A stretch of DNA of 64,000 nucleotides, taken from positions 2,836-66,835 of the forward strand of contig JAFTYO010000022.1 in assembly GCA_017464685.1 (NCBI GenBank), in the 5' to 3' direction. Each line of letters opens with the position of its first letter. Positions within the stretch are counted from its first letter, which is position 1. Positions 1-64,000 of the stretch are shown here, one piece after another. The notes below the pieces were generated by a model that worked only from the letters and a program-made list of their open reading frames with translations, made no database searches and was not told the origin of the DNA. The translations under genes were made by a program, and so were the position numbers. The stretch is from Alphaproteobacteria bacterium (GTDB lineage: Bacteria; Pseudomonadota; Alphaproteobacteria; RF32; CAG-239).

Positions 1-178
1 CTGCAATTTTATAAGTTTTGGCATTTTTTCTTGAAAGAGCATTAATCGCCACCATTTCTGAAATAATATTAACTTTGTCTTTGCATTTTCCATACACTAT
101 GTTACGCATGGGAGCATCGGTAATTCCTGCCATAGGTGCTAAAAAAACATTACTCTTAAAATGTAAAAACGATGTCAT
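1..178 (-). CDS. dus: tRNA-dihydrouridine synthase, N-terminal part (gene runs off the window start)
   Basis: Minus-strand translation from the ATG at 178 gives MTSFLHFKSNVFLAPMAGITDAPMRNIVYGK..., containing the Dus family LAPMAGITD motif. The + strand ORF 18..329 is its antisense shadow. Confidence 0.6.
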   Translation of the reverse strand, partial: MTSFLHFKSNVFLAPMAGITDAPMRNIVYGKCKDKVNIISEMVAINALSRKNAKTYKIA

Positions 179-180
179 TT

Positions 181-2259
181 TTATTTTAACCTATCTATTG
201 CTCTGGCAACAACATAATAGATTTTACCTATATCCGAACCCGAAATCATCGATAAGACAACTTCAGAACGTTCAGCATTTTGTGCTGCCGTTATTAAAGT
301 TTCAAAATCTGAAATGTATTTATCCGTAAGCGCCCTAAAATCAGTATTTTTTTCATATTCATCTCTAATTTTTATAATCTGCTTACGGTTGAGTTTCTTT
401 ACAATATTGCGAGCAAAAACAGCATGATCCCCACTATAAAACCTTTTCCATAAATCATCCTCTTCATCTGCATTGAAAAACTTATTTATATCAACACTTA
501 AATTTTCAAGCCTTGTAATAAGCTCTGACGTCTCATTCATAAAATTAGACATACTGAATGCTCCGTATTGTTGTTTTAGCTCAGCCAAATGTCTTTCTGA
601 ACGAATTTTATGATTATCCAACTCACTAATTTGTTCATTTATGGCCGTTTCAAAACCTTTAATTTGTTCACGATACTGCTCAAATGAATTTCCGGCATTG
701 TTTGATGTTAAAATAATACCTTGTTCAATTTCTCTGATTTTATTTTTTATTTCATCAAACTTATCAAGTGCTTCGACAATGCTTTTATGTTGTTGTTCCA
801 AAGATTTTGAGCCCTCCCTACCCTTATTTACAATAACATTTGCACTTTCGGAAAGCTGTAATGTATTTTTTTGTACAACAGCACTAACTTCATTAAACTT
901 GTCAATAGCCTCGACCGCCCGTATCTTTAAATCATCGACTTTAAGCCCCAAATCCATACTTAAATCACCGATTTTAGCCGTAATTTTTTCAGCCGCAGTT
1001 TTAATTTCATCGTTTTTGTTTTCGGTTTTTGTAATAAAGCCGTTAAGCTTTAACAATTCGCTTTCAAGTTTGGCGACAATATGTTCAATATTTTTACTTA
1101 CGGCAAGAGATTTTTGCTCTAAAGAAAAATTAACCCCATCTAAAATGCTACTTATTTTTTCTCCGGCCGTACTTAAAGATTGCAATTGCTTATCAATGTT
1201 TATATCCAATGTTGACGAGCGCTCAACCATAGCTTCAACTTCCATACTGATAAGTTTACCATATTCACCGAGCTTGTTATCAAGATAAGTTGAATTTTTA
1301 TCCAAAAGATCCGATTGTGTTTGCGCCAACTGTTTGTGTGTTTTTAAACTGTTTTCAACATGCGAAATTCCACTATCAAGTCGTTTATAAATTTCTTCGC
1401 AATTATCAGCGGTTTGCAAGAATGTTTTTTCAAGCCTTGAAGTTTTTTCATCAAACGATGACATCATTTTTTGTAAATAATCTTGATTTGAAGTAGCAAA
1501 ATTTTGTATATTTACAGAATGACTTTCCACAAACATTTTACTATCATCAATTATGCTTTTAAGATGATCAGCCGTCGAAATTGTCTCGTTTATAAGAGGG
1601 TTAAGCTCATTGCTTAACATTATCGCCTTATTCTTAAGTTCGTCTGCTTGCATTGAAAAATTTTCAGCAATTTTTGAAGCTGTTTTATATTCTTCAAGCA
1701 TATTTTTCATATTATCATTTAACTTTGATATGTTTTGTGAAAAGCATTGTTCTATAGATACACTGATATCCTCAAAATCTCGCGCCTTGGTTGCCAATTC
1801 TTTTTTCAATATATCATTTTGTTGACTAATATGCGATACTGCAGTATTAAGCTCTTTAATTTGTTTTTGTAAAGCTTGATTAATAAGCTTTGATAAAGCA
1901 TCTTCATTATCAGTATAAATTATTTTATCCAACTTTTCATCCAATGCTGCAGATTGAGAGGAAAAAACATATGCTCTATACACAAAAGCAACCAACAACA
2001 AAATAAGCATCAACGGAACAATTGTCACCACCAAAAATTTTACAAATTCATCAGGCAATAAAACAGACAAATTGTCCCATCCAAAAACACAAGACAGATA
2101 TAGCCCTATAAAGAAACACCATGTAACCGAAACAAAAATAAAAATTTTTTTCAAAAATGAAACTTTTGAAAAAGCAGTCATCTTTTCAGGTATAATACTC
2201 TCTACCGGTAAATCCTTTAAAAAATCCGGAATTTTTTTAGTTTCTTGATCTTGGTCCAT
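181..2259 (-). CDS. hypothetical membrane-anchored coiled-coil protein (692 aa)
   Basis: Two N-terminal hydrophobic segments are followed by ~550 aa of heptad-rich sequence rich in E, K, L and Q. Its stop at 181 abuts the dus start at 178. Confidence 0.5.
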   Translation of the reverse strand: MDQDQETKKIPDFLKDLPVESIIPEKMTAFSKVSFLKKIFIFVSVTWCFFIGLYLSCVFGWDNLSVLLPDEFVKFLVVTIVPLMLILLLVAFVYRAYVFSSQSAALDEKLDKIIYTDNEDALSKLINQALQKQIKELNTAVSHISQQNDILKKELATKARDFEDISVSIEQCFSQNISKLNDNMKNMLEEYKTASKIAENFSMQADELKNKAIMLSNELNPLINETISTADHLKSIIDDSKMFVESHSVNIQNFATSNQDYLQKMMSSFDEKTSRLEKTFLQTADNCEEIYKRLDSGISHVENSLKTHKQLAQTQSDLLDKNSTYLDNKLGEYGKLISMEVEAMVERSSTLDINIDKQLQSLSTAGEKISSILDGVNFSLEQKSLAVSKNIEHIVAKLESELLKLNGFITKTENKNDEIKTAAEKITAKIGDLSMDLGLKVDDLKIRAVEAIDKFNEVSAVVQKNTLQLSESANVIVNKGREGSKSLEQQHKSIVEALDKFDEIKNKIREIEQGIILTSNNAGNSFEQYREQIKGFETAINEQISELDNHKIRSERHLAELKQQYGAFSMSNFMNETSELITRLENLSVDINKFFNADEEDDLWKRFYSGDHAVFARNIVKKLNRKQIIKIRDEYEKNTDFRALTDKYISDFETLITAAQNAERSEVVLSMISGSDIGKIYYVVARAIDRLK

Positions 2260-2469
2260 AATAAAAACACCTTACAAAAACATTTCAATCGACGATATTA
2301 TAATTTTTTTTACACAAATTTTAAACATTCAATAAGACTATCCACAGCCTTTATAAACAAAGATAAGTAAAAAAATTAAGAAAAATAAAAAAATATGTTG
2401 CTTTTTAAAAAAGCATTGTGTATGTTGCTCTTGAATTTGGTATATACGGAAACCTAAATTGATTATTTT

Positions 2470-2544
2470 GCCGTTGTAGCTCAGTGGTAGAGCACGTCAT
2501 TGGTAATGACGGGGTCGTAAGTCCGATTCTTATCAGCGGCACCA
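2470..2544 (+). tRNA. tRNA-Thr (anticodon GGT)
   Basis: Cloverleaf read by hand: acceptor GCCGTTG/CAGCGGC, D-arm GCTC..GAGC, anticodon stem CGTCA/TGACG with loop TTGGTAA (GGT), T-arm, then discriminator A and CCA. Confidence 0.85.
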
Positions 2545-2580
2545 GTTTTTTATTAAGCCCTTATTTCAAGGGCTTTTTTT
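2527..2580 (+). repeat. attL: left copy of a 54-bp direct repeat (tRNA-Thr 3' end plus terminator)
   Basis: ATTCTTATCAGCGGCACCAGTTTTTTATTAAGCCCTTATT[T/G]CAAGGGCTTTTTT recurs at 7957..8010 with one mismatch. Confidence 0.75.
2555..2580 (+). terminator. rho-independent terminator after tRNA-Thr
   Basis: Hairpin AAGCCCTT-ATTTC-AAGGGCTT followed by a T-run. It lies inside the att repeat. Confidence 0.6.
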
Positions 2581-2778
2581 ATGCCTTATTTTCTGCCCAT
2601 TTTAACCAACACGAAAGACCTACACGTCACTGAAGACGTCAAACCCGTCAAAATCACCTCGTTTATTTGGATAAACCAACAATTCTTCCCGAACGGATTT
2701 GCAAGACATTTAAGACATTTGCCCGATTGCATTTCTACGATATTACCGAACTTTAAGACATTTGCCCATTTTTTGCCA

Positions 2779-3201
2779 TTATAGATACTTTAGCAACCTT
2801 TTTGTTATCAAACCTTGTCCCTCTTCATAAAGATTATCGAGGTGTTTTAGTTTATTTAGTCCGTCGTTTATCTGGGATATACCGGTTATTAAATGATGAA
2901 TTGCATCAAGTGACGGGTGTCTTTGTTCTGATAATATCATTCCAAAATAATATTTGTTCTTGCCTAGAAACTGCTCACTAAACTCATATTGTGTCTTAAT
3001 GTATCCTAGTTTCTTTAAGTATTTGAAGCACTTTACCAGAAATTTAGCATCCAATTTTTGCTGATTATATTGAGGATTGTCCATTTCCTCATTAACTTCT
3101 TGGTCTAATGGTTTTGTTGGTGTGATAACAGGAGTTTCTTTGGCAAAATATTGTTTTAATTCATTTATGTCTTTGTTTAATTGATTCATATCTATAATCA
3201 T
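2779..3201 (-). CDS. hypothetical protein (140 aa), island cargo
   Basis: An ORF between the tRNA and the integrase with no recognisable motif. Confidence 0.3.
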   Translation of the reverse strand: MIIDMNQLNKDINELKQYFAKETPVITPTKPLDQEVNEEMDNPQYNQQKLDAKFLVKCFKYLKKLGYIKTQYEFSEQFLGKNKYYFGMILSEQRHPSLDAIHHLITGISQINDGLNKLKHLDNLYEEGQGLITKRLLKYL

Positions 3202-3309
3202 TTTGTTTCCTCATATTTTATAAGTGTATTTATTGGAGCAATGATTAAAAACCGGAATGAATATAAAAAAACTCTGCCATTTAGCAGAGTTTGGATAGTT
3301 TCAAGGCTT

Positions 3310-4827
3310 TTATTTGAAATAATAACTTTCTCTGACCAATTTCTTTAATTCTTTTAGTTCTTTGCTTAATGGGTAGGAAATCTTGGATAATTCTTGGTAA
3401 ACAACCTTTATATCTTTTGTTTTTCCATAAAGTCTTTGACCTGTTCCTTTATCTGCCCAACCTGCTATGGCATTTTGATATTCTGCAGGCATTTTTACTT
3501 CAATAGCCTTGGTTTCAAAAGTATATCTGAATGAATGGAAAACTTTATCAGCTCCGGTTATACCCAATTTATCCAAATATCTGGCAAACCAACCTTGAAC
3601 TGCTCTACTATATTTTCCTCTTGCTGATTGTGATAATTCACTAAACAATTTTTTTTGCTTACTTTTCCTTTGAAAATCCACAAAATTTAAAAAACCAAGT
3701 TCTATAATCTGAGGGTGAATAGGTATAATTCGTTCAGAAGGCTTATTTTTTACAGACTTGTCTTTATCATCAGAATTAATAGATATACAAGGAATGCCTT
3801 TATTACTAACAATATCTTTTGTATTTAATTGGCAGATTTCATTTAATCTGCAACCGTGGTATAAAGCAATCAACGGAACCCAAAACTTAGCTTGATTACT
3901 CCTTAATTTAGGATTTATATATGTTTCAGGATTAAAAATCTTATGCAATTCCTTGCTTTCAAAAGGATTTCGTTGCTCATCTTCACAATTAATCGGAACA
4001 TCTACAAATTCATTTAGGTTTTGAGCAATAATTCCTTCCCTAACAGCATATTTCATAAAATTAATAAATGTATGCAAATATCCTTTAATTGTTCTTTTAG
4101 CCAACACTTTTGTAGGGGCATTTGTAAAAATTTCAGATATCTTTTTGCCTTCATCTAGAACACTGTTCCATTGTTTGGGAACTTGGTAAATCTTCTCGCT
4201 TAGTTTACGACAATCCTGCTTTGTTACTTCTTCTATATATGTCTTTCCCATAACAGCAAAGGCAAGTTTAATCCCTAAATACATTGTACGAACTCGTTCT
4301 TCCGGAACTCCTTTAAGGTTTTGTTTGTTCAAGGCATACTTTTTGAAGAACTTTTCCCAATGTGTTTTAGACATTGATTTGGTTAATCTTTCAGTTGTTT
4401 TAAGCTCATCATAGCTTCTCAAAAGTGTTTTAACCTTAGGATTACTTGGATTATATGGCTTATCTTGTTTAATTGCTTTGATACTATTTTGAGCATATCT
4501 TTCTAATGCTGAAATATGTGTTCCAAAACTCTTAAACCATTCATAACCATCTTTGGTTTTATCTTCTAAACCAAGCTCAATCTCTTTTTCTTTTAGTTTT
4601 GAATAAGTTGTTCTTAAAGTTACATTGGCTTGCGAACTATCAACCAAGCTTTTGAGATAATCAATAATCATCTCAACCATTAGCTCTTTTCTTTTATCAT
4701 CAGGAAGTTTGATATTATTAAAATTCTTTTTTCCCTCAACAATATCTTCAGCACTTTCTTCTATAAAATATTGGATTTGACTTAATCTTGCGAGCAGAAC
4801 TTTAAAGAAATACAACAAAGAATACAA
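3310..4827 (-). CDS. int: tyrosine-type site-specific integrase (505 aa)
   Basis: The C-terminal catalytic domain carries the conserved Arg box (LYHGCRLNE) and the H-x-x-R box (HSFRYTF), with a tyrosine-bearing tail. It lies immediately adjacent to attL and the tRNA. Confidence 0.8.
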   Translation of the reverse strand: MYSLLYFFKVLLARLSQIQYFIEESAEDIVEGKKNFNNIKLPDDKRKELMVEMIIDYLKSLVDSSQANVTLRTTYSKLKEKEIELGLEDKTKDGYEWFKSFGTHISALERYAQNSIKAIKQDKPYNPSNPKVKTLLRSYDELKTTERLTKSMSKTHWEKFFKKYALNKQNLKGVPEERVRTMYLGIKLAFAVMGKTYIEEVTKQDCRKLSEKIYQVPKQWNSVLDEGKKISEIFTNAPTKVLAKRTIKGYLHTFINFMKYAVREGIIAQNLNEFVDVPINCEDEQRNPFESKELHKIFNPETYINPKLRSNQAKFWVPLIALYHGCRLNEICQLNTKDIVSNKGIPCISINSDDKDKSVKNKPSERIIPIHPQIIELGFLNFVDFQRKSKQKKLFSELSQSARGKYSRAVQGWFARYLDKLGITGADKVFHSFRYTFETKAIEVKMPAEYQNAIAGWADKGTGQRLYGKTKDIKVVYQELSKISYPLSKELKELKKLVRESYYFK

Positions 4828-4866
4828 TATGCTCTATATTATATCAGAAAAAATAAAAACTGGAAT

Positions 4867-5742
4867 TTGTGGTTTAATATAAGAATTGCTCCCGATAATA
4901 ATATAAACAACACAACAACTGGTGAACAATGTGTTAACACGCTATTTGGTGTTATGTGTGATACATTAGATGAGCCTAAAAAAGATGTGGGATTAAATGT
5001 AATGCTCGGTGGTAATTATGAATTTAAACTATCAGATAAATGGCGACTAAAGAATGAGTTTATGGTTTATAATTCAAAATATGATGATAAAAAATACGAT
5101 GACACATATCTATATTATACCATAGGTGCAAGATACATTTATAAAAAAGGAGATATTTTCTTCGGACCCACTTTTTCAAAGAGATATCTTGCCCACAAAT
5201 CTTATAACTATTCAACCGGTTTTATGTTTGAAAAAAATTATGATGTAACAAAAAAGCTAAACGCAAACCTAACCTTAAACTATACGCCAACATATTATGA
5301 TGACTATTCGGATATTTTGGACGGCGATGTAAAAAGCGCCAGATTGCGCTTATTTTATGCATTAGATGCTTCAAAATATTTCATATTTAAGACAGGTTAC
5401 GAATATGAAAAAACCAAAGATGAAACATATACAAACGATAGGATAAATCTTGCTCTCGGTTTTGGTGCAGAATTGCCATACGGTTTTCATATATATGCCG
5501 AACCTTCAGTTATATTTACAAACTACAAAGGAAAACGTTGGACAGTTAAAGATTATAATTTTGAAGAGATTAAAGAAAAAGATACAACCCAACGATACTC
5601 TATATCTCTTTCTAACCGAAAAATATCATTTATGGGATTTGTTCCGACTTTAACATATTCTTACACTGATAAGAGTTCAAATATATGGCAAAGAGAATAT
5701 GAAAAATCTTTAATTGAGTTTACAATACAGAAAAGATTTTAA
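4867..5742 (+). CDS. outer-membrane beta-barrel protein fragment (291 aa, no signal peptide)
   Basis: Aromatic-rich sequence with alternating hydrophobicity that ends in a C-terminal Phe (TIQKRF). There is no N-terminal signal peptide, so it looks truncated. Confidence 0.4.
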   Translation: MWFNIRIAPDNNINNTTTGEQCVNTLFGVMCDTLDEPKKDVGLNVMLGGNYEFKLSDKWRLKNEFMVYNSKYDDKKYDDTYLYYTIGARYIYKKGDIFFGPTFSKRYLAHKSYNYSTGFMFEKNYDVTKKLNANLTLNYTPTYYDDYSDILDGDVKSARLRLFYALDASKYFIFKTGYEYEKTKDETYTNDRINLALGFGAELPYGFHIYAEPSVIFTNYKGKRWTVKDYNFEEIKEKDTTQRYSISLSNRKISFMGFVPTLTYSYTDKSSNIWQREYEKSLIEFTIQKRF

Positions 5743-5755
5743 TAAACATTCCACT

Positions 5756-5831
5756 TTTTAATCAAAATCATATTTTTTTAGATAAATAAAAATATGAGTA
5801 TAAGAAATGTATTAAATAATTTAGATTTAGT
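5756..5831 (+). repeat. 76-bp direct repeat, copy 1 (copy 2 at 7220..7295)
   Basis: The two copies are identical: TTTTAATCAAAATCATATTTTTTTAGATAAATAAAAATATGAGTATAAGAAATGTATTAAATAATTTAGATTTAGT. The repeat includes the start codon and first 13 codons of an ORF. Confidence 0.8.
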
Positions 5832-5897
5832 AGAAATATAATATATCCATCTATGAAAGGTAAAAACTTTATATTTTTATGTAGTTTTTCTTCCATA

Positions 5898-5933
5898 AAA
5901 GAAAAACTGTTGACTTTTTGTATCTTTTTCATA
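5898..5933 (+). promoter_or_regulatory. sigma70-like promoter upstream of the ATPase gene
   Basis: TTGACT, then an 18-nt spacer, then TATAAT, about 40 nt upstream of the 5971 start. Confidence 0.45.
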
Positions 5934-5970
5934 TATAATATAGTAAATTAAATAATTTTGGAGTTTTGAT

Positions 5971-7200
5971 ATGGAAAAGAAAAATCGTCCCAATTATATA
6001 CAGAAGTTGTTAGAATTCAAAGATAAGGAAGCAATAAAAGTTATAACAGGTATTCGTCGTTCCGGTAAATCCAGTATTTTAGAAGTGTACAGAAAACATT
6101 TGTTAGAGATTGGTGTATCTAATGATAACATATTTTATATGACTTTTGAATCATTAGTCAATAGGGATAAAACATATCGTCAGATTTATGACGAGATAAT
6201 TTCTTTTTCTAAAAAAACAATAGGAAAAGTATATATTTTTCTAGATGAAATTCAACAAATAAAGCAATGGGAACTTGCTGTAAACTCTTTACGGGTTGAT
6301 ATAGATTGTGATATTTATGTTACAGGTTCAAATGCATATTTACTTTCATCACAATTATCAACATACTTATCAGGAAGATATGTTGAAATAAAAGTGCTCC
6401 CATTATCATTTAAGGAATTTTTAGAATTTAATGAATTTGATGCCTCTAAAAGTTTAGAAGAAAAATTTTCAATGTATATCAAATATGGAGGTATGCCAAT
6501 ATTAACTGAATATGATTTTGATAATGAAAATGCTATATTTAGTGTATTAGAAGGTATTTTTACAACAGTTGTAATGGAAGATGTTATAAAACAGGCCTCT
6601 GTAAGAGAACCTGTTGTTTTGGATAAAATAATCAATTTCTTATCTGATAATATTGGAAATCCAGTTTCAACAAGTAAAATTAAAAATGTTTTAGCATCAG
6701 AACAAGAAAATATAGAAAAAAAGAACATTACTGCATCAACTGTAGATAATTATATCAATTTACTTGAAAATGCTTTTGTTTTTTATCCGATAAAAAGATA
6801 CGACATAAAAGGAAAAGAATATCTAAAAACACAAGAAAAATATTATATCGTTGATACAGGTTTAAGAAACCAAAGATTGGGATATAGAAACATAGATAGA
6901 GGATTTGTTCTAGAAAATATTGTATATTTTGAATTATTAAGACGAGGATATAAAGTATCTATCGGAAAAATAGGCGATAAAGAAATTGATTTTATTGCGA
7001 CAAAAACTAATGAAAAATTATATATTCAAGTAACAGAAACATTAGCAGGAGAAACAACCAGAGAAAGAGAATTAACTCCATTAAGAATGGTAAAAGACCA
7101 TTTTGAGAAGATTGTCTTAACCTCTGATGTTCTTTTTACCGGAACTTCAGAAGATGGAATAAAAATAATCAATTTGGCAAATTGGTTATTGGAAGAATAA
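5971..7200 (+). CDS. AAA+ ATPase of the DUF4143 family (409 aa)
   Basis: Walker A (GIRRSGKS), Walker B-like (IFLDEIQ) and the C-terminal region typical of the COG1373/DUF4143 ATPase family. Confidence 0.75.
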   Translation: MEKKNRPNYIQKLLEFKDKEAIKVITGIRRSGKSSILEVYRKHLLEIGVSNDNIFYMTFESLVNRDKTYRQIYDEIISFSKKTIGKVYIFLDEIQQIKQWELAVNSLRVDIDCDIYVTGSNAYLLSSQLSTYLSGRYVEIKVLPLSFKEFLEFNEFDASKSLEEKFSMYIKYGGMPILTEYDFDNENAIFSVLEGIFTTVVMEDVIKQASVREPVVLDKIINFLSDNIGNPVSTSKIKNVLASEQENIEKKNITASTVDNYINLLENAFVFYPIKRYDIKGKEYLKTQEKYYIVDTGLRNQRLGYRNIDRGFVLENIVYFELLRRGYKVSIGKIGDKEIDFIATKTNEKLYIQVTETLAGETTRERELTPLRMVKDHFEKIVLTSDVLFTGTSEDGIKIINLANWLLEE

Positions 7201-7219
7201 AAATCTAAAACATTCCGTA

Positions 7220-7295
7220 TTTTAATCAAAATCATATTTTTTTAGATAAATAAAAATATGAGTATAAGAAATGTATTAAATAATTTAGATTTAGT
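7220..7295 (+). repeat. 76-bp direct repeat, copy 2
   Basis: Identical to 5756..5831. Together the two copies bracket the ATPase cassette. Confidence 0.8.
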
Positions 7296-7575
7296 GATAT
7301 CAAAGAAAGGTCAGATATTAAGAAGGCCTGATATTGGAACTATTGTAATAAAAGATAGTGGAATTTGCACACATAATCATATTCCATTTACTTTAGAGAA
7401 CTTGGTTAGGCTTTGGACTGAGAACACTCACCCAAAAATTAAACACAATGGACACACCATATACATCTATAAAATCAAAATGATTGATTACAAATTTAAC
7501 ATTGTTGCTTTTGGCTGGGATGAAACTCTTCAAAAACCAGTTAAATTAAGCGGATTTGAATATTACCGGTCATAA
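7258..7575 (+). CDS. hypothetical protein (105 aa) whose 5' end is duplicated in repeat copy 1
   Basis: The start MSIRNVLNNLDLV... is shared with the truncated 15-codon ORF inside repeat copy 1. Confidence 0.3.
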   Translation: MSIRNVLNNLDLVISKKGQILRRPDIGTIVIKDSGICTHNHIPFTLENLVRLWTENTHPKIKHNGHTIYIYKIKMIDYKFNIVAFGWDETLQKPVKLSGFEYYRS

Positions 7576-7956
7576 AAGACAGATATGTATAAACATCAAT
7601 TCTTTCGGAAGTCGCTTAAATACTAAACTTGCGAGGTTTCTATGGTTAGGTCTGACGTGTAGACGAGCTCAAAAAAATCGCTTAAAAATAAATGAAAAAA
7701 ATCATTGTTTTTCAATTATTTCAATAAGTTAATCCCCATTTTCTTACTAGCGGCACCATTTCAAAAAAGCCTCCCTTGTGGAGGCTTTTTTGAAATGGTA
7801 TTGAAGATGGTCAGAAGCGGACTTACGAAGTAATGTCCGGAGCGGATAGTTGGTGAAAACGAGTGCAAAACTTTAGCGAATAGCTTAGTTTTGTGCAAAG
7901 TTTGAACCTTACGACGCGAAAGGGGCCTGTTGGCTAAATAGCCAATGGGAATTTAC

Positions 7957-8010
7957 ATTCTTATCAGCGGCACCAGTTTTTTATTAAGCCCTTATTGCAA
8001 GGGCTTTTTT
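7957..8010 (+). repeat. attR: right copy of the 54-bp direct repeat
   Basis: Near-identical to 2527..2580. It duplicates the last 18 nt of tRNA-Thr and its terminator. Confidence 0.75.
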
Positions 8011-8442
8011 GTTTTTGCTGGGTTAAATAATCAAAATTCCGATTGTTTGTTTTTTCAAGACGTTAACTCCAAAATTATCAGTTTTTTATGTTTTAAAAAC
8101 GAAAATAAATTGCTTAAAATTACCAATATTTCCAATAATCCTGCCCAATTTTTGACACTTACCTGATAAGCCAAATAAGTAAAACAATTTAATCCGCCGA
8201 CAACGCGCATTTGTTGCGGAGGTAACCACCAAATACAAAATAAAGTTATTGATACAGTTGTTACAACCAAAACAGAAGAAATACCAACATAGGCATAAGA
8301 TAATGAGATACAAAATTTGTCAATATTATTTTAATTCAACCAAGAAACAAAAAAAATGCCAAGTGTATTATTTTGTTTTTATATTGAACAATTATAGCCT
8401 TATGCAGTAAGATACACTTATTATTAAATACGGAGAGCAAAA

Positions 8443-9162
8443 ATGACACAAATTAAACAAGGTTTTATATTAGCTGCCGGCAGAGGTAAAAGAATGCAAC
8501 ATTTGACAGATGATAAACCAAAACCTCTTATTAAAGTAGGTGGAAAATGTTTGATAGATTATAATGTTGAGCATTTGATAAATGTCGGCATAAAAGATTG
8601 TGTGGTTAATTTGTGTTATAAAGGTGAAATGATTCGTAACCATTTGTTAAAAACCTATCCGCAGATGAATTTTATTTTTTCGTATGAAGATGAAGCTTTA
8701 GAAACCGGCGGCGGTATTCAAAACGCTTTGTCGTTGATGCGCAATGAGCCGTTTTTTGTGATTAATAGTGATGCTTTGTGGTTTGATGTAAGCGGTCAAC
8801 ATTTGTTACAAGAAATGAGACAAGTGTGGAATGAAAACAATCATGATATATTATTGATGATGCAACCTGTGGAACAAGCATCCGGTTGTCATGCAAATGG
8901 CGATTATTTATTAGATGAAAACAAATATCTGAAACGCCGTAAAGATAAATTTATCAATGCTCCATATTTGTATGGAGGTGTGCTGATATGCAACCCTAAC
9001 GTGTTTTTAAATGAAGAAAAAGGCTGTTATTCATTAATACGGATTTTTGATAAATTGGAACAAAATAACCGCTTAGGTTATTATATACATAAAGGGCAAT
9101 GGTTTCATGTGGGTGACCCTAAGGCAAAAGAAATTGCCGAAACACATTTTGCATTAGATTAA
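8443..9162 (+). CDS. sugar-1-phosphate nucleotidyltransferase, MurU-like (239 aa)
   Basis: N-terminal LAAGRGKRM...PKPL motif of the NTP-transferase fold. Size and layout match the MurNAc-1-P uridylyltransferase family. Confidence 0.6.
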   Translation: MTQIKQGFILAAGRGKRMQHLTDDKPKPLIKVGGKCLIDYNVEHLINVGIKDCVVNLCYKGEMIRNHLLKTYPQMNFIFSYEDEALETGGGIQNALSLMRNEPFFVINSDALWFDVSGQHLLQEMRQVWNENNHDILLMMQPVEQASGCHANGDYLLDENKYLKRRKDKFINAPYLYGGVLICNPNVFLNEEKGCYSLIRIFDKLEQNNRLGYYIHKGQWFHVGDPKAKEIAETHFALD

Positions 9163-9264
9163 AAATTTTATATAAAAAAATTGTTGACTTTTTAACTTAT
9201 TTGCGTTTTTGTATAATAGGTAATATTATTTACCCCGTATTTGCAATGTTTTTATAATTTTATA

Positions 9265-9624
9265 ATGAGTGTGACTATGACTATATATAAAAGAATATTC
9301 GTATTGTTGGTAACCATTTTGGTAACTGCCGTTATTAATACCACTAAAGCTGATATGTTAGACGTTGACTATATTTACCTTGCTGCCGGCAAGGGTGATA
9401 TAGATTATTTATCTCGTGTCGGTGAATATAACATTTCATTGGAAACGACCAATAAAGATGGTGATACACCTTTGTGTATTGCGGCAAGAAAGAAAAACGA
9501 AAAAGCATATAACACACTTATTAAAGCAGGAGCGAATCCAAATGCTCCTTGCACAAAAAACATTGCCGGTTATGGAGAATTTCAAGAAAAAACAATGGGT
9601 TCGATAGCATTCGGGGGGGGGTAG
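9265..9624 (+). CDS. signal-peptide plus ankyrin-repeat module (frame 1), the decoupled N-terminal part of the giant surface protein
   Basis: Predicted signal peptide (MTIYKRIFVLLVTILVTAVINTTKA), then an ANK repeat (DGDTPLCIAARKKNEKAYNTLIKAGANPN). The ORF ends ...FGGG* inside the poly-G run. Confidence 0.6.
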   Translation: MSVTMTIYKRIFVLLVTILVTAVINTTKADMLDVDYIYLAAGKGDIDYLSRVGEYNISLETTNKDGDTPLCIAARKKNEKAYNTLIKAGANPNAPCTKNIAGYGEFQEKTMGSIAFGGG

Positions 9625-12600
9625 TAAACTATTTTCTGGTTCTAAACTGGCTTGGACTGCCGGAACACTTGCTGTTCTTGGAGGTGCTGCTGCACTCGCC
9701 GGTGGCGGCGGTGGCGGCGGTAGTGATGGCTGCCATAAGTTTCTTGGTGATGATGGTGTTTGCTATGAAATAGTTGAGTGTGTTCATGGTAATCAATATA
9801 GAGACCTTTGTGTTTGCGATAAAGGTTGGGAAGGCACACTTTGTGATACTTCGGTGATTTGTGATTCCGGTTATGTCGGTATAGGTGAATGTCCTCTTGG
9901 CTACTATAATAACAAAAACAGCACTTCTTGCAACTCCGGTAACAATGTTTTGTATGAATGCAAACAACATACAGATCCGAATTGTAAAAACGGTAGTCCT
10001 GTCAAAGACGAGTGTATGGTGTGTAATGAAGGATATGAAGTAGACAGCAGCGGTTTGTGTGTGGCTAAAGATTGCGGTGCTGATTATGCCGAGTTGGGAC
10101 AATGCGGCGCAGGAATGTGGAATGATGACACTAAAGACAGTTGTCAATCTGCCTCAACCATGTTGTATAAGTGCTATGAACACAAAGAAGTTGAAAAATG
10201 TGCAAGTTATGATGAAATATCAGACGTTTGTGTCGATTGCGAATACGGATATGTTTTAAAAGGCGGAAAATGTGAAGTTAACCAATGTAAATCCTCTTAT
10301 TACTTAGTTGATAGCTGTCCGAATGGTTACTGGCAAAATAAAACCGATGAATGTAAGCAAGGTGAAGAATTAAAATATAACTGTGTTGCAAGAAACAATA
10401 AGACAGGTTGTGCAACATATGATCCATATTCTGACACTTGTTTATCTTGTGTAAGCAACGGATATGATTTGGTTGATGGCAAGTGCGAGGTTCACGATTG
10501 TGATGATAATATTTATGCTTTACAAGGTAAGTGCGCAACTGGTTGGAATGCCGCAACAACCGATACTCTTTGTACTGAAGGCACTGTTAAAAAATATGAG
10601 TGTAAAGCACATACTGCTCCTACAAATCTTTGTAAAACATATGACAAAGGTAAAGATGCATGTTCAGTATGTTATGAAGGATATACTCCTTCAGGTAGCC
10701 AATGTGTAGAGGTTGATTGTGGTGACTCATATAAAGAGTATGGTAAATGTGCTTATGAAAATGGCTATTATAATAACGATAGCACAGGAAAATGTGTGTC
10801 CGGTACTACACAACTGTTTAAATGTGTAAAAAATTCTGATAATAACTGTATTCAAAGTAGTCCTATTGAAGATAAGTGTATTCAATGTAAAGATGGATAT
10901 ACACCTAACGCTAATGGTAAGTGTGTAGTTAAAAATTGTGAAGGTGACTATGCTAAACTTGGTAACTGTGGAACGGGTAAATATAATAACGAAACTACTA
11001 ACCATTGTAAATCCGGTGAAGATGATTTGTATCTTTGTTTGGTAAATGATGTTGCAAATTGTACAACAACTTCAAAAGATTCAAATACTTGCGTTACTTG
11101 TGATACTGGATACAATCTGAAAGAAGGAAAATGTGAAATAAATCAATGTGGTGATGAATATAAGACATCTGGTCAATGTGGCGATGGGTATTATAACATC
11201 GCCTCAGCATCAACCGGTAATTACTGTGATGAGGGTTCAACCAAAAAGTATAAGTGTCAAACACAAGTAGAAGTTGACAACTGTAATATATATAGTGCAA
11301 CTTCAAAAGGCTGCGCACAATGTAAAGATGGTTGGAATGAAAAAGCAAGTTCAACAAGTTGTCCAATTAATACGTGTGACAATTATGCTAATGTTGGTGC
11401 GTGCACAACTGGTTGGAACGATAACTCGCAAAAGACATGTAACATTGGTACCAACACAGTGTATTACTGCCAAGCCCATACAAAAGTTGACCGTTGTGTA
11501 ACCTATAATCCGAGAGCAAATGAATGTGCGGTATGTACCGAAGGTTATACAGGTGCTCAATGTACTGAATGTGATACCGGATATAAATCAGATGGAAACG
11601 GCGTATGCTATCCGGACTTAAATTGTCAGCATGGTACAACACAAAATGGAGATAAGTGTGATTGTGCTGATACCGGATTTACAGGTGACGAATGTAATGT
11701 TTGTGAAAGCAGACAAGTAGAAGGGGATTATTGTTATCCTAAGCTTGAATGCCAATATGGCGGAACACAAAACAAAAACACCTGTGAATGTCCAGCTGGC
11801 TTTAGTGGAGATTATTGTGAAATATGCCCCAGTGGTGATATTGTTGAAACAAATGGTGTGTACGAATGTAAAGCTTTGGTGGGTTGTTTGCATGGTGGAA
11901 CTCAAGTAAACGGTATGTGTGTCTGCAAAACTGAAGATGCGGAAAATACTACGGTTGCGAACTGGACCGGAGATAAGTGTCAGACTTGTCAGAGCGGAGA
12001 CAGTTTAGGAGATACCTGTTTTGCAAAACGTACAGATTGTAATACACAAAACAGTTCGGGACAAAAGTATGGTGAATGTGTGTGTGCAAACGGATGGAGC
12101 GGAGATACTTGCGACACTTGTGATGGTTTGGTTTCTGATGGTGCATGTATTCCGACATATGCCGCTTGCGGAAGCAACGGTGTATGGTCATATGCCAATA
12201 ACAAATGTGAATGTGATGAAGGCTACAGTGGTGACAGATGTGAAATAGCTCCAACAATTGAATTAAATTGTCAGCACGGAGGAACACCAAATGCCGAAGG
12301 AACAGCATGTGTATGTACCGCTAATTGGAGTGGAACAGAATGTACCTCTTGTTCAAGTGGTGACTATGAAGGTGATACTTGTTACCAGAAAATAGATTGT
12401 AAAAACTACGGAACACAGAAAAAAGGTGTGTGTGAATGTAACTTTAGTAACTGGACCGGTGCTGATTGTAGCGTGTGTCCTAATGGTTATGTAGAACAAA
12501 CTGTATCGGGTGTTTCACTTTGTTTGACACCTGAAGAAAATACAAGAGGATGTATGTTCGGTGAGATTGTAGGTGACAGTTGTGAATGTTACAATGGTTG

Positions 12601-15600
12601 GTCCGGTACAAATTGTGATGAGTGTCAATTTAATGGAGTAGCTGGAGTTGTAAAAGGCAATGTTTGTTACGAAAAAATGGATTGCGTAAATGGTACTCAA
12701 GATGGTGGTAGATGTTCATGTGATTCCGGATGGACAGGAACATATTGCGATATACAAACGACTCCTAATAACTACAACTTTTCTAAAACAATAAATGTTA
12801 CAAAAACAGATGCTACCACGGGTGAAAATGTTGTCGGCTTAGAACATAACGGTTCTGCCTCAAACAAAATCGGTACATGGACAGATCTTTACAATGCATA
12901 TGTTAAAGATGCCGGAACACTTGATGATACATATCAAATTTCGGTAAACAATACAAATCCTGCTAACAGCAGTAATACATTCGGTATGAAAAATGATACC
13001 GGTAATGCATATACCATTTATGTAAATGGTATCAACAATACAATTGCAGGTGTTCTAAAATCTGTTATTAATGTAACTCATGAAACTACAGTAGAAAATA
13101 AGAGTGCTTCATACTCTATGTATGGTATACACGCCGAAAACGATGTGGTTACAATTAAAAAAGATGGCAGTAAGGCAAACGGTCTTGACGTTTCAAGTGA
13201 GATTAATGTAACATATAAAGATACTTATGAAGGCACTTATGAGGCTGATACCGGTGTAAAGGTTGAATTGTATGGTATTCATAGTAAGTCAGGAGATGTT
13301 CATAACACTTCAAACTCTACTATTAATGTAAAATCAGAAGTAACAAGAACAGCTTATAAGCCACATACATATTTATATGGTGCATATTCCAGACGTGGTG
13401 ATGCGACAAATGATGGTATCATTAAGTTAACAGGAGCAACAGATGGTCCTGCTTATGGCCTGTATGCTGCTCTTAATGCAATTAACAATAATGAGATACA
13501 AATTTCGGGTGAGGCTGCAGCTTATGGTATCTTCGGAGCTGAATCGGCAACTAGTAGCGGAAGTGTAGCCGTAGAAGTTAGTAAACAAGGTGATGCTTAT
13601 GGTATTCGTACCCCCGGTGCCGCAAATTTAAGCGGAACCCTTAGTGTTACAACCAAATCTGGAGCCGCATATGGTGTGCATGCAAATAATAACATCACCA
13701 ACACAAACAGTATAACCACAGTTAGCGGTACAAGTGCTTACGGTCTTAAGAGTAATGATGGCAAGGTTACAAGTACAGGAGGTAGCATTAATGTTACAAG
13801 TACAACCGGTTCTGCATATGGTATTCAGACCGGTAAAGGAGTTGTAAGTAACAGTGATATAACTGTTAAAGGTACAAAAACCTCAACAAATTCTGTTTTC
13901 GGTATTAGTGCCGGTGATGCTGTAACTAACAATGGCGGTAAAATAGATGTTACGTCGTCTTCCTCATCATATGATTATCGTAATGCTTATGGTATTAATA
14001 CCTCAAGCGGCAAGGTTACCAATAGTGGTACAATTACGGTTAACGGTAATACTTATGGTGGTTCAATTTATGGCGTGAATACTCCAACCGGAATTGATAA
14101 CACAAATGGTACAATTATCGCAACAGCGAAAGGAAATTATACAGATGCATATGGTGTTTATACTTCAAGTAGTGTTGATATGAGTAAATTAGGTACAATA
14201 AAAGCCAGTGCCAGTGGTAGTATTGCAGATGCTGTGGCTGTTTATTTTGGAACAGGCAGTGTAAACTTAAACAATACAAACACGGCTAATTTGTCCGCAT
14301 CGAGTAGTTATATCAGATATCTTTTTGAAGGAGCAAATGGAACAACAATTACAAGCTCAGCTAACATTAATGCCGGCTTAAAAGCAGGAACGGTTAATAA
14401 TAGCGCTACACTATCCGGTGCTCTTTATGGTATTTATGCCTATAATACCGCAAGCAACACAGGAACCGTTAATGCTACATCCTCACATTATACCAGTACA
14501 CGAGGTATATATGCTGGCGGAACTGTTTCAAACATAGGTGGTACGGTAAATATTACCGGAAATACAAGCGATTATACCAGTTATGGTATCCAGTCAAACA
14601 ATGGTGGTATAGACAACACCAATGGTAAAGTTACAGCCAGTGCCGGTGAGGTTTATGGCCTGTATGCAAGTAATGAAACTATTAATAATACAAATGGTCA
14701 TGTTGAGGTTTCAGGAAGTTATTCGGGTACTTATACTTCCTACACAGGAGGTATTAAGACATCTGGTGGTAATGTTAATAATAACTTAGGTACTGTTATA
14801 ACTCAGAGTAAGAACGATTATGTTTATGGTATCCAGACATCCACAGGTTCCGTAAACAATAGTGAGGGTGCTGTTACCGTGAACGGAACACATACAAATA
14901 ATCAGAATGTTTACGGTATCTACACATCAAGTGGCGAAATTAATAACGGACGCGGAAGTATTGATGTTACAGGTATTTCAAGTAATGTTTACGGTATATA
15001 TACAACAAGTGGTGTAGTTAATAACCTAAAAGGTAGTATTAAAGTTGAAACCGTTGAGGAAGCAACGGGAAGCGCATATGGTATTTACACTAAAGGTGCT
15101 ATTGATTCAAACGCACTTGGTTCAATAGTTGTTTCGTCAGAAAATGGTAAGGCAGTTGGTGTTCACTTTGAAAAAGGTACAATTGAGTTAACCAATACAA
15201 ATACACGAGATATCACCGTAACCGGACAAGAAAGATTGTTGTTTGAAGGAGCAACCGGTACAACCTTAAAGAACTCTGCAATTATTCAAGCCGGTATTAA
15301 GGCAGAAAATGTTGAAAACATCGGAACAATTAATGGTGGTAAGTATGGTATATATGCAGACAAGACGGTTAAAAACACCGGAACTGTTACTGCACAATCA
15401 GATACAACAGCATATGGTATTTATACCAATGGTACGCTTGATTTATCAGGATTTACAGGTTCTGTAACAGCTACAGCTCAGGATAAAGCGGTTGGTGTTT
15501 ATTTTGGACAAGGCGAAGTTGAAATTAGCGCTGCAGCAGCAGGAAACATTACGGTTAGCGGCAGTGGTGAACTTTATGTTATTGAAGGTGCAGAAGAAAC

Positions 15601-18391
15601 AAAAGTTACTAATAATGCACAGTTTAATAATGGAGGTATAAAAGCCGGAGATGTTTACAACAACGGAATAATCAGTGCCGGTGGTAAATATGGTATTTAT
15701 GCTTATAACGAGGCTGTAAATACTGCTGCAATCACAAGTTCAGAATATGGTATTTATGCCGGTGGAAATGTTGATAACAGCGCTAATATTACAACAACTA
15801 ATAGCTATAATAAAGCATACGGAATTCGTGGTGATTCAGTCAAAAACTCTAAAAGAGTTACGGTTACTTCTGCAAACAATGTGGCTTATGGTATATATGC
15901 TTTAAGTTCTGTAGAAAATACAGGTGGTACAATCAATGTTACATCAACTACGAAGGATGCATATGGTATTTATACCAATGGCAGCATTGATTTATCGAAA
16001 CTTGGTACAATTACCGTAAAAGCAGGTGCAACCGGTACAGCTGTTGGTGTTCGCTTTGCAAACGATACACTATTGTTAACCGGTAATCATGGTATAAGTA
16101 TAACCAGTGGTTTGGAACGCTATTTGTTTGAGGGTGGAAAAAATACAACCATTAATAATAACGCAACCATCTCAGCCGGTTTGAAAGCTGAAAACATCAC
16201 AAATACCGGTACCATAAGTTCATCAGGTATAAGAGGTGTTTGGGCATCATCGAATATAACAAACAGTGGTACAATTAAAGCTACTGCAAACTATGATAGT
16301 GTGTATGGCACTTACTTAGATAATGTTAATGCAACATTTGATAATACAAATGGTAAAATTGTAGCAACCAATAATAGTACCTCCTCTTCTACTGTATATG
16401 GTATATTCACAAAAGGTGCAGTAGATGTAAATAAACTTGGAACGATTACTGCATCATCAAATACAACAAATGGTAAGACAATCGGTGTTCATTTTGAAGA
16501 TGGAACTTTAACATTGAATAATGACTTGACCAATTTTACCTTAACAGGAAGAGAAAAGTATCTGTTTAACGGTGGTGTTGAAACTAAAATTGTTAACAAT
16601 GCAAACCTTACAAAGGGCGGATTATCAACCGAGCAAGGTACTATTGAAAATAATGTTAGTATAACAACCGATTCTAGCACAGGTATATATGCTAAAACCG
16701 GAACGGTGATTAATAGTGGTGACATATCCGTCAGTGGATCTTCTGGTAAGTTATATGGTATTAGAGCTGAAGAAGGCTCAACTGTTACCAATACGGGTAA
16801 TGTTACTGTAACTAAATCTGGCAGTTCTGCTGAAGCTTATGGCGTTTATTTAGATGGTAGTACTTTTGATAACCAAGGTGCAATTGAAGTTAAAAACACC
16901 TACAATTCATATTATTCTAAAATGTATGGCGTTTATGCAACAAACGGATCTGTTGTAACAAACAGTGGTACAATTAAGATAACCAGCACTTCCGGCACAA
17001 AAGAATGTGATTCAACAAATTGTAAGGCAAGTACTTCGGCTCCAACTACATCTACACCTGTATTTGTCTACACAAGTTCGGATTCAACTTTTAAAAATAA
17101 CGGTGCGGTAGCATCGGTAGCTTCACTCAATTTGGATACTGATTTTGGTGAAGGTCAGGTAATGCTTGCTCAAAACGGTTCATTTAGTGCTCCATCATTG
17201 ATGGGTTCATTAGGTGTTGCAACCGATGTAGTTGAAGAAGGTTTTGAAAATACGTATACTGTACAAAATGCCATTGTATCTGATGATACAACCGGATTAA
17301 ATCTAACCTCAACTTCTGCATTATTTGATGCAACATTAGATGGACAAGATGTTGTTATGAATAAAAAAGACTTTGCTGATGTGGTTGAAAATGCTTCAAT
17401 GGCAGAGTTTTTAGAAAATAACTACAAATTTGAAAATAATGCCTCATTGTTTGAAACATTGAAGAAACAGAACAATGTGGCAATGCTTAATGATGTAGTT
17501 GATGTATTATCCGGTAGCGATTTGAAACGCTTCAACTTTGAAGATATGCTAATGTTAAAAGAAGTTAGCGCAGATATGAACAATAAACTATTTGAAAATA
17601 AAAATAAAAACGAATACTTTACACTAACCGGAAATACTAATACCACATATTTTGAAGAAAATTCGTCTGCAAATTCCAGATGGATGATAAGCGGTAAGAA
17701 ACTTGGTAAGAAGAGTTATGGTATGGGTATTGTGTTTAGTAATCTTCGTTCATATGACGATGATAGTTCAAATAATCGTGAAGATGAATCTGTACAACTC
17801 TTGATGCCATTTGGTTATAATACACATAACTTTGAGTTTATCGCAATGCCAAGATTGGGATATTCTTACGGAACATATACTCGTAATGGTATTGATAACC
17901 TCAATTATGATGGTACAATTGAAAAACGTATATTTGGATTAAATACGGCCTTTCGTTATCCAGTTGAAGTTAATGATTGGAAGTTATATCCAACTATGGA
18001 ATTCAATGCAATCAATTATTTAGTTGATGGTAGTGAAGAAAATAAACCATATGCGTTGGATATTGACAGACAAAACATTACTTCTGCAGAAATTGGTGTG
18101 GGCTTGAATGCATCCAAATCATATAACTTTGATAAAAATCACAATATGAAAGTAAACTTTGGATTGATGGCTTATCATGAGTTCTTAGATCCTTATGAGT
18201 TAAAACTTTCTATGAGAGGTATGGACGGTTCATGGCGTATTAAAGATGAACGTCGCAAAGATAACCATATAACCATAAATGGTGGATTTGAATATAATTT
18301 AGTTCCGTTTGCCGTATATGGTAATGTGTTCTCTTATATTGACAGTGAATATAATACTAAGGCTGATTTAGGATTAAAGTACGCTTTCTAG
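9608..18391 (+). CDS. giant cysteine-rich-repeat, autotransporter-like surface protein (frame 2 open from 9608; ~2,927 codons)
   Basis: Gly-rich linker, then ~9 tandem ~57-aa 8-Cys repeats and ~12 EGF-like CxCxxGWxGxxC repeats. After these come ~50 degenerate (S/T)AYG(I/V)(Y/H) repeats. The C-terminal ~240 aa are beta-barrel-like and end ...LKYAF. The annotated GTG start at 9854 is not a real start. Confidence 0.7.
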   Translation, partial: HSGGGSKLFSGSKLAWTAGTLAVLGGAAALAGGGGGGGSDGCHKFLGDDGVCYEIVECVHGNQYRDLCVCDKGWEGTLCDTSVICDSGYVGIGECPLGYYNNKNSTSCNSGNNVLYECKQHTDPNCKNGSPVKDECMVCNEGYEVDSSGLCVAKDCGADYAELGQCGAGMWNDDTKDSCQSASTMLYKCYEHKEVEKCASYDEISDVCVDCEYGYVLKGGKCEVNQCKSSYYLVDSCPNGYWQNKTDECKQGEELKYNCVARNNKTGCATYDPYSDTCLSCVSNGYDLVDGKCEVHDCDDNIYALQGKCATGWNAATTDTLCTEGTVKKYECKAHTAPTNLCKTYDKGKDACSVCYEGYTPSGSQCVEVDCGDSYKEYGKCAYENGYYNNDSTGKCVSGTTQLFKCVKNSDNNCIQSSPIEDKCIQCKDGYTPNANGKCVVKNCEGDYAKLGNCGTGKYNNETTNHCKSGEDDLYLCLVNDVANCTTTSKDSNTCVTCDTGYNLKEGKCEINQCGDEYKTSGQCGDGYYNIASASTGNYCDEGSTKKYKCQTQVEVDNCNIYSATSKGCAQCKDGWNEKASSTSCPINTCDNYANVGACTTGWNDNSQKTCNIGTNTVYYCQAHTKVDRCVTYNPRANECAVCTEGYTGAQCTECDTGYKSDGNGVCYPDLNCQHGTTQNGDKCDCADTGFTGDECNVCESRQVEGDYCYPKLECQYGGTQNKNTCECPAGFSGDYCEICPSGDIVETNGVYECKALVGCLHGGTQVNGMCVCKTEDAENTTVANWTGDKCQTCQSGDSLGDTCFAKRTDCNTQNSSGQKYGECVCANGWSGDTCDTCDGLVSDGACIPTYAACGSNGVWSYANNKCECDEGYSGDRCEIAPTIELNCQHGGTPNAEGTACVCTANWSGTECTSCSSGDYEGDTCYQKIDCKNYGTQKKGVCECNFSNWTGADCSVCPNGYVEQTVSGVSLCLTPEENTRGCMFGEIVGDSCECYNGWSGTNCDECQFNGVAGVVKGNVCYEKMDCVNGTQDGGRCSCDSGWTGTYCDIQTTPNNYNFSKTINVTKTDATTGENVVGLEHNGSASNKIGTWTDLYNAYVKDAGTLDDTYQISVNNTNPANSSNTFGMKNDTGNAYTIYVNGINNTIAGVLKSVINVTHETTVENKSASYSMYGIHAENDVVTIKKDGSKANGLDVSSEINVTYKDTYEGTYEADTGVKVELYGIHSKSGDVHNTSNSTINVKSEVTRTAYKPHTYLYGAYSRRGDATNDGIIKLTGATDGPAYGLYAALNAINNNEIQISGEAAAYGIFGAESATSSGSVAVEVSKQGDAYGIRTPGAANLSGTLSVTTKSGAAYGVHANNNITNTNSITTVSGTSAYGLKSNDGKVTSTGGSINVTSTTGSAYGIQTGKGVVSNSDITVKGTKTSTNSVFGISAGDAVTNNGGKIDVTSSSSSYDYRNAYGINTSSGKVTNSGTITVNGNTYGGSIYGVNTPTGIDNTNGTIIATAKGNYTDAYGVYTSSSVDMSKLGTIKASASGSIADAVAVYFGTGSVNLNNTNTANLSASSSYIRYLFEGANGTTITSSANINAGLKAGTVNNSATLSGALYGIYAYNTASNTGTVNATSSHYTSTRGIYAGGTVSNIGGTVNITGNTSDYTSYGIQSNNGGIDNTNGKVTASAGEVYGLYASNETINNTNGHVEVSGSYSGTYTSYTGGIKTSGGNVNNNLGTVITQSKNDYVYGIQTSTGSVNNSEGAVTVNGTHTNNQNVYGIYTSSGEINNGRGSIDVTGISSNVYGIYTTSGVVNNLKGSIKVETVEEATGSAYGIYTKGAIDSNALGSIVVSSENGKAVGVHFEKGTIELTNTNTRDITVTGQERLLFEGATGTTLKNSAIIQAGIKAENVENIGTINGGKYGIYADKTVKNTGTVTAQSDTTAYGIYTNGTLDLSGFTGSVTATAQDKAVGVYFGQGEVEISAAAAGNITVSGSGELYVIEGAEETKVTNNAQFNNGGIKAGDVYNNGIISAGGKYGIYAYNEAVNTAAITSSEYGIYAGGNVDNSANITTTNSYNKAYGIRGDSVKNSKRVTVTSANNVAYGIYALSSVENTGGTINVTSTTKDAYGIYTNGSIDLSKLGTITVKAGATGTAVGVRFANDTLLLTGNHGISITSGLERYLFEGGKNTTINNNATISAGLKAENITNTGTISSSGIRGVWASSNITNSGTIKATANYDSVYGTYLDNVNATFDNTNGKIVATNNSTSSSTVYGIFTKGAVDVNKLGTITASSNTTNGKTIGVHFEDGTLTLNNDLTNFTLTGREKYLFNGGVETKIVNNANLTKGGLSTEQGTIENNVSITTDSSTGIYAKTGTVINSGDISVSGSSGKLYGIRAEEGSTVTNTGNVTVTKSGSSAEAYGVYLDGSTFDNQGAIEVKNTYNSYYSKMYGVYATNGSVVTNSGTIKITSTSGTKECDSTNCKASTSAPTTSTPVFVYTSSDSTFKNNGAVASVASLNLDTDFGEGQVMLAQNGSFSAPSLMGSLGVATDVVEEGFENTYTVQNAIVSDDTTGLNLTSTSALFDATLDGQDVVMNKKDFADVVENASMAEFLENNYKFENNASLFETLKKQNNVAMLNDVVDVLSGSDLKRFNFEDMLMLKEVSADMNNKLFENKNKNEYFTLTGNTNTTYFEENSSANSRWMISGKKLGKKSYGMGIVFSNLRSYDDDSSNNREDESVQLLMPFGYNTHNFEFIAMPRLGYSYGTYTRNGIDNLNYDGTIEKRIFGLNTAFRYPVEVNDWKLYPTMEFNAINYLVDGSEENKPYALDIDRQNITSAEIGVGLNASKSYNFDKNHNMKVNFGLMAYHEFLDPYELKLSMRGMDGSWRIKDERRKDNHITINGGFEYNLVPFAVYGNVFSYIDSEYNTKADLGLKYAF
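9613..9621 (+). repeat. poly-G homopolymer (9 G), a candidate slipped-strand phase-variation tract
   Basis: A 9-G run in an otherwise AT-rich genome. A 1-nt loss (or a 2-nt gain) would fuse frame 1 (signal peptide plus ANK) to frame 2 (the giant ORF). Confidence 0.7.
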
Positions 18392-18409
18392 TAGAAACAC
18401 ATCATTTGT

Positions 18410-18437
18410 AAAACCGCTCTTTTTGAGCGGTTTTTTG
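18410..18437 (+). terminator. rho-independent terminator after the giant gene
   Basis: AAAACCGCTC-TTTTT-GAGCGGTTTTTT. Confidence 0.7.
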
Positions 18438-18560
18438 TGTTATTATACATTAGCTAAAAAATTGACAATTTAATATTATCTGACTTGAAAAATTTTTCCT
18501 TTACATTTTTATCACAAAATGATAGTATAGACTATGTAAAATTTAGTCGAATGATTTATA

Positions 18561-19829
18561 ATGGATGAGAAAAACATATACGATTCCTTTTTGGAACAAT
18601 ATAAAGATTATCCCAAAGAATTGTTTTCTTTGGTTGAAAAAATTCGTCCGCAATTGCCTAAAAGCAATGAAGATGAAAATTATAATTCAGGTACGATGCA
18701 AAAAGATGAAGATATCGGTTTGTCGTCAAATATTGCAGTTATAAATGCTCATAATTTTGAAAGAGCTTTTGCTGATTATAAAGAGCAAAATTCTTTTATG
18801 TCGGATACTGAGGCAAAAGCTCGTGTCGTGTTTGATTTTTTGTCGCAACACGGCGCTCCTTTTTCATATGATAAAAATAAAGATGATTTTTTATTTGCAG
18901 AAAATGGTGAAGATGTAATAAGAGAAAATTTTTATGCTAATAAGATTTATGAAAATGCGCTAAGCAATACAAATTTTTTCGATAGACACATATCAAATAT
19001 GCAGATACTTTGTCTTGAACAGAAATCTGTTACCGATATGCCACGAAATATTAACGGACTTAGCCAAGAATCTATTGATAAGTTTATGGGTATTCCGGAT
19101 AAAGAAAGATTGGAAATATTATATAAAAGGGGATTGTATCACGAACTTATTCATATGACTATGCCGACAACAGATGAACGCAAGTGTGATGCTTTTGCAT
19201 TGTTAAAAGTTATGCAAGAATATCCTAAATATGCAAAAACAATCTTTGAAGTTTATAACATTCCGCGCTCAAAAATGGGCTATACCATTGATACTTTACA
19301 TCAAAAAGACGGTTTTGCAAAACAAAGAGCAATTAAAGGCGGAGCGATGACTTATCTTATGCCCAATACTTATAAAAAATTGGAACAGTATGCGCTAAAC
19401 CCTAAGATGATACCGCAAAATGATGAACAAATATTACGTCTTACTTGTCAATTGACTTCGGAGCCGGAATTTTCTAAAGAACAATTGTCAGCATATGCTC
19501 AACTTTTAGCTCAAAAACATATAAGTCCTCAAAATTTAGCCGGCAACGAAATTGTCCAGCTCTGTATGGCTCAGGGCGGTTTTGACAGTATTGAAAAATA
19601 CATTGAAAGTGATGCAATATTAAAAAATATTTTAACAACTTTGGATAAAGAAAAAACAATCAGTGAAAAGTCGGCATCGGTAAAAAGCCGTATCAGTGAA
19701 AAATCACATAAAACAATTGATGAATTAAGAGGTATATCTTCTGAGACAAAAGTACCTTATAAACCCAAAATCGTGACAATCAATCCGGCAACTTTGAAAT
19801 TAGCGCAAGACAAAAAACAAAGAGTTTGA
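18561..19829 (+). CDS. hypothetical protein (422 aa)
   Basis: Long ORF with no recognisable motif. Its stop is 1 nt before the next start. Confidence 0.4.
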   Translation: MDEKNIYDSFLEQYKDYPKELFSLVEKIRPQLPKSNEDENYNSGTMQKDEDIGLSSNIAVINAHNFERAFADYKEQNSFMSDTEAKARVVFDFLSQHGAPFSYDKNKDDFLFAENGEDVIRENFYANKIYENALSNTNFFDRHISNMQILCLEQKSVTDMPRNINGLSQESIDKFMGIPDKERLEILYKRGLYHELIHMTMPTTDERKCDAFALLKVMQEYPKYAKTIFEVYNIPRSKMGYTIDTLHQKDGFAKQRAIKGGAMTYLMPNTYKKLEQYALNPKMIPQNDEQILRLTCQLTSEPEFSKEQLSAYAQLLAQKHISPQNLAGNEIVQLCMAQGGFDSIEKYIESDAILKNILTTLDKEKTISEKSASVKSRISEKSHKTIDELRGISSETKVPYKPKIVTINPATLKLAQDKKQRV

Positions 19830-19830
19830 T

Positions 19831-20274
19831 ATGATAACACAAAACAGATGGCAACATATTTTATCAGTTGCAAGAAAAGCTAAAAACTTAGCCTTAAAAT
19901 TAAGGCCGAAAGATGAACAATTTGCTCAAGATATGTTTTTGTTAGGTCTGTTACACGATATAGGATATGAATTTTGCAATGATGTTTGCAACCATGGTGC
20001 AATCGGAGGTAAAATTTTAGAGCGCTCAAAATATAAATATTGGCAAGAAGTTGCAAATCATGGCAATGAAACCATAGACCAGATGTCTGATGAATTGTTT
20101 ATTTTAAATTATGCCGATATGACAACCGGTTCAAATGGTGAAGATTTTTCTTTTGATGAAAGATTAAAAGACATTGCCGATAGATATGGTGCAGACAGTA
20201 GTGCATACAAAAAATGTGTTATTGAAGTTGAAAAACTGAAATCAGATATAAGGTGTTATAATTTCTACGATTAG
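19831..20274 (+). CDS. HD-domain phosphohydrolase (147 aa)
   Basis: H...HD motif (LLHDIGY) with downstream His and Asp residues. Translationally coupled to the upstream gene. Confidence 0.55.
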   Translation: MITQNRWQHILSVARKAKNLALKLRPKDEQFAQDMFLLGLLHDIGYEFCNDVCNHGAIGGKILERSKYKYWQEVANHGNETIDQMSDELFILNYADMTTGSNGEDFSFDERLKDIADRYGADSSAYKKCVIEVEKLKSDIRCYNFYD

Positions 20275-20344
20275 ATTATACATAATATGTTAATCATATT
20301 TTTACTAAAACTTATTACAATAAGCCTTAGATTATTTTAATGGA

Positions 20345-21247
20345 TTGATCATGTTTTATATATTTATTTCTTTTTTCGCCCCCTTTTTTAATGCATTAGC
20401 AAGCAGTATAGAAAGTAGATTATCGAATAGTGTATTTAAACATCCGACGACAATGATATTTTATATATCTATGCTAAGCTGGTTGTTTTTACCGCTATGC
20501 TTTGTTTTCGGACTTCCCACAATTCCACCACGAGAAGCTATGTTTTGCTATTTCGGGATTGCTTTAATCGACATTCTTTATCTTTATCCGTTTTATACCG
20601 CAATGAAAGTAATAGATAATTCAATTGTTGCCGCTTTATTTTCTTTAGGACAAATAACCATCCCAATTATGTCATTTTTGTTTCTTGGTGATGTATTAAA
20701 TCTAGACCAATATATCGGATTTATAATAATCATAATGGCATCTGTGGCCCTCAGTATAAAAGGAACACGTGTACCTAAGCTTAACAAAGCTTTTTACTAT
20801 ATGGTCTTTGCCTCTTTGTTGCGTGCCATATATATTATTTTAGAAAAATATACCCTTATTATAGATGAAAATTGGATAAATATGGTAATTTATCCCAGTC
20901 TTATGACCGGAATAATTCCTTTTAGTTTTTTATTCATAAAAAAATATCGTAAAGACATAATAAAAAAATTTCCGCCATATTATAGTAAATTTAAAATTTT
21001 TCTTCTAAATGAATTTTTGTGTTATTTAGAATTGTTAGCTGAAATATATGGAATATCCGGTTTATCACCTGTTGTAAGTGCTGCAATCAGTGCCACCATG
21101 CCAATATTTATGATTGTATTTTGCTATATAGGATTAAAGAAATTCAATATTCCACTTAATGAAAAAATAACCAGAAAACAATTAACTAAGAAACTTTTTT
21201 GCTTTGTTTTAATAATTCTGGGAGTAATTTTGGTTGTCAACCATTAA
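20345..21247 (+). CDS. polytopic membrane protein, possibly a DMT/EamA-like transporter (300 aa)
   Basis: About 10 hydrophobic helices. The size fits the DMT fold, but no diagnostic motif was found. Confidence 0.4.
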   Translation: MIMFYIFISFFAPFFNALASSIESRLSNSVFKHPTTMIFYISMLSWLFLPLCFVFGLPTIPPREAMFCYFGIALIDILYLYPFYTAMKVIDNSIVAALFSLGQITIPIMSFLFLGDVLNLDQYIGFIIIIMASVALSIKGTRVPKLNKAFYYMVFASLLRAIYIILEKYTLIIDENWINMVIYPSLMTGIIPFSFLFIKKYRKDIIKKFPPYYSKFKIFLLNEFLCYLELLAEIYGISGLSPVVSAAISATMPIFMIVFCYIGLKKFNIPLNEKITRKQLTKKLFCFVLIILGVILVVNH

Positions 21248-21293
21248 TATTATGAGCTATACCTCAAGTGAATTGAGGTATAGCTATGTATCA

Positions 21294-23159
21294 TTAAAGC
21301 TCAGGCACAGAAGCTTTAGTCCTTTTTTCTTCCGAAACCGGCACCTCATTTTTGCGATTAAGAGGCTCACCATTAATTACCGCCTTAATTTCATCACCGG
21401 TTAAGGTTTCATATTCGATTAAAGCCTTCGCTAAAGTTTCCCACTCTTTTGATTTTTCTTTTAATATTTTTGTGGCTTCAGCATGACCTTCGGTCACTAA
21501 GCGCTTAATTTCAGCATCAACCAAACGAGCTGTATCTTCACTCATATTTTTGTTTTGGGTAACCGAACGTCCTAAGAACACTTCACCCGAATTTTCAGAA
21601 TATAAAACAGGACCCAATGTGTCACTCATTCCCCATTCGGTAACCATAGAACGAGCCAAATTTGTGGCAGCGGCAATATCAGATGATGCTCCCGAGGTTA
21701 CGGCTTCATATCCGAACTTTAATTCTTCCGCCACACGACCACCCATCAAAATGACAAGTCGTGAAAGCATTTTGGCTCTGGTATAAGAATATTGGTCTTT
21801 TTCCGGCAACTGTTGTACCATACCCAAAGCTCGTCCTCTGGGTATAATGGTTGCCTTATGAATTGGGTCTGTTTCTTTGACATTTAGGGAACAAATGGCA
21901 TGACCGGCTTCATGATATGCAGTGAGCATTTTTTCTTTTTCATCCATAGCCATAGATTTTCGTTCATTGCCCATTAAGACTTTGTCTTTAGCATCATCAA
22001 AATCTTTGGCCGTAACTTTGCGTTTGTTTTTACGAGCTGCCAACAAAGCAGCCTCATTTACAAGGTTCGCCAAATCAGCTCCCGAAAAACCAGGGGTTCC
22101 TCTGGCAACAACTGCCAAATTTACATCTTTAGCAAGAGGAACTTTTCTGACGTGAACTTTCAAAATTTCTTCACGACCTTTAATATCCGGATTTGTAACC
22201 GTAACTTGTCTGTCAAAACGACCGGGGCGCAACAAAGCGGGGTCTAACACATCGGGTCTGTTGGTAGCGGCAATTAAGATAATGTTTTCATTTTCTTCAA
22301 AACCGTCCATTTCCACAAGCAACTGGTTTAGGGTTTGTTCTCGTTCATCATTTCCGCCGCCAAGACCGGCACCACGATGACGACCTACAGCATCAATTTC
22401 ATCAATAAACACCAAACAAGGTGCATTTTTTTTGGCTTGAGCAAACATATCACGAACACGAGATGCACCCACACCGACAAACATTTCAACAAAATCCGAA
22501 CCCGAAATCGAGAAGAACGGAACATCGGCTTCACCAGCAACTGCTTTTGCCAAAAGAGTTTTACCTGTTCCCGGAGGACCTACCAATAATACGCCTTTAG
22601 GGATTCTGCCGCCTAAACGAGAAAACTTTTGCGGGTCTTTCAAAAAATCAACAATTTCTTCAAGTTCTTGTTTTGATTCATCGGCGCCCGCAACATCGGC
22701 AAAAGTAACTTTTTTGTTGTTTTCAATTAATCTGGCACGAGATTTACCAAAACTCATAGCCTTGTTGTTGCCAGAATTGGCTTGACGCATAAAGAATATC
22801 CACACACCCACAAGCAAAAGCATCGGAAACCATGAAATTACAATTCCCCAAAAAGTGTTCGAGCTTGTATCAATAGGTTTGGCATTGACACGAACACCGT
22901 TTTGACGCAGTGTTTCAAACATTGATGGGTCATTGGGGGCATATGTATAAAACTCTTTACCCTCAGATGTTATACCTCTGACATCATGTCCTGAAATGTT
23001 TACTTCGGCAATGCGTTTATTGTCAGCCTCGTTCATAAAGTCTGAAAAAGCCATTTGTTCCACATTTACCATGCGGGCTTTTTCACTGAAAGCACTGACA
23101 ATGGCCGATAAGCCTAAAAAGATGATAAGCCAAACAACCAAATTTTTACCAGATTTCAT
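21294..23159 (-). CDS. ftsH: ATP-dependent zinc metalloprotease FtsH
   Basis: N-terminal TM segments, the AAA module ([26 protein letters not shown]), second region of homology and the HEAGHA zinc site. Confidence 0.95.
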
Positions 23160-23254
23160 CTAAAACTTCCTTAAAAAATTTTTTACTATTGATTTATATA
23201 GGGTGTAATATGAAAAAACTCAAGAGCATTTATAATTTTGCGCACCACGGAAAA

Positions 23255-24076
23255 TTATTTGCTCAAACTTTTAAGCAATTTTATTTCTTGTTGCCAACCC
23301 GATAAATCATTGGGTGTTTCCAAAATAAACGGTAAATGTTTTAATTTTTTATGATTGATGATATTTACGAATGTATCAAGACCTATTGTTCCCTTACCGA
23401 TTTGTTCGTGTCGGTCTTTATGAGAATTAAATTCTGTTTTACTGTCATTTAAATGAATGGCTTTCAACTTTTCAAGACCGATAATTTTATCAAATTTTTC
23501 CAAGACCGAATCTAATTGATTGACGATATCATAACCAGCGGAATATACATGACAAGTATCCAGACACACTCCTATTTTTTCAGGCAATTCAACTTGTTTG
23601 ATAATTTCTTGAAGTTCTTCAAAAGTTGCGCCCACTTCTGAGCCTTTACCAGACATTGTTTCAAGTAATATGGTTGTAGTTTGATTTGGCATTATAATTT
23701 TATCTAATAGGGAAGCAATTTTATCAATACCGATTTTAGCACCCTGCCCGACATGACTTCCGGGGTGAAAATTATAATAATTGTTAGGGATTAGTTCCAT
23801 TCTGCTTAAGTCATCTTTAAATACAAGCTCGGCAAATTCGGCTGTTTTAGGATTATCGGAACAAGGATTTAAAGTGTAAGGGGCATGAGCCACAATTTTT
23901 TTGTCGGAAAATATTTTAAGAAATTCCTCAATATCATTCAAATCTAAATCTTTAGCTTTGGAGCCTTGCGGATTACGAGTAAAAAATTGAAAAGTTGAGG
24001 CACTAATGGTAAAAGCATTTTTTGCCATTGCAACAAAACCCTTAGAAGAAGATAAATGGCAACCGATATTAAGCAT
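23255..24076 (-). CDS. nfo: endonuclease IV (AP endonuclease)
   Basis: Nfo blocks are present: [35 protein letters not shown]...DRHE and ILETP. Confidence 0.85.
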
Positions 24077-24210
24077 ATAATTTCCTTTAATATGTGTTAT
24101 TTTTGCTTGATTATAGACTGTGTTAAAAAAATATCTATAATTTTTTGCACTTTTTGAAAAAAAATACTTGTTTTAAAAAAATATTGATGTATTAGTATAG
24201 TCACTGTTTA

Positions 24211-24287
24211 CGGATTGTAGTTCAGCCTGGTAGAACGCTTCGTTCGGGTCGAAGAGGTCGCTAGTTCGAATCTAGTCAATCCGACCA
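24211..24287 (+). tRNA. tRNA-Pro (anticodon CGG)
   Basis: Acceptor CGGATTG/CAATCCG, anticodon stem CTTCG/CGAAG with loop TTCGGGT (G37), T-arm GGTCG..TTCGAAT, then ACCA. Confidence 0.85.
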
Positions 24288-25796
24288 TACATGACGAAAG
24301 CCTCCAGAGAGGATGTTCTCTAGAGGCTTTCTTATTGAAAATAAAGGATTTTTTCCTTCTAGCAAAAAGTTCGAATAAAGCAATTTTAAAACCTTCCGTT
24401 TTTCTTGGCAATTCGAACTTTCATAAATCTCAGGTATCTTAGATACCAATAAAATCAGCTCTTCTAAGCTGTTTAACCCTTGCTTTGTTACTTCATTATA
24501 ATGTGATAATTTTTTATCTAGATTTTCGATTTGTTTTGTAATTTCATCATATTTTTTATTATATTGTTCCTGTGTAATACTATTATTAAGACGCATATCA
24601 AGCAACATATCCAAATTGTTTTCCAACTGAGTCTTTTTGCTTTTCAAAATCCGTCTTTCCTCTATTTCTATTTTGTGCTTTTCTTTAATTTCTTGTTGAA
24701 TCAAAACCAATGTATCTTCAAGTAGCTTTAACGGCATTTTTTTGAGCCTACACAAGTCATCTTTAATTTTAGCGTCAACTATATTCTCGTTAATACGAGT
24801 GTCTTTACAATGAGGGCAAAACAGATATTTATGCACGCGACCGTTTTGTTTATATTTGACATCCGGCGTAATCATTTTTCCGCAATGTTTGCAAAATATC
24901 ATACCGCGATATACGTCCTCAACTTTACGCTTCCGATGGAAAGACCTCCCGAGGAGGAGGTCTTGGCATTTATCAAATAATTCTTTACTTATGAGCTTTT
25001 CGTAATTGTGAGGGTAAAGTTTACCGTAGCACTTCATAAAACCGTAGTAAAACGGATTCTTTAGCATATTTATGATTGTTTGCTTATGAACTTTGTTCTT
25101 TTGTTTCTTTTTATACCGTCTCGTTTTAAAACCCAATTCGTCCGCGAGACGTGTCAAATCTGCCAATGAATATGTACCTGTCGCATATTCACGAAATAAT
25201 TTTTTTACAATCGGTCCCATAATCGGGTCAACCAGAATAGTTGTACTGTGTCTGCTATAGCGTTCGTTATAATACCCGACAGGAGCACCGCTAAAATATT
25301 CTCCGGTATCAGGCATGGCTTCCATTCCTCTTTTAACGTTATCCGACAGATTGCTAGTGTAACCTGAGGCAAGTAATATTTCAAATTGATATCTCATCCA
25401 ATCGTTACCAGATGAGTGTTTATTCAAAACCAATCCGCTTGTTACAAAATGAAGTTGCACCCCATTCATAACCAAATCATAAATTGTGCTATATTCTTTA
25501 AAGCTACGTTGCAACCTATCCACTTTATCACACACAATGGCAATCGGTGGCTTTTGTTTTTTTATAAAATCTATTACCTCATTAAATTGTTTTCTGGGAC
25601 CCCTTGTTGAACTTTCCTCAAAGGAAATAGTTTTTATAATAGGCATATGAAGGCGCTCGCAATATTGCTTGATACGACTATCTTGTGCATCCAACGAATA
25701 CCCTTCTGCTTGTTCGCGCGTTGATACGCGAGAAAAAGAAACAGCTTTAATATTTTGTGCCATATTTTTTTCACTTTCATTTATAAATTTTGTCAT
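24276..25796 (-). CDS. large serine recombinase (506 aa)
   Basis: N-terminal resolvase-type catalytic domain (AVSFSRVSTREQ, VCDKVDRLQRS), then a recombinase domain, a Cys4 zinc ribbon (CKHCG...CPHCKD) and a coiled coil. Its 3' end overlaps the 3' end of tRNA-Pro by ~12 nt. Confidence 0.8.
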   Translation of the reverse strand: MTKFINESEKNMAQNIKAVSFSRVSTREQAEGYSLDAQDSRIKQYCERLHMPIIKTISFEESSTRGPRKQFNEVIDFIKKQKPPIAIVCDKVDRLQRSFKEYSTIYDLVMNGVQLHFVTSGLVLNKHSSGNDWMRYQFEILLASGYTSNLSDNVKRGMEAMPDTGEYFSGAPVGYYNERYSRHSTTILVDPIMGPIVKKLFREYATGTYSLADLTRLADELGFKTRRYKKKQKNKVHKQTIINMLKNPFYYGFMKCYGKLYPHNYEKLISKELFDKCQDLLLGRSFHRKRKVEDVYRGMIFCKHCGKMITPDVKYKQNGRVHKYLFCPHCKDTRINENIVDAKIKDDLCRLKKMPLKLLEDTLVLIQQEIKEKHKIEIEERRILKSKKTQLENNLDMLLDMRLNNSITQEQYNKKYDEITKQIENLDKKLSHYNEVTKQGLNSLEELILLVSKIPEIYESSNCQEKRKVLKLLYSNFLLEGKNPLFSIRKPLENILSGGFRHVWSD

Positions 25797-25800
25797 GATT

Positions 25801-27180
25801 TCAATTCCTTATATTATTTTCACTTTTCAAATTCTCAAGTACATTTTGGGTGCTTTCTTGAGTTAGTAAGGATTCTTCCGAATGTTCTTGAGGGCTACTT
25901 TCTTCCGATGGTAAAACAATAACATCGTTTGCAACGAGTTTCTTGCCAATACCACCAAAAATTTTCATTAACGTCTTATTGTCCGGCTCATAGCTCTTGA
26001 CGAGATTGAACAGTTTTAATGCTGTGGCATTTTTGCCAATCAATCTTTTGACATAAGGTGCTCCGCAGTCATCAATCACTTTAGCCATGCCGATAAATTC
26101 AAACTTTTTCAGCAATTTTGCATCGCCAAGATTCAACAGCATACTTTCACTGCCATCTTGCAGAAAATAAATTTGCCGTCCGGCTTCATAAATTTTCCGC
26201 CAAAAATGAACATTGAGCTTACGCGCAATTTCACTTTTAAATACGTCGCGGAAAGTTATAGTATAACCTTCTTCAAAGAAAATCCCGACTTTGGCTAACT
26301 TTCGGCGCAAGACTTTTGAATTGTTGAGCCTAACTTCAAGTCGCAACACTTGTAAATTTCCAAGTTTTTCAATGTCAATATTTTGAAAATCTCGGTGAGA
26401 TTCCTCATCAATACACCTTTTAGGCGAAAACTGCATTTGCCTAATGTCAGCTATCTTGTCATAAACCGCAATTTCATAATCATTATAATGAAACCTTGCG
26501 CAGTGACCGCCGTTAAGATAATCCGTATGTCCATTGCCTGAGCGAGCGCCAAAATTTATCTTAGCCACATTGCTGACAATATATTGTGTTGCCACGCCCT
26601 TAGGCAAAATGATATTTTTGCAGCTGTGATACCTGACTATCGGCGCATTGGCTAAAACGTTAGGGCTGACTTTGATGCCCATTTCAAGCAAAACATCCTT
26701 TAGTTTTAAAACCGATGGCTTAAAATCTTGGTTACAAACTTCTTGCAAATTATTGCCGTATAACAGCTTGGGAAGTGAAACATCTATCTGTAAATAAATG
26801 CTTCTGCCGCCGTGCTGTTGACCGTTGATAAGCAAAAGTCTTGGTTTATAGTGATTTAAACGTTTATCTTCCGCAGTCATGCCTTGGTATGTTGTCGAAG
26901 TTCCGCGTCCGAAATATCCCAAAACTTTGTTAACCGGCGAATCAAATTTGTCTTCCACGATTTCAAAATCGTTCAATCTAAGACGAAGCCTCACGGTGTC
27001 GCAAATTGCTTTGCGACACCCAGCTTCGTTGCCGCTAAGCAACGCTGTCATCATCACCTCCTTCAAAATCATCGTTATCGTTAGCAGGTTCAGGCGTAAT
27101 TCCGGCCTGCATGCCGTAAAATAAAGTGATAAGCGAGCAGATGAATTTTGCCGTTTCACCTGCTTGCTCGTTTGAACCAT
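25801..27180 (-). CDS. hypothetical protein (459 aa), possibly a replication or mobilisation protein of the element
   Basis: Only its position next to the recombinase suggests a role. No motif recognised. Confidence 0.3.
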   Translation of the reverse strand: MVQTSKQVKRQNSSARLSLYFTACRPELRLNLLTITMILKEVMMTALLSGNEAGCRKAICDTVRLRLRLNDFEIVEDKFDSPVNKVLGYFGRGTSTTYQGMTAEDKRLNHYKPRLLLINGQQHGGRSIYLQIDVSLPKLLYGNNLQEVCNQDFKPSVLKLKDVLLEMGIKVSPNVLANAPIVRYHSCKNIILPKGVATQYIVSNVAKINFGARSGNGHTDYLNGGHCARFHYNDYEIAVYDKIADIRQMQFSPKRCIDEESHRDFQNIDIEKLGNLQVLRLEVRLNNSKVLRRKLAKVGIFFEEGYTITFRDVFKSEIARKLNVHFWRKIYEAGRQIYFLQDGSESMLLNLGDAKLLKKFEFIGMAKVIDDCGAPYVKRLIGKNATALKLFNLVKSYEPDNKTLMKIFGGIGKKLVANDVIVLPSEESSPQEHSEESLLTQESTQNVLENLKSENNIRN

Positions 27181-27419
27181 TATCCATTTTTAACTTTGAT
27201 TCTAGAAGAAAGACAATGTTGTCTGGCGACAGAAATTTGAATCTGCTCCAAATCGTTCATTATAAAAGATATGAGTTCGTTGCAAATTTCTATATTATTG
27301 TCGTCCAAAAATTTTTTCAAATCCATAAGGTCTGATTCTATATAATAGATATAGTTAACAGTTTCTTCGTAGATTTTAAATTTACTTTTTAAGTTAAATA
27401 AGCGAGTAAATTTGTTCAT
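27180..27419 (-). CDS. small hypothetical protein (79 aa)
   Basis: ORF only. Confidence 0.2.
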   Translation of the reverse strand: MNKFTRLFNLKSKFKIYEETVNYIYYIESDLMDLKKFLDDNNIEICNELISFIMNDLEQIQISVARQHCLSSRIKVKNG

Positions 27420-27797
27420 TTAATTTTCTCCATATGTTTTATAAAATTGAAGTCACGGTCAAAAAATTTTTAAATATAGTTGCCCGCCTTCCGAATCAAA
27501 ATTATTCAAAAGGTGGAGAAAAATTGTTTTTAGGGATTTGCGACTGATTTATAATGAAAAATACGAGTTAAATTACGATATTATAATAATTTTTAGATTT
27601 AACTGCTCGTTTTTAGCGATTTTTTGATAAAAACTAGAAATTTGCCATCAAAATTAGGAAAATAAATTGGTATGATTTATAAATCTGAAGAGAGAAAAGT
27701 AGGTGATAAAAATTTACATATAAGAAAATTTTATGTTGAAAAATATTTTTAATATATTAAATTATATTTATATTGAATAATTTAATATGGTGATAAA

Positions 27798-28124
27798 ATG
27801 AATAAGCAGAAAATATTACTAGCTACAGGAGAAATTCTACAAACTGAGCGAAAAAAACAAAAAATTAAGCAAATTGATTTAGCTAAAAAAATTGGCTGTT
27901 CGACATCCGGTCTTTCTAAAATTGAAACTGGTACTGTAGAGATGAAATATTGTACTTTTATTGAAATTTGTGAAAATTTAAAATTAGATCCCAGTAAGGT
28001 ACTTAAACAGGCTGTAGAAATGTCACCTACAAGCTTAAAATGCTTTAAAAAAATTGAAAGTATGCTTCCTGATAAAAATTCGAAGATTGATTTAAATACC
28101 CTGATAGACTTCAATACCCTTTAA
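27798..28124 (+). CDS. XRE-family helix-turn-helix transcriptional regulator (108 aa)
   Basis: Cro/C1-type HTH (IKQIDLAKKIGCSTSGLSKIETG). Confidence 0.65.
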   Translation: MNKQKILLATGEILQTERKKQKIKQIDLAKKIGCSTSGLSKIETGTVEMKYCTFIEICENLKLDPSKVLKQAVEMSPTSLKCFKKIESMLPDKNSKIDLNTLIDFNTL

Positions 28125-28504
28125 TACTCCTCAGCCAATAAAATCGTCAGAACACGATTAGTGATTGTTTCATCGCTTGGGTCTAAGCTCAAGTATTGAT
28201 ATTCAACGTCGTAATAATCGATTTTCCAAAAATAAGTTACGCCGTCAAGGTCAAACGAGCCGAAGTCATGCTCGCCGTTTTGGTCGTTGTCTTGATTAAA
28301 ATTGCTGAAATTTCTGATTTTTTCTGTTATCTCAAGCTGCTTATCTATCGGCAATTCTGCTACGCCTCGCGTTATTAAAACCCGACCGCCTGAAAAATTT
28401 TGTCTTAAGTTATCGTTAAGCTCCCGAATTTTTTTGATTTTATCGTCCATATTGCACCTTTCGTTTAAAACAGAAAGAGCCGGAATTGCTTCCGACCCTT
28501 TCAT
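28121..28504 (-). CDS. DUF3768-like protein (127 aa)
   Basis: Carries a ...DFGSFDLDGVTYFWKIDYYD... block. This resembles a small protein family seen on plasmids and integrative elements of alphaproteobacteria. Confidence 0.4.
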   Translation of the reverse strand: MKGSEAIPALSVLNERCNMDDKIKKIRELNDNLRQNFSGGRVLITRGVAELPIDKQLEITEKIRNFSNFNQDNDQNGEHDFGSFDLDGVTYFWKIDYYDVEYQYLSLDPSDETITNRVLTILLAEEY

Positions 28505-28655
28505 AAAATTTGTTATACCGTTTCTTTTTCATTTTTTGCCTTTTTATTATTTTATAATATCGCCCTTACAAGAACTCAAGCAAATAATTCATATTTTTCT
28601 TTATACATTACAATAAACTGTTGCTATTTATCGCTTTGATAAATATGATGCGATT

Positions 28656-31547
28656 ATGATTACGGCAGAAGAAATAAGAGCGAAATATTGGGCTTTAGAA
28701 GTGCTGTCCTCACATAACCAAGAGGACATTAACAGCATTTCAGGCTCACTCGGCACATCTAAAATTGATTTGAATCCGCATCAGATTAATGCGGCGCTGT
28801 TTGCTTTGCAATCGCCTATATCGCAAGGCGTCATCTTAGCCGATGAAGTCGGTCTCGGTAAAACAATTGAAGCCGGAATTGTCATTTCAGAGTATTACTC
28901 ACGCGGCAAAAATTCAATAATTGTTGTTGCTCCTGCCAGTTTATGCCAACAATGGCAAACAGAAATGCAGGACAAATTTAATTTGCCGACACAAATTTTA
29001 GATAGCAAAATTATACATTCTGCCTTAAAAAATGAAGATACTGCCGTTTTGCAGTTTAAGGGCATAACAATTTGCTCTTATAACTGCGCCGTTCAATTCA
29101 AAAAAATAATGAAAGACCGCGATTGGGATTTGGTCGTTATTGATGAAGCTCATAAACTGCGCAACTTTTATAAAGGCAAGACTAAAATTGCCGAAGGCAT
29201 TAACGAAACTTTTCTCGGCAAGAAAAAATTACTTTTGACAGCGACGCCTATTCAAAATTCGCTCATGGACATTTTTTCACTTGTCAGCATTATAGACCCG
29301 AGCATTTTAGGCAATGAATATTCTTTTATGGAAAATTACCTTTATTCCGAGCAGCATCACGAAGAGCTTAAACGCCGCTTACAATGTGTTTTGCATAGAA
29401 CTTTGCGCCGTGATGTCTTAGAATATATTAAATATACCAATCGTGAAGCTATGACTGTCGCTTTTAATCCCACAAAAGCCGAAGAAGAACTTTATACTGC
29501 CGTTTCGGCTTATATTCAGGATATTTCGCAAATTGCTATTACGACACGCTTCAGAACGCTTATTGTGCTGATGATACGCAAATTGATGAGTTCTTCAACT
29601 GCGGCGGTCAAAGGAACACTTAAAGGCTTAATGAATCGCTTAAATACTCTTGAAAAGTCAAGCGGCAGCCTTGATAAGCTCGCTAACTTTATGTTTGACG
29701 AAGACCTTTTAAGCGAATACGAAGATAATATTGAAGATTTTGAACTCAAGCAAGCACTCAATAAGCCGAGCTTCAAAAAAGAAGATATAAAAGCAGAAAA
29801 AGAATTTTTGCAAAAATTGATTGATAAAGCCGCAAAAATCAAAGTTGACGGCAAGACCGAAAAGCTGATTGGCGCTATTGAACAAGGTTTTGAAAAAATA
29901 CAAGCCAAAGGCGGACTTCGCAAAGCTATTATCTTTACCGAAAGCAATCGTACGCTGAATTACCTCTATGATTATTTAAGCTCGCACGGTTTTAAGGACA
30001 AAATCGTTACCTTTAACGGTCAGAATAATTCGCCGCTTACCAATCAGATTTACAACGATTACGTCGAGAAACATTCATCAGATTTGACCGGTTCGCGCAC
30101 TAATGATATGAAAAAGGCGCTTGTTACGAAATTCAAAGAAGATGCTGAGATTATGATCGCTACCGAAGCGGCTGCCGAAGGCTTAAACCTGCAATTCTGC
30201 TCTTTGCTTGTCAACTATGACTTGCCATGGAATCCGCAACGTGTAGAGCAGCGTATCGGGCGCGTGCATCGTTATGGGCAAAAATGCGATGTCGTTATTA
30301 TCAACTTTATCAATAAGAAAAACGTTGCCGATGTTCGACTTTATGAGATTTTGCAACAAAAATTCAAATTATTTGACGGCGTATTCGGCGCAAGTGATGA
30401 GATTTTAGGCACATTGTCCGACGGCGTTGACTTTGAACGTGCCGTTGCCGATATTTTTGACCTTTGCCGCACGACCGAAGAAATAAATCGTGCCTTTGAC
30501 GAGCTGCAAGAAAGATTGGGCGTTAAACGCGAAGAAAAAATAGAAGAAGCCAAGCAGCTTGTTTTAGAGAATTTAAGCCCGACAACACAAGAAAAACTGC
30601 ATATTATGAAACAGCGCGTTGAAGATTATTTAGAGCGCCGCAAGCAGATTTTCTGGGATTTGACTGTTGTAATGCTTAAAAAATATCATCCTGAAATGTT
30701 TATCAACGAGCATACAAAAGTTTTCGGACAGTTTAAGGAGCAAGTATTCAATCTGCCGTCAGAGATTAACTTTGCTAAAAGCTTCAACTATTGCTTAAAC
30801 TTTAATAAACGCGAAATCAATCGAGATTTATTGTTGCCGAAAGAGCGCAAAGCCTTAAATCGTTCAGCAACGACTTATAATCCTGATTCCGGCTTCGGTA
30901 AGCGTATTTTGAGCGAAGCATTAAATTTGACTGCTGAGCCTTTACACTTGCAATTAAATCCGTCAGATAAATTAAAATCAGGGCAAAAAGGGCGTTTAGA
31001 GCTGTCTTTATTTAAGATGACGCAACCCGAGGACGTCAATTATTTAATAACGACAATAATGTCCGACAGCGGCAATTTACTGAATTTGCGGGCAGAAGAT
31101 ATTTTTGATAATGCCATCAATGTTGAAGAGCCGCTTTTAATGGGCTATCACGACTTATTAAGTCAAATTCACGAGCAAAACATTGCAAAATATGAAAAGT
31201 CTGAAAAAAAGCGCATTGACAATATTTTGCGTGCCGAAGTCGATAAGCTTAATCGTTGGCTGATAGATGAAAAGCAAGCCATACACTTGAAAGGCGATAA
31301 ACTTAAAAATAAGATTACGAGCCTTAAGCGGCAGCTAAAGCAAGAGAAAAATTTTGATGCCAAGCTTGCCATAAGTGTCGAGATTAAAAAGCTGCAAGAA
31401 GAAATGAACAACAACGAGTTCAATACTTTTGATACCGAGCGCGAGCTTGAAAAGAAATGTAATCGCCTCGTTGGCGGCAAAAAGCGCAGCTTAAAGATAG
31501 ATTACAGCATCGAGCCGATATTTGATATTACTTGGGAAGTTGAGTAG
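28656..31547 (+). CDS. SNF2-family helicase/ATPase with a ~400-aa coiled-coil C-terminal extension (963 aa)
   Basis: Motifs I (LADEVGLGKTIEAG), II (VVIDEAHKLRN), III (LLLTATPIQNS) and VI (QRIGRVHRYGQ) are present. The ATPase begins ~40 aa from the N-terminus. Confidence 0.85.
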   Translation: MITAEEIRAKYWALEVLSSHNQEDINSISGSLGTSKIDLNPHQINAALFALQSPISQGVILADEVGLGKTIEAGIVISEYYSRGKNSIIVVAPASLCQQWQTEMQDKFNLPTQILDSKIIHSALKNEDTAVLQFKGITICSYNCAVQFKKIMKDRDWDLVVIDEAHKLRNFYKGKTKIAEGINETFLGKKKLLLTATPIQNSLMDIFSLVSIIDPSILGNEYSFMENYLYSEQHHEELKRRLQCVLHRTLRRDVLEYIKYTNREAMTVAFNPTKAEEELYTAVSAYIQDISQIAITTRFRTLIVLMIRKLMSSSTAAVKGTLKGLMNRLNTLEKSSGSLDKLANFMFDEDLLSEYEDNIEDFELKQALNKPSFKKEDIKAEKEFLQKLIDKAAKIKVDGKTEKLIGAIEQGFEKIQAKGGLRKAIIFTESNRTLNYLYDYLSSHGFKDKIVTFNGQNNSPLTNQIYNDYVEKHSSDLTGSRTNDMKKALVTKFKEDAEIMIATEAAAEGLNLQFCSLLVNYDLPWNPQRVEQRIGRVHRYGQKCDVVIINFINKKNVADVRLYEILQQKFKLFDGVFGASDEILGTLSDGVDFERAVADIFDLCRTTEEINRAFDELQERLGVKREEKIEEAKQLVLENLSPTTQEKLHIMKQRVEDYLERRKQIFWDLTVVMLKKYHPEMFINEHTKVFGQFKEQVFNLPSEINFAKSFNYCLNFNKREINRDLLLPKERKALNRSATTYNPDSGFGKRILSEALNLTAEPLHLQLNPSDKLKSGQKGRLELSLFKMTQPEDVNYLITTIMSDSGNLLNLRAEDIFDNAINVEEPLLMGYHDLLSQIHEQNIAKYEKSEKKRIDNILRAEVDKLNRWLIDEKQAIHLKGDKLKNKITSLKRQLKQEKNFDAKLAISVEIKKLQEEMNNNEFNTFDTERELEKKCNRLVGGKKRSLKIDYSIEPIFDITWEVE

Positions 31548-31986
31548 ATTTTTGCTCTTGTGTAAATTTTCTTGCTATAAAGAAAGCATCAATAACTTCG
31601 TAAAACATTAAGAAATATAAGCTGAATAACAACACCTCAACTCCTTTAATAATATACTCCACCCATAAATTATCATAATATTCGTCAGGCGTAGCAACAA
31701 AGCATATTATCTGAAATCCATATATAATTAGCATTGTCAAAATATTCTTTTTCAAGGTTTTTTGCGTATTTAGACACTTGGTTTCAAATTTTTCCTGTAT
31801 ATTATCAAAAATCACTGTAAAGGCAGTCACAACCCCTACATATATAGCTAACATATTGCCCATTATGGCAAGAGATTCCTTCTCCATAAATTTTTGAAGA
31901 AATCCGTTATCAATATTATAATCTAAAATGAGTATAGGAAAAACTATACCGACAATAATCCCGGATAAAATACAAAACGTTCTCAT
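31528..31986 (-). CDS. small 4-TM membrane protein (152 aa), last gene of the Res-Mod operon
   Basis: Four hydrophobic helices. Its start is 1 nt after the upstream stop, and its 3' end overlaps the convergent SNF2 gene by 20 nt. Confidence 0.45.
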   Translation of the reverse strand: MRTFCILSGIIVGIVFPILILDYNIDNGFLQKFMEKESLAIMGNMLAIYVGVVTAFTVIFDNIQEKFETKCLNTQKTLKKNILTMLIIYGFQIICFVATPDEYYDNLWVEYIIKGVEVLLFSLYFLMFYEVIDAFFIARKFTQEQKSTQLPK

Positions 31987-31987
31987 G

Positions 31988-32878
31988 CTATTTCCTCAAT
32001 AAAATGTTCATTATCCCAGTTAATTGCTCTTTTGTTAAATTTTGACCGCGCAATGTAATATCCGTATCAACAAAAGATTCTGTTTTTATAGTATCATTAC
32101 TTGATATTGCTTTCTTTTTATTCCCTTTAAATTGTAGTTTAAATGTGCCTGCTCCTAAATCTACATATTCGGCACTTTCTTTGAGAAGTTTGTTGTTTTC
32201 TGATAAAGTTAAATTTCCATCCGTGTTTTCCATACTTATTTGAACTTTTGTAGAATTAAACTCTCCGGCAACAGATCTTAAGTCATTTTCTAATGATGAT
32301 TTAAGGTCTAGCAGGTTCGGTGGAATATAAGAAAATGTAATTTTTTTAATTTTACCTTCATTTTCTTTTACAACATTCCAAAATAAAGTTTTTTCAGAAG
32401 GTATGGAATTTATTGTTAAGAAAAATCCATATTTCTGTATATCTCTGTTAATAGCAGAAGCTAAATTTTGCAATACAGAAGCCCTATATTTCATATCCAC
32501 ATTATTAACTTGCACTAATAAAAGCTGTCCTTTTTTCGCAGTTTCTCCGCTATTGTGTTCGTTTGATAAATTTATGAATATATCGCACCCTGGCCAATCT
32601 TCAATTTCTCTTGTTTTAAAGCCTTCTTCAGGCGCTGTTCTTATATTCTTTTTAACTCGTTTACCAATATTGGCAAACACATACGAGCCTTCTTTTTGCT
32701 TTATATAAAGACAATAATCTTTTTCTCTACTTCTAAATTTATATGTTTTATCTGGTGAAAACATATCATCAATAACTTCTTCTCTTGTTTTTTGCTGACA
32801 AAAGGGAAGTTCAGGTTCCTCAATTGGGGTTAGAAAAAATCTATAATATTCAAAAAGTTCTTTAGAATTATTAGTCAT
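31988..32878 (-). CDS. hypothetical protein (296 aa) directly downstream of mod
   Basis: No recognisable motif. A 3-nt gap separates it from the mod stop. Confidence 0.4.
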   Translation of the reverse strand: MTNNSKELFEYYRFFLTPIEEPELPFCQQKTREEVIDDMFSPDKTYKFRSREKDYCLYIKQKEGSYVFANIGKRVKKNIRTAPEEGFKTREIEDWPGCDIFINLSNEHNSGETAKKGQLLLVQVNNVDMKYRASVLQNLASAINRDIQKYGFFLTINSIPSEKTLFWNVVKENEGKIKKITFSYIPPNLLDLKSSLENDLRSVAGEFNSTKVQISMENTDGNLTLSENNKLLKESAEYVDLGAGTFKLQFKGNKKKAISSNDTIKTESFVDTDITLRGQNLTKEQLTGIMNILLRK

Positions 32879-32881
32879 ATT

Positions 32882-34546
32882 CTATTCTTCCTCTTCTTCA
32901 AATTCAAAATCTTCGTCGGTTGGTGTGTATTTGCTGAGGTTGAGAGGGTAGCCTTCGCGACCCCATTCGCATTTTTTCAAAATTGCCGACGGGATTTTTT
33001 TAACAGTAATGTTCGGATAAGCATTTTTATTGCCGACAAAGGCGCTGCAACAAATAAGCAAATTATCGTTGCCGACTTCTGTTGCTAACTTGCCTAAAGA
33101 TTCCTCTTGCACGCTCATTGTCGTGGTATAAATAAAGCTCTTTTCAGAAGAAAAGCCCTGTTTCCAATACTTTTCAGCGTCCGGCTTATAATGATAGCCC
33201 AAAATCTTACACATTGCCTCAGCGAGCATATCAGCGTTGTATTTGTCCGAAATAATCTGCTGTCCGTATTTGTCTTTGACGATTAAAGATGATGCTAATT
33301 CATAGAATTTGAAACCGCCGCCACAAAGCCAACCGGTTGATTTTGTGACACCTGTGGAATCATTACCGGTAATAATTTCTTGCAGTCGTGGTATACAATG
33401 CGTATAAACATGGTCGCCCATTTCTACACCTATCCAACGACGCCCCATTTTATGCGCCACCGCCGCTGTTGTTCCCGAACCTAAAAAGCTATCAAGAACC
33501 AAATCTCCCGGTTTTGTCGACATTTCTAAAATTCTTTTAATTTGAACTTCCGGTTTTTTACTTTTAGCAAACGTTACTCCACCTTCACGCGCAATCCCTT
33601 GATAGTTCATATCATCCCATATATTTGTTACCAACTCTGCTGTTGTTAATTTTCCATCAATCATATGTAATTTATCTTTATAAAACAGTATTCTATTACC
33701 TTTATAAAGGTAAATATCTGGGTATCCCTCTCTTTTTTGTAAATATATTTTGTTGTCTTTCTTAGATAAATCAATAAGTTGTCTTGTTTCTTGTCCTACT
33801 GCTTTATAATCAGGCTGAGCAAATCTGATAATTTGGTTTGCATAACTGTTAAAATCTTTATCTAATGAAAATTTATATTTTTGCATAGCTTCTTTTAAAG
33901 GTATAAAACTCCAATTTTCAAAACCGCTATCGTAATTTTCAATAAATTGTGAATATGCTTTGTCATACTCACGAGCTTTGTAAACTGGTTGATAAACCCA
34001 TTTTTCTTTATTTTTTGCATATGTTAACATCAAATCGCAAACTTGAACAGGTGTAGGATTAATTGCTTTATGACCTGTTGCAGCCCCCCTTTTGATAGTT
34101 GTCATTATAATAAAATTTTTTCTACCGAAAATCTCATCACAAAGAACTTTTAAGTAATGTCCTTCGTTTTCATCGATTGAAATCCAAATACTCCCGTCTT
34201 CTGTGAGTAATTTTCTCAAAATTTCTAATCTATCACGCATTAAAGATAGCCAAATTGAATGTTCTAAACCATCATCATAATACAAAAAGGCACTTCCGGT
34301 GTTATATGGCGGATCAATATAAATACACTTAACTTTGCCGGTATAATCCTGCTCCAAAGCCTTCAACGCCAACAAATTATCACCATGAATTAGCATATTA
34401 TCGTAAGTCGGCTGAACTGAACCTTTTTCAGTCGGCTCAAAGGAAAATGACTTTTCCTTATCTTCAAGCAAAATACGTGGCTCTGGGTTAAATCTGTCTT
34501 CTTTCCCCGGCCATGTTAACTCTAATCTTGTCAATTTCTCAGTCAT
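32882..34546 (-). CDS. mod: Type III restriction-modification Mod subunit (beta-class N6-adenine DNA methyltransferase)
   Basis: Motif IV (IYIDPPYN) lies N-terminal to motif I (DSFLGSGTTAAVA), the beta-class order. The likely true start is MTEKLTRLELTWPGK at 34546, overlapping the upstream stop as ATGA. Confidence 0.8.
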   Translation of the reverse strand: MTEKLTRLELTWPGKEDRFNPEPRILLEDKEKSFSFEPTEKGSVQPTYDNMLIHGDNLLALKALEQDYTGKVKCIYIDPPYNTGSAFLYYDDGLEHSIWLSLMRDRLEILRKLLTEDGSIWISIDENEGHYLKVLCDEIFGRKNFIIMTTIKRGAATGHKAINPTPVQVCDLMLTYAKNKEKWVYQPVYKAREYDKAYSQFIENYDSGFENWSFIPLKEAMQKYKFSLDKDFNSYANQIIRFAQPDYKAVGQETRQLIDLSKKDNKIYLQKREGYPDIYLYKGNRILFYKDKLHMIDGKLTTAELVTNIWDDMNYQGIAREGGVTFAKSKKPEVQIKRILEMSTKPGDLVLDSFLGSGTTAAVAHKMGRRWIGVEMGDHVYTHCIPRLQEIITGNDSTGVTKSTGWLCGGGFKFYELASSLIVKDKYGQQIISDKYNADMLAEAMCKILGYHYKPDAEKYWKQGFSSEKSFIYTTTMSVQEESLGKLATEVGNDNLLICCSAFVGNKNAYPNITVKKIPSAILKKCEWGREGYPLNLSKYTPTDEDFEFEEEEE

Positions 34547-34925
34547 TCTTTTGTTCTTTCTTAAGTTGTTGTGCCAATTCCAAAATTTTTTCTTCACTTT
34601 CCAAACAGTTATCTGCCTCTTCCATGAATTTATAACAATCCTCTAAACTAACCGGAGAGGCAGGAACATTGTTAATGGGATTTATGGGTAACGTTCTTAA
34701 TTTTGAAATTTTGTATAACAATAATGTTATAGGATGATTAATTTCATTATCATCAATATGCAACGGAGTCCTTGTGTAAGTGTTAGCTACTTCAAATCCA
34801 AAAATAAGCATAAAATTAAAAAGCTCATTTTCTGAACCGTATTTGTTCATCAGCTTTATAGCCTTCCTCATAACAGATTCAAACTTATCTTTTAGCTTTT
34901 CTTCTAACTCTTGCTCTGTCATCAT
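34539..34925 (-). CDS. hypothetical protein (~128 aa) between rhuM and mod
   Basis: ATGA overlaps at both ends: the RhuM stop overlaps its start, and its stop overlaps the mod start. Confidence 0.35.
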   Translation of the reverse strand: MMTEQELEEKLKDKFESVMRKAIKLMNKYGSENELFNFMLIFGFEVANTYTRTPLHIDDNEINHPITLLLYKISKLRTLPINPINNVPASPVSLEDCYKFMEEADNCLESEEKILELAQQLKKEQKND

Positions 34926-35977
34926 TTTTGTTCCTTTTTCTTTGCCCAATCTTCAAGCTCTAAAAAGCGGTCAAAGTCACTTTGATACAGCTTATCTTGA
35001 ATAATCCGATATTTTTCAAACTCTGTTTCAGCGTGTTGTTTAGCCAGCTCTGCCGAAACTTTACCGGCGTCTTGCAAAATTTTATGGTCTAACATTGTTA
35101 AAAAGCCGTTTAAGCGTTGTTCCCAATCTTCCATTGTCATAGGAATATGGCGCATAGCCATTAACTCTGCCGTATCTAAGTAGGCGTTCACAATTCGCTC
35201 TAATTGCTTTAATTCAAACTCAGTCAAATAGTTTTTAGCAATAACTACATCATATTTGTGAATTTTGCTATCTGGAGCACCTTCCCATGTCGTCAAGCCC
35301 ATATGCTCTTTTTCTGCATCGGCACGGTCATAAATCACTTCTGCCGCAGTTTGCCCATGCACCGCATAATGCAATTTATTTTGAACTGCCGCAAAAAAGC
35401 GTTTTGTCGCTGTTGCCGTTGCGTCATAATCTACGGCGGTTGCGTAAATGTCTGTTACTTTTTGATAAAATCTGCGCTCAGATAAACGAATTTCGCGGAT
35501 TTTTTCTAATTGCTTTTCAAAATAATCTTGTGTTAATACTGAGCCGCCTTGCTTTAAGCGCTCAACGTCCATTACCCAGCCTTGAATGGTATAATCCTTA
35601 ACAATTTGATTTGCCCACTTACGAAATTGTACCGCGCGCTCGTTATTGACTTTGAAGCCGACGGCAATAATCATTTGCAAATTATAATGTGCAACTTCGC
35701 GCGAAATTTGACGATTACCCTCATTTTGAACTATTAAGTATTTCTTAATAGTTGCATCTTCTGACAATTCATTGTCGTCATAAATTTTCTTAATATGTTG
35801 ATTTATTGCAGAGACAGAAACATCATAAAGTGTCGCCATCATTTTTTGCGTAAGCCAGATATTCTCATTTTCATAGCGCATTTCAACACTTATCGGGTTA
35901 TCACCGGTTGCAGCTATAAATGTTAAATATTCGGCTGCTGATGAACGAATTGTTATTTCTTGTTTTTTCTTTGCCAT
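34922..35977 (-). CDS. RhuM-family protein
   Basis: Characteristic RhuM N-terminal block (NIWLTQKMMATLYDVSVSAINQHIKKIYDDNEL ... YNLQMIIAVGFKVNNERAVQFRKWANQIV). Its start is 1 nt after the res stop. Confidence 0.75.
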   Translation of the reverse strand: MAKKKQEITIRSSAAEYLTFIAATGDNPISVEMRYENENIWLTQKMMATLYDVSVSAINQHIKKIYDDNELSEDATIKKYLIVQNEGNRQISREVAHYNLQMIIAVGFKVNNERAVQFRKWANQIVKDYTIQGWVMDVERLKQGGSVLTQDYFEKQLEKIREIRLSERRFYQKVTDIYATAVDYDATATATKRFFAAVQNKLHYAVHGQTAAEVIYDRADAEKEHMGLTTWEGAPDSKIHKYDVVIAKNYLTEFELKQLERIVNAYLDTAELMAMRHIPMTMEDWEQRLNGFLTMLDHKILQDAGKVSAELAKQHAETEFEKYRIIQDKLYQSDFDRFLELEDWAKKKEQK

Positions 35978-35978
35978 T

Positions 35979-38681
35979 TTATCTTGCCTCATAATCTCTT
36001 ACCAGTTTTTCAAAACTGCGGTCTAGGGTTACGGTATTATCAGGTATCAACAAATAATGCCAAGCTTTGCCGTTATGCTTTTTCTCAAAGTCCGTTGCAA
36101 TTTCGCACCACTTCAAAGCCGCTTCTTTCTTGGCTAATACTGTCTTGTCCGTCATTTGATTTGAAGCCTTCGTTTCAATCATATACTTGCCGCTGATTGT
36201 TTCGACGATAAAGTCAGGGTAATAATTATGAAGCTGACGCTCATCATCAGGATATTTGATATTAAATATCTCTTTTGCCCTGTCATTATTCGGCTTAAAC
36301 CATTTTAAAACTTCGCCGGCATTTTCTAAAATTTCAGAAAGGTCTTTCTCTGTTGACGAATCAAACTTTTGCTTATCAAACAGGCATTTCTTAAAGCCGG
36401 TAAAAATCATATTTTTAATTTTAGACTTGTCGTGAACAGAAGCACGATAGTCAAGCGGCGTTTCGCCTTCTCTTGCCAGCATTTTATATGATTCCGACGT
36501 TTGTGTGCCGTAGTCGCTGTCAACTTTAACAGTTAATTCCATTTTAGCCGGACATAAATGCGCTTTCATCTGCAGCATAATTTTATGTGCGATGTCAACG
36601 CCGTTCCAAAACAGAATTTTGCGTGTATTTTCTTCGCTACCCGAATAAGAGTTGATGTAGTCAATCGTCTGTCTCACGAGCTTTTGAATTAAGTCGGCAT
36701 TTTCTTGATAAGAAACAATCATTTCATCAACCAAAGGCACAAGCAAATAGTGTGTTATATCTTCATAGCGGTCAAAAAATTCGGCTTGCATTTCGTCGCG
36801 ACCATGCCCGATAATTTCTTGAATTATCATTTTTTGAGATTCCGGCTTATAGCCGTTAAAATCTGCCGTGTCTATATCAAAATCATAAAAGCTGAAACTG
36901 TTTAATTGACGATAAGTTTGGATAATTCTCGGGATATTAATCGTCATTTTAATAACTGTGTCGGTCATATTTTTAGCCGTTTGCGGTAAATCAACAGTTG
37001 CCTCTAACGAAAGCTCCGAATTTTCCAACTTCATATATTTGAGCTTTTGCTCAGCCAGTTCGACGATTTTTTCTTGATTTTCTTTGCTTTTCAAGTCCTC
37101 AGGATTAAGAACATAGCGTCCTGTTTCAGCAATAGCCTCGCGAACAGCTTCGCCGATTTTGCGATTATCTTCATTTGTAAACACCGGTAAAGTTGCTTGT
37201 TTAGGCTGTGGCTTCGGCACAATTATATTGCCGTTTTGCAGTTCTTCATCAATTTTACTGGTGCTTGTTTCGACTGTTTTGCCGATTAAGCCGTTATCGC
37301 TATTATCAATATATTCTTGCTGAAATTCAAAGGACTGGTCGCGAGCTGCTTTAATAATGTCAGCAAATTTATCATGCGCGACGACGTGCAAGCGGTCTAT
37401 GGCTTCATCGTCGGTCAACTTGCCGTAAGGTAAACGCAAGCCGCGTCCGATAGACTGTTCTACCAAAATTTTTGAATCTGCTGTTCTGAGCGGCACAATC
37501 GTATAAAGATTGTTTACATCCCAACCTTCGCCGAGCATATTGACGTGTATCACGATTTCAGTCAGCTCGTCAGCATCTTCTATTTGCAATAAGCGTTGCA
37601 AGACTTCGTCTTTTAGCTCGCCGTTTTGCTTAGAGTTAACGACAATTACCTTGTCTTTATAGCGTCCTTCTTCAAAATCATCGCTCTTTATTTTGGCTTC
37701 AATGGCTTCAGCATGAGCAATATCCTTAGCAATTATCATCATAAAAGGCTTAACTTTACGTACCTTTTTATTGTCCGCATAAACCGCCAATTCAGCCTTA
37801 ACGCTCTCATGCACTTGAATGCCGTCTTTGATTTTTAAGTCTTCTAATGTGTCTTCGTCATATTGATTTTTATTAAAATCTGTGCGTCCGACGATAGCAG
37901 GCTTTTTAACAAAGCCGTCTTTTATGGCGTGAGCGAGATTATACTCATAAGCAATATTTCTGAAAGGCTTACCTTTTGCGCCTGTTGACTTTGCCGTAGC
38001 AGTCAGCTCAATACCTAAAACAGGATTCAGCTCATTAATTGCCGCCATACCGGCATTTGCACGATAGCGATGCGCCTCGTCCATAATCAGCACTAAATCT
38101 TTTAAGCCGGACAAATAATCGAAATACGATTGCCCTAAATATTCTGCCATACGGCGAACTCTCGGCATACCGCGTGCGTCTTTGTCTGAATCAATTTTAG
38201 AAATGTTGAAAATATTGATACGCAAGCGGTCATCATTAGGATTATCAAACAAGCCGCCGACTTGATCATAGTCATCGCCTGTAATAATTTGCGGCGTGCC
38301 GACATAAGTATTAAGACCAGGAAAAACATATTTAGCTGTGTTTGGCGTAAAATCTGTTTTTAATTTATTATAAATTGTTAAGTTTGGTGCCAAGACCATA
38401 AAATTTTTGATACCACATTCGGCATGAAGATACGCAATCATTGCACCCATTAAGCGCGTTTTACCGACGCCTGTGGCGATTGCAAAGCATATACAAGGGA
38501 AAGCACGCTCAAAATCTTTGATTGACGGACGCACTTCTTGAATAAGACGTAAAGCCTCTAAAGTGTCCATATTCTTAGCCAAAGTTATCTTTTCTAAGAT
38601 ATTTACCAAAATATCAAGGCTGTCTGTTTGCGGCTGACGCAAAGAAAGAGCTTGATTAATCATACGCTGCGTTTCGTTCAT
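35979..38681 (-). CDS. res: Type III restriction enzyme Res subunit (SF2 helicase plus C-terminal PD-(D/E)xK nuclease), 900 aa
   Basis: Walker A (ATGVGKT), DEAH (IMDEAH) and motif VI (QSIGRGLRLPYG). The C-terminal nuclease motif is YPDFIVE...IETK. Confidence 0.75.
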   Translation of the reverse strand: MNETQRMINQALSLRQPQTDSLDILVNILEKITLAKNMDTLEALRLIQEVRPSIKDFERAFPCICFAIATGVGKTRLMGAMIAYLHAECGIKNFMVLAPNLTIYNKLKTDFTPNTAKYVFPGLNTYVGTPQIITGDDYDQVGGLFDNPNDDRLRINIFNISKIDSDKDARGMPRVRRMAEYLGQSYFDYLSGLKDLVLIMDEAHRYRANAGMAAINELNPVLGIELTATAKSTGAKGKPFRNIAYEYNLAHAIKDGFVKKPAIVGRTDFNKNQYDEDTLEDLKIKDGIQVHESVKAELAVYADNKKVRKVKPFMMIIAKDIAHAEAIEAKIKSDDFEEGRYKDKVIVVNSKQNGELKDEVLQRLLQIEDADELTEIVIHVNMLGEGWDVNNLYTIVPLRTADSKILVEQSIGRGLRLPYGKLTDDEAIDRLHVVAHDKFADIIKAARDQSFEFQQEYIDNSDNGLIGKTVETSTSKIDEELQNGNIIVPKPQPKQATLPVFTNEDNRKIGEAVREAIAETGRYVLNPEDLKSKENQEKIVELAEQKLKYMKLENSELSLEATVDLPQTAKNMTDTVIKMTINIPRIIQTYRQLNSFSFYDFDIDTADFNGYKPESQKMIIQEIIGHGRDEMQAEFFDRYEDITHYLLVPLVDEMIVSYQENADLIQKLVRQTIDYINSYSGSEENTRKILFWNGVDIAHKIMLQMKAHLCPAKMELTVKVDSDYGTQTSESYKMLAREGETPLDYRASVHDKSKIKNMIFTGFKKCLFDKQKFDSSTEKDLSEILENAGEVLKWFKPNNDRAKEIFNIKYPDDERQLHNYYPDFIVETISGKYMIETKASNQMTDKTVLAKKEAALKWCEIATDFEKKHNGKAWHYLLIPDNTVTLDRSFEKLVRDYEAR

Positions 38682-38858
38682 TTTTAGGCCTTTTAATGAA
38701 TTTTAACAATGCAGCCAGTTTACAAGAGATGTTTGATACTTGCAAGCCTTAGAGTCATTCAATAACAAGATTCTTTAAGTATAGAGCTTAAAAAAAGGCT
38801 TCACGCCCTAAGACATGAAGCCGACACAATAATAACACTAGTGTTAAGTTAACTTATT

Positions 38859-39209
38859 TCAGAGGTGCAGTCTTGCGAAAACTTTGTATTCATCTTTCGG
38901 ATTGGTAAAGAAGATTTCCTTAGGCTTATGCGTTACCGTAGAAATTCTCTCAGGACGAGGTATGGCAATCATTTCGCAATAATCATCTGTCATATTTTCT
39001 ATTGCCGACATTTCTGCTTTTAAATATCCTTCACCGCAAGTTCCAAAAAAATAAAAAACTTTGTCCTGATTATAATATCCGGCTTCAAAAAAATTCTCTT
39101 TTTCTTCTTCTGTCACACACCGCAAAATCTCCGTTTTATCATCTTTATAATAGCGCAGGGCATACTCATAAGCTTTGTTATCAGTACAAATATAATAAAC
39201 TTCAATCAT
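38859..39209 (-). CDS. small protein paralog B (116 aa)
   Basis: Shares the YY(I/L)C.D..AY.(Y/F)AL..Y...F..G(T/H)C..GYLK(A/M)E pattern with 39223..39570. Confidence 0.4.
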   Translation of the reverse strand: MIEVYYICTDNKAYEYALRYYKDDKTEILRCVTEEEKENFFEAGYYNQDKVFYFFGTCGEGYLKAEMSAIENMTDDYCEMIAIPRPERISTVTHKPKEIFFTNPKDEYKVFARLHL

Positions 39210-39222
39210 CGTCTTACCCTCG

Positions 39223-39570
39223 CTAATTTGTCCGTAAAATGTCCTTGTCGTTGATAATATAGCCTTCGATATATTCTTCTAACGGCTTGCCTGTAAGGCG
39301 AGATTTTTGAGCTCTGTAAGGTATGTAATAGCCTTCAAATTTTTCGGGATAAATTGTTAAAAATTTTTTGAGCTCCATTTTCAAATAGCCGTTGTGACAA
39401 TGTCCGAAAACATAAAATTTTTTATTTATATTTTCAAAAATGAGCCAACCGGCGGCATCTGTATCTTTCTGTATTTCACAAAATGCCACTTGAGTAAAAG
39501 TATCTGCATAATTTTTTAAGGCAAATTTATATGCTCTTTTGTCGCAGCATAAATAATATGTTTCTTTCAT
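39223..39570 (-). CDS. small protein paralog A (115 aa)
   Basis: Tandem paralog of 38859..39209, 14 nt upstream of it. Confidence 0.4.
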   Translation of the reverse strand: MKETYYLCCDKRAYKFALKNYADTFTQVAFCEIQKDTDAAGWLIFENINKKFYVFGHCHNGYLKMELKKFLTIYPEKFEGYYIPYRAQKSRLTGKPLEEYIEGYIINDKDILRTN

Positions 39571-39882
39571 TTTGTTAATCCTTATAAAAACTAAGCTGAT
39601 TTTCCCTTACATTTAAAATTATTAAAGAGATGTATGAATGTTATGAATTTTTGAGGCATTGTTTTATTTATTTTTCAACTACCGAGAAATTCTCGGCTGT
39701 TCAACTATCCGGAATTTCCGAACAGTTCGTTTTGCCTTAGAACTCGACTCATTATAGAATACATATTTTATAATAAGTCCTTATTTTTCAATGGCTTGAG
39801 AAATTCTGTTCTTGAACTTTTGTACGAACTCATTATAATTTATTTGTAAAATCAGATATTTATAATAAGTTTGGAGGTCAAA
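39571..39882. promoter_or_regulatory. 312-bp intergenic region with clustered palindromes, a candidate switch or operator
   Basis: Palindromes CCGAGAAATTCTCGG, CGGAATTTCCG and CGAACAGTTCG at 39682..39731. Short inverted repeats CTGATTTT/AAAATCAG lie near both ends (39596..39603 and 39849..39856). Confidence 0.35.
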
Positions 39883-40482
39883 ATGTCTATTGGTAAGCAA
39901 GCAAAAATCTTAAGCGACAAACAGCAAAATCTAACTCTGGCGCATTTAGAAACAACGCGCTATCCGTTACGCAATAAAATTATATTTTTACTCAGTTTCA
40001 AAGAAGGGCTGAGAGCCAAAGAAATTTCAAAGTTAGTTTGGGGTATGGTATGCAGTTCTGAGGGCAAAATTGCCGATGTCATTAATTTAAGCAACAACGC
40101 AAGCAAAGGTAAATACTCCGGCAGAATAATCCCTCTGCATAAAGAGTTGAAAATTTTACTGGCTGATTTGCTAGCTGAAAGGCAGAAAGATGAGTATTTC
40201 AATTTAGATAAGCCGGTTATTACGACCGAGCGAGGCGAGCATACGACGCCGCAAGTTATTGTCAATTTTTTCTATCACTTATATAAAACAATCGGCTTCA
40301 ACGGCTGTTCGTCACATAGCGGTCGCAGAACTTTTATTACAAATGCGGCAAAGCACATAAGTTTGGTCGGCGGCACATTGAACGATGTCAGATTACTTGC
40401 CGGTCACTCATCACTTGCTACCACCCAACGCTATATTGCTTACGACACCGAGGCTCAGAGAAGAATTGTAGAAATGAGCTAA
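39883..40482 (+). CDS. small tyrosine recombinase, FimB/FimE-sized and catalytic-domain only (~199 aa)
   Basis: Box I Arg (GLRAKEISKL), then HSGRRTF and LAGHSSLATTQRY (H-x-x-R...Y). There is no N-terminal arm-binding domain. RBS GGAGG lies before the ATG at 39883. Confidence 0.7.
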   Translation: MSIGKQAKILSDKQQNLTLAHLETTRYPLRNKIIFLLSFKEGLRAKEISKLVWGMVCSSEGKIADVINLSNNASKGKYSGRIIPLHKELKILLADLLAERQKDEYFNLDKPVITTERGEHTTPQVIVNFFYHLYKTIGFNGCSSHSGRRTFITNAAKHISLVGGTLNDVRLLAGHSSLATTQRYIAYDTEAQRRIVEMS

Positions 40483-40486
40483 CCAA

Positions 40487-41290
40487 CTAAGAAAATAAGT
40501 CCCCTTGAGCTTTAATTGGCGGATAAAATACCCCTGTAATTACAAAAGGGTTTCTGCTCTTTTTTAAATGATTATCATAAGTTGTTCCTAAAAACAAATA
40601 AATGTCTTTGTTCTTTACGAATCCCATGTATTTATCTTTGACTGCTTGACAAGCTTTTTCTTCATTATTTTCTTTTTTCATTATGTTCAAATATAATTGA
40701 GGTGCCTCCCAATCTTCAATCATAAGTTTGGATTCTACATCTTCATCATCTTCAAAAATATAGGAAAATACATATGGTATTTTAGGCATTAACACAAATT
40801 CTTTAGCTTCTTCGAAAAGGCTTTCTTGTTTAGCTTTATTTTTTATAAATTCAACTTTTTCTTTTGGCCATTCTCTGTCTGTAGGTTTTATATTAAATCC
40901 TGTAATCTTTGATGGCTTAAATGTAGCCAAAGAAAGTTTATTGTTTTGGGCTAAATCTATAATTTCTTTTTTATTTGTATATATTTTTGTTTTAAACACA
41001 AAATTCTTGCGTTCTTGCCACGCATTCTCTGTTCCTAATTTATTTAATAATTTAATGCTATCAACATTTGTAGGATTCAATGATTCAGGTCTAGGGTCAG
41101 CTGTTCGTTTTATTAAATCTAGTTCTATCCATTGATATTTACTATATTGCGTATATAATTTCCTGTATGGTACAGGATAAATGCGAATCCAATTTCCATT
41201 TTCGTCAATTCCTGCAGTACATACCGTTTCATCATATTTATTTGATAATGTAGGATAAGTTTTAACTGTTATCAAAACTTTCTTTTTCAT
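40487..41290 (-). CDS. hypothetical protein (267 aa), downstream partner of the DUF488 fusion gene
   Basis: Its start is 1 nt after the upstream stop. No motif recognised. Confidence 0.4.
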   Translation of the reverse strand: MKKKVLITVKTYPTLSNKYDETVCTAGIDENGNWIRIYPVPYRKLYTQYSKYQWIELDLIKRTADPRPESLNPTNVDSIKLLNKLGTENAWQERKNFVFKTKIYTNKKEIIDLAQNNKLSLATFKPSKITGFNIKPTDREWPKEKVEFIKNKAKQESLFEEAKEFVLMPKIPYVFSYIFEDDEDVESKLMIEDWEAPQLYLNIMKKENNEEKACQAVKDKYMGFVKNKDIYLFLGTTYDNHLKKSRNPFVITGVFYPPIKAQGDLFS

Positions 41291-41291
41291 C

Positions 41292-42188
41292 TTAAATATG
41301 CTCCAAAACCAAAGCCTTTTGCATTTTTACAAGAGCATTGGCAACTCTTGCGCGATGACACATATGATAATCTGCTTCGAAACAAGTTAATGCAACTCTT
41401 CTGTATTCTTTAATCAAATTTAAAATTTTATTCAAATAAAGTTCGCTATGAGCAAGAGTTGTTTTTTCATAATGGCTAAATAATTTTTCATAATCAGCCA
41501 TTGTGTTTAGTTCAATACGTTGTTCCGATTCGATGCCAAGTTGCGGAATATTAATATATTTAATGCCTACTCGTTCAATTAAATTTTGCATAGAAGATTT
41601 AGAAAAGCCATATTTCCTACTTATAGGATTTCTTCTTACATCGCACACCAGTTTTATGTTGTTTTTTATCAGTTTGTTTATATAAGCATCGACACTATTT
41701 GCTTCATACCCTATAGTAAACAACCTTTTTTCGTTTGACACATCTAGGGTATATCTGTCTTGCGTGGGAAATATTCTGTTATAAATTTCACTATTTATAG
41801 TATAATAAGGGTATCTTTCATATACATACCGAATTAAATCATCGCCCTTATATTTCGAATATATCTCCTTAAATTTTACAATTTTGTTCCTATCATTAGC
41901 ATCTAATAAAGAAATATAGTCTGTATCATTATCTGTTAATTTTAAGTTTTCAGAATAGGTTAAGTAATTAGATGCTTCTAAATTTCGCAAATCAGCATAA
42001 GACTGAAAAGAAAAGCAACCATATTTATATGGCACAAAATCATAATCTCTTTTTCCATCTGGCTGGCAGATTTGTGTATAAAGAAATAAATATTTTTGAA
42101 AATCAGTACGCTCTAATTCACCACCAAAAGCGTTCAATAATGCCAACATTAACTTTTGTCTGTAAAACATATCTTTTCCTAACAACAT
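41292..42188 (-). CDS. two-domain protein: N-terminal Panacea(DUF4065)-like region plus C-terminal DUF488 domain (298 aa)
   Basis: The C-terminal block LFTIGYEANSVDAYINKLIKNNIKLVCDVRRNPISRKYGFSK...GIKYINIPQLG matches the DUF488 consensus. The N-terminal RQKLMLALL...FVPYKYGCF weakly resembles Panacea/SocA. Confidence 0.5.
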   Translation of the reverse strand: MLLGKDMFYRQKLMLALLNAFGGELERTDFQKYLFLYTQICQPDGKRDYDFVPYKYGCFSFQSYADLRNLEASNYLTYSENLKLTDNDTDYISLLDANDRNKIVKFKEIYSKYKGDDLIRYVYERYPYYTINSEIYNRIFPTQDRYTLDVSNEKRLFTIGYEANSVDAYINKLIKNNIKLVCDVRRNPISRKYGFSKSSMQNLIERVGIKYINIPQLGIESEQRIELNTMADYEKLFSHYEKTTLAHSELYLNKILNLIKEYRRVALTCFEADYHMCHRARVANALVKMQKALVLEHI

Positions 42189-42432
42189 TAAAAGTTATAT
42201 AATATTTATACTTAATTTATCAAGTTTTATATCAAGTATATCCTATACAATATTTATTTCTGTTTTCTTAATCTAGTCAAATTTTATAATAATATTTATA
42301 CTAAAAAACATACCATAAATTTTATATATTATTTTTTATATATATTTTCCCTCGGTCAACATATGCTTAACTTCTTCTATAGCTATTATATCATCGTCTG
42401 TAAATGTTCTAATAATATCGAGTGAAGACGAC

Positions 42433-42476
42433 CAACACTAAAAAGCCACCCTTTATGGGTGGTTTTTTAGTGTTGA
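42433..42476. terminator. long perfect hairpin (19-bp stem), bidirectional terminator-like
   Basis: CAACACTAAAAAGCCACCC-TTTA-TGGGTGGTTTTTAGTGTTG. Confidence 0.5.
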
Positions 42477-43088
42477 ATGCATTTGCATTAGGTTCGAACT
42501 AGCGAAAAAGCCATTTGAATACAATCGAAGGGCGGACGGAAGTATGCGGTTCATCGTCAAATTATGGGGCAAGCTACCCATAGTCATTCCCCCAATAAGT
42601 AATAATAGAACCAATACCTATTATTGATAACATCACGCAAGCAAATAAAAAATCTCCTGTTGTAAGCATAACACAAAATTTTAATGGTTATTTACTTTTT
42701 TGTTTTCAATGAATTCCAGACATTGCTAATGTTGGTAATAGGGGTAATCTCAACCCTTTCGCCTTTTATTTCAGCGACTACCGGTAAACCCGTTTTTGAG
42801 CTTAAGGCTTTCATTTCTAACAAAATTTGATTGATGCAGACTCCTCTAATAGGCACTATAGTTACTGCGTTGAAACATTTAAACATAGTAATTCGTAATT
42901 TTAAGTAAAACATCATAATTTCAAATAGTGGGCAGATGATAATCTATTTTATTGTAAAATTCAAACATTTTAATTTTTGCAATAATAGTTTCTTTTAACT
43001 TTGCCACTACACCTGATAAAAATATGTGTTGACGAAAAATGTTTTTTTCTATATCATTATCTTAATTATAATGAATTTAAGGAGAAAG

Positions 43089-43991
43089 GTAATGTCTAAT
43101 ATTTTGGCAAATGCACAAGCAATGCGTTTTTTAAATGAACTTGGTTTAGACGGATATAAACTGAATCATGATTATGTGGTGATTCCTACCGGTGTTAAGT
43201 TTGTTTTTTCTCATGGCGGTAAAGAATATTTCCCTAATGAGGCACATTACTATCGCCCAAATACAGAAAAAGGAGCTGATTATACAAGTGGAGTTGGCGT
43301 TATTTCTCCTGCAAATGGGAAATTTGACATATACACTTGTAATCTTGAAATGGTTGAACAAGCACAGAAGGCTATGCATGGTGCTTCTAATTCTATACCT
43401 GTTAGATTTTATAAAGGCGGCCGTGATGTATGTTTTGATGATCAAACGATAAACGACACTTTTGATGCAATGTTCGAAAGACAACATCAAGAGCGCCTGA
43501 ATAAAGAAGATAAACAAGCATATGATGATGCTACTAAAAATACAGAGAAAGCCAAAGCCTTATTGGAAAAACTGGGACTGGAAGGGTTTGAAGAAGGCAC
43601 AAATTATGTTATTATAGCAAACGGTGAACCATATCATGCATGGGATAGTTGGGAAAACAAAACTGGTCAACAGGGATATATTAATTTGGAACGCTTAGGA
43701 TATGAAAAAGACGGACGCATCTGCAGTTCTTATAATGGAGGCGCCATGACCATTTATGACGGAAAATCAGACTTTATCATATTAACAACCGATACAAAAA
43801 TGATGGATATGGTTAAAACATCTAAAACCGGAGGTTGGGTACCATGTTATAATGCCGGAAGAGAAGTTATTTTTGATAATAAATATGTTGAATATAATTT
43901 TTCTGGCATGATTGGACATACAGATAATATGATTAAACAGGCAGAGAAAAAGCAATTCATGCAACAAAAAAACAATGCATATGAACCCTAA
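43089..43991 (+). CDS. hypothetical protein (~300 aa) with an internal duplication
   Basis: RBS AAGGAGAAAGG before the ATG at 43089. Two similar segments occur (LNELGLDGYKLNHDYVVIPTG and LEKLGLEGFEEGTNYVIIANG). Confidence 0.4.
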   Translation, partial: VMSNILANAQAMRFLNELGLDGYKLNHDYVVIPTGVKFVFSHGGKEYFPNEAHYYRPNTEKGADYTSGVGVISPANGKFDIYTCNLEMVEQAQKAMHGASNSIPVRFYKGGRDVCFDDQTINDTFDAMFERQHQERLNKEDKQAYDDATKNTEKAKALLEKLGLEGFEEGTNYVIIANGEPYHAWDSWENKTGQQGYINLERLGYEKDGRICSSYNGGAMTIYDGKSDFIILTTDTKMMDMVKTSKTGGWVPCYNAGREVIFDNKYVEYNFSGMIGHTDNMIKQAEKKQFMQQKNNAYEP

Positions 43992-44159
43992 TAATAAAAA
44001 ACTGCTCAATATAGAGTTGTTAAATTAAACTTCTAAAAGTCGTCATTTTTGGCGACTTTTTTGCATATAAAAAACCTTCAAGAAACTTTTTATTTTAAGA
44101 TTTGTTAGGATCTGAGCTGATTTTATTGCAGATATTTTCTAAAAATCAATATATCATAA

Positions 44160-45476
44160 TTACCGTTCATTCAAGTCTTTAAAACTTCTAACTTTTTCAA
44201 CATTGTCATTATTATAATTTGCCTGATTATTATCTTTTTCAGCAGAAGATGAACTCTTCATATCTTTATTATGATTAATTTTATCTACCAATCGTCTATG
44301 CGTTTGCCATTCTTCCTCCGTGTATGCATTAAATTTATCAGCTTTTAACATAACTAATGAAGATACCTCCCACCCCTCCAAATAATTTTTATATTTTTCC
44401 CAATTATCAGGATCATTAACATAGATACAATCATAATCTTTCTGTAATGCTTCAATATCAATTACGTTATCACTAAGTCTAGATACACAACTATATGGAG
44501 CCAAATCTTCAAAAGATTCCACAACTAAACAACGGCTGTCTTTTGTAGGCTCTACATAGTAAAAGCTAGCGCCTTTAGCATAAGGGTTGTAATGTGTTTT
44601 GCTCCAATTATACCATTGAGAATATCCGTTTTCTATTTTAGGAGAAGCCCATAATCCACCCCAAAACTTATTACTACCTTTAAATTCTCGAAGTTCTTTA
44701 AATTTTTCAACACAAGGCTTTTCCTGTCCCATAAAAATAAACTCTAAATTAGGCAATATGTCACAACGTGGTTCTAATTGCACAATTGGTTTACCTGTAA
44801 AATTTTGGATACGATTTGTAACTTCAGGATATTGTTTAGCCATTCTTGATAATAAAGAATTTGCTCTAATGTGTGAAGACTTATCATTGTTAGGATATTG
44901 ATATATACTTTCCATAATGTCTAATACTTTATGCCGTAGATTTGGGTTTTTATCAATTATGATATCCAAAACAGAATACATCATTTTAAGAGAATTCGCA
45001 TCAAAACGTTGTATTGGTAAACGAGGAAGTATATTAATTACATTAAGGCAATTTGCTTTATCTTGTTGTATAGATTTTTTTATTGTGTTTAGACAAGTAT
45101 AATCAAAAAACTCACCCTTTTCATCATGACAAAACTTAACAAATTGAGATTGCAGATTAAGTTTCGGATCTAAACAACATCTTGTAAAATCCTCTACAAT
45201 TGTTGCATAATATTTTTTATGAAAATCACTATCTTTTGAACAAACATATAACAAAGAATCTAATAAGCTATCTTTCAGATGTTGCGGACTTTTTTCAAGA
45301 CAGTGAATAAAACCCTTTTCTAATGAATATAGTATATCCTCACTTGATGTATTATATATTTTGGGACATTCTGGAGCTATAGCTATTTTATCTATTGTGT
45401 TGTTTAATATTGTTAAAGTTAAAGAAGCTCCTGCAATATTTTGATTTGACAACTCTATTTTAATATTGTCCATCAA
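44160..45476 (-). CDS. hypothetical protein (438 aa)
   Basis: ORF only. Separated from the upstream 108-aa ORF by a frame change at a homopolymer-rich spot. Confidence 0.35.
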   Translation of the reverse strand: MMDNIKIELSNQNIAGASLTLTILNNTIDKIAIAPECPKIYNTSSEDILYSLEKGFIHCLEKSPQHLKDSLLDSLLYVCSKDSDFHKKYYATIVEDFTRCCLDPKLNLQSQFVKFCHDEKGEFFDYTCLNTIKKSIQQDKANCLNVINILPRLPIQRFDANSLKMMYSVLDIIIDKNPNLRHKVLDIMESIYQYPNNDKSSHIRANSLLSRMAKQYPEVTNRIQNFTGKPIVQLEPRCDILPNLEFIFMGQEKPCVEKFKELREFKGSNKFWGGLWASPKIENGYSQWYNWSKTHYNPYAKGASFYYVEPTKDSRCLVVESFEDLAPYSCVSRLSDNVIDIEALQKDYDCIYVNDPDNWEKYKNYLEGWEVSSLVMLKADKFNAYTEEEWQTHRRLVDKINHNKDMKSSSSAEKDNNQANYNNDNVEKVRSFKDLNER

Positions 45477-45496
45477 AATCTCAGGTATTTGTTTTT

Positions 45497-45823
45497 TTAG
45501 GTAATTGTATGATTCCTCTTCTTTGTTAAAGAACAGCGGACATCCTGCTTCAAAAATTTTTTACATATTTCTAATGTTTGTTCCTTAGTAGTTTCATCAG
45601 AAAGACGCTTTAATATAAATGAACGAAGTTCTCTATACCTTTTACTAGGCTGATAATATCCTAAGTACTCACCCATCTTCCCATCCATTTTTTCCAAAAT
45701 AGGAGGTGAAAACAATTTATCACAAAAAATCAGCCGGGCTTCACGAGTTGTTGGCTGCGGTTGTCCAGTTAATGAATATGAAATTTTATCCCAAGTTTGT
45801 TCTACTGTATCTTCATAAAACAT
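45497..45823 (-). CDS. hypothetical protein (108 aa), possibly the 5' fragment of a gene split from 44160..45476
   Basis: Its stop is 20 nt from the next start in another frame. Confidence 0.25.
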   Translation of the reverse strand: MFYEDTVEQTWDKISYSLTGQPQPTTREARLIFCDKLFSPPILEKMDGKMGEYLGYYQPSKRYRELRSFILKRLSDETTKEQTLEICKKFLKQDVRCSLTKKRNHTIT

Positions 45824-46002
45824 AAATAATCCTACAACATGACAGCTATTCTATCATACGCCTTATATTTTGTCAACATATAAGTTGTTGACCGCTGAAT
45901 TTATATTTCCTTCTTATCTGGAATTTTAAACTGTGTTTTAATATGTATTTACTTTATCTAAAAATGATGTTATTATAAGGCATAGAATTTGGGAGAAAAA
46001 TA

Positions 46003-46767
46003 ATGTCAGATATAAAAGATAGAATAAATAAGACACTTATTAAGTTGGGTATTGCTACCGCCACAATACTCCCTATCAGCAATGCAAATGCACGTACTGA
46101 AACTCCAAAAGATGATATTAGAGCAGATAAAATCGAAAGAGCTGATTTCTCACAAGTACAGGATATAATTCATGAGAATGAAGGGGACAGCATATTATCT
46201 GATATGAATAGGCAAGTTTTCAGATTAGTAGATAAAAATGGCATAATGGAACATTATCAAAAAGAATATAATCGAAAAGATATACTTGATAATGGTTATA
46301 TGATGACGCATAACGATTATACATACCACAAAAATGGCAAAACAAAAGACCATGACCAAGATTTAGTTTTGCATACCCCTGACGGTAGACAACTTGATTG
46401 TAGTTTTTTAAATAAATTTGATTTTATAGCTGTTGGTACTGTTACTGACGTAACCACAGGCGAGACACAAATACGAACACCTGAATTTGTCGAGGCCAAA
46501 AATGCTCTCACTGAAAAGAAAGCTAAAATTGAGACAATGAAACGGATTAAGGATCCAAATGATCGCAAAGCTATAGAACAGTATGTCAGCAGAATAAGAT
46601 ACGAACTGGATAATTTTATCGGTAGTGAACATACCACTAAAGTTTCATCACGTTTTTCAGAAGAAAGACAAAGTATTACCGCATCAGCAGAAAAAGTAAA
46701 TAAAGCGACCAAAGAATTTCAAACGATGGCTAAAAAACAAGTGAGATCATTTGAAGGTAGACATTAG
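46003..46767 (+). CDS. hypothetical secreted protein (254 aa)
   Basis: N-terminal signal-peptide-like segment (LIKLGIATATILPISNANA). Confidence 0.4.
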   Translation: MSDIKDRINKTLIKLGIATATILPISNANARTETPKDDIRADKIERADFSQVQDIIHENEGDSILSDMNRQVFRLVDKNGIMEHYQKEYNRKDILDNGYMMTHNDYTYHKNGKTKDHDQDLVLHTPDGRQLDCSFLNKFDFIAVGTVTDVTTGETQIRTPEFVEAKNALTEKKAKIETMKRIKDPNDRKAIEQYVSRIRYELDNFIGSEHTTKVSSRFSEERQSITASAEKVNKATKEFQTMAKKQVRSFEGRH

Positions 46768-46929
46768 TACAACTCAACACTTATGAATAGTTAGCACTAA
46801 TTACAGTCACTACAAGTGTATTTTTCATTGATTAAGGTTCCATAAAGGTATAAATAAAAATATCATTTGACACATTAATATTCATTATTTTATGATATTA
46901 ATCAGAGTAAAATAATATGAGGCAATGAT

Positions 46930-47982
46930 ATGACTTTTGATATTTCCAAATTTATTAAAGTAAACCAAGCATATTTTATTTGGGCAACTTTTATGGGACT
47001 ATTATACTTGTTCAGAGATATGTTCGGCCTTGTTTTTATTACATTTATTATGTGCTTTATTGTTTCAGGAATAACTACATTTATTCGTCAAAAACACCAC
47101 ATAAATCGTAGAGCCATAATTGTAGCTATTTATATTTTATTTTTAATCGGAGTTATTGCTTTTTTAACGATTATACCACAACGTCTTCTTTCTGAGGCAA
47201 TATCATTTACGGATCAATTACCAAATAGCATAAAGTCAACTAAAGAATGGCTAAATGTTCATTTTGCCGACAATGAATTTATATTTCCTTTATTGCCGCA
47301 AATAAAAGAAGCTTTGTTTCCTGACACTATTGTTGTCAGTGTATGGAATGTGGTTAGAGGAATTTTGGAAAAAGGGTTACATTATTTTGGTTGGTTTTTC
47401 TTGGCTATGCTATTTAGTTTTTTGATTATGTTTGATTTACCACATCTTTCAAAAGGAGTAAAAAATTTAAAATATACTAAACTTGCAGATTCCTATCAGG
47501 AAACAGCAGATAGTATATTGTTGTTTGCCAAGGTTGTAGGAGAAAACTTTCGTGCTCAACTGTTTATATCTACCGTCAACACATGCCTGACAGCCATTTG
47601 CCTTTATGCTTTAGATATCAAAGCAATAGCTCTGTTATGTACTATTGTGTTTATGTGCGGATTAATTCCGGTTTTAGGTATGATTATATCTTCAGTACCA
47701 ATTATCCTAATGGCTGTAAATACGGGTGGAATGGAACTGGGATTTTGGGCTATTGTTATGATAATCGGCATACATATGTTTGAAACATATGTGTTAAATC
47801 CCAGAATCGTATCTTCAATCATGCGTATTAATCCTGTTATGACACTCATTATTTTATATATTGCACATAGTGTTATCGGTATGTGGGGAATGTTGCTTGG
47901 TGTTCCAATTGCAGTGTATATATACAGAAAAATAAGTTTACCTAAAAGAAAAATAAGTTTACCGCGAAAAAACCGAGAATAA
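46930..47982 (+). CDS. AI-2E family transporter (PerM/UPF0118-like)
   Basis: 8-TM topology with the GLIPVLG and FETYVLNPR blocks. The C-terminus carries a tandem 21-bp duplication (KISLPKRK/KISLPRKN). Confidence 0.7.
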   Translation: MTFDISKFIKVNQAYFIWATFMGLLYLFRDMFGLVFITFIMCFIVSGITTFIRQKHHINRRAIIVAIYILFLIGVIAFLTIIPQRLLSEAISFTDQLPNSIKSTKEWLNVHFADNEFIFPLLPQIKEALFPDTIVVSVWNVVRGILEKGLHYFGWFFLAMLFSFLIMFDLPHLSKGVKNLKYTKLADSYQETADSILLFAKVVGENFRAQLFISTVNTCLTAICLYALDIKAIALLCTIVFMCGLIPVLGMIISSVPIILMAVNTGGMELGFWAIVMIIGIHMFETYVLNPRIVSSIMRINPVMTLIILYIAHSVIGMWGMLLGVPIAVYIYRKISLPKRKISLPRKNRE

Positions 47983-48039
47983 AAAATCAGCAATACAACC
48001 ACATAATATTTTCTCAACTACGGAATATTCCATTCATCA

Positions 48040-48170
48040 TATCTGATTTAAACACCTTTAAAGACTCTTTTTACTTGCAAAAAAAAAAAACGGTTTATGA
48101 TGCGACCTGAGAGGCTAATTTTTGACCTTTCAAGTACATTTAAACTTAATTTTTGTAAAGGATATAAATT
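48040..48170 (+). promoter_or_regulatory. conserved upstream region U1 of the SCPU-like family, with a 12-A tract (48079..48090) after TTGCAA
   Basis: GACTCTTTTTACTTGCA-A(n)-CGGTTTATGATGCGA... is shared with 49905..50034 and 56540..56671. Confidence 0.5.
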
Positions 48171-48626
48171 ATGAGAAAATATTTTCTTTTATCTGCTGTT
48201 GCTTTAATAGCTGCAACAACAGCAAACGCAACAACCGACTATGCCGAAGTAACCGCTAAGGCTACAATTGAAGTGGCAAACAAGTATGATTGTGGTGAAG
48301 TTAATTGGGGCACAATCGTTGTCAAACAAAACAATTCTGATATTTTGTTACAAATGGATTCGGATACTGGAAAAGTAACTTCTGGTTCAGATGATGTAAT
48401 TTCCGTTACTGGTGCATCTAGAGCACAGTGTGATAACTCGGAGACTGAGTTGTACCCTGAGGGGATGAATATACCTTCCATAACATTAAGAGCCGATGGT
48501 AAAACACAAACTCTTACCTATGCTCCGGACGGTTACGGCGATTTTATAGGTGGCAGCTTAACAATTCCTGCCAAAATTGAAGCCGGCACTTATACAGGTT
48601 CATTTACTATTACTGAAACTTACTAA
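48171..48626 (+). CDS. SCPU/Csu-pilin-like secreted protein, paralog 1 (151 aa)
   Basis: Signal peptide (MRKYFLLSAVALIAATTANA). The mature domain has a Cys followed by a W/FG motif, and the C-terminus (GTYTGSFTITETY) matches the spore-coat-U/Csu pilin end motif. Confidence 0.5.
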   Translation: MRKYFLLSAVALIAATTANATTDYAEVTAKATIEVANKYDCGEVNWGTIVVKQNNSDILLQMDSDTGKVTSGSDDVISVTGASRAQCDNSETELYPEGMNIPSITLRADGKTQTLTYAPDGYGDFIGGSLTIPAKIEAGTYTGSFTITETY

Positions 48627-48637
48627 TAATTTACCTA

Positions 48638-48672
48638 CCGCCTCGGGCTTAAAAACCTCGAGGCGGTTTTTT
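48638..48672. terminator. bidirectional rho-independent terminator
   Basis: CCGCCTCG-GGCTTAAAAAC-CTCGAGGCGG followed by TTTTTT. Confidence 0.65.
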
Positions 48673-48676
48673 ATTT

Positions 48677-49048
48677 TCACAACCAAGTTAAGACAAGAAA
48701 CAATATCGGTGATAAAAAAATAAGCTTTGCCAATGTGGGGTGATTTTTCATATTACTGGTACCGATTAAGAACAAAAGAAAAAACTCTATTAATAAATCT
48801 TGCATATTGCCAATATAAACTTCTTGATTGATATAATACCATAAACCTTGAGTATATTCAGAATTAAAAATAGCATCATTTTCTGTAGGCGGATTTAGAT
48901 ATCCCCAAATCAATATAAAATAAAACAACGAATATAGTGCAACATACCACTTAAAATCCAAAAGCAATTTAATTGTATTGACAATATGTTCTTTAACAAT
49001 ATTTATGGCTCGCATTTGATATTCCTTATTGGTGTAACATTTTTTCAT
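48677..49048 (-). CDS. small 3-TM membrane protein (123 aa), candidate immunity partner of the upstream toxin-like gene
   Basis: Lies immediately downstream of the DUF2778-like gene on the same strand. Three hydrophobic helices. Confidence 0.35.
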   Translation of the reverse strand: MKKCYTNKEYQMRAINIVKEHIVNTIKLLLDFKWYVALYSLFYFILIWGYLNPPTENDAIFNSEYTQGLWYYINQEVYIGNMQDLLIEFFLLFLIGTSNMKNHPTLAKLIFLSPILFLVLTWL

Positions 49049-49105
49049 ATTACCAGTAAAAACATTAAAAGCAAGATTAAATATTCTTGCCTCTAATGTT
49101 TATGC

Positions 49106-49738
49106 TTACCAATTATTCGGATATTTTACATATACAGGTACAGATTCTTGACAATCATCTAAATAGTCATTTAATTTTCCCGTTTGCCACGGAATATCAA
49201 TACAACCCGCAGAGCCTTTACTTAGTCCACCATGTATCGTAAATCCTGAACGGCCATATGTATCGGTATTTTCATCAGGTTGCAACCAAACACGGTTTAT
49301 TCCCCACGCTGGAATTGACCCTGGCCATTTTCCGCGTTTTCCGAAACCAATAATAGAATCAATTAATGATATATTCTGTCTTTGGTCTTGATTAGCATAA
49401 TATATCCCCTCAGGTAACGGACCTTTATTAGCTACATTTTGATATCGTGAACTTTGATAATCTCGATGACCTGATTGAGCATCCAGATTAGCATATTGTC
49501 CCATATTATTATATAATCCTAAATTTTGACCATTGAATGTCATATAACAATTCGGATTGTTATAACTGTCATTTGGGCAATAACCATAATTATCGTTGGA
49601 TACATAATTACCGCCATACATAGTATCATAGTACCTTTGTCGATTGGCATATTCTTTAAGCTTATTAAGAAAATTCTGATTCGAATATCCTGTGTTGTAA
49701 GTTTGTTCATAAGATTGATATTTTGGATAATTATACAT
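49106..49738 (-). CDS. DUF2778/Tlde1-like protein with an L,D-transpeptidase catalytic fold and an N/Y/Q-rich N-terminus (210 aa)
   Basis: The C-terminal block GPLPEGIYY...GRSGFTIHGGLSKGSAGCID has H and Cys arranged as in YkuD-type L,D-transpeptidases and the Tlde1 effector family. The N-terminal ~110 aa are low-complexity N/Y/Q-rich. Confidence 0.5.
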   Translation of the reverse strand: MYNYPKYQSYEQTYNTGYSNQNFLNKLKEYANRQRYYDTMYGGNYVSNDNYGYCPNDSYNNPNCYMTFNGQNLGLYNNMGQYANLDAQSGHRDYQSSRYQNVANKGPLPEGIYYANQDQRQNISLIDSIIGFGKRGKWPGSIPAWGINRVWLQPDENTDTYGRSGFTIHGGLSKGSAGCIDIPWQTGKLNDYLDDCQESVPVYVKYPNNW

Positions 49739-49904
49739 ATTTTTTTCCTTTCAAAAGTTATTGTTATTTTCATTACAAAATTTGTTATAACACGAAAAAT
49801 CTAAAATATCAATAAAAATATATTAAAAACAATATTTTTAATATTTAAACTCATATATAACAAAACACTAATTATCAACTCTCGGTTTTTGCTCATACCT
49901 CTAC

Positions 49905-50034
49905 ACCATTTTTGATTTAAATCCACAATTAGACTCTTTTTACTTGCAAAAAAAACGGTTTAAGATGCGATATGAAAGGCTAATTTTTAGCTTTTCAAAT
50001 TAAGTTTAACTATTTTTGTAAAGGATTAAATAAA
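49905..50034 (+). promoter_or_regulatory. conserved upstream region U2, with an 8-A tract (49948..49955) and the palindrome GATTTAAATC
   Basis: The same block as U1 and U3, differing mainly in A-tract length. Confidence 0.5.
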
Positions 50035-50481
50035 ATGAGAAAATATTTTCTTTTAACTGCTGTTGCTTTAATAGCTGCAACAACAGCAAACGCAACAACC
50101 GACTATGCCGAAGTAACAGCAAAAGCTACAATCGAGGTAGCAGGTACTTTTTCTTGTTCTAAAATCAATTATGGTAACATTGTAGTAAAACAAAAAAATA
50201 GAGCTTTTTCTATTCTTGCCCATGATTTATCTTCTGATGGTGGTTATGCTGATGACCTTATTTCAATCACAGGTGCTAATAATGCTGTATCAACATGTAC
50301 TGCAACTATTCCAGATAGTGTTGGTGGTTATGTTGAGCTGACAAATAGCAATGGTGATAAAATAGGAGTTGAATATCATGGAGAAAATACTACTAATTTA
50401 TACTCATTCATTAGTATCCCTGCCGAGGTTAAAGCCGGTGAATATGAAGGTTCATTTACCTTAACTTTAACTCAAGAATAA
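50035..50481 (+). CDS. SCPU/Csu-pilin-like secreted protein, paralog 2 (148 aa)
   Basis: Its signal peptide is identical to paralog 1 for 20 aa. C-terminus GEYEGSFTLTLTQE. Confidence 0.5.
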   Translation: MRKYFLLTAVALIAATTANATTDYAEVTAKATIEVAGTFSCSKINYGNIVVKQKNRAFSILAHDLSSDGGYADDLISITGANNAVSTCTATIPDSVGGYVELTNSNGDKIGVEYHGENTTNLYSFISIPAEVKAGEYEGSFTLTLTQE

Positions 50482-50499
50482 ATCTCATATCAACTTAAA

Positions 50500-50526
50500 A
50501 AAGAGGGGTAGCAACCCCTCTTTTTC
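50500..50526 (+). terminator. rho-independent terminator
   Basis: AGAGGGG-TAGCAA-CCCCTCT followed by TTTTT. Confidence 0.65.
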
Positions 50527-50675
50527 GACCTTTTGCAACTGATATCAACTTTTGCCAAAGGAACATTTTCGGCTCAACTCTGAAACTTAAAGTCTGCTTG
50601 ACTTTTATTATCATCATCGAACACCTATGATATAGTCCTAACTTTTGACTTTACAATCATTATAAAACTTATTTA

Positions 50676-51584
50676 CTATAAAACGATGTTTTTCTCAAAA
50701 GTAAAACCTCGCAAAAGCTCCTTAATTTGCATTGCCTTTTTGCCTTGTCTTTGAACTTTATCAACCCGTAATGCTTTATCTCTACAGCCGATTATCAAAG
50801 CTTTTTGTCCCTCGATGATTTTACCAGCATCAGCTTTAATATCTTCAACGGTTGCTTTTAAGAGCTTAAATCTTTCGCCCTGATACTCAAAAAACATAGC
50901 CGGAAACGGATTAAAAGCTCTGATTTTTCTTTCTAAAACCTCTGCCGAATCGTCAAAATTTATTTTTGTTTCTTCTTTATCCAGTTTGTTGGCATAAGTT
51001 ACCAAATTTTGGTCTTGCTCAATTGGGACAATATTATCAAAATCTGATAAAACCTCACTGATTAAATCAGCTCCGATGACTGACAGTTTGTCATGTAAAA
51101 CACCGCCTGTGGTATTACCATCAATTTTTACCTCGCCTTTTTTATACATAGCACCTGCATCTAAGGCTTCAACAACTTGCATTATGGTAACTCCGCTTTT
51201 ATCGTCACCATATTCAATGCTTCGTTGAATTGGCGCTGCTCCTCGCCACCTTGGCAACAACGAGGCATGAACATTGATGCACCCTTTATCAAATGCTTCA
51301 ATTACGGCTTTAGGCAAAATTAAACCGTATGCCGCCACAACCGAAATATCAGCTTTTAACGAGCAAAACCTTTGTTGTTCATCTTCCGTTTTTAAGGTTT
51401 TTGGTGTCCTAACTTCAATACCAAACTTTTCCGCCAACAAATGAACAGGTGTTTTGTTTATTTGTTTTCCCCTGCCCGCTTCTTTCGGAGCTCTGGTATA
51501 AACGCAGACAACCTCGTGTTCTTTGATAAGTCTTTCCAAAACCGGAACGGCAAAATCAGGGGTTCCCATAAATACTATTTTCAT
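50676..51584 (-). CDS. fmt: methionyl-tRNA formyltransferase
   Basis: MKIVFMGTPDFAVP...HASLLPRWRGAAPIQR, the formyltransferase signature. Confidence 0.9.
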   Translation of the reverse strand: MKIVFMGTPDFAVPVLERLIKEHEVVCVYTRAPKEAGRGKQINKTPVHLLAEKFGIEVRTPKTLKTEDEQQRFCSLKADISVVAAYGLILPKAVIEAFDKGCINVHASLLPRWRGAAPIQRSIEYGDDKSGVTIMQVVEALDAGAMYKKGEVKIDGNTTGGVLHDKLSVIGADLISEVLSDFDNIVPIEQDQNLVTYANKLDKEETKINFDDSAEVLERKIRAFNPFPAMFFEYQGERFKLLKATVEDIKADAGKIIEGQKALIIGCRDKALRVDKVQRQGKKAMQIKELLRGFTFEKNIVL

Positions 51585-51599
51585 TTTTCTTCCTTTTAT

Positions 51600-51629
51600 A
51601 AATAAAAAGCCGCTAACAAAAGCGGCTTA
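51600..51629 (-). terminator. rho-independent terminator after the ppiD-like gene
   Basis: AAGCCGCT-TTTGTT-AGCGGCTT followed by a T-run on the minus strand. Confidence 0.55.
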
Positions 51630-51636
51630 ATGTTTT

Positions 51637-53520
51637 TTATAAATCAGTTAAGCCCATAAGCTTATATTTTACTCTGATTTTATATTCATCGGCATAGCTT
51701 TTGAGCAACGCATCGGTAAATGCGCTTAAGAGCTGTTGCTCTGCATTGCGTTTAATCAAGTCTTTTTCCTTAAGACTCAATTCAACCTCATTGTCAAAAT
51801 CTTGAACAGCAACGGCAACAACATAGTCCTCACCATATTGCATCTGATGAGGTGTATTAAGCGAATCGGCAAACATTGCTCTGATATCGGCATAGTTCAA
51901 GTTTGCAAATGTCTCATTTCTGGTAATCGGTCTTGAATTATACACATCTAAACCATAACGAGGGCCAACATCTGACAAATCATCGCCATTTTCCAAGTCG
52001 TGCATTATGTCATTTAATTTTTCTTGAGCTATGGCAGCTTTTTCATTGTCAGACCAAAGTTTAACAATGTCAGAACGAACAGTTTCAAGAGCTTTAGGGT
52101 GAGCTTCTTTAATGTTGTCAACTCTTAAAGCAAATAAGCCGTTATCGGTTTCCAAAACCTGAGATGTTTCACCTAAAGAATACAAAAATCCGACATCGGC
52201 AAAATCATTGCCCGCAATGAGGTCTTTAAGTTCATCAGGTGAAGATGTTGCAGTTCTGTCTTCAGCATAACCTGTCACTTTAGCAAGTTTAACATTCATC
52301 TCTTGTGCTATGGTTTCCAAATCTGTTCCGGCGCCGAGTTTGTCTTCAATGGAGGCCAAAACCTCATAGCTTGCATCATAAAGCCTTTCATCTTTTAAGA
52401 TTTTTTCAATTTCGGCTTTGGCTTGAGCATAATCGGTTTTTGAACTTTCTTTAATGTCGGCAACTTGCATAATTTGCCACATATCACCAACCTTTACAGG
52501 TTTGGTAAACTCGCCTTTTTTAAGAGCAAAAACCTGTTCCGACAACTCAGTAATGAGTTCATCAACGGAAGTAAAACCAAGATCTGTATCTTCTTTGCTT
52601 TGGTTTGCAAGCTCTTGAGCGATGTTGTAAAAATCTTTTCCTTGTTTGAGCTCAAAAAATGCTTTATTAGCAAGTTTTTCTTCATCGAACATCATTTGCA
52701 ACACTTGACGAGTTTCAGGTGTTTCATAATCCGACTTATTGTCTTCATAATAAAAGGCAATATCATCATCACTAATTTTTATATTGTCAAAAATGTTTTG
52801 CATCGGCACGTACAAAACTGTTAAATCTCTACGTTCGGGTTCCATAAATCCAACAGAAAAATCTTCATAATATTGGTTGATTTCTTCTTCGGAAATCGTT
52901 CTGTCGATTTTCATCTCTGAAGGTTTAATATTTACATATTTAAATGTACGACGCTTATTATCAACTTTTGTCTGAGCTTTAAGCAAAACTTGAGGAACAT
53001 TGATATTTAAAACCTGATTATCAATAAGCAAACGGCGAGCCAAATTGCGACTGATAGCTTTTACATATTCGGCTTCAGATAAACCGCTTTGAGATAAAAG
53101 CTCTCTGAATATATCTCGGTTGAAATTTCCGTTTTCATCACGAAATGTAACATCATTAACAATAAGACTGTGGATAAAATTCGGACTAAACAATACATTG
53201 TGCTTTTTGGCAGTTCTATCCATAATCGAATCGTTTAAGAGCTTTTGCGACAATCCGTAGACAATGGACGTCCTCATTTCATCGGTAAGTTCTTGATTAT
53301 CACCCAAAAGTTTTGAAGCAAGGGCAATTTCGTTTTGAGCCTGATAGGCAAACTGAGACTGCAAAATTTCAATGTTATCCACTTTTATAACGGCACGATT
53401 GTTGTTGGCATTGCTAATATAACTGCTGACGCCGAACAAGGACATAAAGCTGAGTGCGGTTAAGGTCAATATGAGCTTTGCGGCCCAACCTTTTTGTGCT
53501 TTTGCTAATTTAGTTATCAT
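51637..53520 (-). CDS. ppiD: periplasmic chaperone/peptidyl-prolyl isomerase, PpiD-like (627 aa)
   Basis: N-terminal TM anchor, a SurA-N-like chaperone region, and a size typical of PpiD. Confidence 0.65.
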   Translation of the reverse strand: MITKLAKAQKGWAAKLILTLTALSFMSLFGVSSYISNANNNRAVIKVDNIEILQSQFAYQAQNEIALASKLLGDNQELTDEMRTSIVYGLSQKLLNDSIMDRTAKKHNVLFSPNFIHSLIVNDVTFRDENGNFNRDIFRELLSQSGLSEAEYVKAISRNLARRLLIDNQVLNINVPQVLLKAQTKVDNKRRTFKYVNIKPSEMKIDRTISEEEINQYYEDFSVGFMEPERRDLTVLYVPMQNIFDNIKISDDDIAFYYEDNKSDYETPETRQVLQMMFDEEKLANKAFFELKQGKDFYNIAQELANQSKEDTDLGFTSVDELITELSEQVFALKKGEFTKPVKVGDMWQIMQVADIKESSKTDYAQAKAEIEKILKDERLYDASYEVLASIEDKLGAGTDLETIAQEMNVKLAKVTGYAEDRTATSSPDELKDLIAGNDFADVGFLYSLGETSQVLETDNGLFALRVDNIKEAHPKALETVRSDIVKLWSDNEKAAIAQEKLNDIMHDLENGDDLSDVGPRYGLDVYNSRPITRNETFANLNYADIRAMFADSLNTPHQMQYGEDYVVAVAVQDFDNEVELSLKEKDLIKRNAEQQLLSAFTDALLKSYADEYKIRVKYKLMGLTDL

Positions 53521-53684
53521 ATTTTTTTCCTACTATTAATAAAAAACATTTTTTGCCATTATAGTTTAATATTTATTTATTGCAATTACAAAATATTGGT
53601 GTTGAAAACTTTTTTTAACTGGAAAAATAAAAATCAATGTGCTAAAGATTTTTATTAGTGAATTTTAATTAAAAGGAATTTAAT

Positions 53685-54449
53685 ATGGCTCGTAAAATTT
53701 TAATTGCCGGTAACTGGAAAATGAACGGTCTTTTACAAGACGGAACAAATTTGGCTAAAGAAGTGGCAAATGAGGTTAAAAAACTCGGCAAACCAGAATG
53801 TGAATTTTTGGTTTGTCCGCCGTTTACTTTGCTTGACAGGGTTAAAAAAGCTTTACGCGGTTCCAAGGTTGCATTGGGTGCGCAAGATTGTCATATGGCC
53901 GAAAAAGGTGCTCATACAGGTGATATCAGTCCCTTAATGCTTAAAGATTTGGGCTGCACATATGCTTTGATAGGACACTCCGAAAGAAGAACAAATCATG
54001 GTGAAAGCAATGAGCTTGTTTGTAAGAAAGCCTTAAGTTTGCATGCATCAGGTTTAAAAGCCGTAATTTGCATCGGCGAGACCTTAGAAGAAAGAGAATC
54101 GGGAAAAACTATTGAGGTTTGTACAAATCAGATTATGGGCTCGGTTCCGGAAACCGCAAATGCAACCAACACCGTAATTGCTTATGAGCCGGTATGGGCA
54201 ATCGGCACCGGAAAAACACCGACAGCTACCGAAGTTCAAGAGACACATGCTGCCATCAGAAAAGTTGTTGCTAAAAAGTTAGGAAAATCCGTTGCAAATA
54301 AAATGCGTTTGTTGTATGGTGGCTCAGTTAAACCTTCTAACGCAACCGAGCTTCTGGCTTTAGAAGATGTTGACGGAGCATTAATCGGGGGTGCCAGCTT
54401 AAAAGCAACTGATTTTATGAGTATTGCTCAAAGTGTTTGTGGAAAATAA
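53685..54449 (+). CDS. tpiA: triosephosphate isomerase
   Basis: IAGNWKMNG, AYEPVWAIGTGKT and LYGGSV motifs. Confidence 0.9.
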   Translation: MARKILIAGNWKMNGLLQDGTNLAKEVANEVKKLGKPECEFLVCPPFTLLDRVKKALRGSKVALGAQDCHMAEKGAHTGDISPLMLKDLGCTYALIGHSERRTNHGESNELVCKKALSLHASGLKAVICIGETLEERESGKTIEVCTNQIMGSVPETANATNTVIAYEPVWAIGTGKTPTATEVQETHAAIRKVVAKKLGKSVANKMRLLYGGSVKPSNATELLALEDVDGALIGGASLKATDFMSIAQSVCGK

Positions 54450-54464
54450 GAAAAGGAAAATAAA

Positions 54465-54797
54465 ATGGGATCGGTATTGTTAGTTATACATTTAATTACG
54501 GCAATTTTTTTGGTCGTCATCATTTTGATGCAAAGATCATCCGGTGGGGCCTTAAACGGTTTAGGTGGCGGTTCAGGTGCAAACAGTTTTTTAAGTGCCA
54601 GAGGAACAGGAAATCTATTAACCCGTTTAACTGCAATTTTAGCAACAATTTTCTTTGTAACCAGCATTTCGCTTGCCATATATTATAAAGGAGCTGAACG
54701 TAAAAGTTCTTCAATTTTAGATGTTGCTCCCGCAACCAAAAGTATACCGACTACATCTGCCGAACCGGTAGTACCAAGCGTTCCACAGGCTGAGTAA
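54465..54797 (+). CDS. secG: preprotein translocase subunit SecG
   Basis: Two TM helices with a Gly-rich loop (GGALNGLGGGSGANSF). Confidence 0.85.
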   Translation: MGSVLLVIHLITAIFLVVIILMQRSSGGALNGLGGGSGANSFLSARGTGNLLTRLTAILATIFFVTSISLAIYYKGAERKSSSILDVAPATKSIPTTSAEPVVPSVPQAE

Positions 54798-54886
54798 GTA
54801 TATGGTCACAAACAAAAAATAGGCACCTTAAAAAGACATAAGGTGCCTTTCTCACTTTTAAACAGATAAAAAAGGACTTTAAAAAG

Positions 54887-56476
54887 ATGATAAATCCAAA
54901 GACAAAATTTATATTTATAACCGGCGGTGTTGTATCTTCATTGGGAAAAGGTTTGGCTTCCGCCTCTTTAGCTGCAGTGTTGCAAGGACATGGTTTTAAG
55001 GTGCGTTTAAGAAAACTAGATCCGTATTTAAATGTTAATCCCGGAATTATGAGCCCATATCAGCACGGAGAAGTTTTTATTACCGATGACGGCACGAAAG
55101 CTGATTTGGATTTAGGCCATTATGAAAGATTTTCAGGTGTATCAGCAACCAAGTTTGACTCAATTACCACCGGTAAAATTTATCAAAGAGTGATTGATAA
55201 AGAAAAACGAGGTGAATATAACGGTGCAACCATTCAGGTAATTCCGCATGTTACCAATGAAATTAAAGATTTTATTATTTCAAATTTAGACGATGAAGAT
55301 TTTGTGCTGTGTGAAATCGGCGGCACGGTAGGTGACATTGAGGGACAACCATATTTAGAGGCTATTCGTCAAGTTGCTTATGATTTGGGGCGCAACAGAG
55401 TTATGTTTATTCATCTTACGTTATTACCGTTTATTCCTACTGCCGGTGAGCTCAAGACTAAACCGACGCAACATTCGGTAAAAAAATTGCAAGAATACGG
55501 CATTCAACCGGATATGCTTTTATGTCGTTCACAAATTAAGATTCCTGAAAATGAAAAAAGGAAATTGGCATTATTTTGCAATGTTAGAGAAGAAAATGTT
55601 ATTGCCGCTCTTGATGTAAGCAACATTTACCAAGTTCCGCTTGCATATTCTAATGAGGGAATGGACAGAGCCGTTTGTCGATATTTTAACATTGACAATG
55701 ACAAACCGGCCGATTTAAGCAAATGGCAAAAAATTGTTGAAACCATTAAAACACCGGAGGGGCAAATTTGTGTCGGGGTAGTCGGAAAATATACAGAACT
55801 TTTGGAAGCATACAAATCTTTGCACGAGGCCATTAAGCACGGAGCAATTGCAAATCATTATCAGGTAAAAATAAAATGGATAGATGCCAAAAGTTTAGAC
55901 ACACAAAATTTGAGTGCATATTTTAAAGATGTAAACGCTATTATTGTTCCGTCAGGAGCAGGAGTTGAAGGCAACAACGGAAAACTTGCGGCCATCAGAT
56001 ATGCCAGAGAAAACAACATTGTCTTTTTAGGAATTTGTTTGGGTATGCAACTGGCAGTAATTGAATATGCTCGCAATGTTTTGGACATTAAAGATGCAGA
56101 TTCTGCTGAGTTTAATAACAATTGCACACCGTTTGTAAAAATTAATGATACAAAAAAAACTCGTATCGGAGCCCATCTTTGCTGTTTAGATAACGAATCG
56201 AAAATATGCCAAATTTATAATTCATCTGAAATTGAGGAAAGACATTATCATAAGTATGAGATAAACTCCGATTATGAAAAATTGTTGAAAAAAGCCGGAA
56301 TGGTTGTCAGTGGAAAATCACCTGACGGCAAATTGTTCGAAGCAATTGAGCTTAAAAATCACCCTTGGTTTATCGGTGTTCAGTTTCACCCTGAGTTAAA
56401 ATCAAAACCGTTTGCTCCGCATCCGTTGTTTGTATCTTTAATCAAGGCAGCTATTGATAATAGCCGTTTGATGTAA
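54887..56476 (+). CDS. pyrG: CTP synthase
   Basis: N-terminal ITGGVVSSLGKG and a C-terminal glutamine amidotransferase domain (GICLGMQ, HPE). Confidence 0.95.
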   Translation: MINPKTKFIFITGGVVSSLGKGLASASLAAVLQGHGFKVRLRKLDPYLNVNPGIMSPYQHGEVFITDDGTKADLDLGHYERFSGVSATKFDSITTGKIYQRVIDKEKRGEYNGATIQVIPHVTNEIKDFIISNLDDEDFVLCEIGGTVGDIEGQPYLEAIRQVAYDLGRNRVMFIHLTLLPFIPTAGELKTKPTQHSVKKLQEYGIQPDMLLCRSQIKIPENEKRKLALFCNVREENVIAALDVSNIYQVPLAYSNEGMDRAVCRYFNIDNDKPADLSKWQKIVETIKTPEGQICVGVVGKYTELLEAYKSLHEAIKHGAIANHYQVKIKWIDAKSLDTQNLSAYFKDVNAIIVPSGAGVEGNNGKLAAIRYARENNIVFLGICLGMQLAVIEYARNVLDIKDADSAEFNNNCTPFVKINDTKKTRIGAHLCCLDNESKICQIYNSSEIEERHYHKYEINSDYEKLLKKAGMVVSGKSPDGKLFEAIELKNHPWFIGVQFHPELKSKPFAPHPLFVSLIKAAIDNSRLM

Positions 56477-56498
56477 TTATTTTTGTATTAAAATTATA

Positions 56499-56536
56499 AC
56501 CCATACAGTTAAACTTTTTTCTGTATGGGTTTTCTT
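56499..56536 (+). terminator. rho-independent terminator after pyrG
   Basis: CCCATACAG-loop-CTGTATGGG followed by TTTT. Confidence 0.6.
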
Positions 56537-56539
56537 ACC

Positions 56540-56671
56540 TCATTTTTGATTTAAATCCACATTAAGACTCTTTTTACTTGCAAAAAAAAAAAACGGTTTA
56601 TGATGTGATGTAAGAGGTAAAAATTGCCCTCTTAAAACTTAAAGTTAAACTATTTTTAAGGATTAAAACAT
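56540..56671 (+). promoter_or_regulatory. conserved upstream region U3, with a 12-A tract (56582..56593) and GATTTAAATC
   Basis: The same block as U1 and U2. Confidence 0.5.
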
Positions 56672-57202
56672 ATGAGAAAATATTTTCTTTTAGGTGCTGT
56701 TGCTTTGATGATTTCAGGCACAGCAAATGCCACCGGATATGCATCGGGTGTTTTTGCAACAACAGTTAATTTAAAAAAAGCATCTGCCATTGAATGTTCT
56801 CAAGCTCTAGATTTTGGAACAGTGATAGTCACAACTTTAGAAGATAGTTCTGGCACAGTCGAGATATTGGGTAAGAATGGAAAAAATGTAAGCAGTGGAA
56901 GTAATGGAATATTCATAGAAGGCACACCTACACCTGCTAAATGTACTATATCCGGCGATGCAGCTTATGCAATAGCAGATACTAATGCAACAATTACTTT
57001 TGAAAGGCTAAATCCTGTAATTAACAGTGCTGATACAGGAGTAGAATTTTCTACAGATGACTCTTATGTTGCTTATAACGAGGAAGAGTATTATGAAGGT
57101 GATGGAAATATGGACCTGTTTATTGGTGGTAAATTATCAATTTCGGAACTTTATACTGAAGGTGAATTTACAGAAAACATTCTAATGAAAATTACATACT
57201 AA
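56672..57202 (+). CDS. SCPU/Csu-pilin-like secreted protein, paralog 3 (176 aa)
   Basis: Signal peptide MRKYFLLGAVALMISGTANA. The block ...ECSQALDFGTVIV... matches the SCPU Cys and FG motif. Confidence 0.5.
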   Translation: MRKYFLLGAVALMISGTANATGYASGVFATTVNLKKASAIECSQALDFGTVIVTTLEDSSGTVEILGKNGKNVSSGSNGIFIEGTPTPAKCTISGDAAYAIADTNATITFERLNPVINSADTGVEFSTDDSYVAYNEEEYYEGDGNMDLFIGGKLSISELYTEGEFTENILMKITY

Positions 57203-57210
57203 TCTTTCAT

Positions 57211-57242
57211 AAAAAGAGGAGCTTCTTGCTCCTCTTTTTTTA
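57211..57242. terminator. bidirectional terminator
   Basis: AGAGGAGC-TTCTT-GCTCCTCT followed by TTTTTT. Confidence 0.65.
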
Positions 57243-57455
57243 AGACTTTTTAACCACAACCACTCTATCGGGTACAATTTGGGTATAAGCAAGCCATATT
57301 GCAGACAAGCCTACCAGCATATACACAATACGGCTTAACATACTCATATCTCCGAACAAGGCCGAAACCAAGTTAAATCCGAACAAACCTATTAAGCCCC
57401 ATGTTATACCGCCGACGATTGTGAGCCACAAAGCTAATTTTTCCATAAAATACAT
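57240..57455 (-). CDS. DUF378 small membrane protein (71 aa)
   Basis: LTIVGGITWGLIGLFGFNLV...YMLVGLSAIW matches the DUF378 pattern. Confidence 0.65.
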   Translation of the reverse strand: MYFMEKLALWLTIVGGITWGLIGLFGFNLVSALFGDMSMLSRIVYMLVGLSAIWLAYTQIVPDRVVVVKKS

Positions 57456-57526
57456 TTTTTCCTCCTAAAAAAAGGTTTTTACTTTTTGTGCAAATGTGAT
57501 ATATCCCTAAAGAGATAATTTTCAAT

Positions 57527-58237
57527 ATGGATAAAAATATGTATAGCGAAAAGTTTTTAAAGTTTATTGAGATGTGGGTAAAGGACTTTGGCATATCTCA
57601 CACAATTGATGAAAAGGTTTGTGTCGATAGGGATAACAACCCCATTCCGTGGTACACTTATCCGGCAATTGAATACCTTTCCCAGTTTGATTACTCCAAC
57701 AAAACCGTGTTTGAGTTCGGTTGTGCATATTCTTCTTTGTTCTGGGCAACAAGAGCTAAAAAAGTGATAAGCATTGAAGACAATCCTAAATGGTTTGAAA
57801 AATGGCAACAAGAATTTAATGAGCCAAATCTTGATATCAAGTGGCGTGATGAGGGCAAAATTTACGAAAATGCAATTTTTGAAGAAAACCAAAAATATGA
57901 TGTAATTGTCATTGACGGCAAGCGCCGTTTTGAATGTGCCAAAGCAGCCATTGAAAAGCTTGCCGATGGCGGTATGATTATTTTAGATGACTCTGATAGA
58001 GTAAACACCAGTGATGAATATAAAAAAGCCATTAAGGAGCTTCAATCAGCCGACTTATTGCAAGTTGATTTTTACGGTTTTTGCCCGATGAATGTTTATA
58101 CAAAAGCTACAACCATATTTTTTAAACGGGATTTTAATTTTGCCTCAAAATTTGATGTCCAACCGGTAAACGGTCTCGGAAATTTGTGGTCAATGAGCAG
58201 AAAAGACCGAAAAGCCTTGTATAACAAATTTAAATAA
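57527..58237 (+). CDS. hypothetical protein, possibly a class I SAM-dependent methyltransferase-like fold (236 aa)
   Basis: A motif-I-like VFEFGCAYSS plus an acidic beta-strand end (VISIEDN, YDVIVIDG). Weak evidence. Confidence 0.3.
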   Translation: MDKNMYSEKFLKFIEMWVKDFGISHTIDEKVCVDRDNNPIPWYTYPAIEYLSQFDYSNKTVFEFGCAYSSLFWATRAKKVISIEDNPKWFEKWQQEFNEPNLDIKWRDEGKIYENAIFEENQKYDVIVIDGKRRFECAKAAIEKLADGGMIILDDSDRVNTSDEYKKAIKELQSADLLQVDFYGFCPMNVYTKATTIFFKRDFNFASKFDVQPVNGLGNLWSMSRKDRKALYNKFK

Positions 58238-58252
58238 TTTATATGTATCAAA

Positions 58253-61200
58253 ATGAGTACCGAGCAAAACAAAACACAAATTTATTCTTCCATACCAAAC
58301 GGCTTTGATGCTTTTTGGCTTAGCGATTTTGTAAAAAACAATAACAAAACCACTCTTTATATTGTCAGCAACGGAATTGAGCTTTTTCAAACTGCTGAAG
58401 TTGTAAAATATTTAAACCCCGAATTTGAAGTACTTATGTTTCCGGCTTGGGATACGGTGCCTTATGACAGAGCCTCACCTAATGTCAACATATTGTCACA
58501 GCGCTTGGAAACTCTATCCAAACTCGTTTTAGACCCGAATCCGAAACAAAAACGAATCGTAATTACAAGTGTGGGAGCTGCCATTCAGAAGTTGCCGCCC
58601 AAAAAGATTTTTCTTAATTCGAACAAAATAATTAAAATCGGTTCAAAGTTTGATTTTAATGTTTTTTTACATTATTGCGCCATCAACGGATATACAAAAG
58701 TCGAACAAGTAATGGAGCCGGCTGAATTTGCCGTAAGAGGCGATATTATAGACATTTTTCCCTCAGGCGCATCACAGCCCATCAGAATTGATTTGTTTGA
58801 TGACGAAGTTGAAAACATCAGAACTTTTAATCCGCTTAATCAAAGAACAACCGGCACTTTGTCAGCATACACATTTTTAGTGGCAAATGAAGTGGTATTA
58901 AATGAAAACACCATTAAAAATTTTAGACTTTCATATCGTGAAAGTTTTGGCACAAACGGTTTAAAAGACGAAATTTACGAATGGATATCTGAGGGTAAAA
59001 AATATATCGGTATGGAAAACTGGTTACCGTTTTTTTATGATGAGCCCCTGCCCTCGTTGTTTGATTATGTCTTCAATGCCGACATTGTTTTAGGCAACAA
59101 TTATGATGACGCCTTAAAAGCAAAAAAAGAGAGCATAATTGATTATTATACAGCAAGACTGGAAGCTTTGGATATGGAGCAAAAATCCGATGAGCTTATA
59201 TATCGCCCCATAAAACCGGAGCTTTTATATCTTACACAAGATGAATTTGAAAAAATCATCAATGATAAAAATGCCATTAAGCTCACTGCCTTAAGCTTGC
59301 CCGATTCTGAAAATATTACAAATTTAAGAGTAATCCCTGCTCGTAATTTTGCCCACGCAAAAAACATCAATCAGGCGGCAGTATATCAGGATTTAAAAGA
59401 CTATTTATCCGAAAACGCAAAACTAAAACGCATCATTTGCTGTTACAGCGAAGGCTCTCGTGAGCGTATGTTTCACACATTGTCCGAATATGGTTTTAAT
59501 AATTTAAGTTTTGCTGAAAATTTTAACGAGGCTTTAAAAAAAGCGCAGAACAAAAAAATTGTCCTGATTGTGCTCAATTTGGATCATGGTTTTAAAAATC
59601 AAGAATTTTGTATAGTCAGCCAAGAGGATATTTTGGGTGTTAAAAAAGACCGAAAGCCAAGCAAAAAAGTTTCAAAGCAAGATTTTATTGCCGATATTTC
59701 CACCTTAAATATTGGCGAATTGGTTGTACATATTGAGCACGGAATCGGCAGATTTATGGGGCTTGAAACAATTACGGCCGGAGGTGCCGTTCACGACTGT
59801 TTAAAAATTATATATGCCAATAACGACAAACTTTTCGTACCGGTTGAAAACATTGATGTTGTTTCAAGATACGGCTCAGATGATGAAAATATTGTGCTTG
59901 ATACATTAGGCTCTGCTGCTTGGCAGGCAAAAAAAGCCAAAGTAAAAGAAAAAATTAAAGACATTGCCGAAAAACTCATAAAACTTGCCGCCGAACGCAA
60001 GCTTAAAACATCTGACGCTTTTGTTGCCCCGTCAGGCTTATATGACGAATTTTGCTCCCGTTTTGCTTTTAATGAAACAGATGACCAACTAAGAGCCATT
60101 AAAGATGTTTTACAAGATTTAAACACCGGTGTTCCGATGGACAGACTTGTTTGCGGAGATGTAGGATTTGGCAAAACCGAAGTTGCGTTGCGAGCCGCTT
60201 TTACGGTAGCTTCAAGTGGTGCACAAGTTGCACTCATTGTGCCGACAACACTTCTTGCCAGACAACACTATTTGAATTTTATCGAGCGTATGAAAGGCTT
60301 TCCCGTAAGAGTTAAAATGCTTTCTAGATTAGTCAGTGCTAAAGAATTAAAAGAAACGCAAGAGGGCTTAAAAAACGGCTCAATAGAAATTGTTATCGGC
60401 ACTCATGCCTTGTTATCGCAAAATGTAAAGTTTTGCAATTTGGGATTACTCATTATTGATGAAGAACAGCATTTCGGTGTGGCTCACAAAGAAAAACTCA
60501 AAGCCTTAAAATCTGATGTTCATGTTTTAACTTTAAGTGCAACTCCAATTCCGAGAACTTTGCAACTATCCCTTACGGGAGTTAAAAATTTGAGCATAAT
60601 TGCCACTCCGCCGGTTGACAGATTGGCAGCCAGAACGTTTGTAATGCCTTTTGATAAGGTAATGATAAAAGAAGCAATTTATCGTGAAAAATTCAGAAAC
60701 GGACAAGTATTTTTTGTTTGCCCCAGAGTTTCGGACATTGCATCGGTTCATAGCGAGCTTAAAGAACTTGTACCGGATATAAAAATTGCGATTGCACACG
60801 GACAAATGCCGGTAAAAGATTTGGAAGATGTAATGGTTGACTTTGCCGCTCACAAAGCAGATTTGCTGCTTTCGACCACCATTATAGAATCCGGAATTGA
60901 TATGCCATCGGTTAACACAATGATAATTTATAAAGCCGATATGTTCGGACTCGCTCAACTTTATCAGTTAAGAGGCAGAATCGGCCGTTCAAAAATCAGA
61001 GGATATTGCTATTTTACCATTCCGCCAAAGAAAAAGTTAAAACCGATTGCCGAAAAAAGATTAAGCATATTATCGGCTCTTGACACTTTGGGCGCAGGGT
61101 TTTCGCTTGCCAGTCATGATATGGATATCAGAGGTTCGGGAAATGTTTTGGGGACGGAACAATCGGGACATATAAAAGATGTCGGAATTGCTTTGTATCA

Positions 61201-61720
61201 CCATATGCTTGAAGAAGAAATTTTAAGACAAAAAGCATTATCGCAACAAGAAACAACTTCAGAATTTAATGCTGATGATTGGGCTCCGCAAATTACAACC
61301 GGAATACCAATTATTATTGATGAAAAATATGTTAAAGACTTAGGTGTCCGTTTGGGTTTGTATAAGCGAATCGGTGCAATTAAAACCGTTGATGAAATTT
61401 TGCAAATGAGAGAAGAACTGATTGACCGTTTCGGTCCCATTCCGGTTGAAGTTGAAAACTTGCTTACCACCATTGAAATTAAACAACTTTGTTATAAAGC
61501 CAACATCGCAAAAATTGATGCCGGCGCCAAAGGAATTTTGATTGCGTTTCATAACGACACATTTCATGCGGTTGACAAGCTGATTGAGTTGGTAAATCGT
61601 TCATTTGGTGTCGTTAAAATCAGACCGGACCAAAAGTTGTTTATTGAAGGCAAACTTGACGACTATCAAAAAAGAATATCCGTAATTAAAAAATATGTTG
61701 ATACCTTAAGCAAAATGTAA
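58253..61720 (+). CDS. mfd: transcription-repair coupling factor
   Basis: UvrB-homology N-terminal region, RNA-polymerase-interaction and translocase modules (GDVGFGKTEVA, DEEQHFG, TATPIPRT) and a TRG motif region. Confidence 0.95.
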   Translation: MSTEQNKTQIYSSIPNGFDAFWLSDFVKNNNKTTLYIVSNGIELFQTAEVVKYLNPEFEVLMFPAWDTVPYDRASPNVNILSQRLETLSKLVLDPNPKQKRIVITSVGAAIQKLPPKKIFLNSNKIIKIGSKFDFNVFLHYCAINGYTKVEQVMEPAEFAVRGDIIDIFPSGASQPIRIDLFDDEVENIRTFNPLNQRTTGTLSAYTFLVANEVVLNENTIKNFRLSYRESFGTNGLKDEIYEWISEGKKYIGMENWLPFFYDEPLPSLFDYVFNADIVLGNNYDDALKAKKESIIDYYTARLEALDMEQKSDELIYRPIKPELLYLTQDEFEKIINDKNAIKLTALSLPDSENITNLRVIPARNFAHAKNINQAAVYQDLKDYLSENAKLKRIICCYSEGSRERMFHTLSEYGFNNLSFAENFNEALKKAQNKKIVLIVLNLDHGFKNQEFCIVSQEDILGVKKDRKPSKKVSKQDFIADISTLNIGELVVHIEHGIGRFMGLETITAGGAVHDCLKIIYANNDKLFVPVENIDVVSRYGSDDENIVLDTLGSAAWQAKKAKVKEKIKDIAEKLIKLAAERKLKTSDAFVAPSGLYDEFCSRFAFNETDDQLRAIKDVLQDLNTGVPMDRLVCGDVGFGKTEVALRAAFTVASSGAQVALIVPTTLLARQHYLNFIERMKGFPVRVKMLSRLVSAKELKETQEGLKNGSIEIVIGTHALLSQNVKFCNLGLLIIDEEQHFGVAHKEKLKALKSDVHVLTLSATPIPRTLQLSLTGVKNLSIIATPPVDRLAARTFVMPFDKVMIKEAIYREKFRNGQVFFVCPRVSDIASVHSELKELVPDIKIAIAHGQMPVKDLEDVMVDFAAHKADLLLSTTIIESGIDMPSVNTMIIYKADMFGLAQLYQLRGRIGRSKIRGYCYFTIPPKKKLKPIAEKRLSILSALDTLGAGFSLASHDMDIRGSGNVLGTEQSGHIKDVGIALYHHMLEEEILRQKALSQQETTSEFNADDWAPQITTGIPIIIDEKYVKDLGVRLGLYKRIGAIKTVDEILQMREELIDRFGPIPVEVENLLTTIEIKQLCYKANIAKIDAGAKGILIAFHNDTFHAVDKLIELVNRSFGVVKIRPDQKLFIEGKLDDYQKRISVIKKYVDTLSKM

Positions 61721-61729
61721 GGAATAAAT

Positions 61730-62635
61730 ATGAAAAGAACAAAACATAATGATGTAAACGGTTGGCTGATTGTTGACAAGCCCAAAGGTATGGGATCAAC
61801 CGATGTGGTAAATAAAACCAGATATTTGTTAAATGCCAATAAAAACGGTCATGCCGGTACATTAGACCCTTTTGCAACCGGAGTTTTGCCGATTGCATTC
61901 GGTGAGGCCACAAAACTTATACCGTTTGTAACCGACGGTAAAAAAGAATATGAATTTGTCTTAAAGTTTGGTATTCAAACCAACACCGATGATATCGAAG
62001 GTGAAGTTATAAGCACCTCAAACATAATTCCCGATAAAGAACAAATTTTACAAGTGTTACCACAGTTTGTGGGCACAATTACGCAAGTTCCACCTATGTA
62101 TTCGGCCATAAAAATTAATGGTAAAAGAGCTTATAAACTGGCAAGAGAAGGAAAAGAAGTCAACATTCCGCCAAGAGAGATTGAAATTTATTATTTGGAG
62201 TTTTTGGAACAAATAAACGAATCGGAATATAAGTTCAAAGTCGGTTGTTCAAAAGGCACATATATAAGGACATTGGGTAAAGATATTGCTCTAAAACTCG
62301 GCACTTTAGGGCATTTGACCGATTTAAGAAGAACAAAATGTGCAATTTTTTCAATTGACGATACGATTTTGCTGGAAAATTTAAAAAATATAGTGTATGA
62401 AGAACAAAGACTTTTGTCGCTTCTGCCGATAGAGACATCACTGCGCGACATCGCGGTGATTGCCGTTTCGGAAGAAGATGCCGTCAAACTGAAGTTTGGA
62501 CAGGCTTTATCGCCGAAAAATTATCAAGGTTACGGCTTAGGTGCGGTTTTGGCAGCTATGTCGGGCAACAGTTTGATAGCATTGGTTAGGGTTGAAGAAA
62601 ACAAACTTTCTCCAATTCGTGTGTTTAATTTATAA
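61730..62635 (+). CDS. truB: tRNA pseudouridine(55) synthase
   Basis: GHAGTLDPFATGVLPIAFGEATK catalytic Asp motif. Confidence 0.9.
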   Translation: MKRTKHNDVNGWLIVDKPKGMGSTDVVNKTRYLLNANKNGHAGTLDPFATGVLPIAFGEATKLIPFVTDGKKEYEFVLKFGIQTNTDDIEGEVISTSNIIPDKEQILQVLPQFVGTITQVPPMYSAIKINGKRAYKLAREGKEVNIPPREIEIYYLEFLEQINESEYKFKVGCSKGTYIRTLGKDIALKLGTLGHLTDLRRTKCAIFSIDDTILLENLKNIVYEEQRLLSLLPIETSLRDIAVIAVSEEDAVKLKFGQALSPKNYQGYGLGAVLAAMSGNSLIALVRVEENKLSPIRVFNL

Positions 62636-62656
62636 AATAAAAAAGGAAAAATTAAG

Positions 62657-62926
62657 ATGTCGATTACAAATGAAGTAAAACAAGAAATCATTGCGAAATA
62701 TGGTACAAAACCGGGTGACACAGGTTCTCCGGAAGTTCAAATCGCAATTTGGACATACCGTATTAATTCTTTGATCGAACACTTCAATGTTCACAAAAAA
62801 GATTTACACTCTCGCTTAGGCTTGATGAAGATGGTCAGCCGTCGTCGTCACCTCTTAGACCACTTAAAAGCTAAGAGTAACGATCGTTACCAAGCAATCA
62901 TCAAAAAGTTAGAATTGCGTAAGTAA
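62657..62926 (+). CDS. rpsO: 30S ribosomal protein S15
   Basis: 89 aa ending ...HHLKANKKDHHSRRGL-like ([22 protein letters not shown]). Confidence 0.95.
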
Positions 62927-62930
62927 TTTG

Positions 62931-62964
62931 AAAAAACTGCGGGGCATAGGGCTCCGCAGTTTTA
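62931..62964 (+). terminator. terminator/attenuator hairpin between rpsO and pnp
   Basis: CTGCGGGGC-ATAG-GGCTCCGCAG followed by TTTT. Confidence 0.6.
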
Positions 62965-63029
62965 TAAAAATCCTTAAAAAATTTTTTAAGGTGAGGTTTT
63001 AAAAAGAAGAAATTTGAAAGGTAGAAAAT

Positions 63030-64000
63030 ATGATAAATTTTAAAAAATGCCGTCAAGAGATGGAATGGGGCGGTCGTAAATTAGTGTTAGAAACAGGTCA
63101 AATTGCCAGACAGGCAACCGGAGCTGTTATGGCTACATATGGAGATACAGTTGTGGTTGCAACTGTTTGTACAGCAAAAGAGGCAAATGCCGATCAGGAT
63201 TTCTTCCCATTAACAGTGAACTATCAGGAAAAATATTATGCAACCGGAAAAATCCCCGGCGGTTTTATGAAAAGAGAGGGCAAACCCTCAGAGCGAGAAG
63301 TTCTCATTTCTCGTTTAATTGACAGACCTATTCGTCCGTTGTTTCCTGATGCTTTCAAAAACGAAGTTCAAATTATATGTACCACTTTATCTCATGACCA
63401 AAAAAATGACTCTGATGTTGTTGCCATGATTGCGGCTTCTGCAGCTTTGGCAGTTTCAGGTGTTCCGTTTTTAGGCCCGATTGGTGCGGCAAAAATCGGT
63501 TACAAAGATGGTAACTATATTTTAAACCCAAGCATTGAAGAACAAAAAACATCTGATTTGGAATTGGCCGTTGCCGGTACCAAAGAGGGGGTTTTGATGG
63601 TTGAATCGGAGGCCAAAGAGCTCTCCGAAGAAGTTATGCTCGGAGCCGTTATGTTTGGTTTTGAAAGTTTCCAATCGGTTATTGATATGATTTTAGAACT
63701 TAAAAAACAAGCCGGTAAAGAAAATTGGGAAGCTCCTGTATTTCCTCAAGAATTTAATGATTTATGTATGCGTGTAGAAAAAGATTTCGGCGAAAAATAT
63801 GACGAAGCTTTTAACGAAGTTGATAAACAAACACGAGGTAACCTTTTAGGTGCTTTGTCCGAAGAAGTTAAAGCCACCATTGACCAAGAAAATGAGCTTG
63901 AAGTTCGTTATGTCGGTGATGCCATTGAACACATTATGCACAAAACCATGCGTGAAAAAGTACTTTCTACCGGCAAGCGCATTGATGGTCGTGATACCAG
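63030..64000 (+). CDS. pnp: polyribonucleotide nucleotidyltransferase (PNPase), N-terminal part; continues beyond the window
   Basis: Start MINFKK..., first RNase PH domain (GDTVVVATV, NYQEKYYATGKIPGGFMKREG). Confidence 0.9.
   Translation, partial: MINFKKCRQEMEWGGRKLVLETGQIARQATGAVMATYGDTVVVATVCTAKEANADQDFFPLTVNYQEKYYATGKIPGGFMKREGKPSEREVLISRLIDRPIRPLFPDAFKNEVQIICTTLSHDQKNDSDVVAMIAASAALAVSGVPFLGPIGAAKIGYKDGNYILNPSIEEQKTSDLELAVAGTKEGVLMVESEAKELSEEVMLGAVMFGFESFQSVIDMILELKKQAGKENWEAPVFPQEFNDLCMRVEKDFGEKYDEAFNEVDKQTRGNLLGALSEEVKATIDQENELEVRYVGDAIEHIMHKTMREKVLSTGKRIDGRDT

Follow-up and report, generated by a model that had tools for sequence, protein, structure and literature searches.

Gene organization around the G9 tract

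The locus lies on the forward strand of the window, i.e. the whole 64-kb stretch of DNA analysed, which comes from an uncultured alphaproteobacterium of the gut or rumen. The sequence itself shows a homopolymer of nine G residues (GGGGGGGGG, hereafter G9) at positions 9613..9621. Frame 1 (9265..9624) is translated into a 119-aa product ending in ...IAFGGG*, closed by tandem stop codons that directly follow the tract (Table 1). The last stop of frame 2 is at 9605-9607, and this frame is open from 9608, 5 nt before G9, through 18391. Frames 1 and 2 are simultaneously open solely in 9608-9621, the tract plus those 5 nt, and the frame change is located at the tract. Frame 2 comprises 2,927 codons plus the stop, a figure that replaces the approximately 2,900 codons of the first-pass annotation, and no ATG, GTG or TTG occurs in it between 9608 and 9853, upstream of the GTG at 9854. 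That annotation had described a signal-peptide/ankyrin ORF divided by a G9 run from a giant ORF that is open from 9608 and lacks a start of its own; both statements were confirmed.

The frame 1 product begins with a predicted Sec-type signal peptide, MSVTMTIYKRIFVLLVTILVTAVINTTKA, with a Kyte-Doolittle maximum of 2.76 over residues 5-25, K/R residues preceding the hydrophobic core, and A at position -1. An alternative start, ATG 9277, gives the 115-aa product annotated at NCBI. The signal peptide is followed by an ankyrin module matched by both Pfam Ank (E=1.3e-5; 25.6 bits, above the gathering cut-off of 21.1) and Ank_2 (E=8.7e-6). Of the reading of frame 1 as a signal peptide and one ankyrin repeat, both modules stand, the number of repeats being raised to about two by the extent of the Pfam matches. 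In frame 2, the hydrophobic stretch and Gly7 linker, whose Gly codons are GGT and GGC and contain no G run, lead into a Cys-rich region with weak Pfam matches to EGF_TEN and EGF_Teneurin, and then into a passenger region with a precomputed match to BigA_3rd. The C-terminal domain, an outer-membrane beta-barrel translocator as in type Va autotransporters, matches PF03797 (E=8.3e-12; 45.8 bits, cut-off 26) over residues 261-441 of the last 470 aa. PF03797 matches were obtained in 8 of the 9 aligned family members, and eight homologues could be aligned to the last 470 aa with 36-52% identity; a PDB profile search with the C-terminal alignment gave no meaningful match. A consensus scan of the + strand from 9265 to 9854 revealed no promoter-like site, and no terminator-like site was found between the upstream and downstream ORFs.

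Table 1. Features of the locus in window coordinates
Feature	Position	Strand	Remarks
Promoter-like region	9210..9258	+	Extended -10 TGTATAAT at 9210-9217; TTTACC-18-TATAAT match at 9229-9258; consensus matches only
Sec-type signal peptide	9265..9351	+	Predicted from translation
Ankyrin-repeat module	9364..9549	+	Residues 34-95; Pfam Ank, Ank_2
Frame 2 ORF, autotransporter body	9608..18391	+	2,927 codons + stop; no usable start before GTG 9854
G9 homopolymer	9613..9621	+	Frame-change site; G8 reading encodes Gly-Gly-Gly as GGG GGG GGT
Tandem stops TAG TAA	9622..9627	+	Close frame 1 immediately 3' of G9
Moderately hydrophobic Gly/Ala/Leu/Val stretch, then Gly7 linker (LAWTAGTLAVLGGAAALAGGGGGGG)	9647..9721	+	
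Cys-rich EGF-like repeats	9731..12748	+	Fused-protein residues 156-1161
GTG called as start of the 2,845-aa product MBQ8870369.1	9854..9856	+	Frameshift artefact
Cys-poor passenger	12749..17758	+	Many (A)YGI(Y)-type repeats, then conserved pre-barrel linker
Autotransporter beta-barrel	17759..18388	+	Ends ...LGLKYAF; PF03797
Intrinsic-terminator-like hairpin and T tail	18410..18444	+	19 nt past the stop codon

Homologues and the single-gene structure

Removing one G in silico (G8) yields a single ORF of 3,041 aa and G11 one of 3,042 aa, whereas G7 and G10 lead to dead ends of 168 and 169 aa, respectively, and G9 to the 119-aa product. The proposal that 8 or 11 Gs fuse the two frames therefore holds, with the expected size of about 3,050 aa corrected to 3,041 aa. 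The predicted junction peptide of the restored frame is ...IAFGGGSKLFSGSK..., or its GGGG version; by mechanism, the predicted peptides are ...TMGSIAFGGGSK / LFSGSK for G8 or a +1 shift and ...FGGGGSK for G11 or a -2 shift. G9 occupies codons 117-119 of the 3,041-codon surface-protein gene. Two features of contingency loci are thus found here: a homopolymer of about 7 units or more in the 5' coding region of a gene for a surface structure, and a single-unit change in tract length that, in silico, turns the full-length ORF into an early-terminated one or back.

All 15 protein homologues (26-43% identity) carry the signal peptide, ankyrin module, hydrophobic stretch, Gly6-11 linker, Cys repeats and barrel in one ORF, with the hydrophobic stretch conserved and the ankyrin module equally placed in each. 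The same single-ORF layout was seen in all 60 genome loci and all 38 metagenome loci (98/98), a count that takes in only loci with an intact 5' end and from which two loci on short contigs (L173 and L176) and four distant ones of about 23% identity (L180-L183) were set aside. Another locus, L135, had been considered as a split family member and was rejected as a chimeric contig. Since every homologue fuses the signal-peptide/ankyrin module in frame to the Cys-rich repeats, the two ORFs represent one gene, as had been suggested at first pass, and positions 9265..18391 are best described as one type Va autotransporter gene. The start called at GTG 9854, also suspected in the first reading, is an annotation artefact, because its product, which would begin VICDSGYVG..., has no signal peptide and yet ends in an autotransporter barrel. 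The predicted Sec signal, with typical n, h and c regions, is in frame with the barrel only in the G8 or G11 reading.

The N-terminal arrangement of ankyrin module, hydrophobic Gly/Ala stretch, polyGly linker and a Cys-rich EGF-like region of about 1,000 residues was seen only in metagenome-assembled genomes (MAGs) of gut and rumen Alphaproteobacteria, and a literature search returned no description of an ankyrin-hydrophobic-polyGly-Cys-rich N-terminus. A protein search with the fused 300-aa N-terminus retrieved just two unrelated ankyrin proteins and no close orthologue showing the ancestral tract.

Rarity of the tract and search for length variants

G9 is the sole run of seven or more G or C residues in the 64 kb, the runner-up being a single C6, and a G8 run is expected 0.09 times per window in dinucleotide-preserving shuffles. 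GGG accounts for 4 of the 355 Gly codons of the gene (1.1%), two of those four being adjacent at the tract, and shuffling of the Gly codons of the gene gives P=6e-4 for a G run of 8 or more. Codon usage fails to explain the tract, and the impression that a 9-G run is conspicuous in so AT-rich a genome was well founded. The polyGly linkers of the family avoid GGG (7 of 278 codons). A family-wide enrichment in long G runs, hinted at by the length histogram from G5 to G9, was rejected by synonymous shuffles (7 runs of 8 or more observed against 5.6 +/- 2.1); the histogram was misleading because polyGly linkers offer many chances for G runs. The position of the tract is not conserved in the family, and in the closest homologue (43% identity) the tract is absent, the site being encoded GGTGGTGCAGATGGCGGC. 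In one further member (L083) the frame is split exactly at a G9 in a Gly linker, with the opposite correction needed, and in another (L063) an in-frame G8 lies in a Gly linker; these two cases fit mutational slippage rather than a fixed recoding signal. As only one tract is visible in 64 kb, nothing points to a set of contingency loci across the genome.

Tract length was compared among contigs retrieved via the neighbouring gene, all eight of which read G9. These are Illumina assemblies (megahit k141 ENA assemblies, Logan assemblies of SRR12529360, SRR12529365 and SRR12529366, and XIEF21 scaffolds) representing at least five SNP haplotypes. No tract-length variant was thus found in the eight tract-covering contigs, a test of low power as consensus assemblies give the majority allele only. 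The same method does detect length differences elsewhere, e.g. G9 in L181 versus G11 in L183. A look-up via the downstream neighbour yielded one short contig that ends before the tract, and the contig of a more divergent strain of the same species (L011-type, SAMN15829960) ends at 9236. The predicted products of G6, G7, G10 and G12 and the G8 fusion, in its 3,041-aa and 3,037-aa versions, were absent from a collection of 15 billion proteins, which contains only the G9 products of the locus, and JGI metagenomes, scanned with a pattern that allowed a gap of variable length where the tract lies, gave 0 matches. The population is near-clonal (99.9-100% identical), and two A12 runs of the window, used as a control, are likewise A12 in all seven other contigs. 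The invariance of G9 is therefore weak evidence, since these near-clonal consensus assemblies also show invariant A12 runs. The candidate switch of the first-pass annotation, which had likened the locus to a classic contingency locus, found no backing in assemblies, exact product look-ups or pattern scan; because no length variant was found and the closest homologue lacks the tract, we infer such a locus from its architecture.

Interpretation of the split frame

One rival reading, in line with the gene-caller output and the NCBI annotation of the locus, is that of two separate genes, one for a small ankyrin protein that is secreted and one for a large protein with its own start, either GTG 9854 or a non-canonical codon. 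We find this scarcely credible, given that frame 2 offers no start codon before a GTG whose product lacks a signal peptide, that a type Va autotransporter barrel needs Sec export, that all homologues are fused and that the 246 nt of frame 2 preceding GTG 9854 encode the conserved region spanning the hydrophobic stretch, the polyGly linker and the first Cys repeat, which aligns to P0003. Under another, the true sequence is G8, the gene is an ordinary intact ORF and the ninth G is a sequencing or assembly error. Indels are a classic error at homopolymers, the data come exclusively from metagenome assemblies, and several of these may share one study; however, the eight contigs come from different assemblers and runs, and the NCBI MAG carries the same split (MBQ8870368.1 and MBQ8870369.1). 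Moreover, the contig names indicate short-read assemblers, for which an erroneous 9-mer consensus repeated everywhere is improbable. G9 is genuine and a sequencing error very unlikely, and the alternative of a homopolymer error, left open by the first-pass annotation, is effectively refuted.

Of the explanations that accept G9 as real, the main rival to a switch is a plain and recently fixed frameshift: G8 would have become G9 once in the ancestor of the near-clonal population, leaving an inactivated gene that would go on to decay, with a mutational hot spot and no evolved switch. We regard this as possible though not probable. The ON allele was found nowhere and G9 is invariant across the haplotypes; the closest homologue lacks the tract, whose position the family does not conserve; long G runs are not in excess family-wide, and the avoidance of GGG in Gly runs suggests that such tracts are usually selected against. 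Against this, 2,927 codons are still open in sequence of 35-38% GC, an adjacent pair of Gly codons of 1.1% usage is unlikely to arise by drift, and G9 would revert appreciably anyway, such that pseudogene and switch differ only in the use made of the reversal. Several disabling mutations or relaxed constraint, as in a decaying pseudogene, were looked for in the gene; only the single frameshift and one synonymous SNP were found. Very recent inactivation is possible, and any inactivation must be very recent because the downstream codons are all open and the only SNP is synonymous. A different explanation is that the G9 allele is expressed by recoding, either through RNA-polymerase slippage producing G8 mRNAs or through a ribosomal +1 or -2 shift, with tRNA-Gly on GGG in the P site and a slow UAG stop in the A site; the outcome would be a constant low level of full-length protein and an excess of the 119-aa ankyrin product. 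The run directly before the stop codon does allow perfect re-pairing after a -2 shift, G9 is stable across all the populations with the body still intact, and transcriptional slippage at homopolymers is established in bacteria and is discussed in PMC9187656. However, productive slippage is known mostly on A/T runs, the tandem TAG TAA favours efficient termination, and the site is neither conserved nor present in the closest homologue. The 15 proteins and the 98 other family loci that include a 5' end are all single ORFs, and the other split member (L083) requires the opposite shift. No exceptional frameshift-stimulating structure was found downstream of the tract either, the predicted fold of 9600-9740 having z=-1.6 (an equally good or better fold was reached by 15 of 200 shuffles). 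Recoding is therefore improbable as the explanation of the split. The related idea that G9, fixed in every rumen population sampled, is itself a functional, selected form is doubtful too. Here the tract would toggle or, by -2/+1 recoding or RNA-polymerase slippage, apportion two products of one promoter, which may be a free secreted ankyrin protein of about 90 residues and a 330-kDa ankyrin-headed EGF-repeat autotransporter.

The reading towards which we lean, if only slightly, is that of a slippage-prone tract in its OFF state, acting as a reversible switch. The frame is broken by one extra G, the in-frame length being G8 (or G11), and a G8/G9 run is prone to slipped-strand mispairing during replication, the most likely result being that one G is gained or lost stochastically and reversibly. 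At G9, translation would halt at TAG-TAA after 119 aa, leaving the 8.8-kb body with neither a start codon nor a signal peptide, and a G8 minority would produce the full 3,041-aa secreted surface protein. We infer that tract length changes at a useful rate and that the cell population exploits this change. The body itself is undamaged, consisting of 2,927 sense codons with one terminator after the gene, and the haplotypes differ in it by one synonymous SNP, a number from which dN/dS is not estimable.

Poly-G switches within autotransporter and pilin genes are textbook knowledge in Campylobacter, Neisseria and Bordetella, and lately in Bifidobacterium, and to our knowledge have not been described in uncultured low-GC Alphaproteobacteria of the rumen or gut. 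The mechanism would thus be of a known kind, unsurprising to a specialist, in a new host and a new protein family. In its general build, the protein resembles BigA-like type Va autotransporters (PF03797 with BigA_3rd and BigA_beta), with which it shares a long passenger built of repeats, a C-terminal barrel whose last residue is aromatic and, in the G8 or G11 reading, a predicted Sec signal at the N-terminus, but not the ankyrin/hydrophobic/polyGly/Cys-rich N-terminal arrangement. A close parallel is the Campylobacter jejuni autotransporter capA (Cj0628/Cj0629), which is phase-variable via an intragenic G10/G11 tract (PMC3401435). Like the gene studied here, capA encodes a type Va autotransporter, has a G homopolymer in its coding region whose length decides between full-length protein and truncation, appears as two ORFs in reference genomes and resides in an AT-rich, gut-associated host. 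In C. jejuni the modal tract is G9, with rates per division of 2.1e-4 for G9 to G8 and 6.9e-4 for G8 to G9 (PMC3401435). By our own calculation from the rates in that paper, the neutral equilibrium would be roughly 16% G8, 52% G9 and 30% G10. The two cases differ in that capA switching has been measured by immunoblot, whereas all eight contigs here read G9; in that the C. jejuni genome carries about 29 such tracts, against one visible in the 64-kb window; and in their hosts, the present one being an uncultured alphaproteobacterium. Apart from the barrel, the two proteins belong to unrelated families; the present gene is about three times the size of capA and encodes an ankyrin head and EGF-like repeats.

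A second parallel is provided by the pilin genes of Bifidobacterium breve, in which a G tract separates the ORF for the Sec signal from that for the body (PMC9187656). In the sortase-dependent pilins of strain UCC2003 (bbr_0113a/b and bbr_1889a/b), as here, the second ORF lacks its own translation start and the reference genotype is OFF, and the organism is likewise a gut commensal rather than a pathogen (PMC9187656). By contrast, these are Gram-positive LPXTG pilins with G11/G12 tracts, for which maximum-depth sequencing revealed tract heterogeneity and enrichment of the ON length in vivo; G tracts are also a recurrent feature of Bifidobacterium pilus clusters, whereas the present tract is not conserved among homologues.

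The public entries MBQ8870368.1 and MBQ8870369.1, both labelled 'hypothetical protein', misdescribe this gene and should be combined into a single entry for a frameshifted autotransporter gene that is possibly phase-variable. If switching were confirmed, it would mean that these commensals stochastically vary a 330-kDa surface protein bearing eukaryote-like ankyrin and EGF-like modules, presumably under pressure from phages or the host.

The gene and its interrupted frame

Direct reading of the sequence placed GGGGGGGGG at window positions 9613-9621. The first-pass annotation had claimed that a nine-G run divides two reading frames here, that eight or eleven Gs would fuse them, and that such a run is conspicuous in an AT-rich genome, and all three points held. 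Frames 1 and 2 are simultaneously open in 9608-9621 only, and the frame change must therefore fall inside the tract. In silico, removal of one G (G8) gave a single ORF of 3,041 aa and G11 gave one of 3,042 aa, while G7 and G10 led to dead ends of 168 and 169 aa, respectively. The tract is the only G/C run of at least 7 nt in the 64-kb window (34.7% GC), the runner-up being a single C6, and dinucleotide-preserving shuffles of the window held on average 0.09 G8 matches.

In Pfam, residues 34-95 of the frame-1 product matched Ank and Ank_2, and the last 470 residues of the frame-2 product, which ends in ...LGLKYAF, matched the autotransporter beta-domain PF03797 (E=8.3e-12, over the gathering score). 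In the G8 frame, the signal peptide and ankyrin module come first, followed by a Gly/Ala/Leu/Val stretch of moderate hydrophobicity and a Gly7 linker; next are ~1,000 residues with Cys-rich EGF-like repeats and ~1,400 Cys-poor residues with (A)YGI(Y)-type repeats, and the barrel comes last, behind a conserved linker. Searching protein sequences with the frame-2 product gave 15 homologues (26-43% identity), one of them named 'MAG: Alphaproteobacteria bacterium', and in all 15 a single ORF holds the same N-terminal arrangement; the homologue P0003 (...GADPQPDCLRAVLYGANGGADGGTFLGMGKIGWTATGLAVAGVGVAAAAGGGGGGGGGGGSSCAGFLGDDGVCYDKLQCVHGHQYRNTCVCDAGYKGDLCD...) aligns residue for residue across the frameshift with the window (...GANPNAPCTKNIAGYGEFQEKTMGSIAFGGG|SKLFSGSKLAWTAGTLAVLGGAAALAGGGGGGGSDGCHKFLGDDGVCYEIVECVHGNQYRDLCVCDKGWEGTLCD...). 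A profile built from the last 470 aa was scanned against one genome per species and against public metagenomes, and matched Alphaproteobacteria MAGs from rumen, ruminant gut, rabbit and human gut, several of these genomes having multiple paralogues. Among loci whose 5′ end was present, the N-terminal module and barrel lay in one uninterrupted ORF in 60/60 genome and 38/38 metagenome cases.

Because module and barrel share one ORF in homologues and family loci, the window locus is, as judged from sequence, one gene. GTG 9854, the start chosen by gene callers for the frame-2 product, is an annotation artefact, since that product has no signal peptide and yet use of its barrel demands export; no ATG, GTG or TTG is present in frame 2 upstream of it, and no promoter-like or terminator-like site was found between the two ORFs. 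The first-pass annotation had said as much of the GTG, and had rightly assigned the signal peptide/ankyrin module and the large ORF to each other, all intact relatives being single ORFs. In all members (P0003-P0017 and family loci L017-L170) the signal peptide precedes an ankyrin module of ~80 aa, which is followed by a Gly/Ala/Val stretch of moderate hydrophobicity, Gly6-11 and the passenger. A hydrophobic segment behind a cleavable signal peptide is odd in an autotransporter passenger.

Positions of features at the locus and elsewhere in the window
Feature	Position	Strand	Remarks
Frame 1	from ATG 9265	+	119 aa, MSVTMTIYKRIFVLLVTILVTAVINTTKA/DML...IAFGGG*
Tandem stops TAG TAA	9622-9627	+	close frame 1
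Frame 2	open to 18391	+	last stop 9605-9607 (translation)
Terminator-like hairpin	18410-18434		3′ of stop codon
tRNA-Thr	2470-2544		followed by DUF6626 gene
Tyrosine integrase	3310-4827
SlipAM surface-lipoprotein assembly modifier	4867-5742
AAA_14/DUF4143 ATPase	5971-7200
tRNA-Pro	24211-24287		overlapped by serine recombinase gene
Serine recombinase gene	24276-25796	-
SNF2 helicase gene	28656-31547
Type III restriction-modification, mod	32882-34597
Type III restriction-modification, RhuM	34922-35992
Type III restriction-modification, res	35979-38681

Tract length in related contigs

Retrieval by the exact sequence of the upstream NTP-transferase gene (8443-9162), which is blind to tract state, gave 13 contigs, and among the matches listed the tract was G9, and no other length, in all 8 that reach it. 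These derive from XIEF21 scaffolds, from ENA assemblies made with megahit and from Logan assemblies of three different SRA runs, are 99.9-100% identical to the window and represent at least 5 SNP haplotypes. The same split occurs in the NCBI MAG (MBQ8870368.1, 115 aa, and MBQ8870369.1, 2,845 aa). A collection of 15 billion sequences contained no exact match to the predicted G6, G7, G10 and G12 products or to the G8 fusion with either of its two candidate starts, and a JGI metagenome pattern scan allowing any tract length gave zero matches. These negatives carry little weight, because the population is nearly clonal (a single SNP, synonymous, in the 8.8-kb body among haplotypes), the window's two A12 runs (twelve-A homopolymers) are likewise invariant in seven other contigs, and an assembly consensus reports the majority allele only. 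Of the contingency locus proposed at first pass, the kind of tract, its position and the frame logic agree with SSR phase-variable loci, whereas length polymorphism, the one behavioural hallmark examined, was not seen in what is a weak test; the suggested comparison of related strains gave G9 throughout near-clonal contigs and no tract in the closest homologue examined.

Per-division rates in C. jejuni are 6.9e-4 for G8->G9, 2.1e-4 for G9->G8, 1.0e-3 for G9->G10 and 1.8e-3 for G10->G9 (PMC3401435). By our own calculation from these rates, transferred from another organism, G9 is the neutral equilibrium majority, so that an invariant G9 consensus is the expected look of a neutral switch.

The same approach did detect a tract-length difference at one site, G9 and in frame in L181 (13819-13827) vs G11 and out of frame in L183 (13229-13239), these being one gene in two samples of a human-gut organism of 28% GC. 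The gene reads ATG AAC, G tract, then signal peptide (...LKVFLVMLFFAINVFA), lies ~8 kb from a distant autotransporter homologue, and likely encodes a real poly-G phase-variable secreted protein.

Codon usage and competing explanations

In the G8 reading the tract is GGG GGG GGT. GGG accounts for 4/355 Gly codons in this gene vs 35/527 in 20 other window ORFs, two of the four adjoin each other at the tract, and shuffling the gene's Gly codons produced a G run of at least 8 in 0.06% of trials. The polyGly linkers of the family almost wholly avoid GGG (7/278 codons), the longest G run being at most 2 in 32 of 38 linkers. This anomaly is indirect evidence that may point to an evolved or maintained tract. 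The tract is located in a Gly/Ser-rich spacer whose length differs between homologues, so G5, G8 and G11 would all be tolerable. Other indirect signs speak against a family-wide switch by design: the closest homologue lacks the tract, its position varies within the family, and long G runs show no family-wide excess (7 observed vs 5.6 +/- 2.1 in synonymous shuffles).

Another apparent frame split, in L083 (53-61; CANPYS010000049.1, a rabbit-gut MAG), coincides exactly with a G9 inside the polyGly linker. Upstream, the frame runs ...TAAVGGAVALALSLDNGGGG and goes on as KKEIPVMA*, with the Cys-rich body in another frame; repair takes +1 or -2 (G10 or G7), whereas the window locus needs -1 or +2. 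This contig stops 52 nt upstream and just the end of the hydrophobic segment is visible, so the evidence is partial. At the same position L063 (6863-6870) has an in-frame G8 forming part of the linker, and the two loci together suggest, indirectly, slippage as the disrupting process. L135 was rejected as a split member, its contig being chimeric.

We lean, somewhat beyond an even chance, towards an autotransporter gene whose internal homopolymer is prone to slippage and now stands at an OFF length. At this length translation would halt after 119 aa, yielding signal peptide and ankyrin module, and the body could be neither initiated nor exported; the switch itself is putative. The main rival, a possible but distinctly less probable one, is that the same mutation is a one-off recent inactivation without adaptive use; long-standing decay fits poorly with the intact body and the anomalous codon usage, but a recent event is compatible with them. 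Recoding, whether through slippage of RNA polymerase or through a ribosomal shift of -2 or +1 at GGG-UAG, is physically conceivable, since re-pairing after a -2 shift is perfect, but we consider it improbable: the site is not conserved, no stimulatory RNA structure was found (z=-1.6), and L083, the only other split member, requires the opposite shift.

A homopolymer sequencing error, the alternative named in the first-pass annotation, is very improbable and close to excluded by the recurrence of G9 across haplotypes and varied assemblies. Two independent genes would be the least probable reading, likewise close to excluded, given that the GTG 9854 product has no signal peptide and the relatives whose 5′ end is present are all single ORFs.

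Surrounding features and known systems

The A12 runs (48079-48090 and 56582-56593) lie within a duplicated promoter-like block, AAGACTCTTTTTACTTGCA-A12-CGGTTTATGATG, which can be read as a -35 resembling TTGCAA and a -10 of TATGAT with the poly-A between them in the spacer; each block lies ~80 nt upstream of one of two paralogous DUF4402 genes (48171-48626; 56672-57202). Control by slippage also has a classic form in which the homopolymer sits in the promoter spacer. In L030 an intergenic G11 (6976-6986) lies ~100 nt upstream of a family gene's start, directly 5′ of a TTGCAA...TATGAT promoter-like pair. The stretch from tRNA-Thr to the ATPase gene (2470-7200) sits just upstream of the autotransporter locus, whose region has a GC content 4-9 points above these flanks. 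Relative to window 7310-7437, L011 (sample SAMN15829960) shows 14 clustered substitutions in 128 nt, within a 105-aa ORF (7258-7575), and one other in the remaining contig; the changes are not adenine-specific, so the cluster resembles a patch of recombination more than the work of a diversity-generating retroelement. Window 24211-38681 is probably an integrated defence island.

Like C. jejuni capA, an autotransporter gene with an intragenic G10/G11 tract and annotated as two ORFs (PMC3401435), the window locus is an autotransporter gene with an intragenic G tract and two annotated ORFs. A closer architectural match is found in the B. breve pilin genes, in which Sec signal and body are encoded by two ORFs that become one only when the G tract has the right length, the reference genotype being OFF (PMC9187656). 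Poly-G phase variation is already a well-known mechanism; ankyrin-headed, EGF-repeat autotransporters of gut Alphaproteobacteria appear not to have been described in the literature searched. The analysis corrects the public annotation of the locus, and a phase switch in this gene would be plausible.

Follow-up and report, generated by a model that had tools for sequence, protein, structure and literature searches.

Positions 9265-18391 of the window (the whole stretch of DNA analysed, 64,000 nucleotides) probably represent one gene, of 3,041 codons if its two reading frames are fused, which encodes a classical (type Va) monomeric autotransporter and whose expression is most likely gated by a run of nine guanines (G9). 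The window belongs to a metagenome-assembled genome (MAG) labelled 'Alphaproteobacteria bacterium' (MBQ8870368.1, locus tag IJ019_03225), and near-identical contigs of the locus are present in ruminant gut metagenome assemblies. The protein family is unnamed and gut-restricted, and its cysteine load greatly exceeds what type V secretion is believed to cope with. The features of the locus are listed in Table 1.

As sequenced, the locus consists of an ORF of 119 amino acids and a start-less frame of 2,928 codons. The upstream ORF, which lies in a different frame, extends from ATG 9265 to TAG 9622-9624, with TTG 9241 and ATG 9277 as other possible starts. The main frame is shut at its 5' side by TAG 9605-9607 and is free of stops from 9608 until its own stop codon at 18389-18391. 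Its earliest canonical start is GTG 9854, preceded by no ATG, GTG or TTG, and no signal peptide of its own was detected in the main frame (9608-18391). Both frames overlap only in the G9 run, and the stop codon of the upstream frame follows directly after this run, so that the gene is split as sequenced. Fusion of the two frames requires the loss of one G (G8) or the gain of two (G11), and gives a continuous gene of 3,041 codons. The earlier note had treated the ankyrin (ANK) module and the passenger as parts of one protein; in the sequence at hand, the ANK module and the only signal peptide sit in another frame, and the ANK module is joined to the remaining protein only if the G9 tract changes length.

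Table 1. Predicted features of the autotransporter locus, with positions in the window and residues of the fused protein.
Feature	Position	Strand	Residues	Basis
Promoter-like site: TTTACC, 18-nt spacer, TATAAT	9229..9258	+		Consensus scan, 10/12 matches; pattern match alone
Start ATG 9265 (alternative ATG 9277) and Sec-type signal peptide, MSVTMTIYKRIFVLLVTILVTAVINTTKA/D	9265..9351	+	1-29	Read from sequence
Ankyrin module, ~2 repeats	9364..9549	+	34-95	Pfam Ank, 25.6 bits (cut-off 21.1)
G9 homopolymer between upstream frame and main frame	9613..9621	+		Sequence; G8 or G11 fuses the frames
GGG encoded by the G tract			117-119
Ala/Gly-rich hydrophobic segment LAWTAGTLAVLGGAAALA, then Gly7 run	9644..9721	+	127-152	Present in 16/16 family proteins examined
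Isolated EGF-like unit, six Cys	9731..9844	+	156-193	Cys spacing; alignment with the EGF array
Eight tandem modules of ~71 aa, 8 invariant Cys each, furin-like/VSP-like class	9854..11563	+	197-766
EGF-like array, 9 complete and 1 partial units of ~43 aa	11570..12748	+	769-1161	Pfam; alignment
EGF_2 match	11600-12790			46.3 bits (cut-off 22.1)
EGF_Teneurin match	11600-12790			43.7 bits (cut-off 24.3)
EGF_laminin match	11600-12790			31.7 bits (cut-off 21)
Cys-free passenger stalk, ~50 coils of ~25 aa	12749..16993	+	1162-2576	Motif spacing
CxxxxC loop (C2581, C2586) and Ser/Thr/Pro-rich linker	16994..17065	+		Low-confidence model residues 316-335
Pre-barrel beta domain and helical region	17066..17596	+	2601-2777	AlphaFold secondary structure
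Type Va translocator beta-barrel, ending LKYAF	17615..18388	+	2784-3041	PF03797, AlphaFold, Foldseek
Intrinsic-terminator-like hairpin (18410-18434) and T tail	18410..18444	+		10-bp stem, 0.0 expected in shuffles

The architecture of the relatives, the start-less main frame, the lack of any terminator between the upstream ORF and the main frame in the terminator scan, and the terminator-like hairpin at 18410 argue for one gene. Public assemblies carry a gene call of 2,845 aa, with the upstream fragment listed apart from it and named as a separate hypothetical protein by NCBI. This 2,845-aa ORF appears to be without its real start and signal peptide, because the N-terminal module is kept in 57 of the 58 full-length family ORFs found in species-representative genomes. 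The gene was also searched for DNA-level tandem repeats able to drive recombinational variation, and none were found; the modules therefore seem to be old and diverged.

Among 5.8 billion proteins searched, only 15 relatives were found, the best match having 43% identity over 88% of the query. Complete reading of three of them (P0001-P0003) showed single ORFs in which the parts follow the same order, namely signal peptide, ANK-like stretch, Ala/Gly hydrophobic segment, poly-Gly, Cys-rich modules, repetitive passenger, barrel and terminal aromatic residue, and the single-gene architecture is thus seen in the predicted proteins of relatives. A landmark check found the signal peptide and ANK-like stretch, the hydrophobic segment with poly-Gly, and the barrel in all 15 homologues. 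The scan of species-representative genomes revealed 96 relatives, 58 of them full length. The 8-Cys module of 71 aa is present in five of these 58, while 41 of the 58 possess at least 40 Cys, and thus the family combines a swappable middle with constant ends. Nearly all relatives belong to uncultured Alphaproteobacteria from the guts of ruminants, humans, rabbits and mice, and multiple paralogues occur in several of the MAGs. The host-associated lifestyle proposed beforehand agrees with the ruminant-gut MAG and with the almost exclusive origin of the relatives from animal or human gut MAGs. The literature searched contained no account of the family.

The neighbouring genes, a nucleotidyltransferase upstream and a gene for a 422-aa protein downstream, have no evident functional link to the autotransporter gene, and the closest homologue lies in a different genomic context. 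A 5.4-kb island integrated at a tRNA-Thr terminates at 7996, which leaves about 1.3 kb between it and the start of the autotransporter gene downstream; a location of the gene inside this mobile island was therefore rejected.

The N-terminus encoded by the upstream frame displays, by eye, the features of a signal peptide, including a basic n-region, a hydrophobic core and a small-residue site. The same type of start was found in all 15 database homologues, where the signal peptide is in frame. Type Va autotransporters carry the signal peptide on the same polypeptide; here, the signal-peptide-like N-terminus is present only in the upstream frame, and is joined to the remaining protein at G8 or G11. 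The ANK module, recognised in the earlier note, was recovered by the Pfam model of the 33-aa helix-turn-helix repeat (Table 1), and Ank_2 reached 26.7 bits, just below its cut-off of 27.3. ANK matches above the cut-off were also obtained for homologues P0001 and P0014.

The hydrophobic segment that follows the tract-encoded glycines has a Kyte-Doolittle 19-mer mean of 1.5-2.2 and a summed translocon-scale free energy of +0.8 to +3.0 kcal/mol, calculated with approximate scale values. By these estimates the segment is marginal as a membrane helix, and its passage through Sec is therefore probable. In composition it is reminiscent of glycine-zipper segments, fusion-peptide segments and the VacA N-terminus.

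The distal part of the passenger is a Cys-rich rod of about 1,000 aa with 122 Cys, composed of one EGF-like unit, eight modules of 71 aa and about ten further EGF-like units; relatives contain up to 195 Cys. Tandem Cys-rich modules with eight Cys each had been proposed for the first part of the rod, and both the type of module and its location stand, with eight modules of about 71 aa (period 65-76 aa, typically 71) in place of about nine of 57 aa. In the same way, the EGF array is where it had been placed, and its count changes from about twelve to nine complete units, one partial unit and one isolated unit. Complete units possess six Cys and the partial unit four. Ten units could be aligned with the C4-x-C5 and C5-x8-C6 spacing of EGF-like domains, and three EGF-type HMMs gave matches above their cut-offs (Table 1). 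For the isolated unit, Pfam matches were weak and under the cut-off. The EGF zone had no PDB sequence match at E<=1e-3.

These matches depend on scanning the protein zone by zone with Pfam. Whole-protein Pfam and NCBIfam scans masked the EGF and Autotransporter matches because of composition bias, and the zone-wise scans recovered both. With zone-wise scans, EGF, laminin-EGF, ANK and Autotransporter families all matched above cut-off. In current annotation the gene is broken up into separate calls, and whole-protein Pfam scans miss its domains.

The profile of the 71-aa module was compared with 1.84 billion representative proteins, and only 308 hits were obtained at E<=1e-3. Among the 149 new matches listed, about 14 are members of the autotransporter family. 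The other listed matches have a Cys content of about 10%, a signal peptide and a C-terminal hydrophobic tail. All five of those tested fit the Pfam family VSP (Giardia variant-specific surface protein, PF03302), three of them above the cut-off and with up to 125 bits. One relative of this VSP-like group, examined as DNA, has long ORFs only if TAA and TAG are read as Gln, which marks it as protist DNA. The modules of the autotransporter themselves had no Pfam VSP match at E<=10, and are therefore not filed as members of this family. Each repeat scores only about 20-25 bits, with a very large composition bias, and proven homology to these protist proteins was not accepted. The comparison suggests that the 71-aa module shares with them a broad class of CxxC/GY hairpin repeats, as a resemblance and not as proven homology or transfer. 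In the fold search, the best matches of the module were the furin-like repeats of R-spondin, at insignificant scores.

Between the rod and the barrel lies a Cys-free stalk with the core motif (A/S)YG(I/V/L). Thirty-three strict [YF]G[IVL] cores were counted, with a spacing of mostly 23-30 aa, and five inserts of 90-120 aa carry the motif RYLFEG...AGLKA. The previously suggested number of about 50 repeats holds, as does the zone as such, which spans ~12749-16993, the repeat length being about 25 aa instead of 30 aa. The stalk had no Pfam, NCBIfam or PDB sequence match. Its last 313 residues were modelled as all-beta, with a block pLDDT of mostly 80-96. The structure search of the C-terminal model gave no confirmation of a beta-solenoid fold for the stalk, because barrel matches dominated that search.

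The CxxxxC loop after the stalk is kept in most aligned homologues. This stalk-proximal loop obeys the usual rule of closely spaced cysteines in type V secretion. A precomputed annotation places PF27417 (BigA_3rd) somewhere on this product.

The C-terminal end of the protein is predicted to form a type Va translocator barrel. In a scan of the C-terminal 476 aa, Autotransporter PF03797 matched with 45.8 bits (cut-off 26), covering positions 17759-18301. An AlphaFold model of the last 780 aa, built on an alignment of 12 sequences, reached a pLDDT of 86.8 and a pTM of 0.72. The model begins with roughly 310 all-beta residues of the stalk, followed by a disordered linker with the CxxxxC loop, a beta domain, a helical region and the barrel (model residues 523-778). 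A long helix at model residues 490-516 is predicted directly before the first barrel strand (residue 523), in the position of the alpha-helical linker of type Va autotransporters. Foldseek comparison with the PDB returned type Va beta-domains as all of its top 18 matches, including AaaA (E=1.8e-9), EstA, EspP (TM 0.70), NalP (TM 0.67), AIDA-I, BrkA and Hbp. The C-terminal translocator that defines a type Va protein is thus indicated by the PF03797 match, the predicted barrel and the Foldseek matches together, as the earlier note had expected from the LKYAF ending, and the predicted structure resembles EspP, NalP and EstA. The domain identities and the barrel fold, as modelled, are established here. 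As both an autotransporter barrel prediction and significant EGF-type HMM hits were obtained, the reading of the protein in terms of autotransporter, EGF and ANK stands.

The G9 tract that divides the gene is real and non-random. It is the single G/C run of nine in the 64-kb window, which contains no runs of seven or eight, so that G9 is the only run of at least seven. The codon GGG accounts for just 2 of the 353 other Gly codons of the gene (0.6%). Exactly nine guanines were present in eight of eight independent assemblies, which come from several samples in ENA and Logan, are 99.9-100% identical to the window and represent near-clonal consensus sequences. Related loci comprising 1.29 Mb, of which family genes make up 29%, contain six G/C runs of at least eight; all six lie in family genes or at most 80 nt upstream of them (p=7e-4), and four of the six within -200 to +700 of the ORF start (p=4e-5). 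These include a C11 between signal peptide and ANK (L048) and a G9 in the poly-Gly region (L063), both out of frame, a G8 in the poly-Gly region that is in frame (L058), and a G11 in the promoter region, some 70 nt ahead of the start codon (L034). The G9 tract and these four loci thus have the form of contingency loci, in which the length of a simple repeat sets the reading frame or the promoter strength.

Slipped-strand phase variation is the best reading of these observations, and switching most likely takes place at the tract, given that the G9 is reproducible, stands out as a run and in codon use, and has counterparts confined to the family. No tract-length polymorphism was found among the eight assemblies, all G9 and none with an ON allele; since these are near-clonal consensus sequences, the absence of length variants is weak evidence either way. 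An exact scan of JGI metagenomes with a 24-nt pattern returned no further copies of the tract, and in the closest homologues (43-48% identity) the corresponding site carries no tract. Because neither length variants nor a tract in the nearest homologues were found, some probability has to be left to a recent pseudogene and to +1 frameshifting at GGG_TAG_T.

A recent pseudogene would be a once-functional autotransporter gene inactivated in this clone by a 1-bp indel and now decaying. The OFF configuration in every assembly of the strain is what such a gene would show; its upstream fragment is already named as a separate hypothetical protein and listed apart from the 2,845-aa ORF, and several family members in other MAGs are likewise out of frame. 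However, no second lesion is present across the 8.8 kb of the downstream frame, and the lesion falls precisely in the G9, which stands out strongly in base composition and codon usage. An accidental lesion would also not explain why, over 1.29 Mb, long G/C runs are restricted to this gene family. We consider a pseudogene unlikely.

Somewhat less probable still is recoding, with G9 as the functional allele and the full-length protein produced at a low constitutive level. This could proceed by +1 ribosomal frameshifting at GGG_TAG_T, where the P-site Gly tRNA would slip onto GGT beside the stop codon and the G run would act as an internal Shine-Dalgarno-like stimulator, as in prfB, or by RNA-polymerase slippage on the G9 run. 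Recoding is consistent with G9 as the consensus of all eight assemblies, with the in-frame TAG directly after the tract and a required shift of +1, and with the 2,928 intact downstream codons. Nonetheless, related tracts differ in position, base and needed correction (C11 in L048, G9 in L063, G11 in L034), which fits slipped-strand switching at the DNA level rather than a conserved recoding signal. Transcriptional slippage is, moreover, best documented on A/T runs, which counts against the second route. An error of sequencing or assembly, with the real gene intact, might be suspected in a homopolymer, a kind of sequence prone to errors, and in a MAG; it was rejected as scarcely credible, since eight separate assemblies from several samples and two repositories agree on exactly G9.

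Under slipped-strand phase variation, G9 would be the OFF state, in which signal peptide and ANK module are not in frame with the remaining protein, and a slip to G8 or G11 would bring the complete protein back (ON). By what is established for type Va secretion, the protein would then be exported by Sec, its barrel would be inserted into the outer membrane with the assistance of BAM, and its passenger would be exported from the C- to the N-terminus. Folding would begin with the stalk, which would carry the Cys-rich rod and the ANK tip outward and may keep them at a distance from the cell, as a surface coat or adhesin. Actual switching, surface display, the binding partner and a role in host interaction are inferred.

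According to a review (PMC8151025), proteins of type V secretion have few cysteines, and these lie close together. The roughly 120 Cys of this passenger run counter to the norm, which puts surface display of the rod in question. With 40-195 Cys per protein, the family challenges the view that passengers of type V secretion must be unfolded or minimally cross-linked; the rule may be wrong, the passenger may stay reduced in the periplasm, or folding of the modules may take place only outside the cell. With its constant ends, swappable middle and apparent homopolymer switches, the family is a candidate major surface antigen for a poorly known clade of gut Alphaproteobacteria. A bolder and rather doubtful idea is that these proteins are a bacterial counterpart of protist VSPs, that is, switchable and interchangeable coats with more than 100 Cys which anaerobic gut Alphaproteobacteria display by type V secretion, with furin-like/VSP-like and EGF-like modules perhaps acquired from gut protists and with the invariant N-terminal cassette as a new distal-tip element. 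If true, a type Va system could export heavily disulfide-prone passengers, and the cassette (ANK, fusion-peptide-/VacA-like segment and poly-Gly) might, for example, insert into a target membrane.

Similar to the solved type Va autotransporters EspP, NalP, EstA, AaaA, AIDA-I, BrkA and Hbp, the protein has a helix-preceded C-terminal barrel of PF03797, and it also has in common with type Va proteins a large passenger of repetitive beta structure and a C-terminal aromatic residue, as well as, if the two frames are fused, a predicted signal peptide at the N-terminus. The similarity to the solved barrels is one of fold (TM 0.67-0.70, target-normalised), with only 10-15% sequence identity. Unlike the solved proteins, it carries 122 passenger Cys in EGF-like and furin-like modules, an N-terminal ANK module with a hydrophobic Gly-rich segment, and a helical bundle before the pore helix.

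Phase-variable autotransporter genes with homopolymeric tracts are present in Neisseria, Haemophilus, Helicobacter and Campylobacter. The gene described here shares with them a frame-setting G/C homopolymer in the 5' coding region or promoter. It differs in that switching is proposed from sequence and that tract positions vary between family members. To our knowledge, no contingency loci have been described in uncultured gut Alphaproteobacteria.

Some pmp genes of chlamydiae carry poly-G tracts, and the chlamydial Pmps are likewise a multigene type Va family with repetitive, Cys-rich passengers. The protein does not contain the GGA(I/L/V)/FxxN repeats typical of Pmps, and the Pfam Pmp families had no match on it. 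Pmps, with up to 18 Cys, are cited as notable for type V secretion (PMC8151025); about seven times more Cys are present here, in recognisable EGF and furin-like modules.

With the VSP and furin-like repeats of Giardia, the 71-aa module shares the C-x2-C...GY...C hairpin unit. The EGF-like units resemble the EGF arrays of animal tenascin, teneurin and laminin, having the same six-Cys units with C-x-C and G-aromatic-x-G-x2-C signatures, and are arranged head to tail with linkers of two residues as in the animal arrays. Unlike in those arrays, the C1-C2 loop is longer here, which gives units of about 43 aa.

The autotransporter gene belongs to a family of which several MAGs carry two, three or four paralogues, and the middle regions of these paralogues differ. 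Such sets were found in MAG RGIG7089 (loci L026, L028, L049, and L052), in UBA3650 (L025 and L037), and in MGBC103325 (L086 and L091). The family is therefore a multigene family with constant ends. Long homopolymers are also present in family members from different gut MAGs, as listed in the table together with the features of the window.

In the autotransporter, a small CxxxxC loop and, after it, a low-confidence linker rich in Ser, Thr, and Pro separate the stalk from the pre-barrel domain. Most of the aligned homologues retain this site, which could serve for processing.

The Pfam scan of the whole 2,927-aa product (window 9608-18388) returned just two EGF matches, both sub-threshold, and no Autotransporter match. 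In contrast, when the EGF and Autotransporter regions were scanned one by one, the scores were well above the cut-offs. Thus, composition bias masks real domains in giant repetitive proteins.

The autotransporter gene lies 1.3 kb downstream of a region starting at a tRNA-Thr gene, the 3′ end of which (2526-2565) is repeated directly, over 40 nt, at 7957-7996. Besides the integrase, this region possesses a DUF6626 gene, a SlipAM-family gene, an AAA_14/DUF4143 ATPase, and a 105-aa ORF after the tRNA. The region resembles an integrated island, 5.4 kb in size, whose att sites are intact. The region of the tRNA-Pro gene (24211-27180) may be a second mobile element; a second copy of the tRNA-Pro end was not found within the window. 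Small ORFs and the recombinase region adjoin a 963-aa helicase-like ORF, which might be a component of a defence or mobile module.

Homopolymers in family members and features of the window
Feature	Location	Strand	Remarks
C11	L048 7798-7808		between signal peptide and ankyrin module; out of frame
G9	L063 53-61		poly-Gly region; out of frame
G11	L034 7726-7736		~70 nt upstream of start codon
G8	L058 6863-6870		poly-Gly region; in frame
tRNA-Thr	window 2470-2544		in region 2470-7996
Integrase	window 3310-4827	minus	downstream of tRNA-Thr, within 2470-7996
CxxxxC loop and linker	window 16994-17065		residues 2577-2600
tRNA-Pro	window 24211-24287		abuts 506-aa ORF
506-aa ORF	window 24276-25796	minus	reads like serine recombinase
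459-aa ORF	window 25801-27180		beside 506-aa ORF
963-aa ORF	window 28656-31547		SNF2/DEAH-helicase-like motifs; translation read by eye

A Cys-rich relative of the proteins resembling Giardia variant-specific surface proteins is encoded on a metagenome contig (L096, 64-5767). Long ORFs (1,264 and 609 aa) appear on this contig only with TAA and TAG read as Gln. The contig therefore stems from a protist whose genetic code has been reassigned, for example a ciliate or hexamitid.

Follow-up and report, generated by a model that had tools for sequence, protein, structure and literature searches.

The window, a stretch of 64,000 nucleotides from an Alphaproteobacteria bacterium, contains six consecutive open reading frames, all on the minus strand, at 31528-38681, as seen both in the ORF list and on reading the sequence. 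These are the six genes, with the same coordinates, that a sequence-only reading of this DNA had reported. On the plus strand a gene for an SNF2 helicase converges on the six-gene run and its 3' end overlaps that of orf152 by 20 nt; this gene, the conserved third partner of the Res/Mod family found here, was missing from that reading. The genes and features are listed below.

35979-38681, minus strand: res, 900 aa, Type III-like restriction subunit
34922-35977, minus strand: rhuM, RhuM family (cargo), with an alternative in-frame ATG at 35992
34539-34925, minus strand: orf128, small, acidic orphan (cargo)
32882-34546, minus strand: mod, 554 aa from the ATG, Type III beta-class N6-adenine/N4-cytosine methyltransferase
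31988-32878, minus strand: orf296, predicted RexA/RdgC-fold protein, soluble half of a conserved pair
31528-31986, minus strand: orf152, membrane protein with four transmembrane (TM) segments, partner of orf296
28656-31547, plus strand: SNF2 helicase (DrmD-like), 963 aa, converging on the six-gene run
34547-35978, minus strand: putative cargo slot between res and mod, a strain-variable stretch
33586-34112, minus strand: central variable region of mod (target-recognition domain), a break in homology
38797-38822, minus strand: terminator-like hairpin, 11-bp stem (6 GC pairs), then a T7 run

Of the five junctions, four agree exactly with the earlier description, namely TAA-A-ATG for res/rhuM, an ATGA overlap for rhuM/orf128, TAG-AAT-ATG with a 3-nt gap for mod/orf296, and TAG-C-ATG with a 1-nt gap for orf296/orf152. 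The orf128/mod junction had been read as ATGA but it is an 8-nt overlap, ATGACTGA, in which the ATG of mod is at 34546-34544 and the TGA of orf128 is at 34541-34539. A strong terminator-like hairpin just upstream of res marks the start of the transcription unit, and a hairpin scan found no convincing terminator-like hairpins within the six-gene run, which is consistent with a single transcription unit. The only candidate for an internal promoter of orf296 was a single 9/12 consensus match abutting its ATG, which was among the weakest listed and was discounted; promoter-consensus matches overall were only about 2 sd over the shuffled mean. An att repeat matching the end of the tRNA-Pro was looked for and was not found.

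The restriction-modification core

The names Res, RhuM, Mod, and 4-TM protein given in the sequence-only reading agree with the Pfam and PADLOC matches and with the four hydrophobic segments of orf152. For Res there are matches to Pfam ResIII (1e-21) and to PADLOC REase_III (5e-170), and it has the motifs GVGKT71, DEAH201, QSIGRG409, and PD823...E836-x-K838, that is, the SF2 helicase motifs together with the PD-(D/E)xK nuclease by which a Type III Res is recognised. The PD-(D/E)xK-like part is the C-terminal region. A TnsA-like endonuclease N-terminal domain was matched at 3.5e-05 with 24.7 bits, below the 26.5-bit cutoff, and the NCBIfam Type III equivalog models scored far under their cutoffs against Res. 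Mod is matched by Pfam N6_N4_Mtase (3e-41) and by PADLOC MTase_III (1.4e-166). Its DPPY78 lies ahead of FLGSGTT354, so that motif IV comes before motif I, and its target-recognition domain is central, as in a beta-class N6_N4 Type III Mod. The DNA homology to the loci L008-L016 is interrupted within mod exactly at 34112-33586, and in the Mod of L022, a locus from a metagenome-assembled genome (MAG), residues 1-151 and 321-542 align with the Mod of the window and the middle does not. The SNF2 protein matches Pfam SNF2-rel_dom and Helicase_C and scores 657.6 bits on NCBIfam DISARM_DrmD_b, for which the cutoff is 950, and the block conserved with L008-L012 spans from the start of res to the start of the SNF2 gene.

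Homologues of SNF2, Mod, and Res co-occur in the order SNF2-cargo-Mod-Res on plasmids of Sphingopyxis, Aeromonas, and Salmonella, the identities to the proteins of the window being 35-48% for SNF2, 47-56% for Mod, and 40% over the full length for the Res-like genes, and on a Monoglobus plasmid the order is SNF2-like helicase, RhuM, and then Mod...Res. By these comparisons Res, Mod, and the convergent SNF2 helicase form a conserved trio that makes up a Type III-like restriction-modification (RM) core. In the Sphingopyxis, Aeromonas, and Salmonella trios mod is directly ahead of res. The canonical Type III order, with mod and res adjacent and mod upstream, is not what the window has, since here res comes first and is separated from mod by two cargo genes. 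The reversal of Res and Mod that had been pointed out earlier is therefore real, but given the order in the homologous trios it is evidently a rearrangement peculiar to the lineage of the window, in which the SNF2 gene also converges on the operon.

The cargo slot between res and mod

RhuM matches Pfam PF13310 at 3.8e-111 with 370.8 bits, the gathering cutoff being 33.7, which places it in the RhuM family, and it matches the PADLOC candidate PDC-S05 at 2e-151. The protein is 70% identical to the RhuM of the Monoglobus plasmid, which is located there between the SNF2-like helicase and Mod. There was no match to orf128 in Pfam, PADLOC, NCBIfam, or PHROG and its relatives amount to only 3 clusters among 5.8 billion proteins; L013 has in the same position a 124-aa gene that is 40% identical. 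The DNA homology with related MAG loci ends at the res stop codon and restarts about 10-100 nt upstream of the mod ATG, and what lies between in other strains is a 248-aa gene, an HTH-Panacea antitoxin with 123/127-aa and 252-aa genes, or genes of 223, 235, and 124 aa. In L022, where orf296 is 99% and Res 96.6% identical to those of the window, the 248-aa gene replaces RhuM and orf128 and Mod has a different target-recognition domain. RhuM and orf128 are thus exchanged for unrelated genes where the flanking genes are 85-99% identical, and because other genes stand in their place in near-identical strains they are strain-specific cargo. The cargo of the Sphingopyxis, Aeromonas, and Salmonella plasmid trios is a 527-aa unknown gene, an AAA_21 ATPase with a DUF4276 protein, or an Abi_2 protein. 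The res-mod interval is therefore a cargo slot that is swapped between strains and that holds, in the window, a putative toxin of the RhuM family and a 128-aa orphan.

This bears on the proposal in the sequence-only reading that the six genes are one module, that is, an integrated and novel RM-linked defence system whose parts depend on one another. The spacing of the genes is tight or overlapping, an internal terminator is absent, and the orf296/orf152 pair is repeatedly embedded in Type III operons, all of which would fit such integration, but the swapping of RhuM and orf128 between strains with otherwise closely similar flanks does not, nor does the fact that the pair exists without RM genes and that homologous RM trios, those of the plasmid loci, exist without the pair. 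The idea of one module was thus not borne out, and we consider interdependence of the six genes to be very improbable. Since the homology breaks where res ends, shortly before mod begins, and within the target-recognition domain of mod, the three layers, namely core, cargo, and pair, are separable. The impression that the combination had not been described holds for the pair, for which there is no Pfam or PADLOC model, but not for RhuM, as its embedding in RM operons was described previously (PMC3710099).

The orf296/orf152 pair and its contexts

Structure prediction, which had been proposed as a check on the 296-aa protein, gave a model of orf296 with a pLDDT of 92 that falls in the RexA fold group; its structural matches are lambda RexA, RdgC, CHL4, CENP-N, and IML3. 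The model has the split globular beta-sheet domain and the alpha/beta dimerisation domain that RexA has in common with its kin RdgC, IML3, and CHL4, and the same fold is common to four uncharacterised gut phage proteins (E 1e-10 to 1e-15). In orf152, which starts 1 nt after the orf296 stop, there are four hydrophobic segments at about 3-21, 41-63, 82-100, and 116-137, and this layout is that of RexB (144 aa), to which orf152 is also similar in length and in the soluble-first gene order; a RexB-like protein is expected to be encoded directly downstream, to be about 144 aa long, and to have four TM helices. No such likeness was found at the level of sequence. The hhalign probability was 0.1% for orf296 with RexA and 4% for orf152 with RexB, Pfam gave no RexB hit for the partner and no hit of any kind for orf296, and a profile search of PDB sequences gave no RexA match (8twq was not found), so that the pair does not belong to the RexA and RexB sequence families; the RexA relatives at E below 1e-3 in phage records numbered only 19, which are few and too similar to each other. 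The model of orf296 and the layout of orf152 thus suggest that the pair resembles RexA/RexB, the link being a structural one only, and the earlier suggestion of a sensor/membrane-effector unit looks right in view of the RexA/RdgC-fold model, the RexB-like size of the 4-TM partner, and the joint conservation of the two genes.

The pair has 702 relatives, and a homologous small 4-TM gene directly follows the orf296 homologue in every locus inspected. Neither orf296, nor 78 relatives of it, nor the TM partners had a match in Pfam, and PADLOC, NCBIfam, and PHROG gave nothing usable for orf296 or orf152. About a dozen independent contexts were inspected out of the 702 relatives, and the frequency of RM linkage is thus poorly estimated. 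In five RM-linked lineages the pair comes directly after mod, and the Type III systems there belong to two divergent families. Of the clusters at 50% identity the four closest ones, P0033-P0036 (30-39% identical), share the order mod-pair-res with overlapping or near-abutting junctions, and the Type III family in them is only a distant relative of the one in the window. At least seven lineages carry the pair without an RM neighbour. The homology between L001-L006 and the window extends over 32881-31578 alone, a block that starts 3 nt before the orf296 ATG and stops 50 nt before the orf152 stop; no RM gene is adjacent in these loci, and no relic of mod was detectable upstream of the stand-alone pairs in loci of the L001 type. 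The pair also stands alone in L007, where it lies in an island, in L020, where it adjoins AbiTii within a prophage-like region, in the Vibrio temperate phage of L021, where a cI-like repressor is nearby, in L032, where it comes directly after Gabija GajA-GajB, and in L024, where it adjoins fliI/fliJ. By its contexts orf296/orf152 is an autonomous and conserved two-gene module. Its relatives lie repeatedly beside Type III RM genes and other genes of defence, the opposite of what would have refuted the sequence-only reading.

Two other readings of the pair have to be weighed against these contexts. The first is that it is a guard like PrrC, kept inactive by contact with Mod/Res and firing when a phage anti-restriction protein disables the enzyme. 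Its position directly after mod in five lineages fits this reading, and PrrC itself is the precedent for an RM-embedded gene that senses inhibition of the enzyme (PMC12707154). With at least seven RM-free lineages, however, the pair cannot depend on Mod/Res in general, and we regard such a guard as improbable. The second is that the pair is not a defence system at all but acts in recombination or DNA handling as a membrane-anchored, RdgC-like factor, or is a maintenance (addiction) pair of mobile elements that hitch-hikes in islands. RdgC itself is a housekeeping recombination modulator (PMC11077077), one relative (L024) adjoins fliI/fliJ in a flagellar cluster with no defence context, and the orf296/orf152 family is absent from all defence model libraries. 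On the other hand, in most of the contexts inspected the pair lies within RM operons or prophages or next to Gabija, AbiTii, Type I RM, or Mrr. With the narrower alignment a single genome locus of this subfamily turned up in 185,579 species representatives, along with 7 loci in metagenomes, and three scans of viral contigs together with tblastn against plasmids and phages found only one Vibrio phage. The family is patchy and fast-evolving, a pattern typical of accessory defence genes, and its wider alignments have no conserved stretch of 7-10 residues. A role outside defence is, in our judgement, quite improbable.

The explanation to which we give about an even chance is that this is a composite defence locus, in which a Type III RM and SNF2 core, swappable cargo, and a Rex-like abortive-infection module after mod are combined. 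In such a locus orf296, with its RexA/RdgC fold, would bind DNA or a phage DNA-protein intermediate, the DNA-engaged orf296 would open or activate the 4-TM orf152, and orf152 would depolarise the membrane whereupon the infected cell would abort the infection, so that the pair would be a second line behind restriction. The gene content and junctions, the separability of the layers, the conservation of the pair, its predicted fold, and its repeated position behind Type III mod genes are shown by the sequences; DNA binding, depolarisation, an antiphage phenotype, and cross-talk with the RM enzyme are inferred. A bolder form of this explanation, which we hold to be unlikely, is that the pair is a widespread and so far unrecognised Rex-like abortive-infection system that Type III restriction has recruited again and again as an integral second line, being carried on the mod-res transcript and triggered either by DNA ends or stalled complexes that Res makes or by phage inhibition of the enzyme, and thereby coupling the failure of restriction to depolarisation. 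Rex is among the longest-studied phage exclusion systems, and its recognisable relatives are very few. If the function is confirmed, a family of approximately 700 structure-level relatives that share the two-gene layout would be a wider set in which to study how Rex-type systems sense phage and kill through the membrane. That the pair is found again and again behind a Type III mod would be a testable case of layered immunity in one operon, restriction acting before abortive infection. The exchangeable slot of the SNF2-Mod-Res trio may also serve as a guide to new defence genes, the cargo seen so far being RhuM, Abi_2, an AAA ATPase with DUF4276, a Panacea-type antitoxin, and several unknown families.

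Comparison with known systems

As in class 1 DISARM (DrmD, DrmMI, and DrmABC), an SNF2 protein that is closest to DrmD models is linked in the window to an adenine/N4-type methylase. Unlike in DISARM, the nuclease partner is a Type III Res, the SNF2 protein is under the NCBIfam cutoff, and no DrmA, DrmB (DUF1998), or DrmC was seen among the neighbouring genes, the ORFs scanned there containing no DUF1998 or PLD gene.

The pair shares with Kiwa (KwaA/KwaB) a 4-TM protein and a soluble partner of about 300 aa with, as predicted here, non-specific DNA binding. A Kiwa-like mode of action, in which the 4-TM protein would sense phage attachment or DNA entry and the RdgC-fold protein would clamp the DNA and block replication with no killing of the cell, has to be considered, and the proximity of an enzyme acting on incoming DNA would suit it. 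The gene order of the pair is, however, the reverse of the conventional kwaA-kwaB order, and no PADLOC KwaA/KwaB or Pfam DUF4868 match was found in orf296, orf152, or the 78 relatives. Both RdgC and RexA bind DNA non-specifically, the former as a ring around it (PMC11077077). Kiwa, a 4-TM protein with a DNA-binding partner, stalls replication without killing the cell, and KwaB is described as a Rossmann-like domain with DUF4868 (PMC11785009), which is not the RexA fold. We consider the Kiwa-like reading to be rather unlikely.

The presence of abortive-infection or toxin-type genes that are co-transcribed inside an RM operon is a feature shared with PrrC in the Type Ic system EcoprrI and with RhuM, DOC, and HEPN genes in RM operons (Anantharaman et al. 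2013). The embedding itself is thus present, but the host system in the window is Type III-like with SNF2 and not Type I, and the second embedded unit is a membrane pair and not an anticodon nuclease; Pfam, PADLOC, and NCBIfam found no PrrC-type ABC-ATPase or HEPN anticodon nuclease domains in the embedded genes. With the Type III systems EcoP1I and EcoP15I the core has in common a beta-class N6_N4 Mod with a central variable target-recognition domain and an SF2 Res with a C-terminal PD-(D/E)xK, and it differs from them in that res is first, 1.4 kb of cargo lies between res and mod, there is an SNF2 partner, and accessory genes are embedded.

Compared to lambda RexA/RexB and the Rex-like pairs of actinophages (Sbash, CarolAnn, and Butters), orf296/orf152 is without detectable sequence similarity to RexA or RexB, and the pair in the window is chromosomal and within a Type III RM operon whereas Rex is in a prophage immunity region. 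The likenesses are that there are two genes with the soluble one first, that the soluble protein is about 280-300 aa with a basic pI and a fold of the RexA/RdgC/IML3/CHL4 type, which in orf296 is predicted, and that the partner, of about 145-155 aa, has four TM helices whose positions match. Some relatives of orf296/orf152 are, like Rex, in a prophage-like region or in a temperate phage, one of them beside a cI-like repressor.

Anatomy of the six-gene run and its surroundings

When the ORF list and the minus-strand sequence were read together, six consecutive minus-strand genes were found at 31528-38681, as the sequence-only reading had claimed. The features are as follows.

38822-38797, minus strand: strong terminator-like hairpin just upstream of res
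35979-38681, minus strand: res, 900 aa
34922-35977, minus strand: rhuM, 351 aa (356 aa from an alternative ATG at 35992)
34539-34925, minus strand: orf128, 128 aa
32882-34546, minus strand: mod, 554 aa
31988-32878, minus strand: orf296, 296 aa
31528-31986, minus strand: orf152, 152 aa
28656-31547, plus strand: SNF2 helicase gene, 963 aa

Four of the five junctions were exactly as described earlier, but orf128 and mod share an 8-nt overlap (ATGACTGA) and not the ATGA that had been given. The Res, RhuM and Mod labels were backed by domain matches, and the claim that orf152 is a 4-TM protein by four hydrophobic segments. Motif reading of the proteins located the helicase motifs GVGKT71, DEAH201 and QSIGRG409 and the nuclease motif PD823...E836xK838 in Res, and in Mod DPPY78 ahead of FLGSGTT354, which is the beta-class order. 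Because a terminator-like hairpin lies upstream of res and a hairpin scan of the run found no convincing terminator inside it, it is plausible that the six genes form one transcription unit. The SNF2 gene, which had gone unmentioned, is convergent with the run, sharing 20 nt with the end of orf152.

Further out, tRNA-Pro(CGG) is overlapped by a large serine recombinase gene at that gene's 3' end (24211-24287 and 24276-25796). Next come the DUF3768 gene at 28121-28504 and then the defence block; this stretch looks like an integrated island, and no matching att repeat was found for it. Just upstream of res, ahead of its terminator, are two tandem paralogous small ORFs without a family match (38859-39209, 116 aa, and 39223-39570, 115 aa), and after them a short tyrosine recombinase gene (39871-40482). 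On the minus strand at 40487-42188, a 267-aa unknown gene abuts a DUF488 protein gene and the two may be another small accessory unit of the island. A single 2845-aa ORF occupies 9854-18391 on the plus strand, where GC content is higher (0.37-0.39) and the GC skew strongly positive.

Exchangeable cargo in a Res-Mod-SNF2 core

The close clusters of orf296 number only 17, all from gut-type Alphaproteobacteria MAGs, and when their loci were fetched and their DNA was compared with the window, sharp homology breaks were seen. In the RM-keeping strains (L008-L016, L022 and L026), homology spans res up to its stop codon and ends there, restarts about 10-100 nt ahead of the mod ATG, breaks again within mod at 34112-33586, which is the target-recognition domain, and then continues over the remaining part of mod and on across orf296, orf152 and the SNF2 gene. 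The block common to L008-L012 is bounded exactly by the res start and the SNF2 start.

Occupants of the res-mod slot
Window: RhuM and orf128
L008, L012, L022: single 248-aa gene
L009-L011, L026: HTH-Panacea antitoxin, 123/127-aa gene and 252-aa gene
L013-L015: 223-, 235- and 124-aa genes

L022 has an orf296 99% identical and a Res 96.6% identical to those of the window, yet its slot holds the 248-aa gene and its target-recognition domain differs, and because of this RhuM and orf128 are judged to be strain-level cargo. The six genes had been proposed to be one defence module, and such a single six-gene system is contradicted by this turnover of cargo between res and mod. RhuM-like genes within RM operons were described in 2013 as proposed toxins (PMC3710099).

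Homologues of Res, Mod and SNF2 also lie together on one strand in plasmids, which were searched by tblastn with Res and their annotated regions then read.

Plasmid loci L036-L039, of the SNF2-[cargo]-Mod-Res type (cargo different each time)
Sphingopyxis: SNF2, 527-aa unknown, Mod, Res
Aeromonas: SNF2, AAA_21 ATPase and DUF4276, Mod, IS, Res
Salmonella: SNF2, Abi_2 protein, Mod, Res
L039, Monoglobus (Bacillota): SNF2-like helicase, RhuM (70% identical to the window's), Mod...Res

In the first three, identities to the window proteins were 35-48% for SNF2, 47-56% for Mod and 40% for Res. By these comparisons the core is the Res-Mod-SNF2 trio, with the DrmD-like SNF2 helicase as the conserved partner of this Res/Mod family, and from the differing cargo of the four plasmids it follows that the family habitually bears embedded accessory genes. 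The order of Res ahead of Mod had been called reversed, and the plasmid homologues do have Mod before Res; the order in the window is a rearrangement in its lineage.

Several other features of the slot were seen. The mod centre (33586-34112) is replaced between otherwise similar strains, which looks like target-recognition-domain swapping and would alter methylation specificity. The commonest occupant of the slot in related strains is a family of about 240 aa that evolves fast and has no known domain; it is absent from the window, and its members are 23-38% identical to each other (L008 7466-8212, L009 7458-8216, L013 7215-7922, L022 5506-6252). A junction context, AAGGAAC-N4-6-ATGACT(G/A)A, recurs at many junctions in and around the slot (window 34546, 34925 and 32878; L013 7215, 7915 and 8282; L008/L009 8213; L022 6249), and because of it a number of unrelated cargo genes have ...KND before their stop and the next gene starts MT(E/N); it may be a common ribosome-binding/start context or a short linker favouring gene shuffling. 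An imperfect 20-nt direct repeat (17/20 matches; 34927-34946 and 35956-35975) flanks the rhuM coding sequence almost exactly, and could be fortuitous or a mark left when rhuM entered the slot. The rhuM gene (34922-35977) and that of the Monoglobus pectinilyticus plasmid NZ_OY725736 (L039) are 74% identical in DNA and 70% in protein, and the genes flanking rhuM there have no DNA-level similarity to the window, which suggests that the cassette moved recently across phyla between gut bacteria.

Distribution of the orf296/orf152 pair

By exhaustive profile search, orf296 has 702 relatives, mostly of 273-295 aa. The orf296 homologue is directly followed or overlapped by a small 4-TM gene at all loci inspected; at two of them the 4-TM gene was uncalled by the gene finder but present in frame (L024 7780-8300, L023 1150-1773), and automated annotation probably under-reports the pair. 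The orf296 homologue at L007 9838-10714 was called at 237 aa, and the 60 N-terminal residues that it lacks are encoded immediately before it (57% identity), so that the start may have been miscalled or the frame shifted. Of 78 sampled relatives, none matched Pfam or a named PADLOC system, and in PADLOC v2 the sole match was a weak one of orf296 itself to the candidate PDC-S15. As no published account was found in our literature search either, the family is, as far as we searched, new to these libraries and the literature and absent from Pfam.

The four 50%-identity protein clusters nearest to orf296 (P0033-P0036; 30-39% identical) are all arranged mod-pair-res, with Mod ending 2-10 nt before the pair. 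Res overlaps the TM gene at its start in L018 and L019, where the junction was recovered, while in L033 and L035 it comes 12-119 nt after the TM ORF as called. Because the Mod and Res of these clusters are only distantly related to those of the window (Mod 29%, Res local matches of 34%), the pair has become associated with two divergent families of Type III genes, directly after mod in each case. The check for co-occurrence with RM that had been proposed gave a recurrent link, with five RM-embedded lineages among about 12 independent ones examined; the other seven were not RM-embedded. Four independent metagenome contigs (L018, L033, L034, L035) all start in the last codons of mod, some 75 nt ahead of the orf296 homologue, which suggests an assembly break where strains differ.

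In L001-L006, homology to the window is limited to 32881-31578, from 3 nt ahead of the orf296 ATG to 50 nt short of the orf152 stop, and no RM gene accompanies the pair, which is preceded by a recombinase or lysozyme gene and followed by a DUF7380 gene. The pair was also found without RM alone in an island (L007), next to AbiTii in a prophage-like region (L020), in a temperate phage of Vibrio close to a cI-like repressor (L021), immediately after Gabija GajA-GajB (L032) and adjoining fliI/fliJ (L024). Judged by these loci, orf296 and orf152 are an autonomous, conserved pair. The rival reading of the pair as a PrrC-like guard of the RM enzyme, for which there is precedent (PMC12707154), is weakened by the many RM-free occurrences.

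Predicted action and comparison with known systems

The AlphaFold model of orf296 (78-sequence alignment; pLDDT 92, pTM 0.88) begins with an N-terminal multi-strand sheet and long helix, continues with a middle domain of beta-alpha repeats and ends in a C-terminal helix, an order that in the model matches the split globular and dimerisation domain plan of RexA of phage lambda. The pI values are near-identical (8.5 for orf296, 8.6 for RexA), RexB (144 aa) and orf152 (152 aa) each have four TM segments at matching positions, and in both systems the soluble gene comes first. Among viral models, Foldseek matched four gut phage proteins (277-314 aa; E 1e-10 to 1e-15), all uncharacterised. However, hhalign probabilities were 0.1% for RexA and 4% for RexB, PDB sequences searched with a profile gave no relevant match, and neither orf296 relatives nor their TM partners matched the Pfam RexA/RexB models. 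Because these sequence-level tests were negative, the predicted Rex likeness is confined to fold and architecture.

The direct observations are of anatomy, distribution and predicted fold only, and the best-supported reading is a layered immunity of Type III-like restriction, exchangeable cargo and a Rex-like pair. The SNF2-assisted Type III-like enzyme would restrict unmodified DNA and the res-mod slot would hold toxin-type cargo, while orf296, with its RexA/RdgC fold and presumed DNA binding, would sense phage DNA or a DNA-protein intermediate and then activate orf152 to collapse the membrane potential, depolarisation and any phenotype being presumed as well. That Type III restriction is functionally coupled to the pair as a Rex-like effector we consider unlikely. 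In a rival, Kiwa-like action (Kiwa is described in PMC11785009), the membrane protein would be the sensor and the soluble one a DNA-clamping effector, and a further rival is that the pair is a non-defence DNA-handling or addiction pair.

As for DISARM, the SNF2 protein resembles DrmD, scoring 657 against a curated cutoff of 950 bits, and DrmA, DrmB and DrmC genes were not seen among the neighbours scanned. RhuM in RM operons and the theme of cargo embedded in RM loci are already known, and the Type III core is ordinary except for its gene order and its SNF2 partner.

Follow-up and report, generated by a model that had tools for sequence, protein, structure and literature searches.

A poly-A tract in the putative promoter cassette of a large, dispersed family of secreted DUF4402 proteins from a gut alphaproteobacterium

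Three cassette-borne genes in the window

The 64-kb stretch of DNA analysed here (the window) carries three paralogous genes, each preceded by a shared upstream block, hereafter the cassette (Table 1). The three upstream regions align with 82% mean column identity, and AGACTCTTTTTACTTGC-A(n)-CGGTTTA(T/A)GAT is present without variation in all of them; a 25-mer core was found three times in the window (with at most three mismatches) against 0.00 times expected from shuffles. The near base-for-base alignment described in the initial annotation was thus borne out, as were the A-runs of 12, 8 and 12 nucleotides, flanked by the -35-like TTGCAA and the -10-like TA(T/A)GAT. The shared block itself is real but measures ~130 bp rather than the ~110 bp first given, and it also holds a conserved leader hairpin and a Shine-Dalgarno sequence. 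The palindrome previously noticed in copies 2 and 3, GATTTAAATC, is perfect only there and reads GATTTAAACA in copy 1. In copy 1 the run starts with the two terminal A's of TTGCAA; the distance from this hexamer to the -10-like box is 15 bp (TATGAT), 11 bp (TAAGAT) and 15 bp (TATGAT) in copies 1, 2 and 3, respectively.

Table 1. Features of the three cassettes and their genes in the window
Copy	Feature	Position	Strand	Remarks
1	Cassette	48040..48170	+	
1	Imperfect palindrome GATTTAAACA	48045-48054	+	
1	Invariant core AGACTCTTTTTACTTGC	48062-48078	+	
1	Candidate -35, TTGCAA	48075..48080	+	4/6 matches; assigned from hexamer match and module boundary
1	A12 run	48079..48090	+	15-bp putative -35/-10 spacer; A12 in 4 assemblies
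1	Candidate -10, TATGAT	48096..48101	+	shared module ends here in non-family genes
1	5'-leader hairpin (UGAGAGGC...CCUUUCA)	48108..48132	+	
1	Shine-Dalgarno AAGGA	48158-48162	+	
1	CDS	48171..48626	+	151-aa Sec-secreted DUF4402 pilin-like protein; signal peptide ...ANA/TT
1	Terminator hairpin, then T-run	48637..48667	+	dG -19.9
2	Cassette	49905..50034	+	
2	Palindrome GATTTAAATC	49914-49923	+	
2	Core	49931-49947	+	
2	Alternative -35-like hexamer TTTACT	49939-49944	+	16 bp spacing
2	TTGCAA	49944-49949	+	
2	A8 run	49948..49955	+	11-bp spacer to TTGCAA; A8 in 5 assemblies
2	TAAGAT	49961-49966	+	
2	Hairpin	49973-49997	+	
2	Shine-Dalgarno	50021-50025	+	
2	CDS	50035..50481	+	148-aa paralog
2	Terminator hairpin	50498..50525	+	dG -17.4
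3	Cassette	56540..56671	+	
3	Palindrome GATTTAAATC	56548-56557	+	
3	Core	56565-56581	+	
3	TTGCAA	56578-56583	+	
3	A12 run	56582..56593	+	15-bp spacer; A12 in 4 assemblies and at the syntenic SIG55 locus
3	TATGAT	56599-56604	+	
3	Hairpin	56611-56634	+	two doubly compensated pairs versus family consensus
3	Shine-Dalgarno	56658-56662	+	
3	CDS	56672..57202	+	176-aa DUF4402 protein; Pfam 35.5 bits
3	Terminator hairpin	57211..57239	+	dG -19.8

The A12 runs of copies 1 and 3 are the only A or T runs of at least 9 nucleotides in the window, where runs of at least 12 are expected by chance 0.06 times for A and 0.06 times for T. When 0.52 Mb of DNA from SIG55 was added, a MAG of a sister gut bacterium that is 91.8% identical to the window in the neighbouring housekeeping genes, from fmt through pyrG, all A/T runs of at least 10 fell within cassettes, with a maximum of 8-9 elsewhere. 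A G9 run in the same window frameshifts a giant autotransporter and is a candidate homopolymer switch.

In Pfam searches DUF4402 (PF14352; gathering threshold 25.2 bits) matched copy 3 above the cutoff (35.5 bits, E = 1.8e-8) and copy 1 just below it (25.0 bits), with no match for copy 2. All three nevertheless align with homologues that have a precomputed PF14352 hit and are named 'DUF4402 domain-containing protein'. The proteins had initially been likened to SCPU/Csu pilins. Their predicted fold looks pilin-like, if weakly so, whereas the family assignment found no support: SCPU (PF05229) gave no match to copies 1-3 at E up to 1, and a search of PDB chains with the family profile returned nothing with an E-value of 10 or less. 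The signal peptides, described as identical, are near-identical (MRKYFLL[S/T/G]AVAL[I/M]...ANA). The family alignment displays conserved ends, a hypervariable middle and two invariant cysteines, in agreement with the divergence of mature domains noted earlier, and supports a multigene, surface-type family of apparently secreted proteins with a constant 5' region and a variable mature part.

For structural comparison we considered the archaic (sigma) chaperone-usher pilins CsuA/B of Acinetobacter (7zl4) and CupE/SCPU of Pseudomonas (8cio), as well as Caf1 and CS6. Like the Csu/Cup pilins, the family members have about 130 mature residues with two conserved cysteines and a conserved C-terminal strand (G-E-Y-x-G-x-F-T-V-T-x-T-Y). 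Their conserved N-terminal segment TTDYAEVTAKATIEVA has alternating hydrophobic residues and is unstructured in the AF2 monomer model (pLDDT 83), as a candidate donor strand would be. Unlike for Csu/Cup pilins, the copies examined have no adjoining chaperone or usher gene: as the initial annotation stated for the neighbourhood, none was found in the 64-kb window, nor among 71 ORFs of at least 450 aa in 0.52 Mb of SIG55 loci, whose sequences were inspected by eye without HMMs.

Family size and run lengths in related genomes

The three paralogs are representatives of a much larger set. A search for further members, as the initial annotation had proposed, revealed about 90-100 cassette copies in SIG55, scattered as single-gene units. 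In the genome collection, 73 stretches contain the exact 22-mer AGACTCTTTTTACTTGCAAAAA, all except one of them from SIG55. Among 100 distinct instances, A12 is by far the most common run (80), followed by A11 (11), A13 (3) and A9 (3). A census anchored on gene starts, and so independent of the 22-mer, recovered 82 genes, of which 67 (82%) have exactly A12, nine A11, two A9 and one A13, while three lack the exact core; CTTTTTACTTGC, directly 5' of the A-run, is invariant in 79 of the 82. About 90 downstream ORFs of 140-185 aa start with MRKYFLL, and identity at the nucleotide level reaches into the signal-peptide codons. Overall, run length ranges from 8 to 13 among paralogs, and genes behind runs of deviant length retain intact ORFs. 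The window organism carries the cassette with A12 at one more locus, its fourth, and a third MAG has it too. Metagenome assemblies are broken up by the cassette, and counts of the family in MAGs are therefore probably too low.

Run lengths were compared between assemblies at 11 loci (about 50 locus-by-assembly observations), all lengths being those of the assembly consensus, in which minority lengths are invisible. Ten of the 11 loci have the same, locus-specific length in 3-9 assemblies each: the three window copies (Table 1), three loci with A11 (three, nine and four assemblies) and four with A12 (three, three, five and five). The remaining locus, P0050, is polymorphic, with A12 in four assemblies, A13 in two and A10 in one, and encodes a 100% identical protein throughout; the A13 runs lie at contig starts inside a repeat and might be an assembly artefact, but other contigs beginning at that very point show A12. 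The independence of the assemblies is limited, since many probably trace back to a single inoculum of goat faeces (PMC8007473) or to one study of ruminants. At the Tlde1-adjacent site of copy 2, where the window has A8, the orthologous SIG55 locus (L025) has A9, so that the short run appears to be an old, stable state kept across ~8% divergence.

Promoter identity of the module and the role of the A-run

In SIG55 the module also precedes genes for Lcl_C-like Cys-rich secreted proteins and type-IV-pilin-like genes. At these non-family genes the similarity ends right after the -10 box (CGGTTTAGAAT), a TAnnAT box, which suggests that the module is a promoter. The leader hairpin is 99.3% paired across 84 copies; 35/35 of its one-sided changes give G.U on the + strand, versus four unpaired cells. 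Together with the compensated pairs of copy 3, this pairing argues that the region just past the -10 box is transcribed. The hairpin, thus supported at the RNA level, begins 6 nt after the -10 box and would therefore lie near the 5' end of the putative transcript. Judged from the sequence, the A-run probably fills the spacer between a -35 and a -10 element. The hexamers themselves are candidates, TTGCAA agreeing with the -35 consensus at only 4/6 positions, and a consensus promoter scan with a 16-18-bp spacer does not call the site. A spacer of 15 bp is at the lower limit for E. coli-type sigma-70.

The explanation we favour, and to which we give a slightly better than even chance, is that the shared block is a promoter/leader/signal-peptide cassette whose slip-prone spacer slowly tunes or silences single paralogs. 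It would serve a very large dispersed family of DUF4402 proteins that are Sec-secreted and would fold like chaperone-usher pilins. The family belongs to a lineage of gut Alphaproteobacteria that are AT-rich and uncultured, and each of its genes is presumably a separate transcription unit. In order, each unit would comprise a possible activator site (the palindrome, about 25 bp upstream of the -35), the -35-like TTGCAA, a spacer of which the A-run makes up nearly all, the -10 box TA(T/A)GAT, a hairpin likely stabilising the transcript, a strong Shine-Dalgarno sequence and the signal peptide MRKYFLLSAVAL...ANA, followed by a mature protein whose N- and C-terminal strands are conserved and whose middle is hypervariable, and by the gene's own terminator. 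Selection or homogenisation may keep the canonical A12, with its 15-bp spacer, in about 80-85% of copies; since an uninterrupted A12 is prone to slippage, single copies would drift to A11, A13, A9 or A8. Such a change would shift the -35/-10 spacing and thereby lower, silence or re-register transcription of that paralog. As run-length states appear heritable and mostly stable, the outcome would be slow per-gene tuning or on/off alleles. Copy 2 has both A8 and a -10 box in which a T is replaced by A; most likely it has long been a low/off allele, or it uses an alternative register. If A12 is the 'on' state, about 80 paralogs would be expressed together, an unusual situation.

The initial annotation went further and saw a fit to an antigenically variable, phase-variable surface family. 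Fast variation of the vlp type, in which slipped-strand gain or loss of A's toggles paralogs and cells show a changing subset of ~100 antigens, is plausible, and several observations agree with it: the homopolymer apparently lies between -35 and -10 boxes, as in Mycoplasma hyorhinis vlp genes; A12 is long enough for slippage; runs of at least 10 are confined to cassettes; and lengths vary from 8 to 13 among paralogs with identical flanks. Likewise, samples that share the same protein at P0050 differ in run length (A12, A13 or A10), genes with deviant runs are intact, the secreted proteins have hypervariable middles, and the G9 run offers an independent candidate homopolymer switch in the window. 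We nevertheless regard this reading as doubtful. Tract lengths turned out to be fixed among assemblies at 10 of the 11 loci, with P0050 as the variable one; known contingency families have a broad off-length spread, whereas 82% of the present runs are exactly A12, which looks like a constrained spacer and not like a freely drifting contingency tract; and the orthologous locus has kept its short run (A8 versus A9) over ~8% divergence.

The A-run might alternatively be no spacer at all but a UP-element-like sequence, bent or rigid DNA, or a site for a regulator or silencer, lying upstream of a promoter that relies mainly on its -10 box. Its exact length would then be of little importance, and the shape of the DNA or the binding of a protein would account for its conservation. 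Here the invariance of CTTTTTACTTGC, as expected of a recognition element, and the length of exactly 12 in most copies, indicative of constrained spacing, make such a role improbable. Moreover, in a more distant genome (L030) an A11 run is followed by seven rather than five bases before TATCAT, so that TTGCAA and the -10 box are 16 bp apart, suggesting that distance and not A content is conserved. Weak -35 elements are common in AT-rich small genomes, with A-tracts as proximal UP subsites, and this fits a non-spacer role, as do the TTGCAA spacings beyond the usual optimum (15 bp, and 11 bp in copy 2), the persistence of A8, A9 and A11 copies with intact ORFs and the interrupted run AAAAATAAAAAA in a diverged module before a permease gene (L076). 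It is very improbable, in our view, that the block serves mainly recombination, as homology arms or as the site of a recombinase, with the A-run as a passenger made uniform by gene conversion, because neither the module boundary at the -10 box of unrelated genes nor the structured leader and Shine-Dalgarno sequence would be explained, and the window contains no family-associated recombinase gene. Recombination nonetheless appears to have left traces. At syntenic loci of the window and SIG55 the proteins are non-orthologous (24-28% aa identity) between flanks about 92% identical, the copy 2 body shares 86% aa identity with a SIG55 paralog located elsewhere in that genome (L073), and L114 and L115 encode the same protein as L112 behind cassettes with other bases at the variable positions, although chimeric-looking contigs could be repeat-spanning assembly artefacts. 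These data, with nucleotide identity continuing into the signal-peptide codons, indicate that gene bodies at syntenic loci were exchanged between species, the conserved 5' and 3' ends appearing to be homology arms. A recombination role is compatible with the promoter cassette that we favour; body swaps through the conserved ends would add a second layer of variation.

Comparison with known systems of surface variation

A poly-A run in the promoter is known from the vlp genes of Mycoplasma hyorhinis (PMC10502178). Like these, the present genes constitute a surface-protein family in which each gene would be a separate transcription unit with a homopolymeric A-run in its promoter, and in which promoter, 5' region and signal peptide are highly conserved and mature regions divergent. 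The vlp run lengths switch at high frequency, 17 A being the 'on' state, whereas here A12 prevails and consensus lengths are mostly stable. In addition, vlp comprises 3-8 clustered lipoprotein genes of a wall-less Mollicute, as opposed to a Gram-negative alphaproteobacterium with about 90-100 scattered genes whose pilin-like products are Sec-cleaved. In 1995 Citti and Wise reportedly placed the vlp A-run between the -35 and -10 boxes.

Gram-negative promoter-spacer switches include the poly-G of Neisseria porA, the poly-C of opc and of Bordetella fim, and the TA repeats of Haemophilus hifA/B. As in these systems, which include fimbrial targets, a slip-prone repeat would lie between the -35 and -10 elements of a surface-structure gene. 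They involve one or few genes and G/C or TA repeats, whereas here one A12 module serves a genome-wide family and also precedes other secreted-protein genes. Similarly, Csu/Cup operons have 1-4 subunit genes, compared with ~100 here. Neisseria pilE/pilS, Anaplasma msp2/p44 and Mycoplasma gallisepticum vlhA resemble the present family in having dozens of paralogs, conserved at the ends and hypervariable in between, and in the signs of gene-body movement between loci; vlhA also has a repeat count upstream of each gene. Unlike in those systems, each copy here is complete with putative promoter, Shine-Dalgarno sequence, signal peptide and terminator, and there is no single expression site and no silent cassettes. 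A tentative extension, which we consider rather unlikely, is a combinatorial counterpart of vlp/vlhA and pilS in Gram-negative commensals, namely uncultured gut Alphaproteobacteria, in which ~100 complete, individually promoted pilin-like genes, switched singly by A12 slippage and varied by body exchange through the cassette ends, encode chaperone-usher-type subunits with interchangeable polymerisation interfaces, possibly without a linked usher.

Should expression depend on the A-run, this lineage would be giving over about 3% of a small genome to some 100 alternative secreted pilin-like proteins, each gene with a built-in mutable dial. Among Gram-negative gut commensals, such a repertoire would rank with the largest known for surface variation, with a bearing on interactions with phage, IgA and the niche in ruminant and human guts. 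DUF4402 would gain a first functional context, its model suggesting a pilin-like fold in which the exposed loops are hypervariable and the interface strands conserved. The natural series A8, A9, A11, A12 and A13 in otherwise identical promoters is suited to establishing the spacer-length rules of alphaproteobacterial RNA polymerase.

The upstream cassette and the genes behind it

The upstream stretches of copies 1-3, the three paralogous pilin-like genes of the window (see table), align with a mean column identity of 82% when the region is read directly, and none of them departs from AGACTCTTTTTACTTGC-A(n)-CGGTTTA(T/A)GAT. The core 25-mer occurs three times with at most three mismatches, against 0.00 occurrences expected from shuffles, which confirms the shared block with A-runs of 12, 8 and 12 described in the initial annotation. 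This cassette spans ~130 bp rather than the ~110 bp proposed there, with the leader hairpin and the Shine-Dalgarno sequence included; the palindrome said to lie just upstream is present, but imperfect in copy 1. No A/T homopolymer of at least nine nucleotides occurs in the 64-kb window (GC content 34.7%) apart from the two A12 runs, against a chance expectation of 0.06 runs of at least 12 A, and likewise 0.06 of T. Further palindromes or copies of the TACTTGC-A(n) module were represented in the window by chance-level matches only.

The products of all three ORFs begin with MRKYFLL..AVAL...ANA and continue with TT or TG; this is a Sec signal peptide that has an AXA cleavage site but lacks a lipobox. 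The signal peptides are near-identical, not identical as first stated. Each ORF is followed by a strong terminator hairpin of its own. Copy 3 matches Pfam DUF4402 with 35.5 bits, above the cutoff of 25.2; copy 1, with 25.0 bits, narrowly misses it, and copy 2 has no match to this domain; DUF4402-annotated homologues align with all three. In the family alignment, a conserved N-terminal zone of 55 residues (signal peptide plus TTDYAEVTAKATIEVA.TF.C...DFGTIVVKQNN) is followed by a hypervariable middle of ~60-80 residues and a conserved C-terminal L.IPA.V.AGEYTGSFTVT.TY, and two cysteines are invariant over the whole family protein.

Neither Foldseek of a family protein nor the family profile gave a significant match in PDB, NCBIfam contained no match for the family, and a literature search found no papers mentioning DUF4402. 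As stated initially, chaperone and usher genes are not nearby: none lies within the 64-kb window and none was seen among 71 ORFs of at least 450 aa in 0.52 Mb of related loci from SIG55, a sister MAG. Usher candidates among the large SIG55 ORFs turned out to be PPase, MscK-like, DsbD-like and TamB-like proteins, autotransporters and similar. An assignment of the family to the chaperone-usher pilins is not secured, because these searches found no partner genes, the SCPU signature is absent and the evidence from the fold is ambiguous.

Features of the window, in order of position
Feature	Position	Strand	Remark
127-aa ORF	9241-9624	+	signal peptide, ankyrin-like
G9 run	9613-9621	+	ends the 127-aa ORF
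Autotransporter-like ORF	9854-18391	+	2845 aa
Serine recombinase	24276-25796		ORF list
Snf2-type helicase	28656-31547		ORF list
DNA methyltransferase and restriction-enzyme-like ORFs	32882-38681		ORF list
Tyrosine recombinase	39871-40482		ORF list
Copy 1 A-run	48079-48090	+	A12
Copy 1 ORF	48171-48626	+	
Membrane ORF	48677-49048	-	123 aa, after Tlde1 gene
Tlde1-domain protein	49106-49738	-	210 aa, between copies 1 and 2
Copy 2 A-run	49948-49955	+	A8
Copy 2 ORF	50035-50481	+	
Copy 3 A-run	56582-56593	+	A12
Copy 3 ORF	56672-57202	+	

A large family with probable exchange of gene bodies

A scan of one genome per species located the exact 22-mer AGACTCTTTTTACTTGCAAAAA in 73 stretches; with one exception, these belong to a single MAG, 'Alphaproteobacteria bacterium SIG55' (SUUV01). 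SIG55 is closely related to the window organism: over 6 kb, the fmt-ppiD-tpiA-secG-pyrG block is 91.8% identical. After removal of duplicates, 100 cassette instances remained, ~90 of them followed by intact MRKYFLL genes of 140-185 aa. Family genes are scattered singly or in small groups among housekeeping genes, at a density of ~1 per 20 kb, in agreement with three copies in the 64-kb window. The same cassette with A12 also occurs in a copy from a third MAG (GCA_017408505.1) and in a fourth copy of the window organism, which sits between tig and prfA. Scanning metagenome contigs for the 22-mer retrieved one irrelevant match (L086; an A5 run without surrounding cassette). When 1.84 billion cluster representatives were searched exhaustively with the family profile, only 357 clusters matched at E <= 0.001; this subfamily is thus a lineage-restricted expansion. 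In many assemblies contigs begin or end within the cassette (L003, L011, L012, L108, L117-L120, L126, L129-L132 and many SIG55 contig ends); it is an assembly-breaking repeat, so the family is probably under-counted in MAGs.

Proteins encoded at syntenic loci are 24-28% identical within flanks that are ~92% identical (copy 3 versus L015, copy 2 versus L025), and copy 2 has its closest relative, 86% (aa) and 89% (nt) identical in the gene body, in a SIG55 paralog at a different locus (L073). Taken together, these comparisons imply that gene bodies have been replaced between loci. Identical proteins also occur behind cassettes differing at variable cassette positions, a pattern for which repeat-spanning assembly chimeras are possible. 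Given the evidence for exchange, the hypervariable middle is probably swapped by way of two homology arms, the 5' cassette and the 3' end, both of them conserved. In the closest cross-species pairs dN/dS is 0.35-0.78, and in these pairs short-run copy 2 is not separable from the others. By analogy with chaperone-usher pili, retention of the N- and C-terminal strands with free loops would be the pattern of interchangeable subunits of one polymer.

The module as a putative promoter

The same module, from the palindrome through the core and A-run to the TAGAAT -10 box, lies upstream of genes outside the family, in SIG55 (L028:3677, L058:4457, L041, L023 on the - strand and L049:326) and in MAG JAZKXV01 (L030:7661). 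Three of those in SIG55 are genes for secreted, Cys-rich proteins whose C-terminus weakly resembles Lcl_C/DUF1566, and two encode type-IV-pilin-like proteins, one behind A8 and one behind A12. In these unrelated genes similarity stops directly after CGGTTTAGAAT, so that the 3' edge of the shared module is a TAnnAT box, resembling a portable promoter. A diverged module with an interrupted run (AAAAATAAAAAA) is located upstream of an amino-acid-permease-like gene in SIG55 (L076:5930); the module is thus not limited to surface proteins and its run can be broken.

A hairpin, UGAAAGG...CCUUUCA, starts 6 nt past the -10 box and is 99.3% paired over 84 copies. Changes on one side of the stem number 35, each of which yields G.U on the + strand; four cells are unpaired, and the stem of copy 3 is shifted in register, with double compensation at two pairs. 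Aligned columns contain zero double-sided changes, and with so little variation in the stem the shuffle controls do not reach significance; support for the hairpin consists of the G.U asymmetry and the copy 3 stem. This argues with moderate confidence for structure in the leader RNA and hence for a start site just past the -10 box. Hairpins at the extreme 5' end of an mRNA, e.g. that of ompA, are known stabilisers. Rfam matched no known RNA families in 47900-57400, leader included.

The best -35-like hexamer, TTGCAA (4/6), overlaps the start of the run and is separated from the -10 box by 15 bp with A12 and 11 bp with A8; of these, 15 bp lies at the lower end of the range for E. coli-type sigma-70. 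A sigma-70 consensus scan with 16-18-bp spacers did not call the cassettes, a result that is uninformative rather than negative because both cassette spacers are outside its range. In the more distant JAZKXV01 genome (L030), the module has 7 instead of 5 bases between its A11 run and TATCAT, giving 16 bp. With the A8 and A9 alleles, a second hexamer, TTTACT (4/6), comes to lie at 16 and 17 bp and, speculatively, could account for the persistence of short-run copies. By inspection, sigma-54 (GG-N10-GC), ECF/EcfG (GGAAC-N16-CGTT) and sigma-28 motifs do not fit, and a possible upstream promoter, TTGATT plus TAGACT, was rejected because of its 12-bp spacer and a -10 box that is not conserved. The centre of the palindrome GATTTAAATC, ~25 bp upstream of the -35 box, would place it near a class I activator position.

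Length and stability of the A-run

The 22-mer search is biased to intact cores, and the census was redone from gene starts. The exact CTTTTTACTTGC core was present in 79 of 82 genes, with A12 in 67, A11 in nine, A9 in two and A13 in one; the upstream region of the other three is mutated or different. All A/T runs of at least 10 in 0.52 Mb of SIG55 DNA sit in a cassette or cassette variant, the maximum elsewhere being 9; the run is thus an exceptional sequence kept long, uninterrupted and at one length. Its length deviates in ~16% of copies, mostly by one-step contractions, versus any substitution in the adjacent 12-nt core in ~4%; the run is thus a mutational hot spot, as slippage predicts.

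Switching was assessed across independent assemblies in which the encoded protein is 100% identical, using consensus sequences, which conceal minority run-length alleles. Run length was constant at window copies 1 (A12, four contigs), 2 (A8, five) and 3 (A12, four), at P0064 and P0060 (A12, three each), P0105 and P0004 (A12, five each), P0038 (A11, three), P0117 (A11, nine) and P0115 (A11, four). It varied only at P0050, one of 11 loci, with A12 in four contigs, A13 in two and A10 in one. The A13 contigs, from two samples, begin inside the cassette, and contig starts are a weak point; A13 is nevertheless probably real, because P0004 contigs beginning at the same place read A12. The A10 contig differs in its 5' flank. 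A single goat-faeces inoculum, divided among parallel enrichments (PMC8007473), is very likely the source of the SIG55-type samples, a link based on the MAG name and on JGI 3300029305 contigs identical with SUUV01 contigs. When the P0117 locus of the JGI samples (L090, L092) is compared with that of SIG55 (L091), the A11 cassette is immediately preceded by a transposase gene of the IS110 family.

Between the window and SIG55, the syntenic loci adjacent to pyrG and secA have A12 in both, and the Tlde1-adjacent locus has A8 versus A9; copy 2 is a long-standing short-run allele. Run lengths are heritable, locus-specific and mostly stable, with rare changes of ±1 or -2, a pattern that fits slow slippage-driven tuning. 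The phase-variable promoter proposed initially is thus supported in part. High-frequency switching of the vlp type is a live but unproven possibility, on which these run lengths do not decide either way. The most fitting description of the block is a promoter cassette, conserved and with a slip-prone A12 spacer, that belongs to a very large family of pilin-like genes.

Analogous switches, with a homopolymer in the promoter spacer, exist in fimbrial and outer-membrane-protein genes of Gram-negative bacteria. The nearest analogue in function is the vlp family of M. hyorhinis, in which, as Citti & Wise (1995) are reported in PMC10502178, insertions and deletions in a promoter poly-A tract toggle separate transcription units. 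Unlike vlp, a lipoprotein family, the proteins described here are Sec-cleaved and pilin-like, and the host is a Gram-negative gut alphaproteobacterium. The cassette further differs from its analogues in scale and layout (~90-100 dispersed complete genes), in its near-uniform run length and in that further genes for secreted proteins use its module as well.

The Tlde1 domain, an L,D-transpeptidase-type toxin domain, was detected (Pfam 39.6 bits) in a protein with a Tyr/Asn-rich N-terminus, for which the 123-aa membrane ORF could be the immunity protein; the pair is kept beside a short-run cassette in SIG55. Elsewhere in the window, the G9 run is the only G/C run longer than 6, and the autotransporter-like gene next to it is frameshifted as assembled. 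With G8 or G11 the frame would continue into the 2845-aa ORF and give one secreted protein of ~2970 aa, making the run a candidate coding-region poly-G phase switch. The region ~24000-43000 is, from the ORF list only, a probable mobile or defence island.
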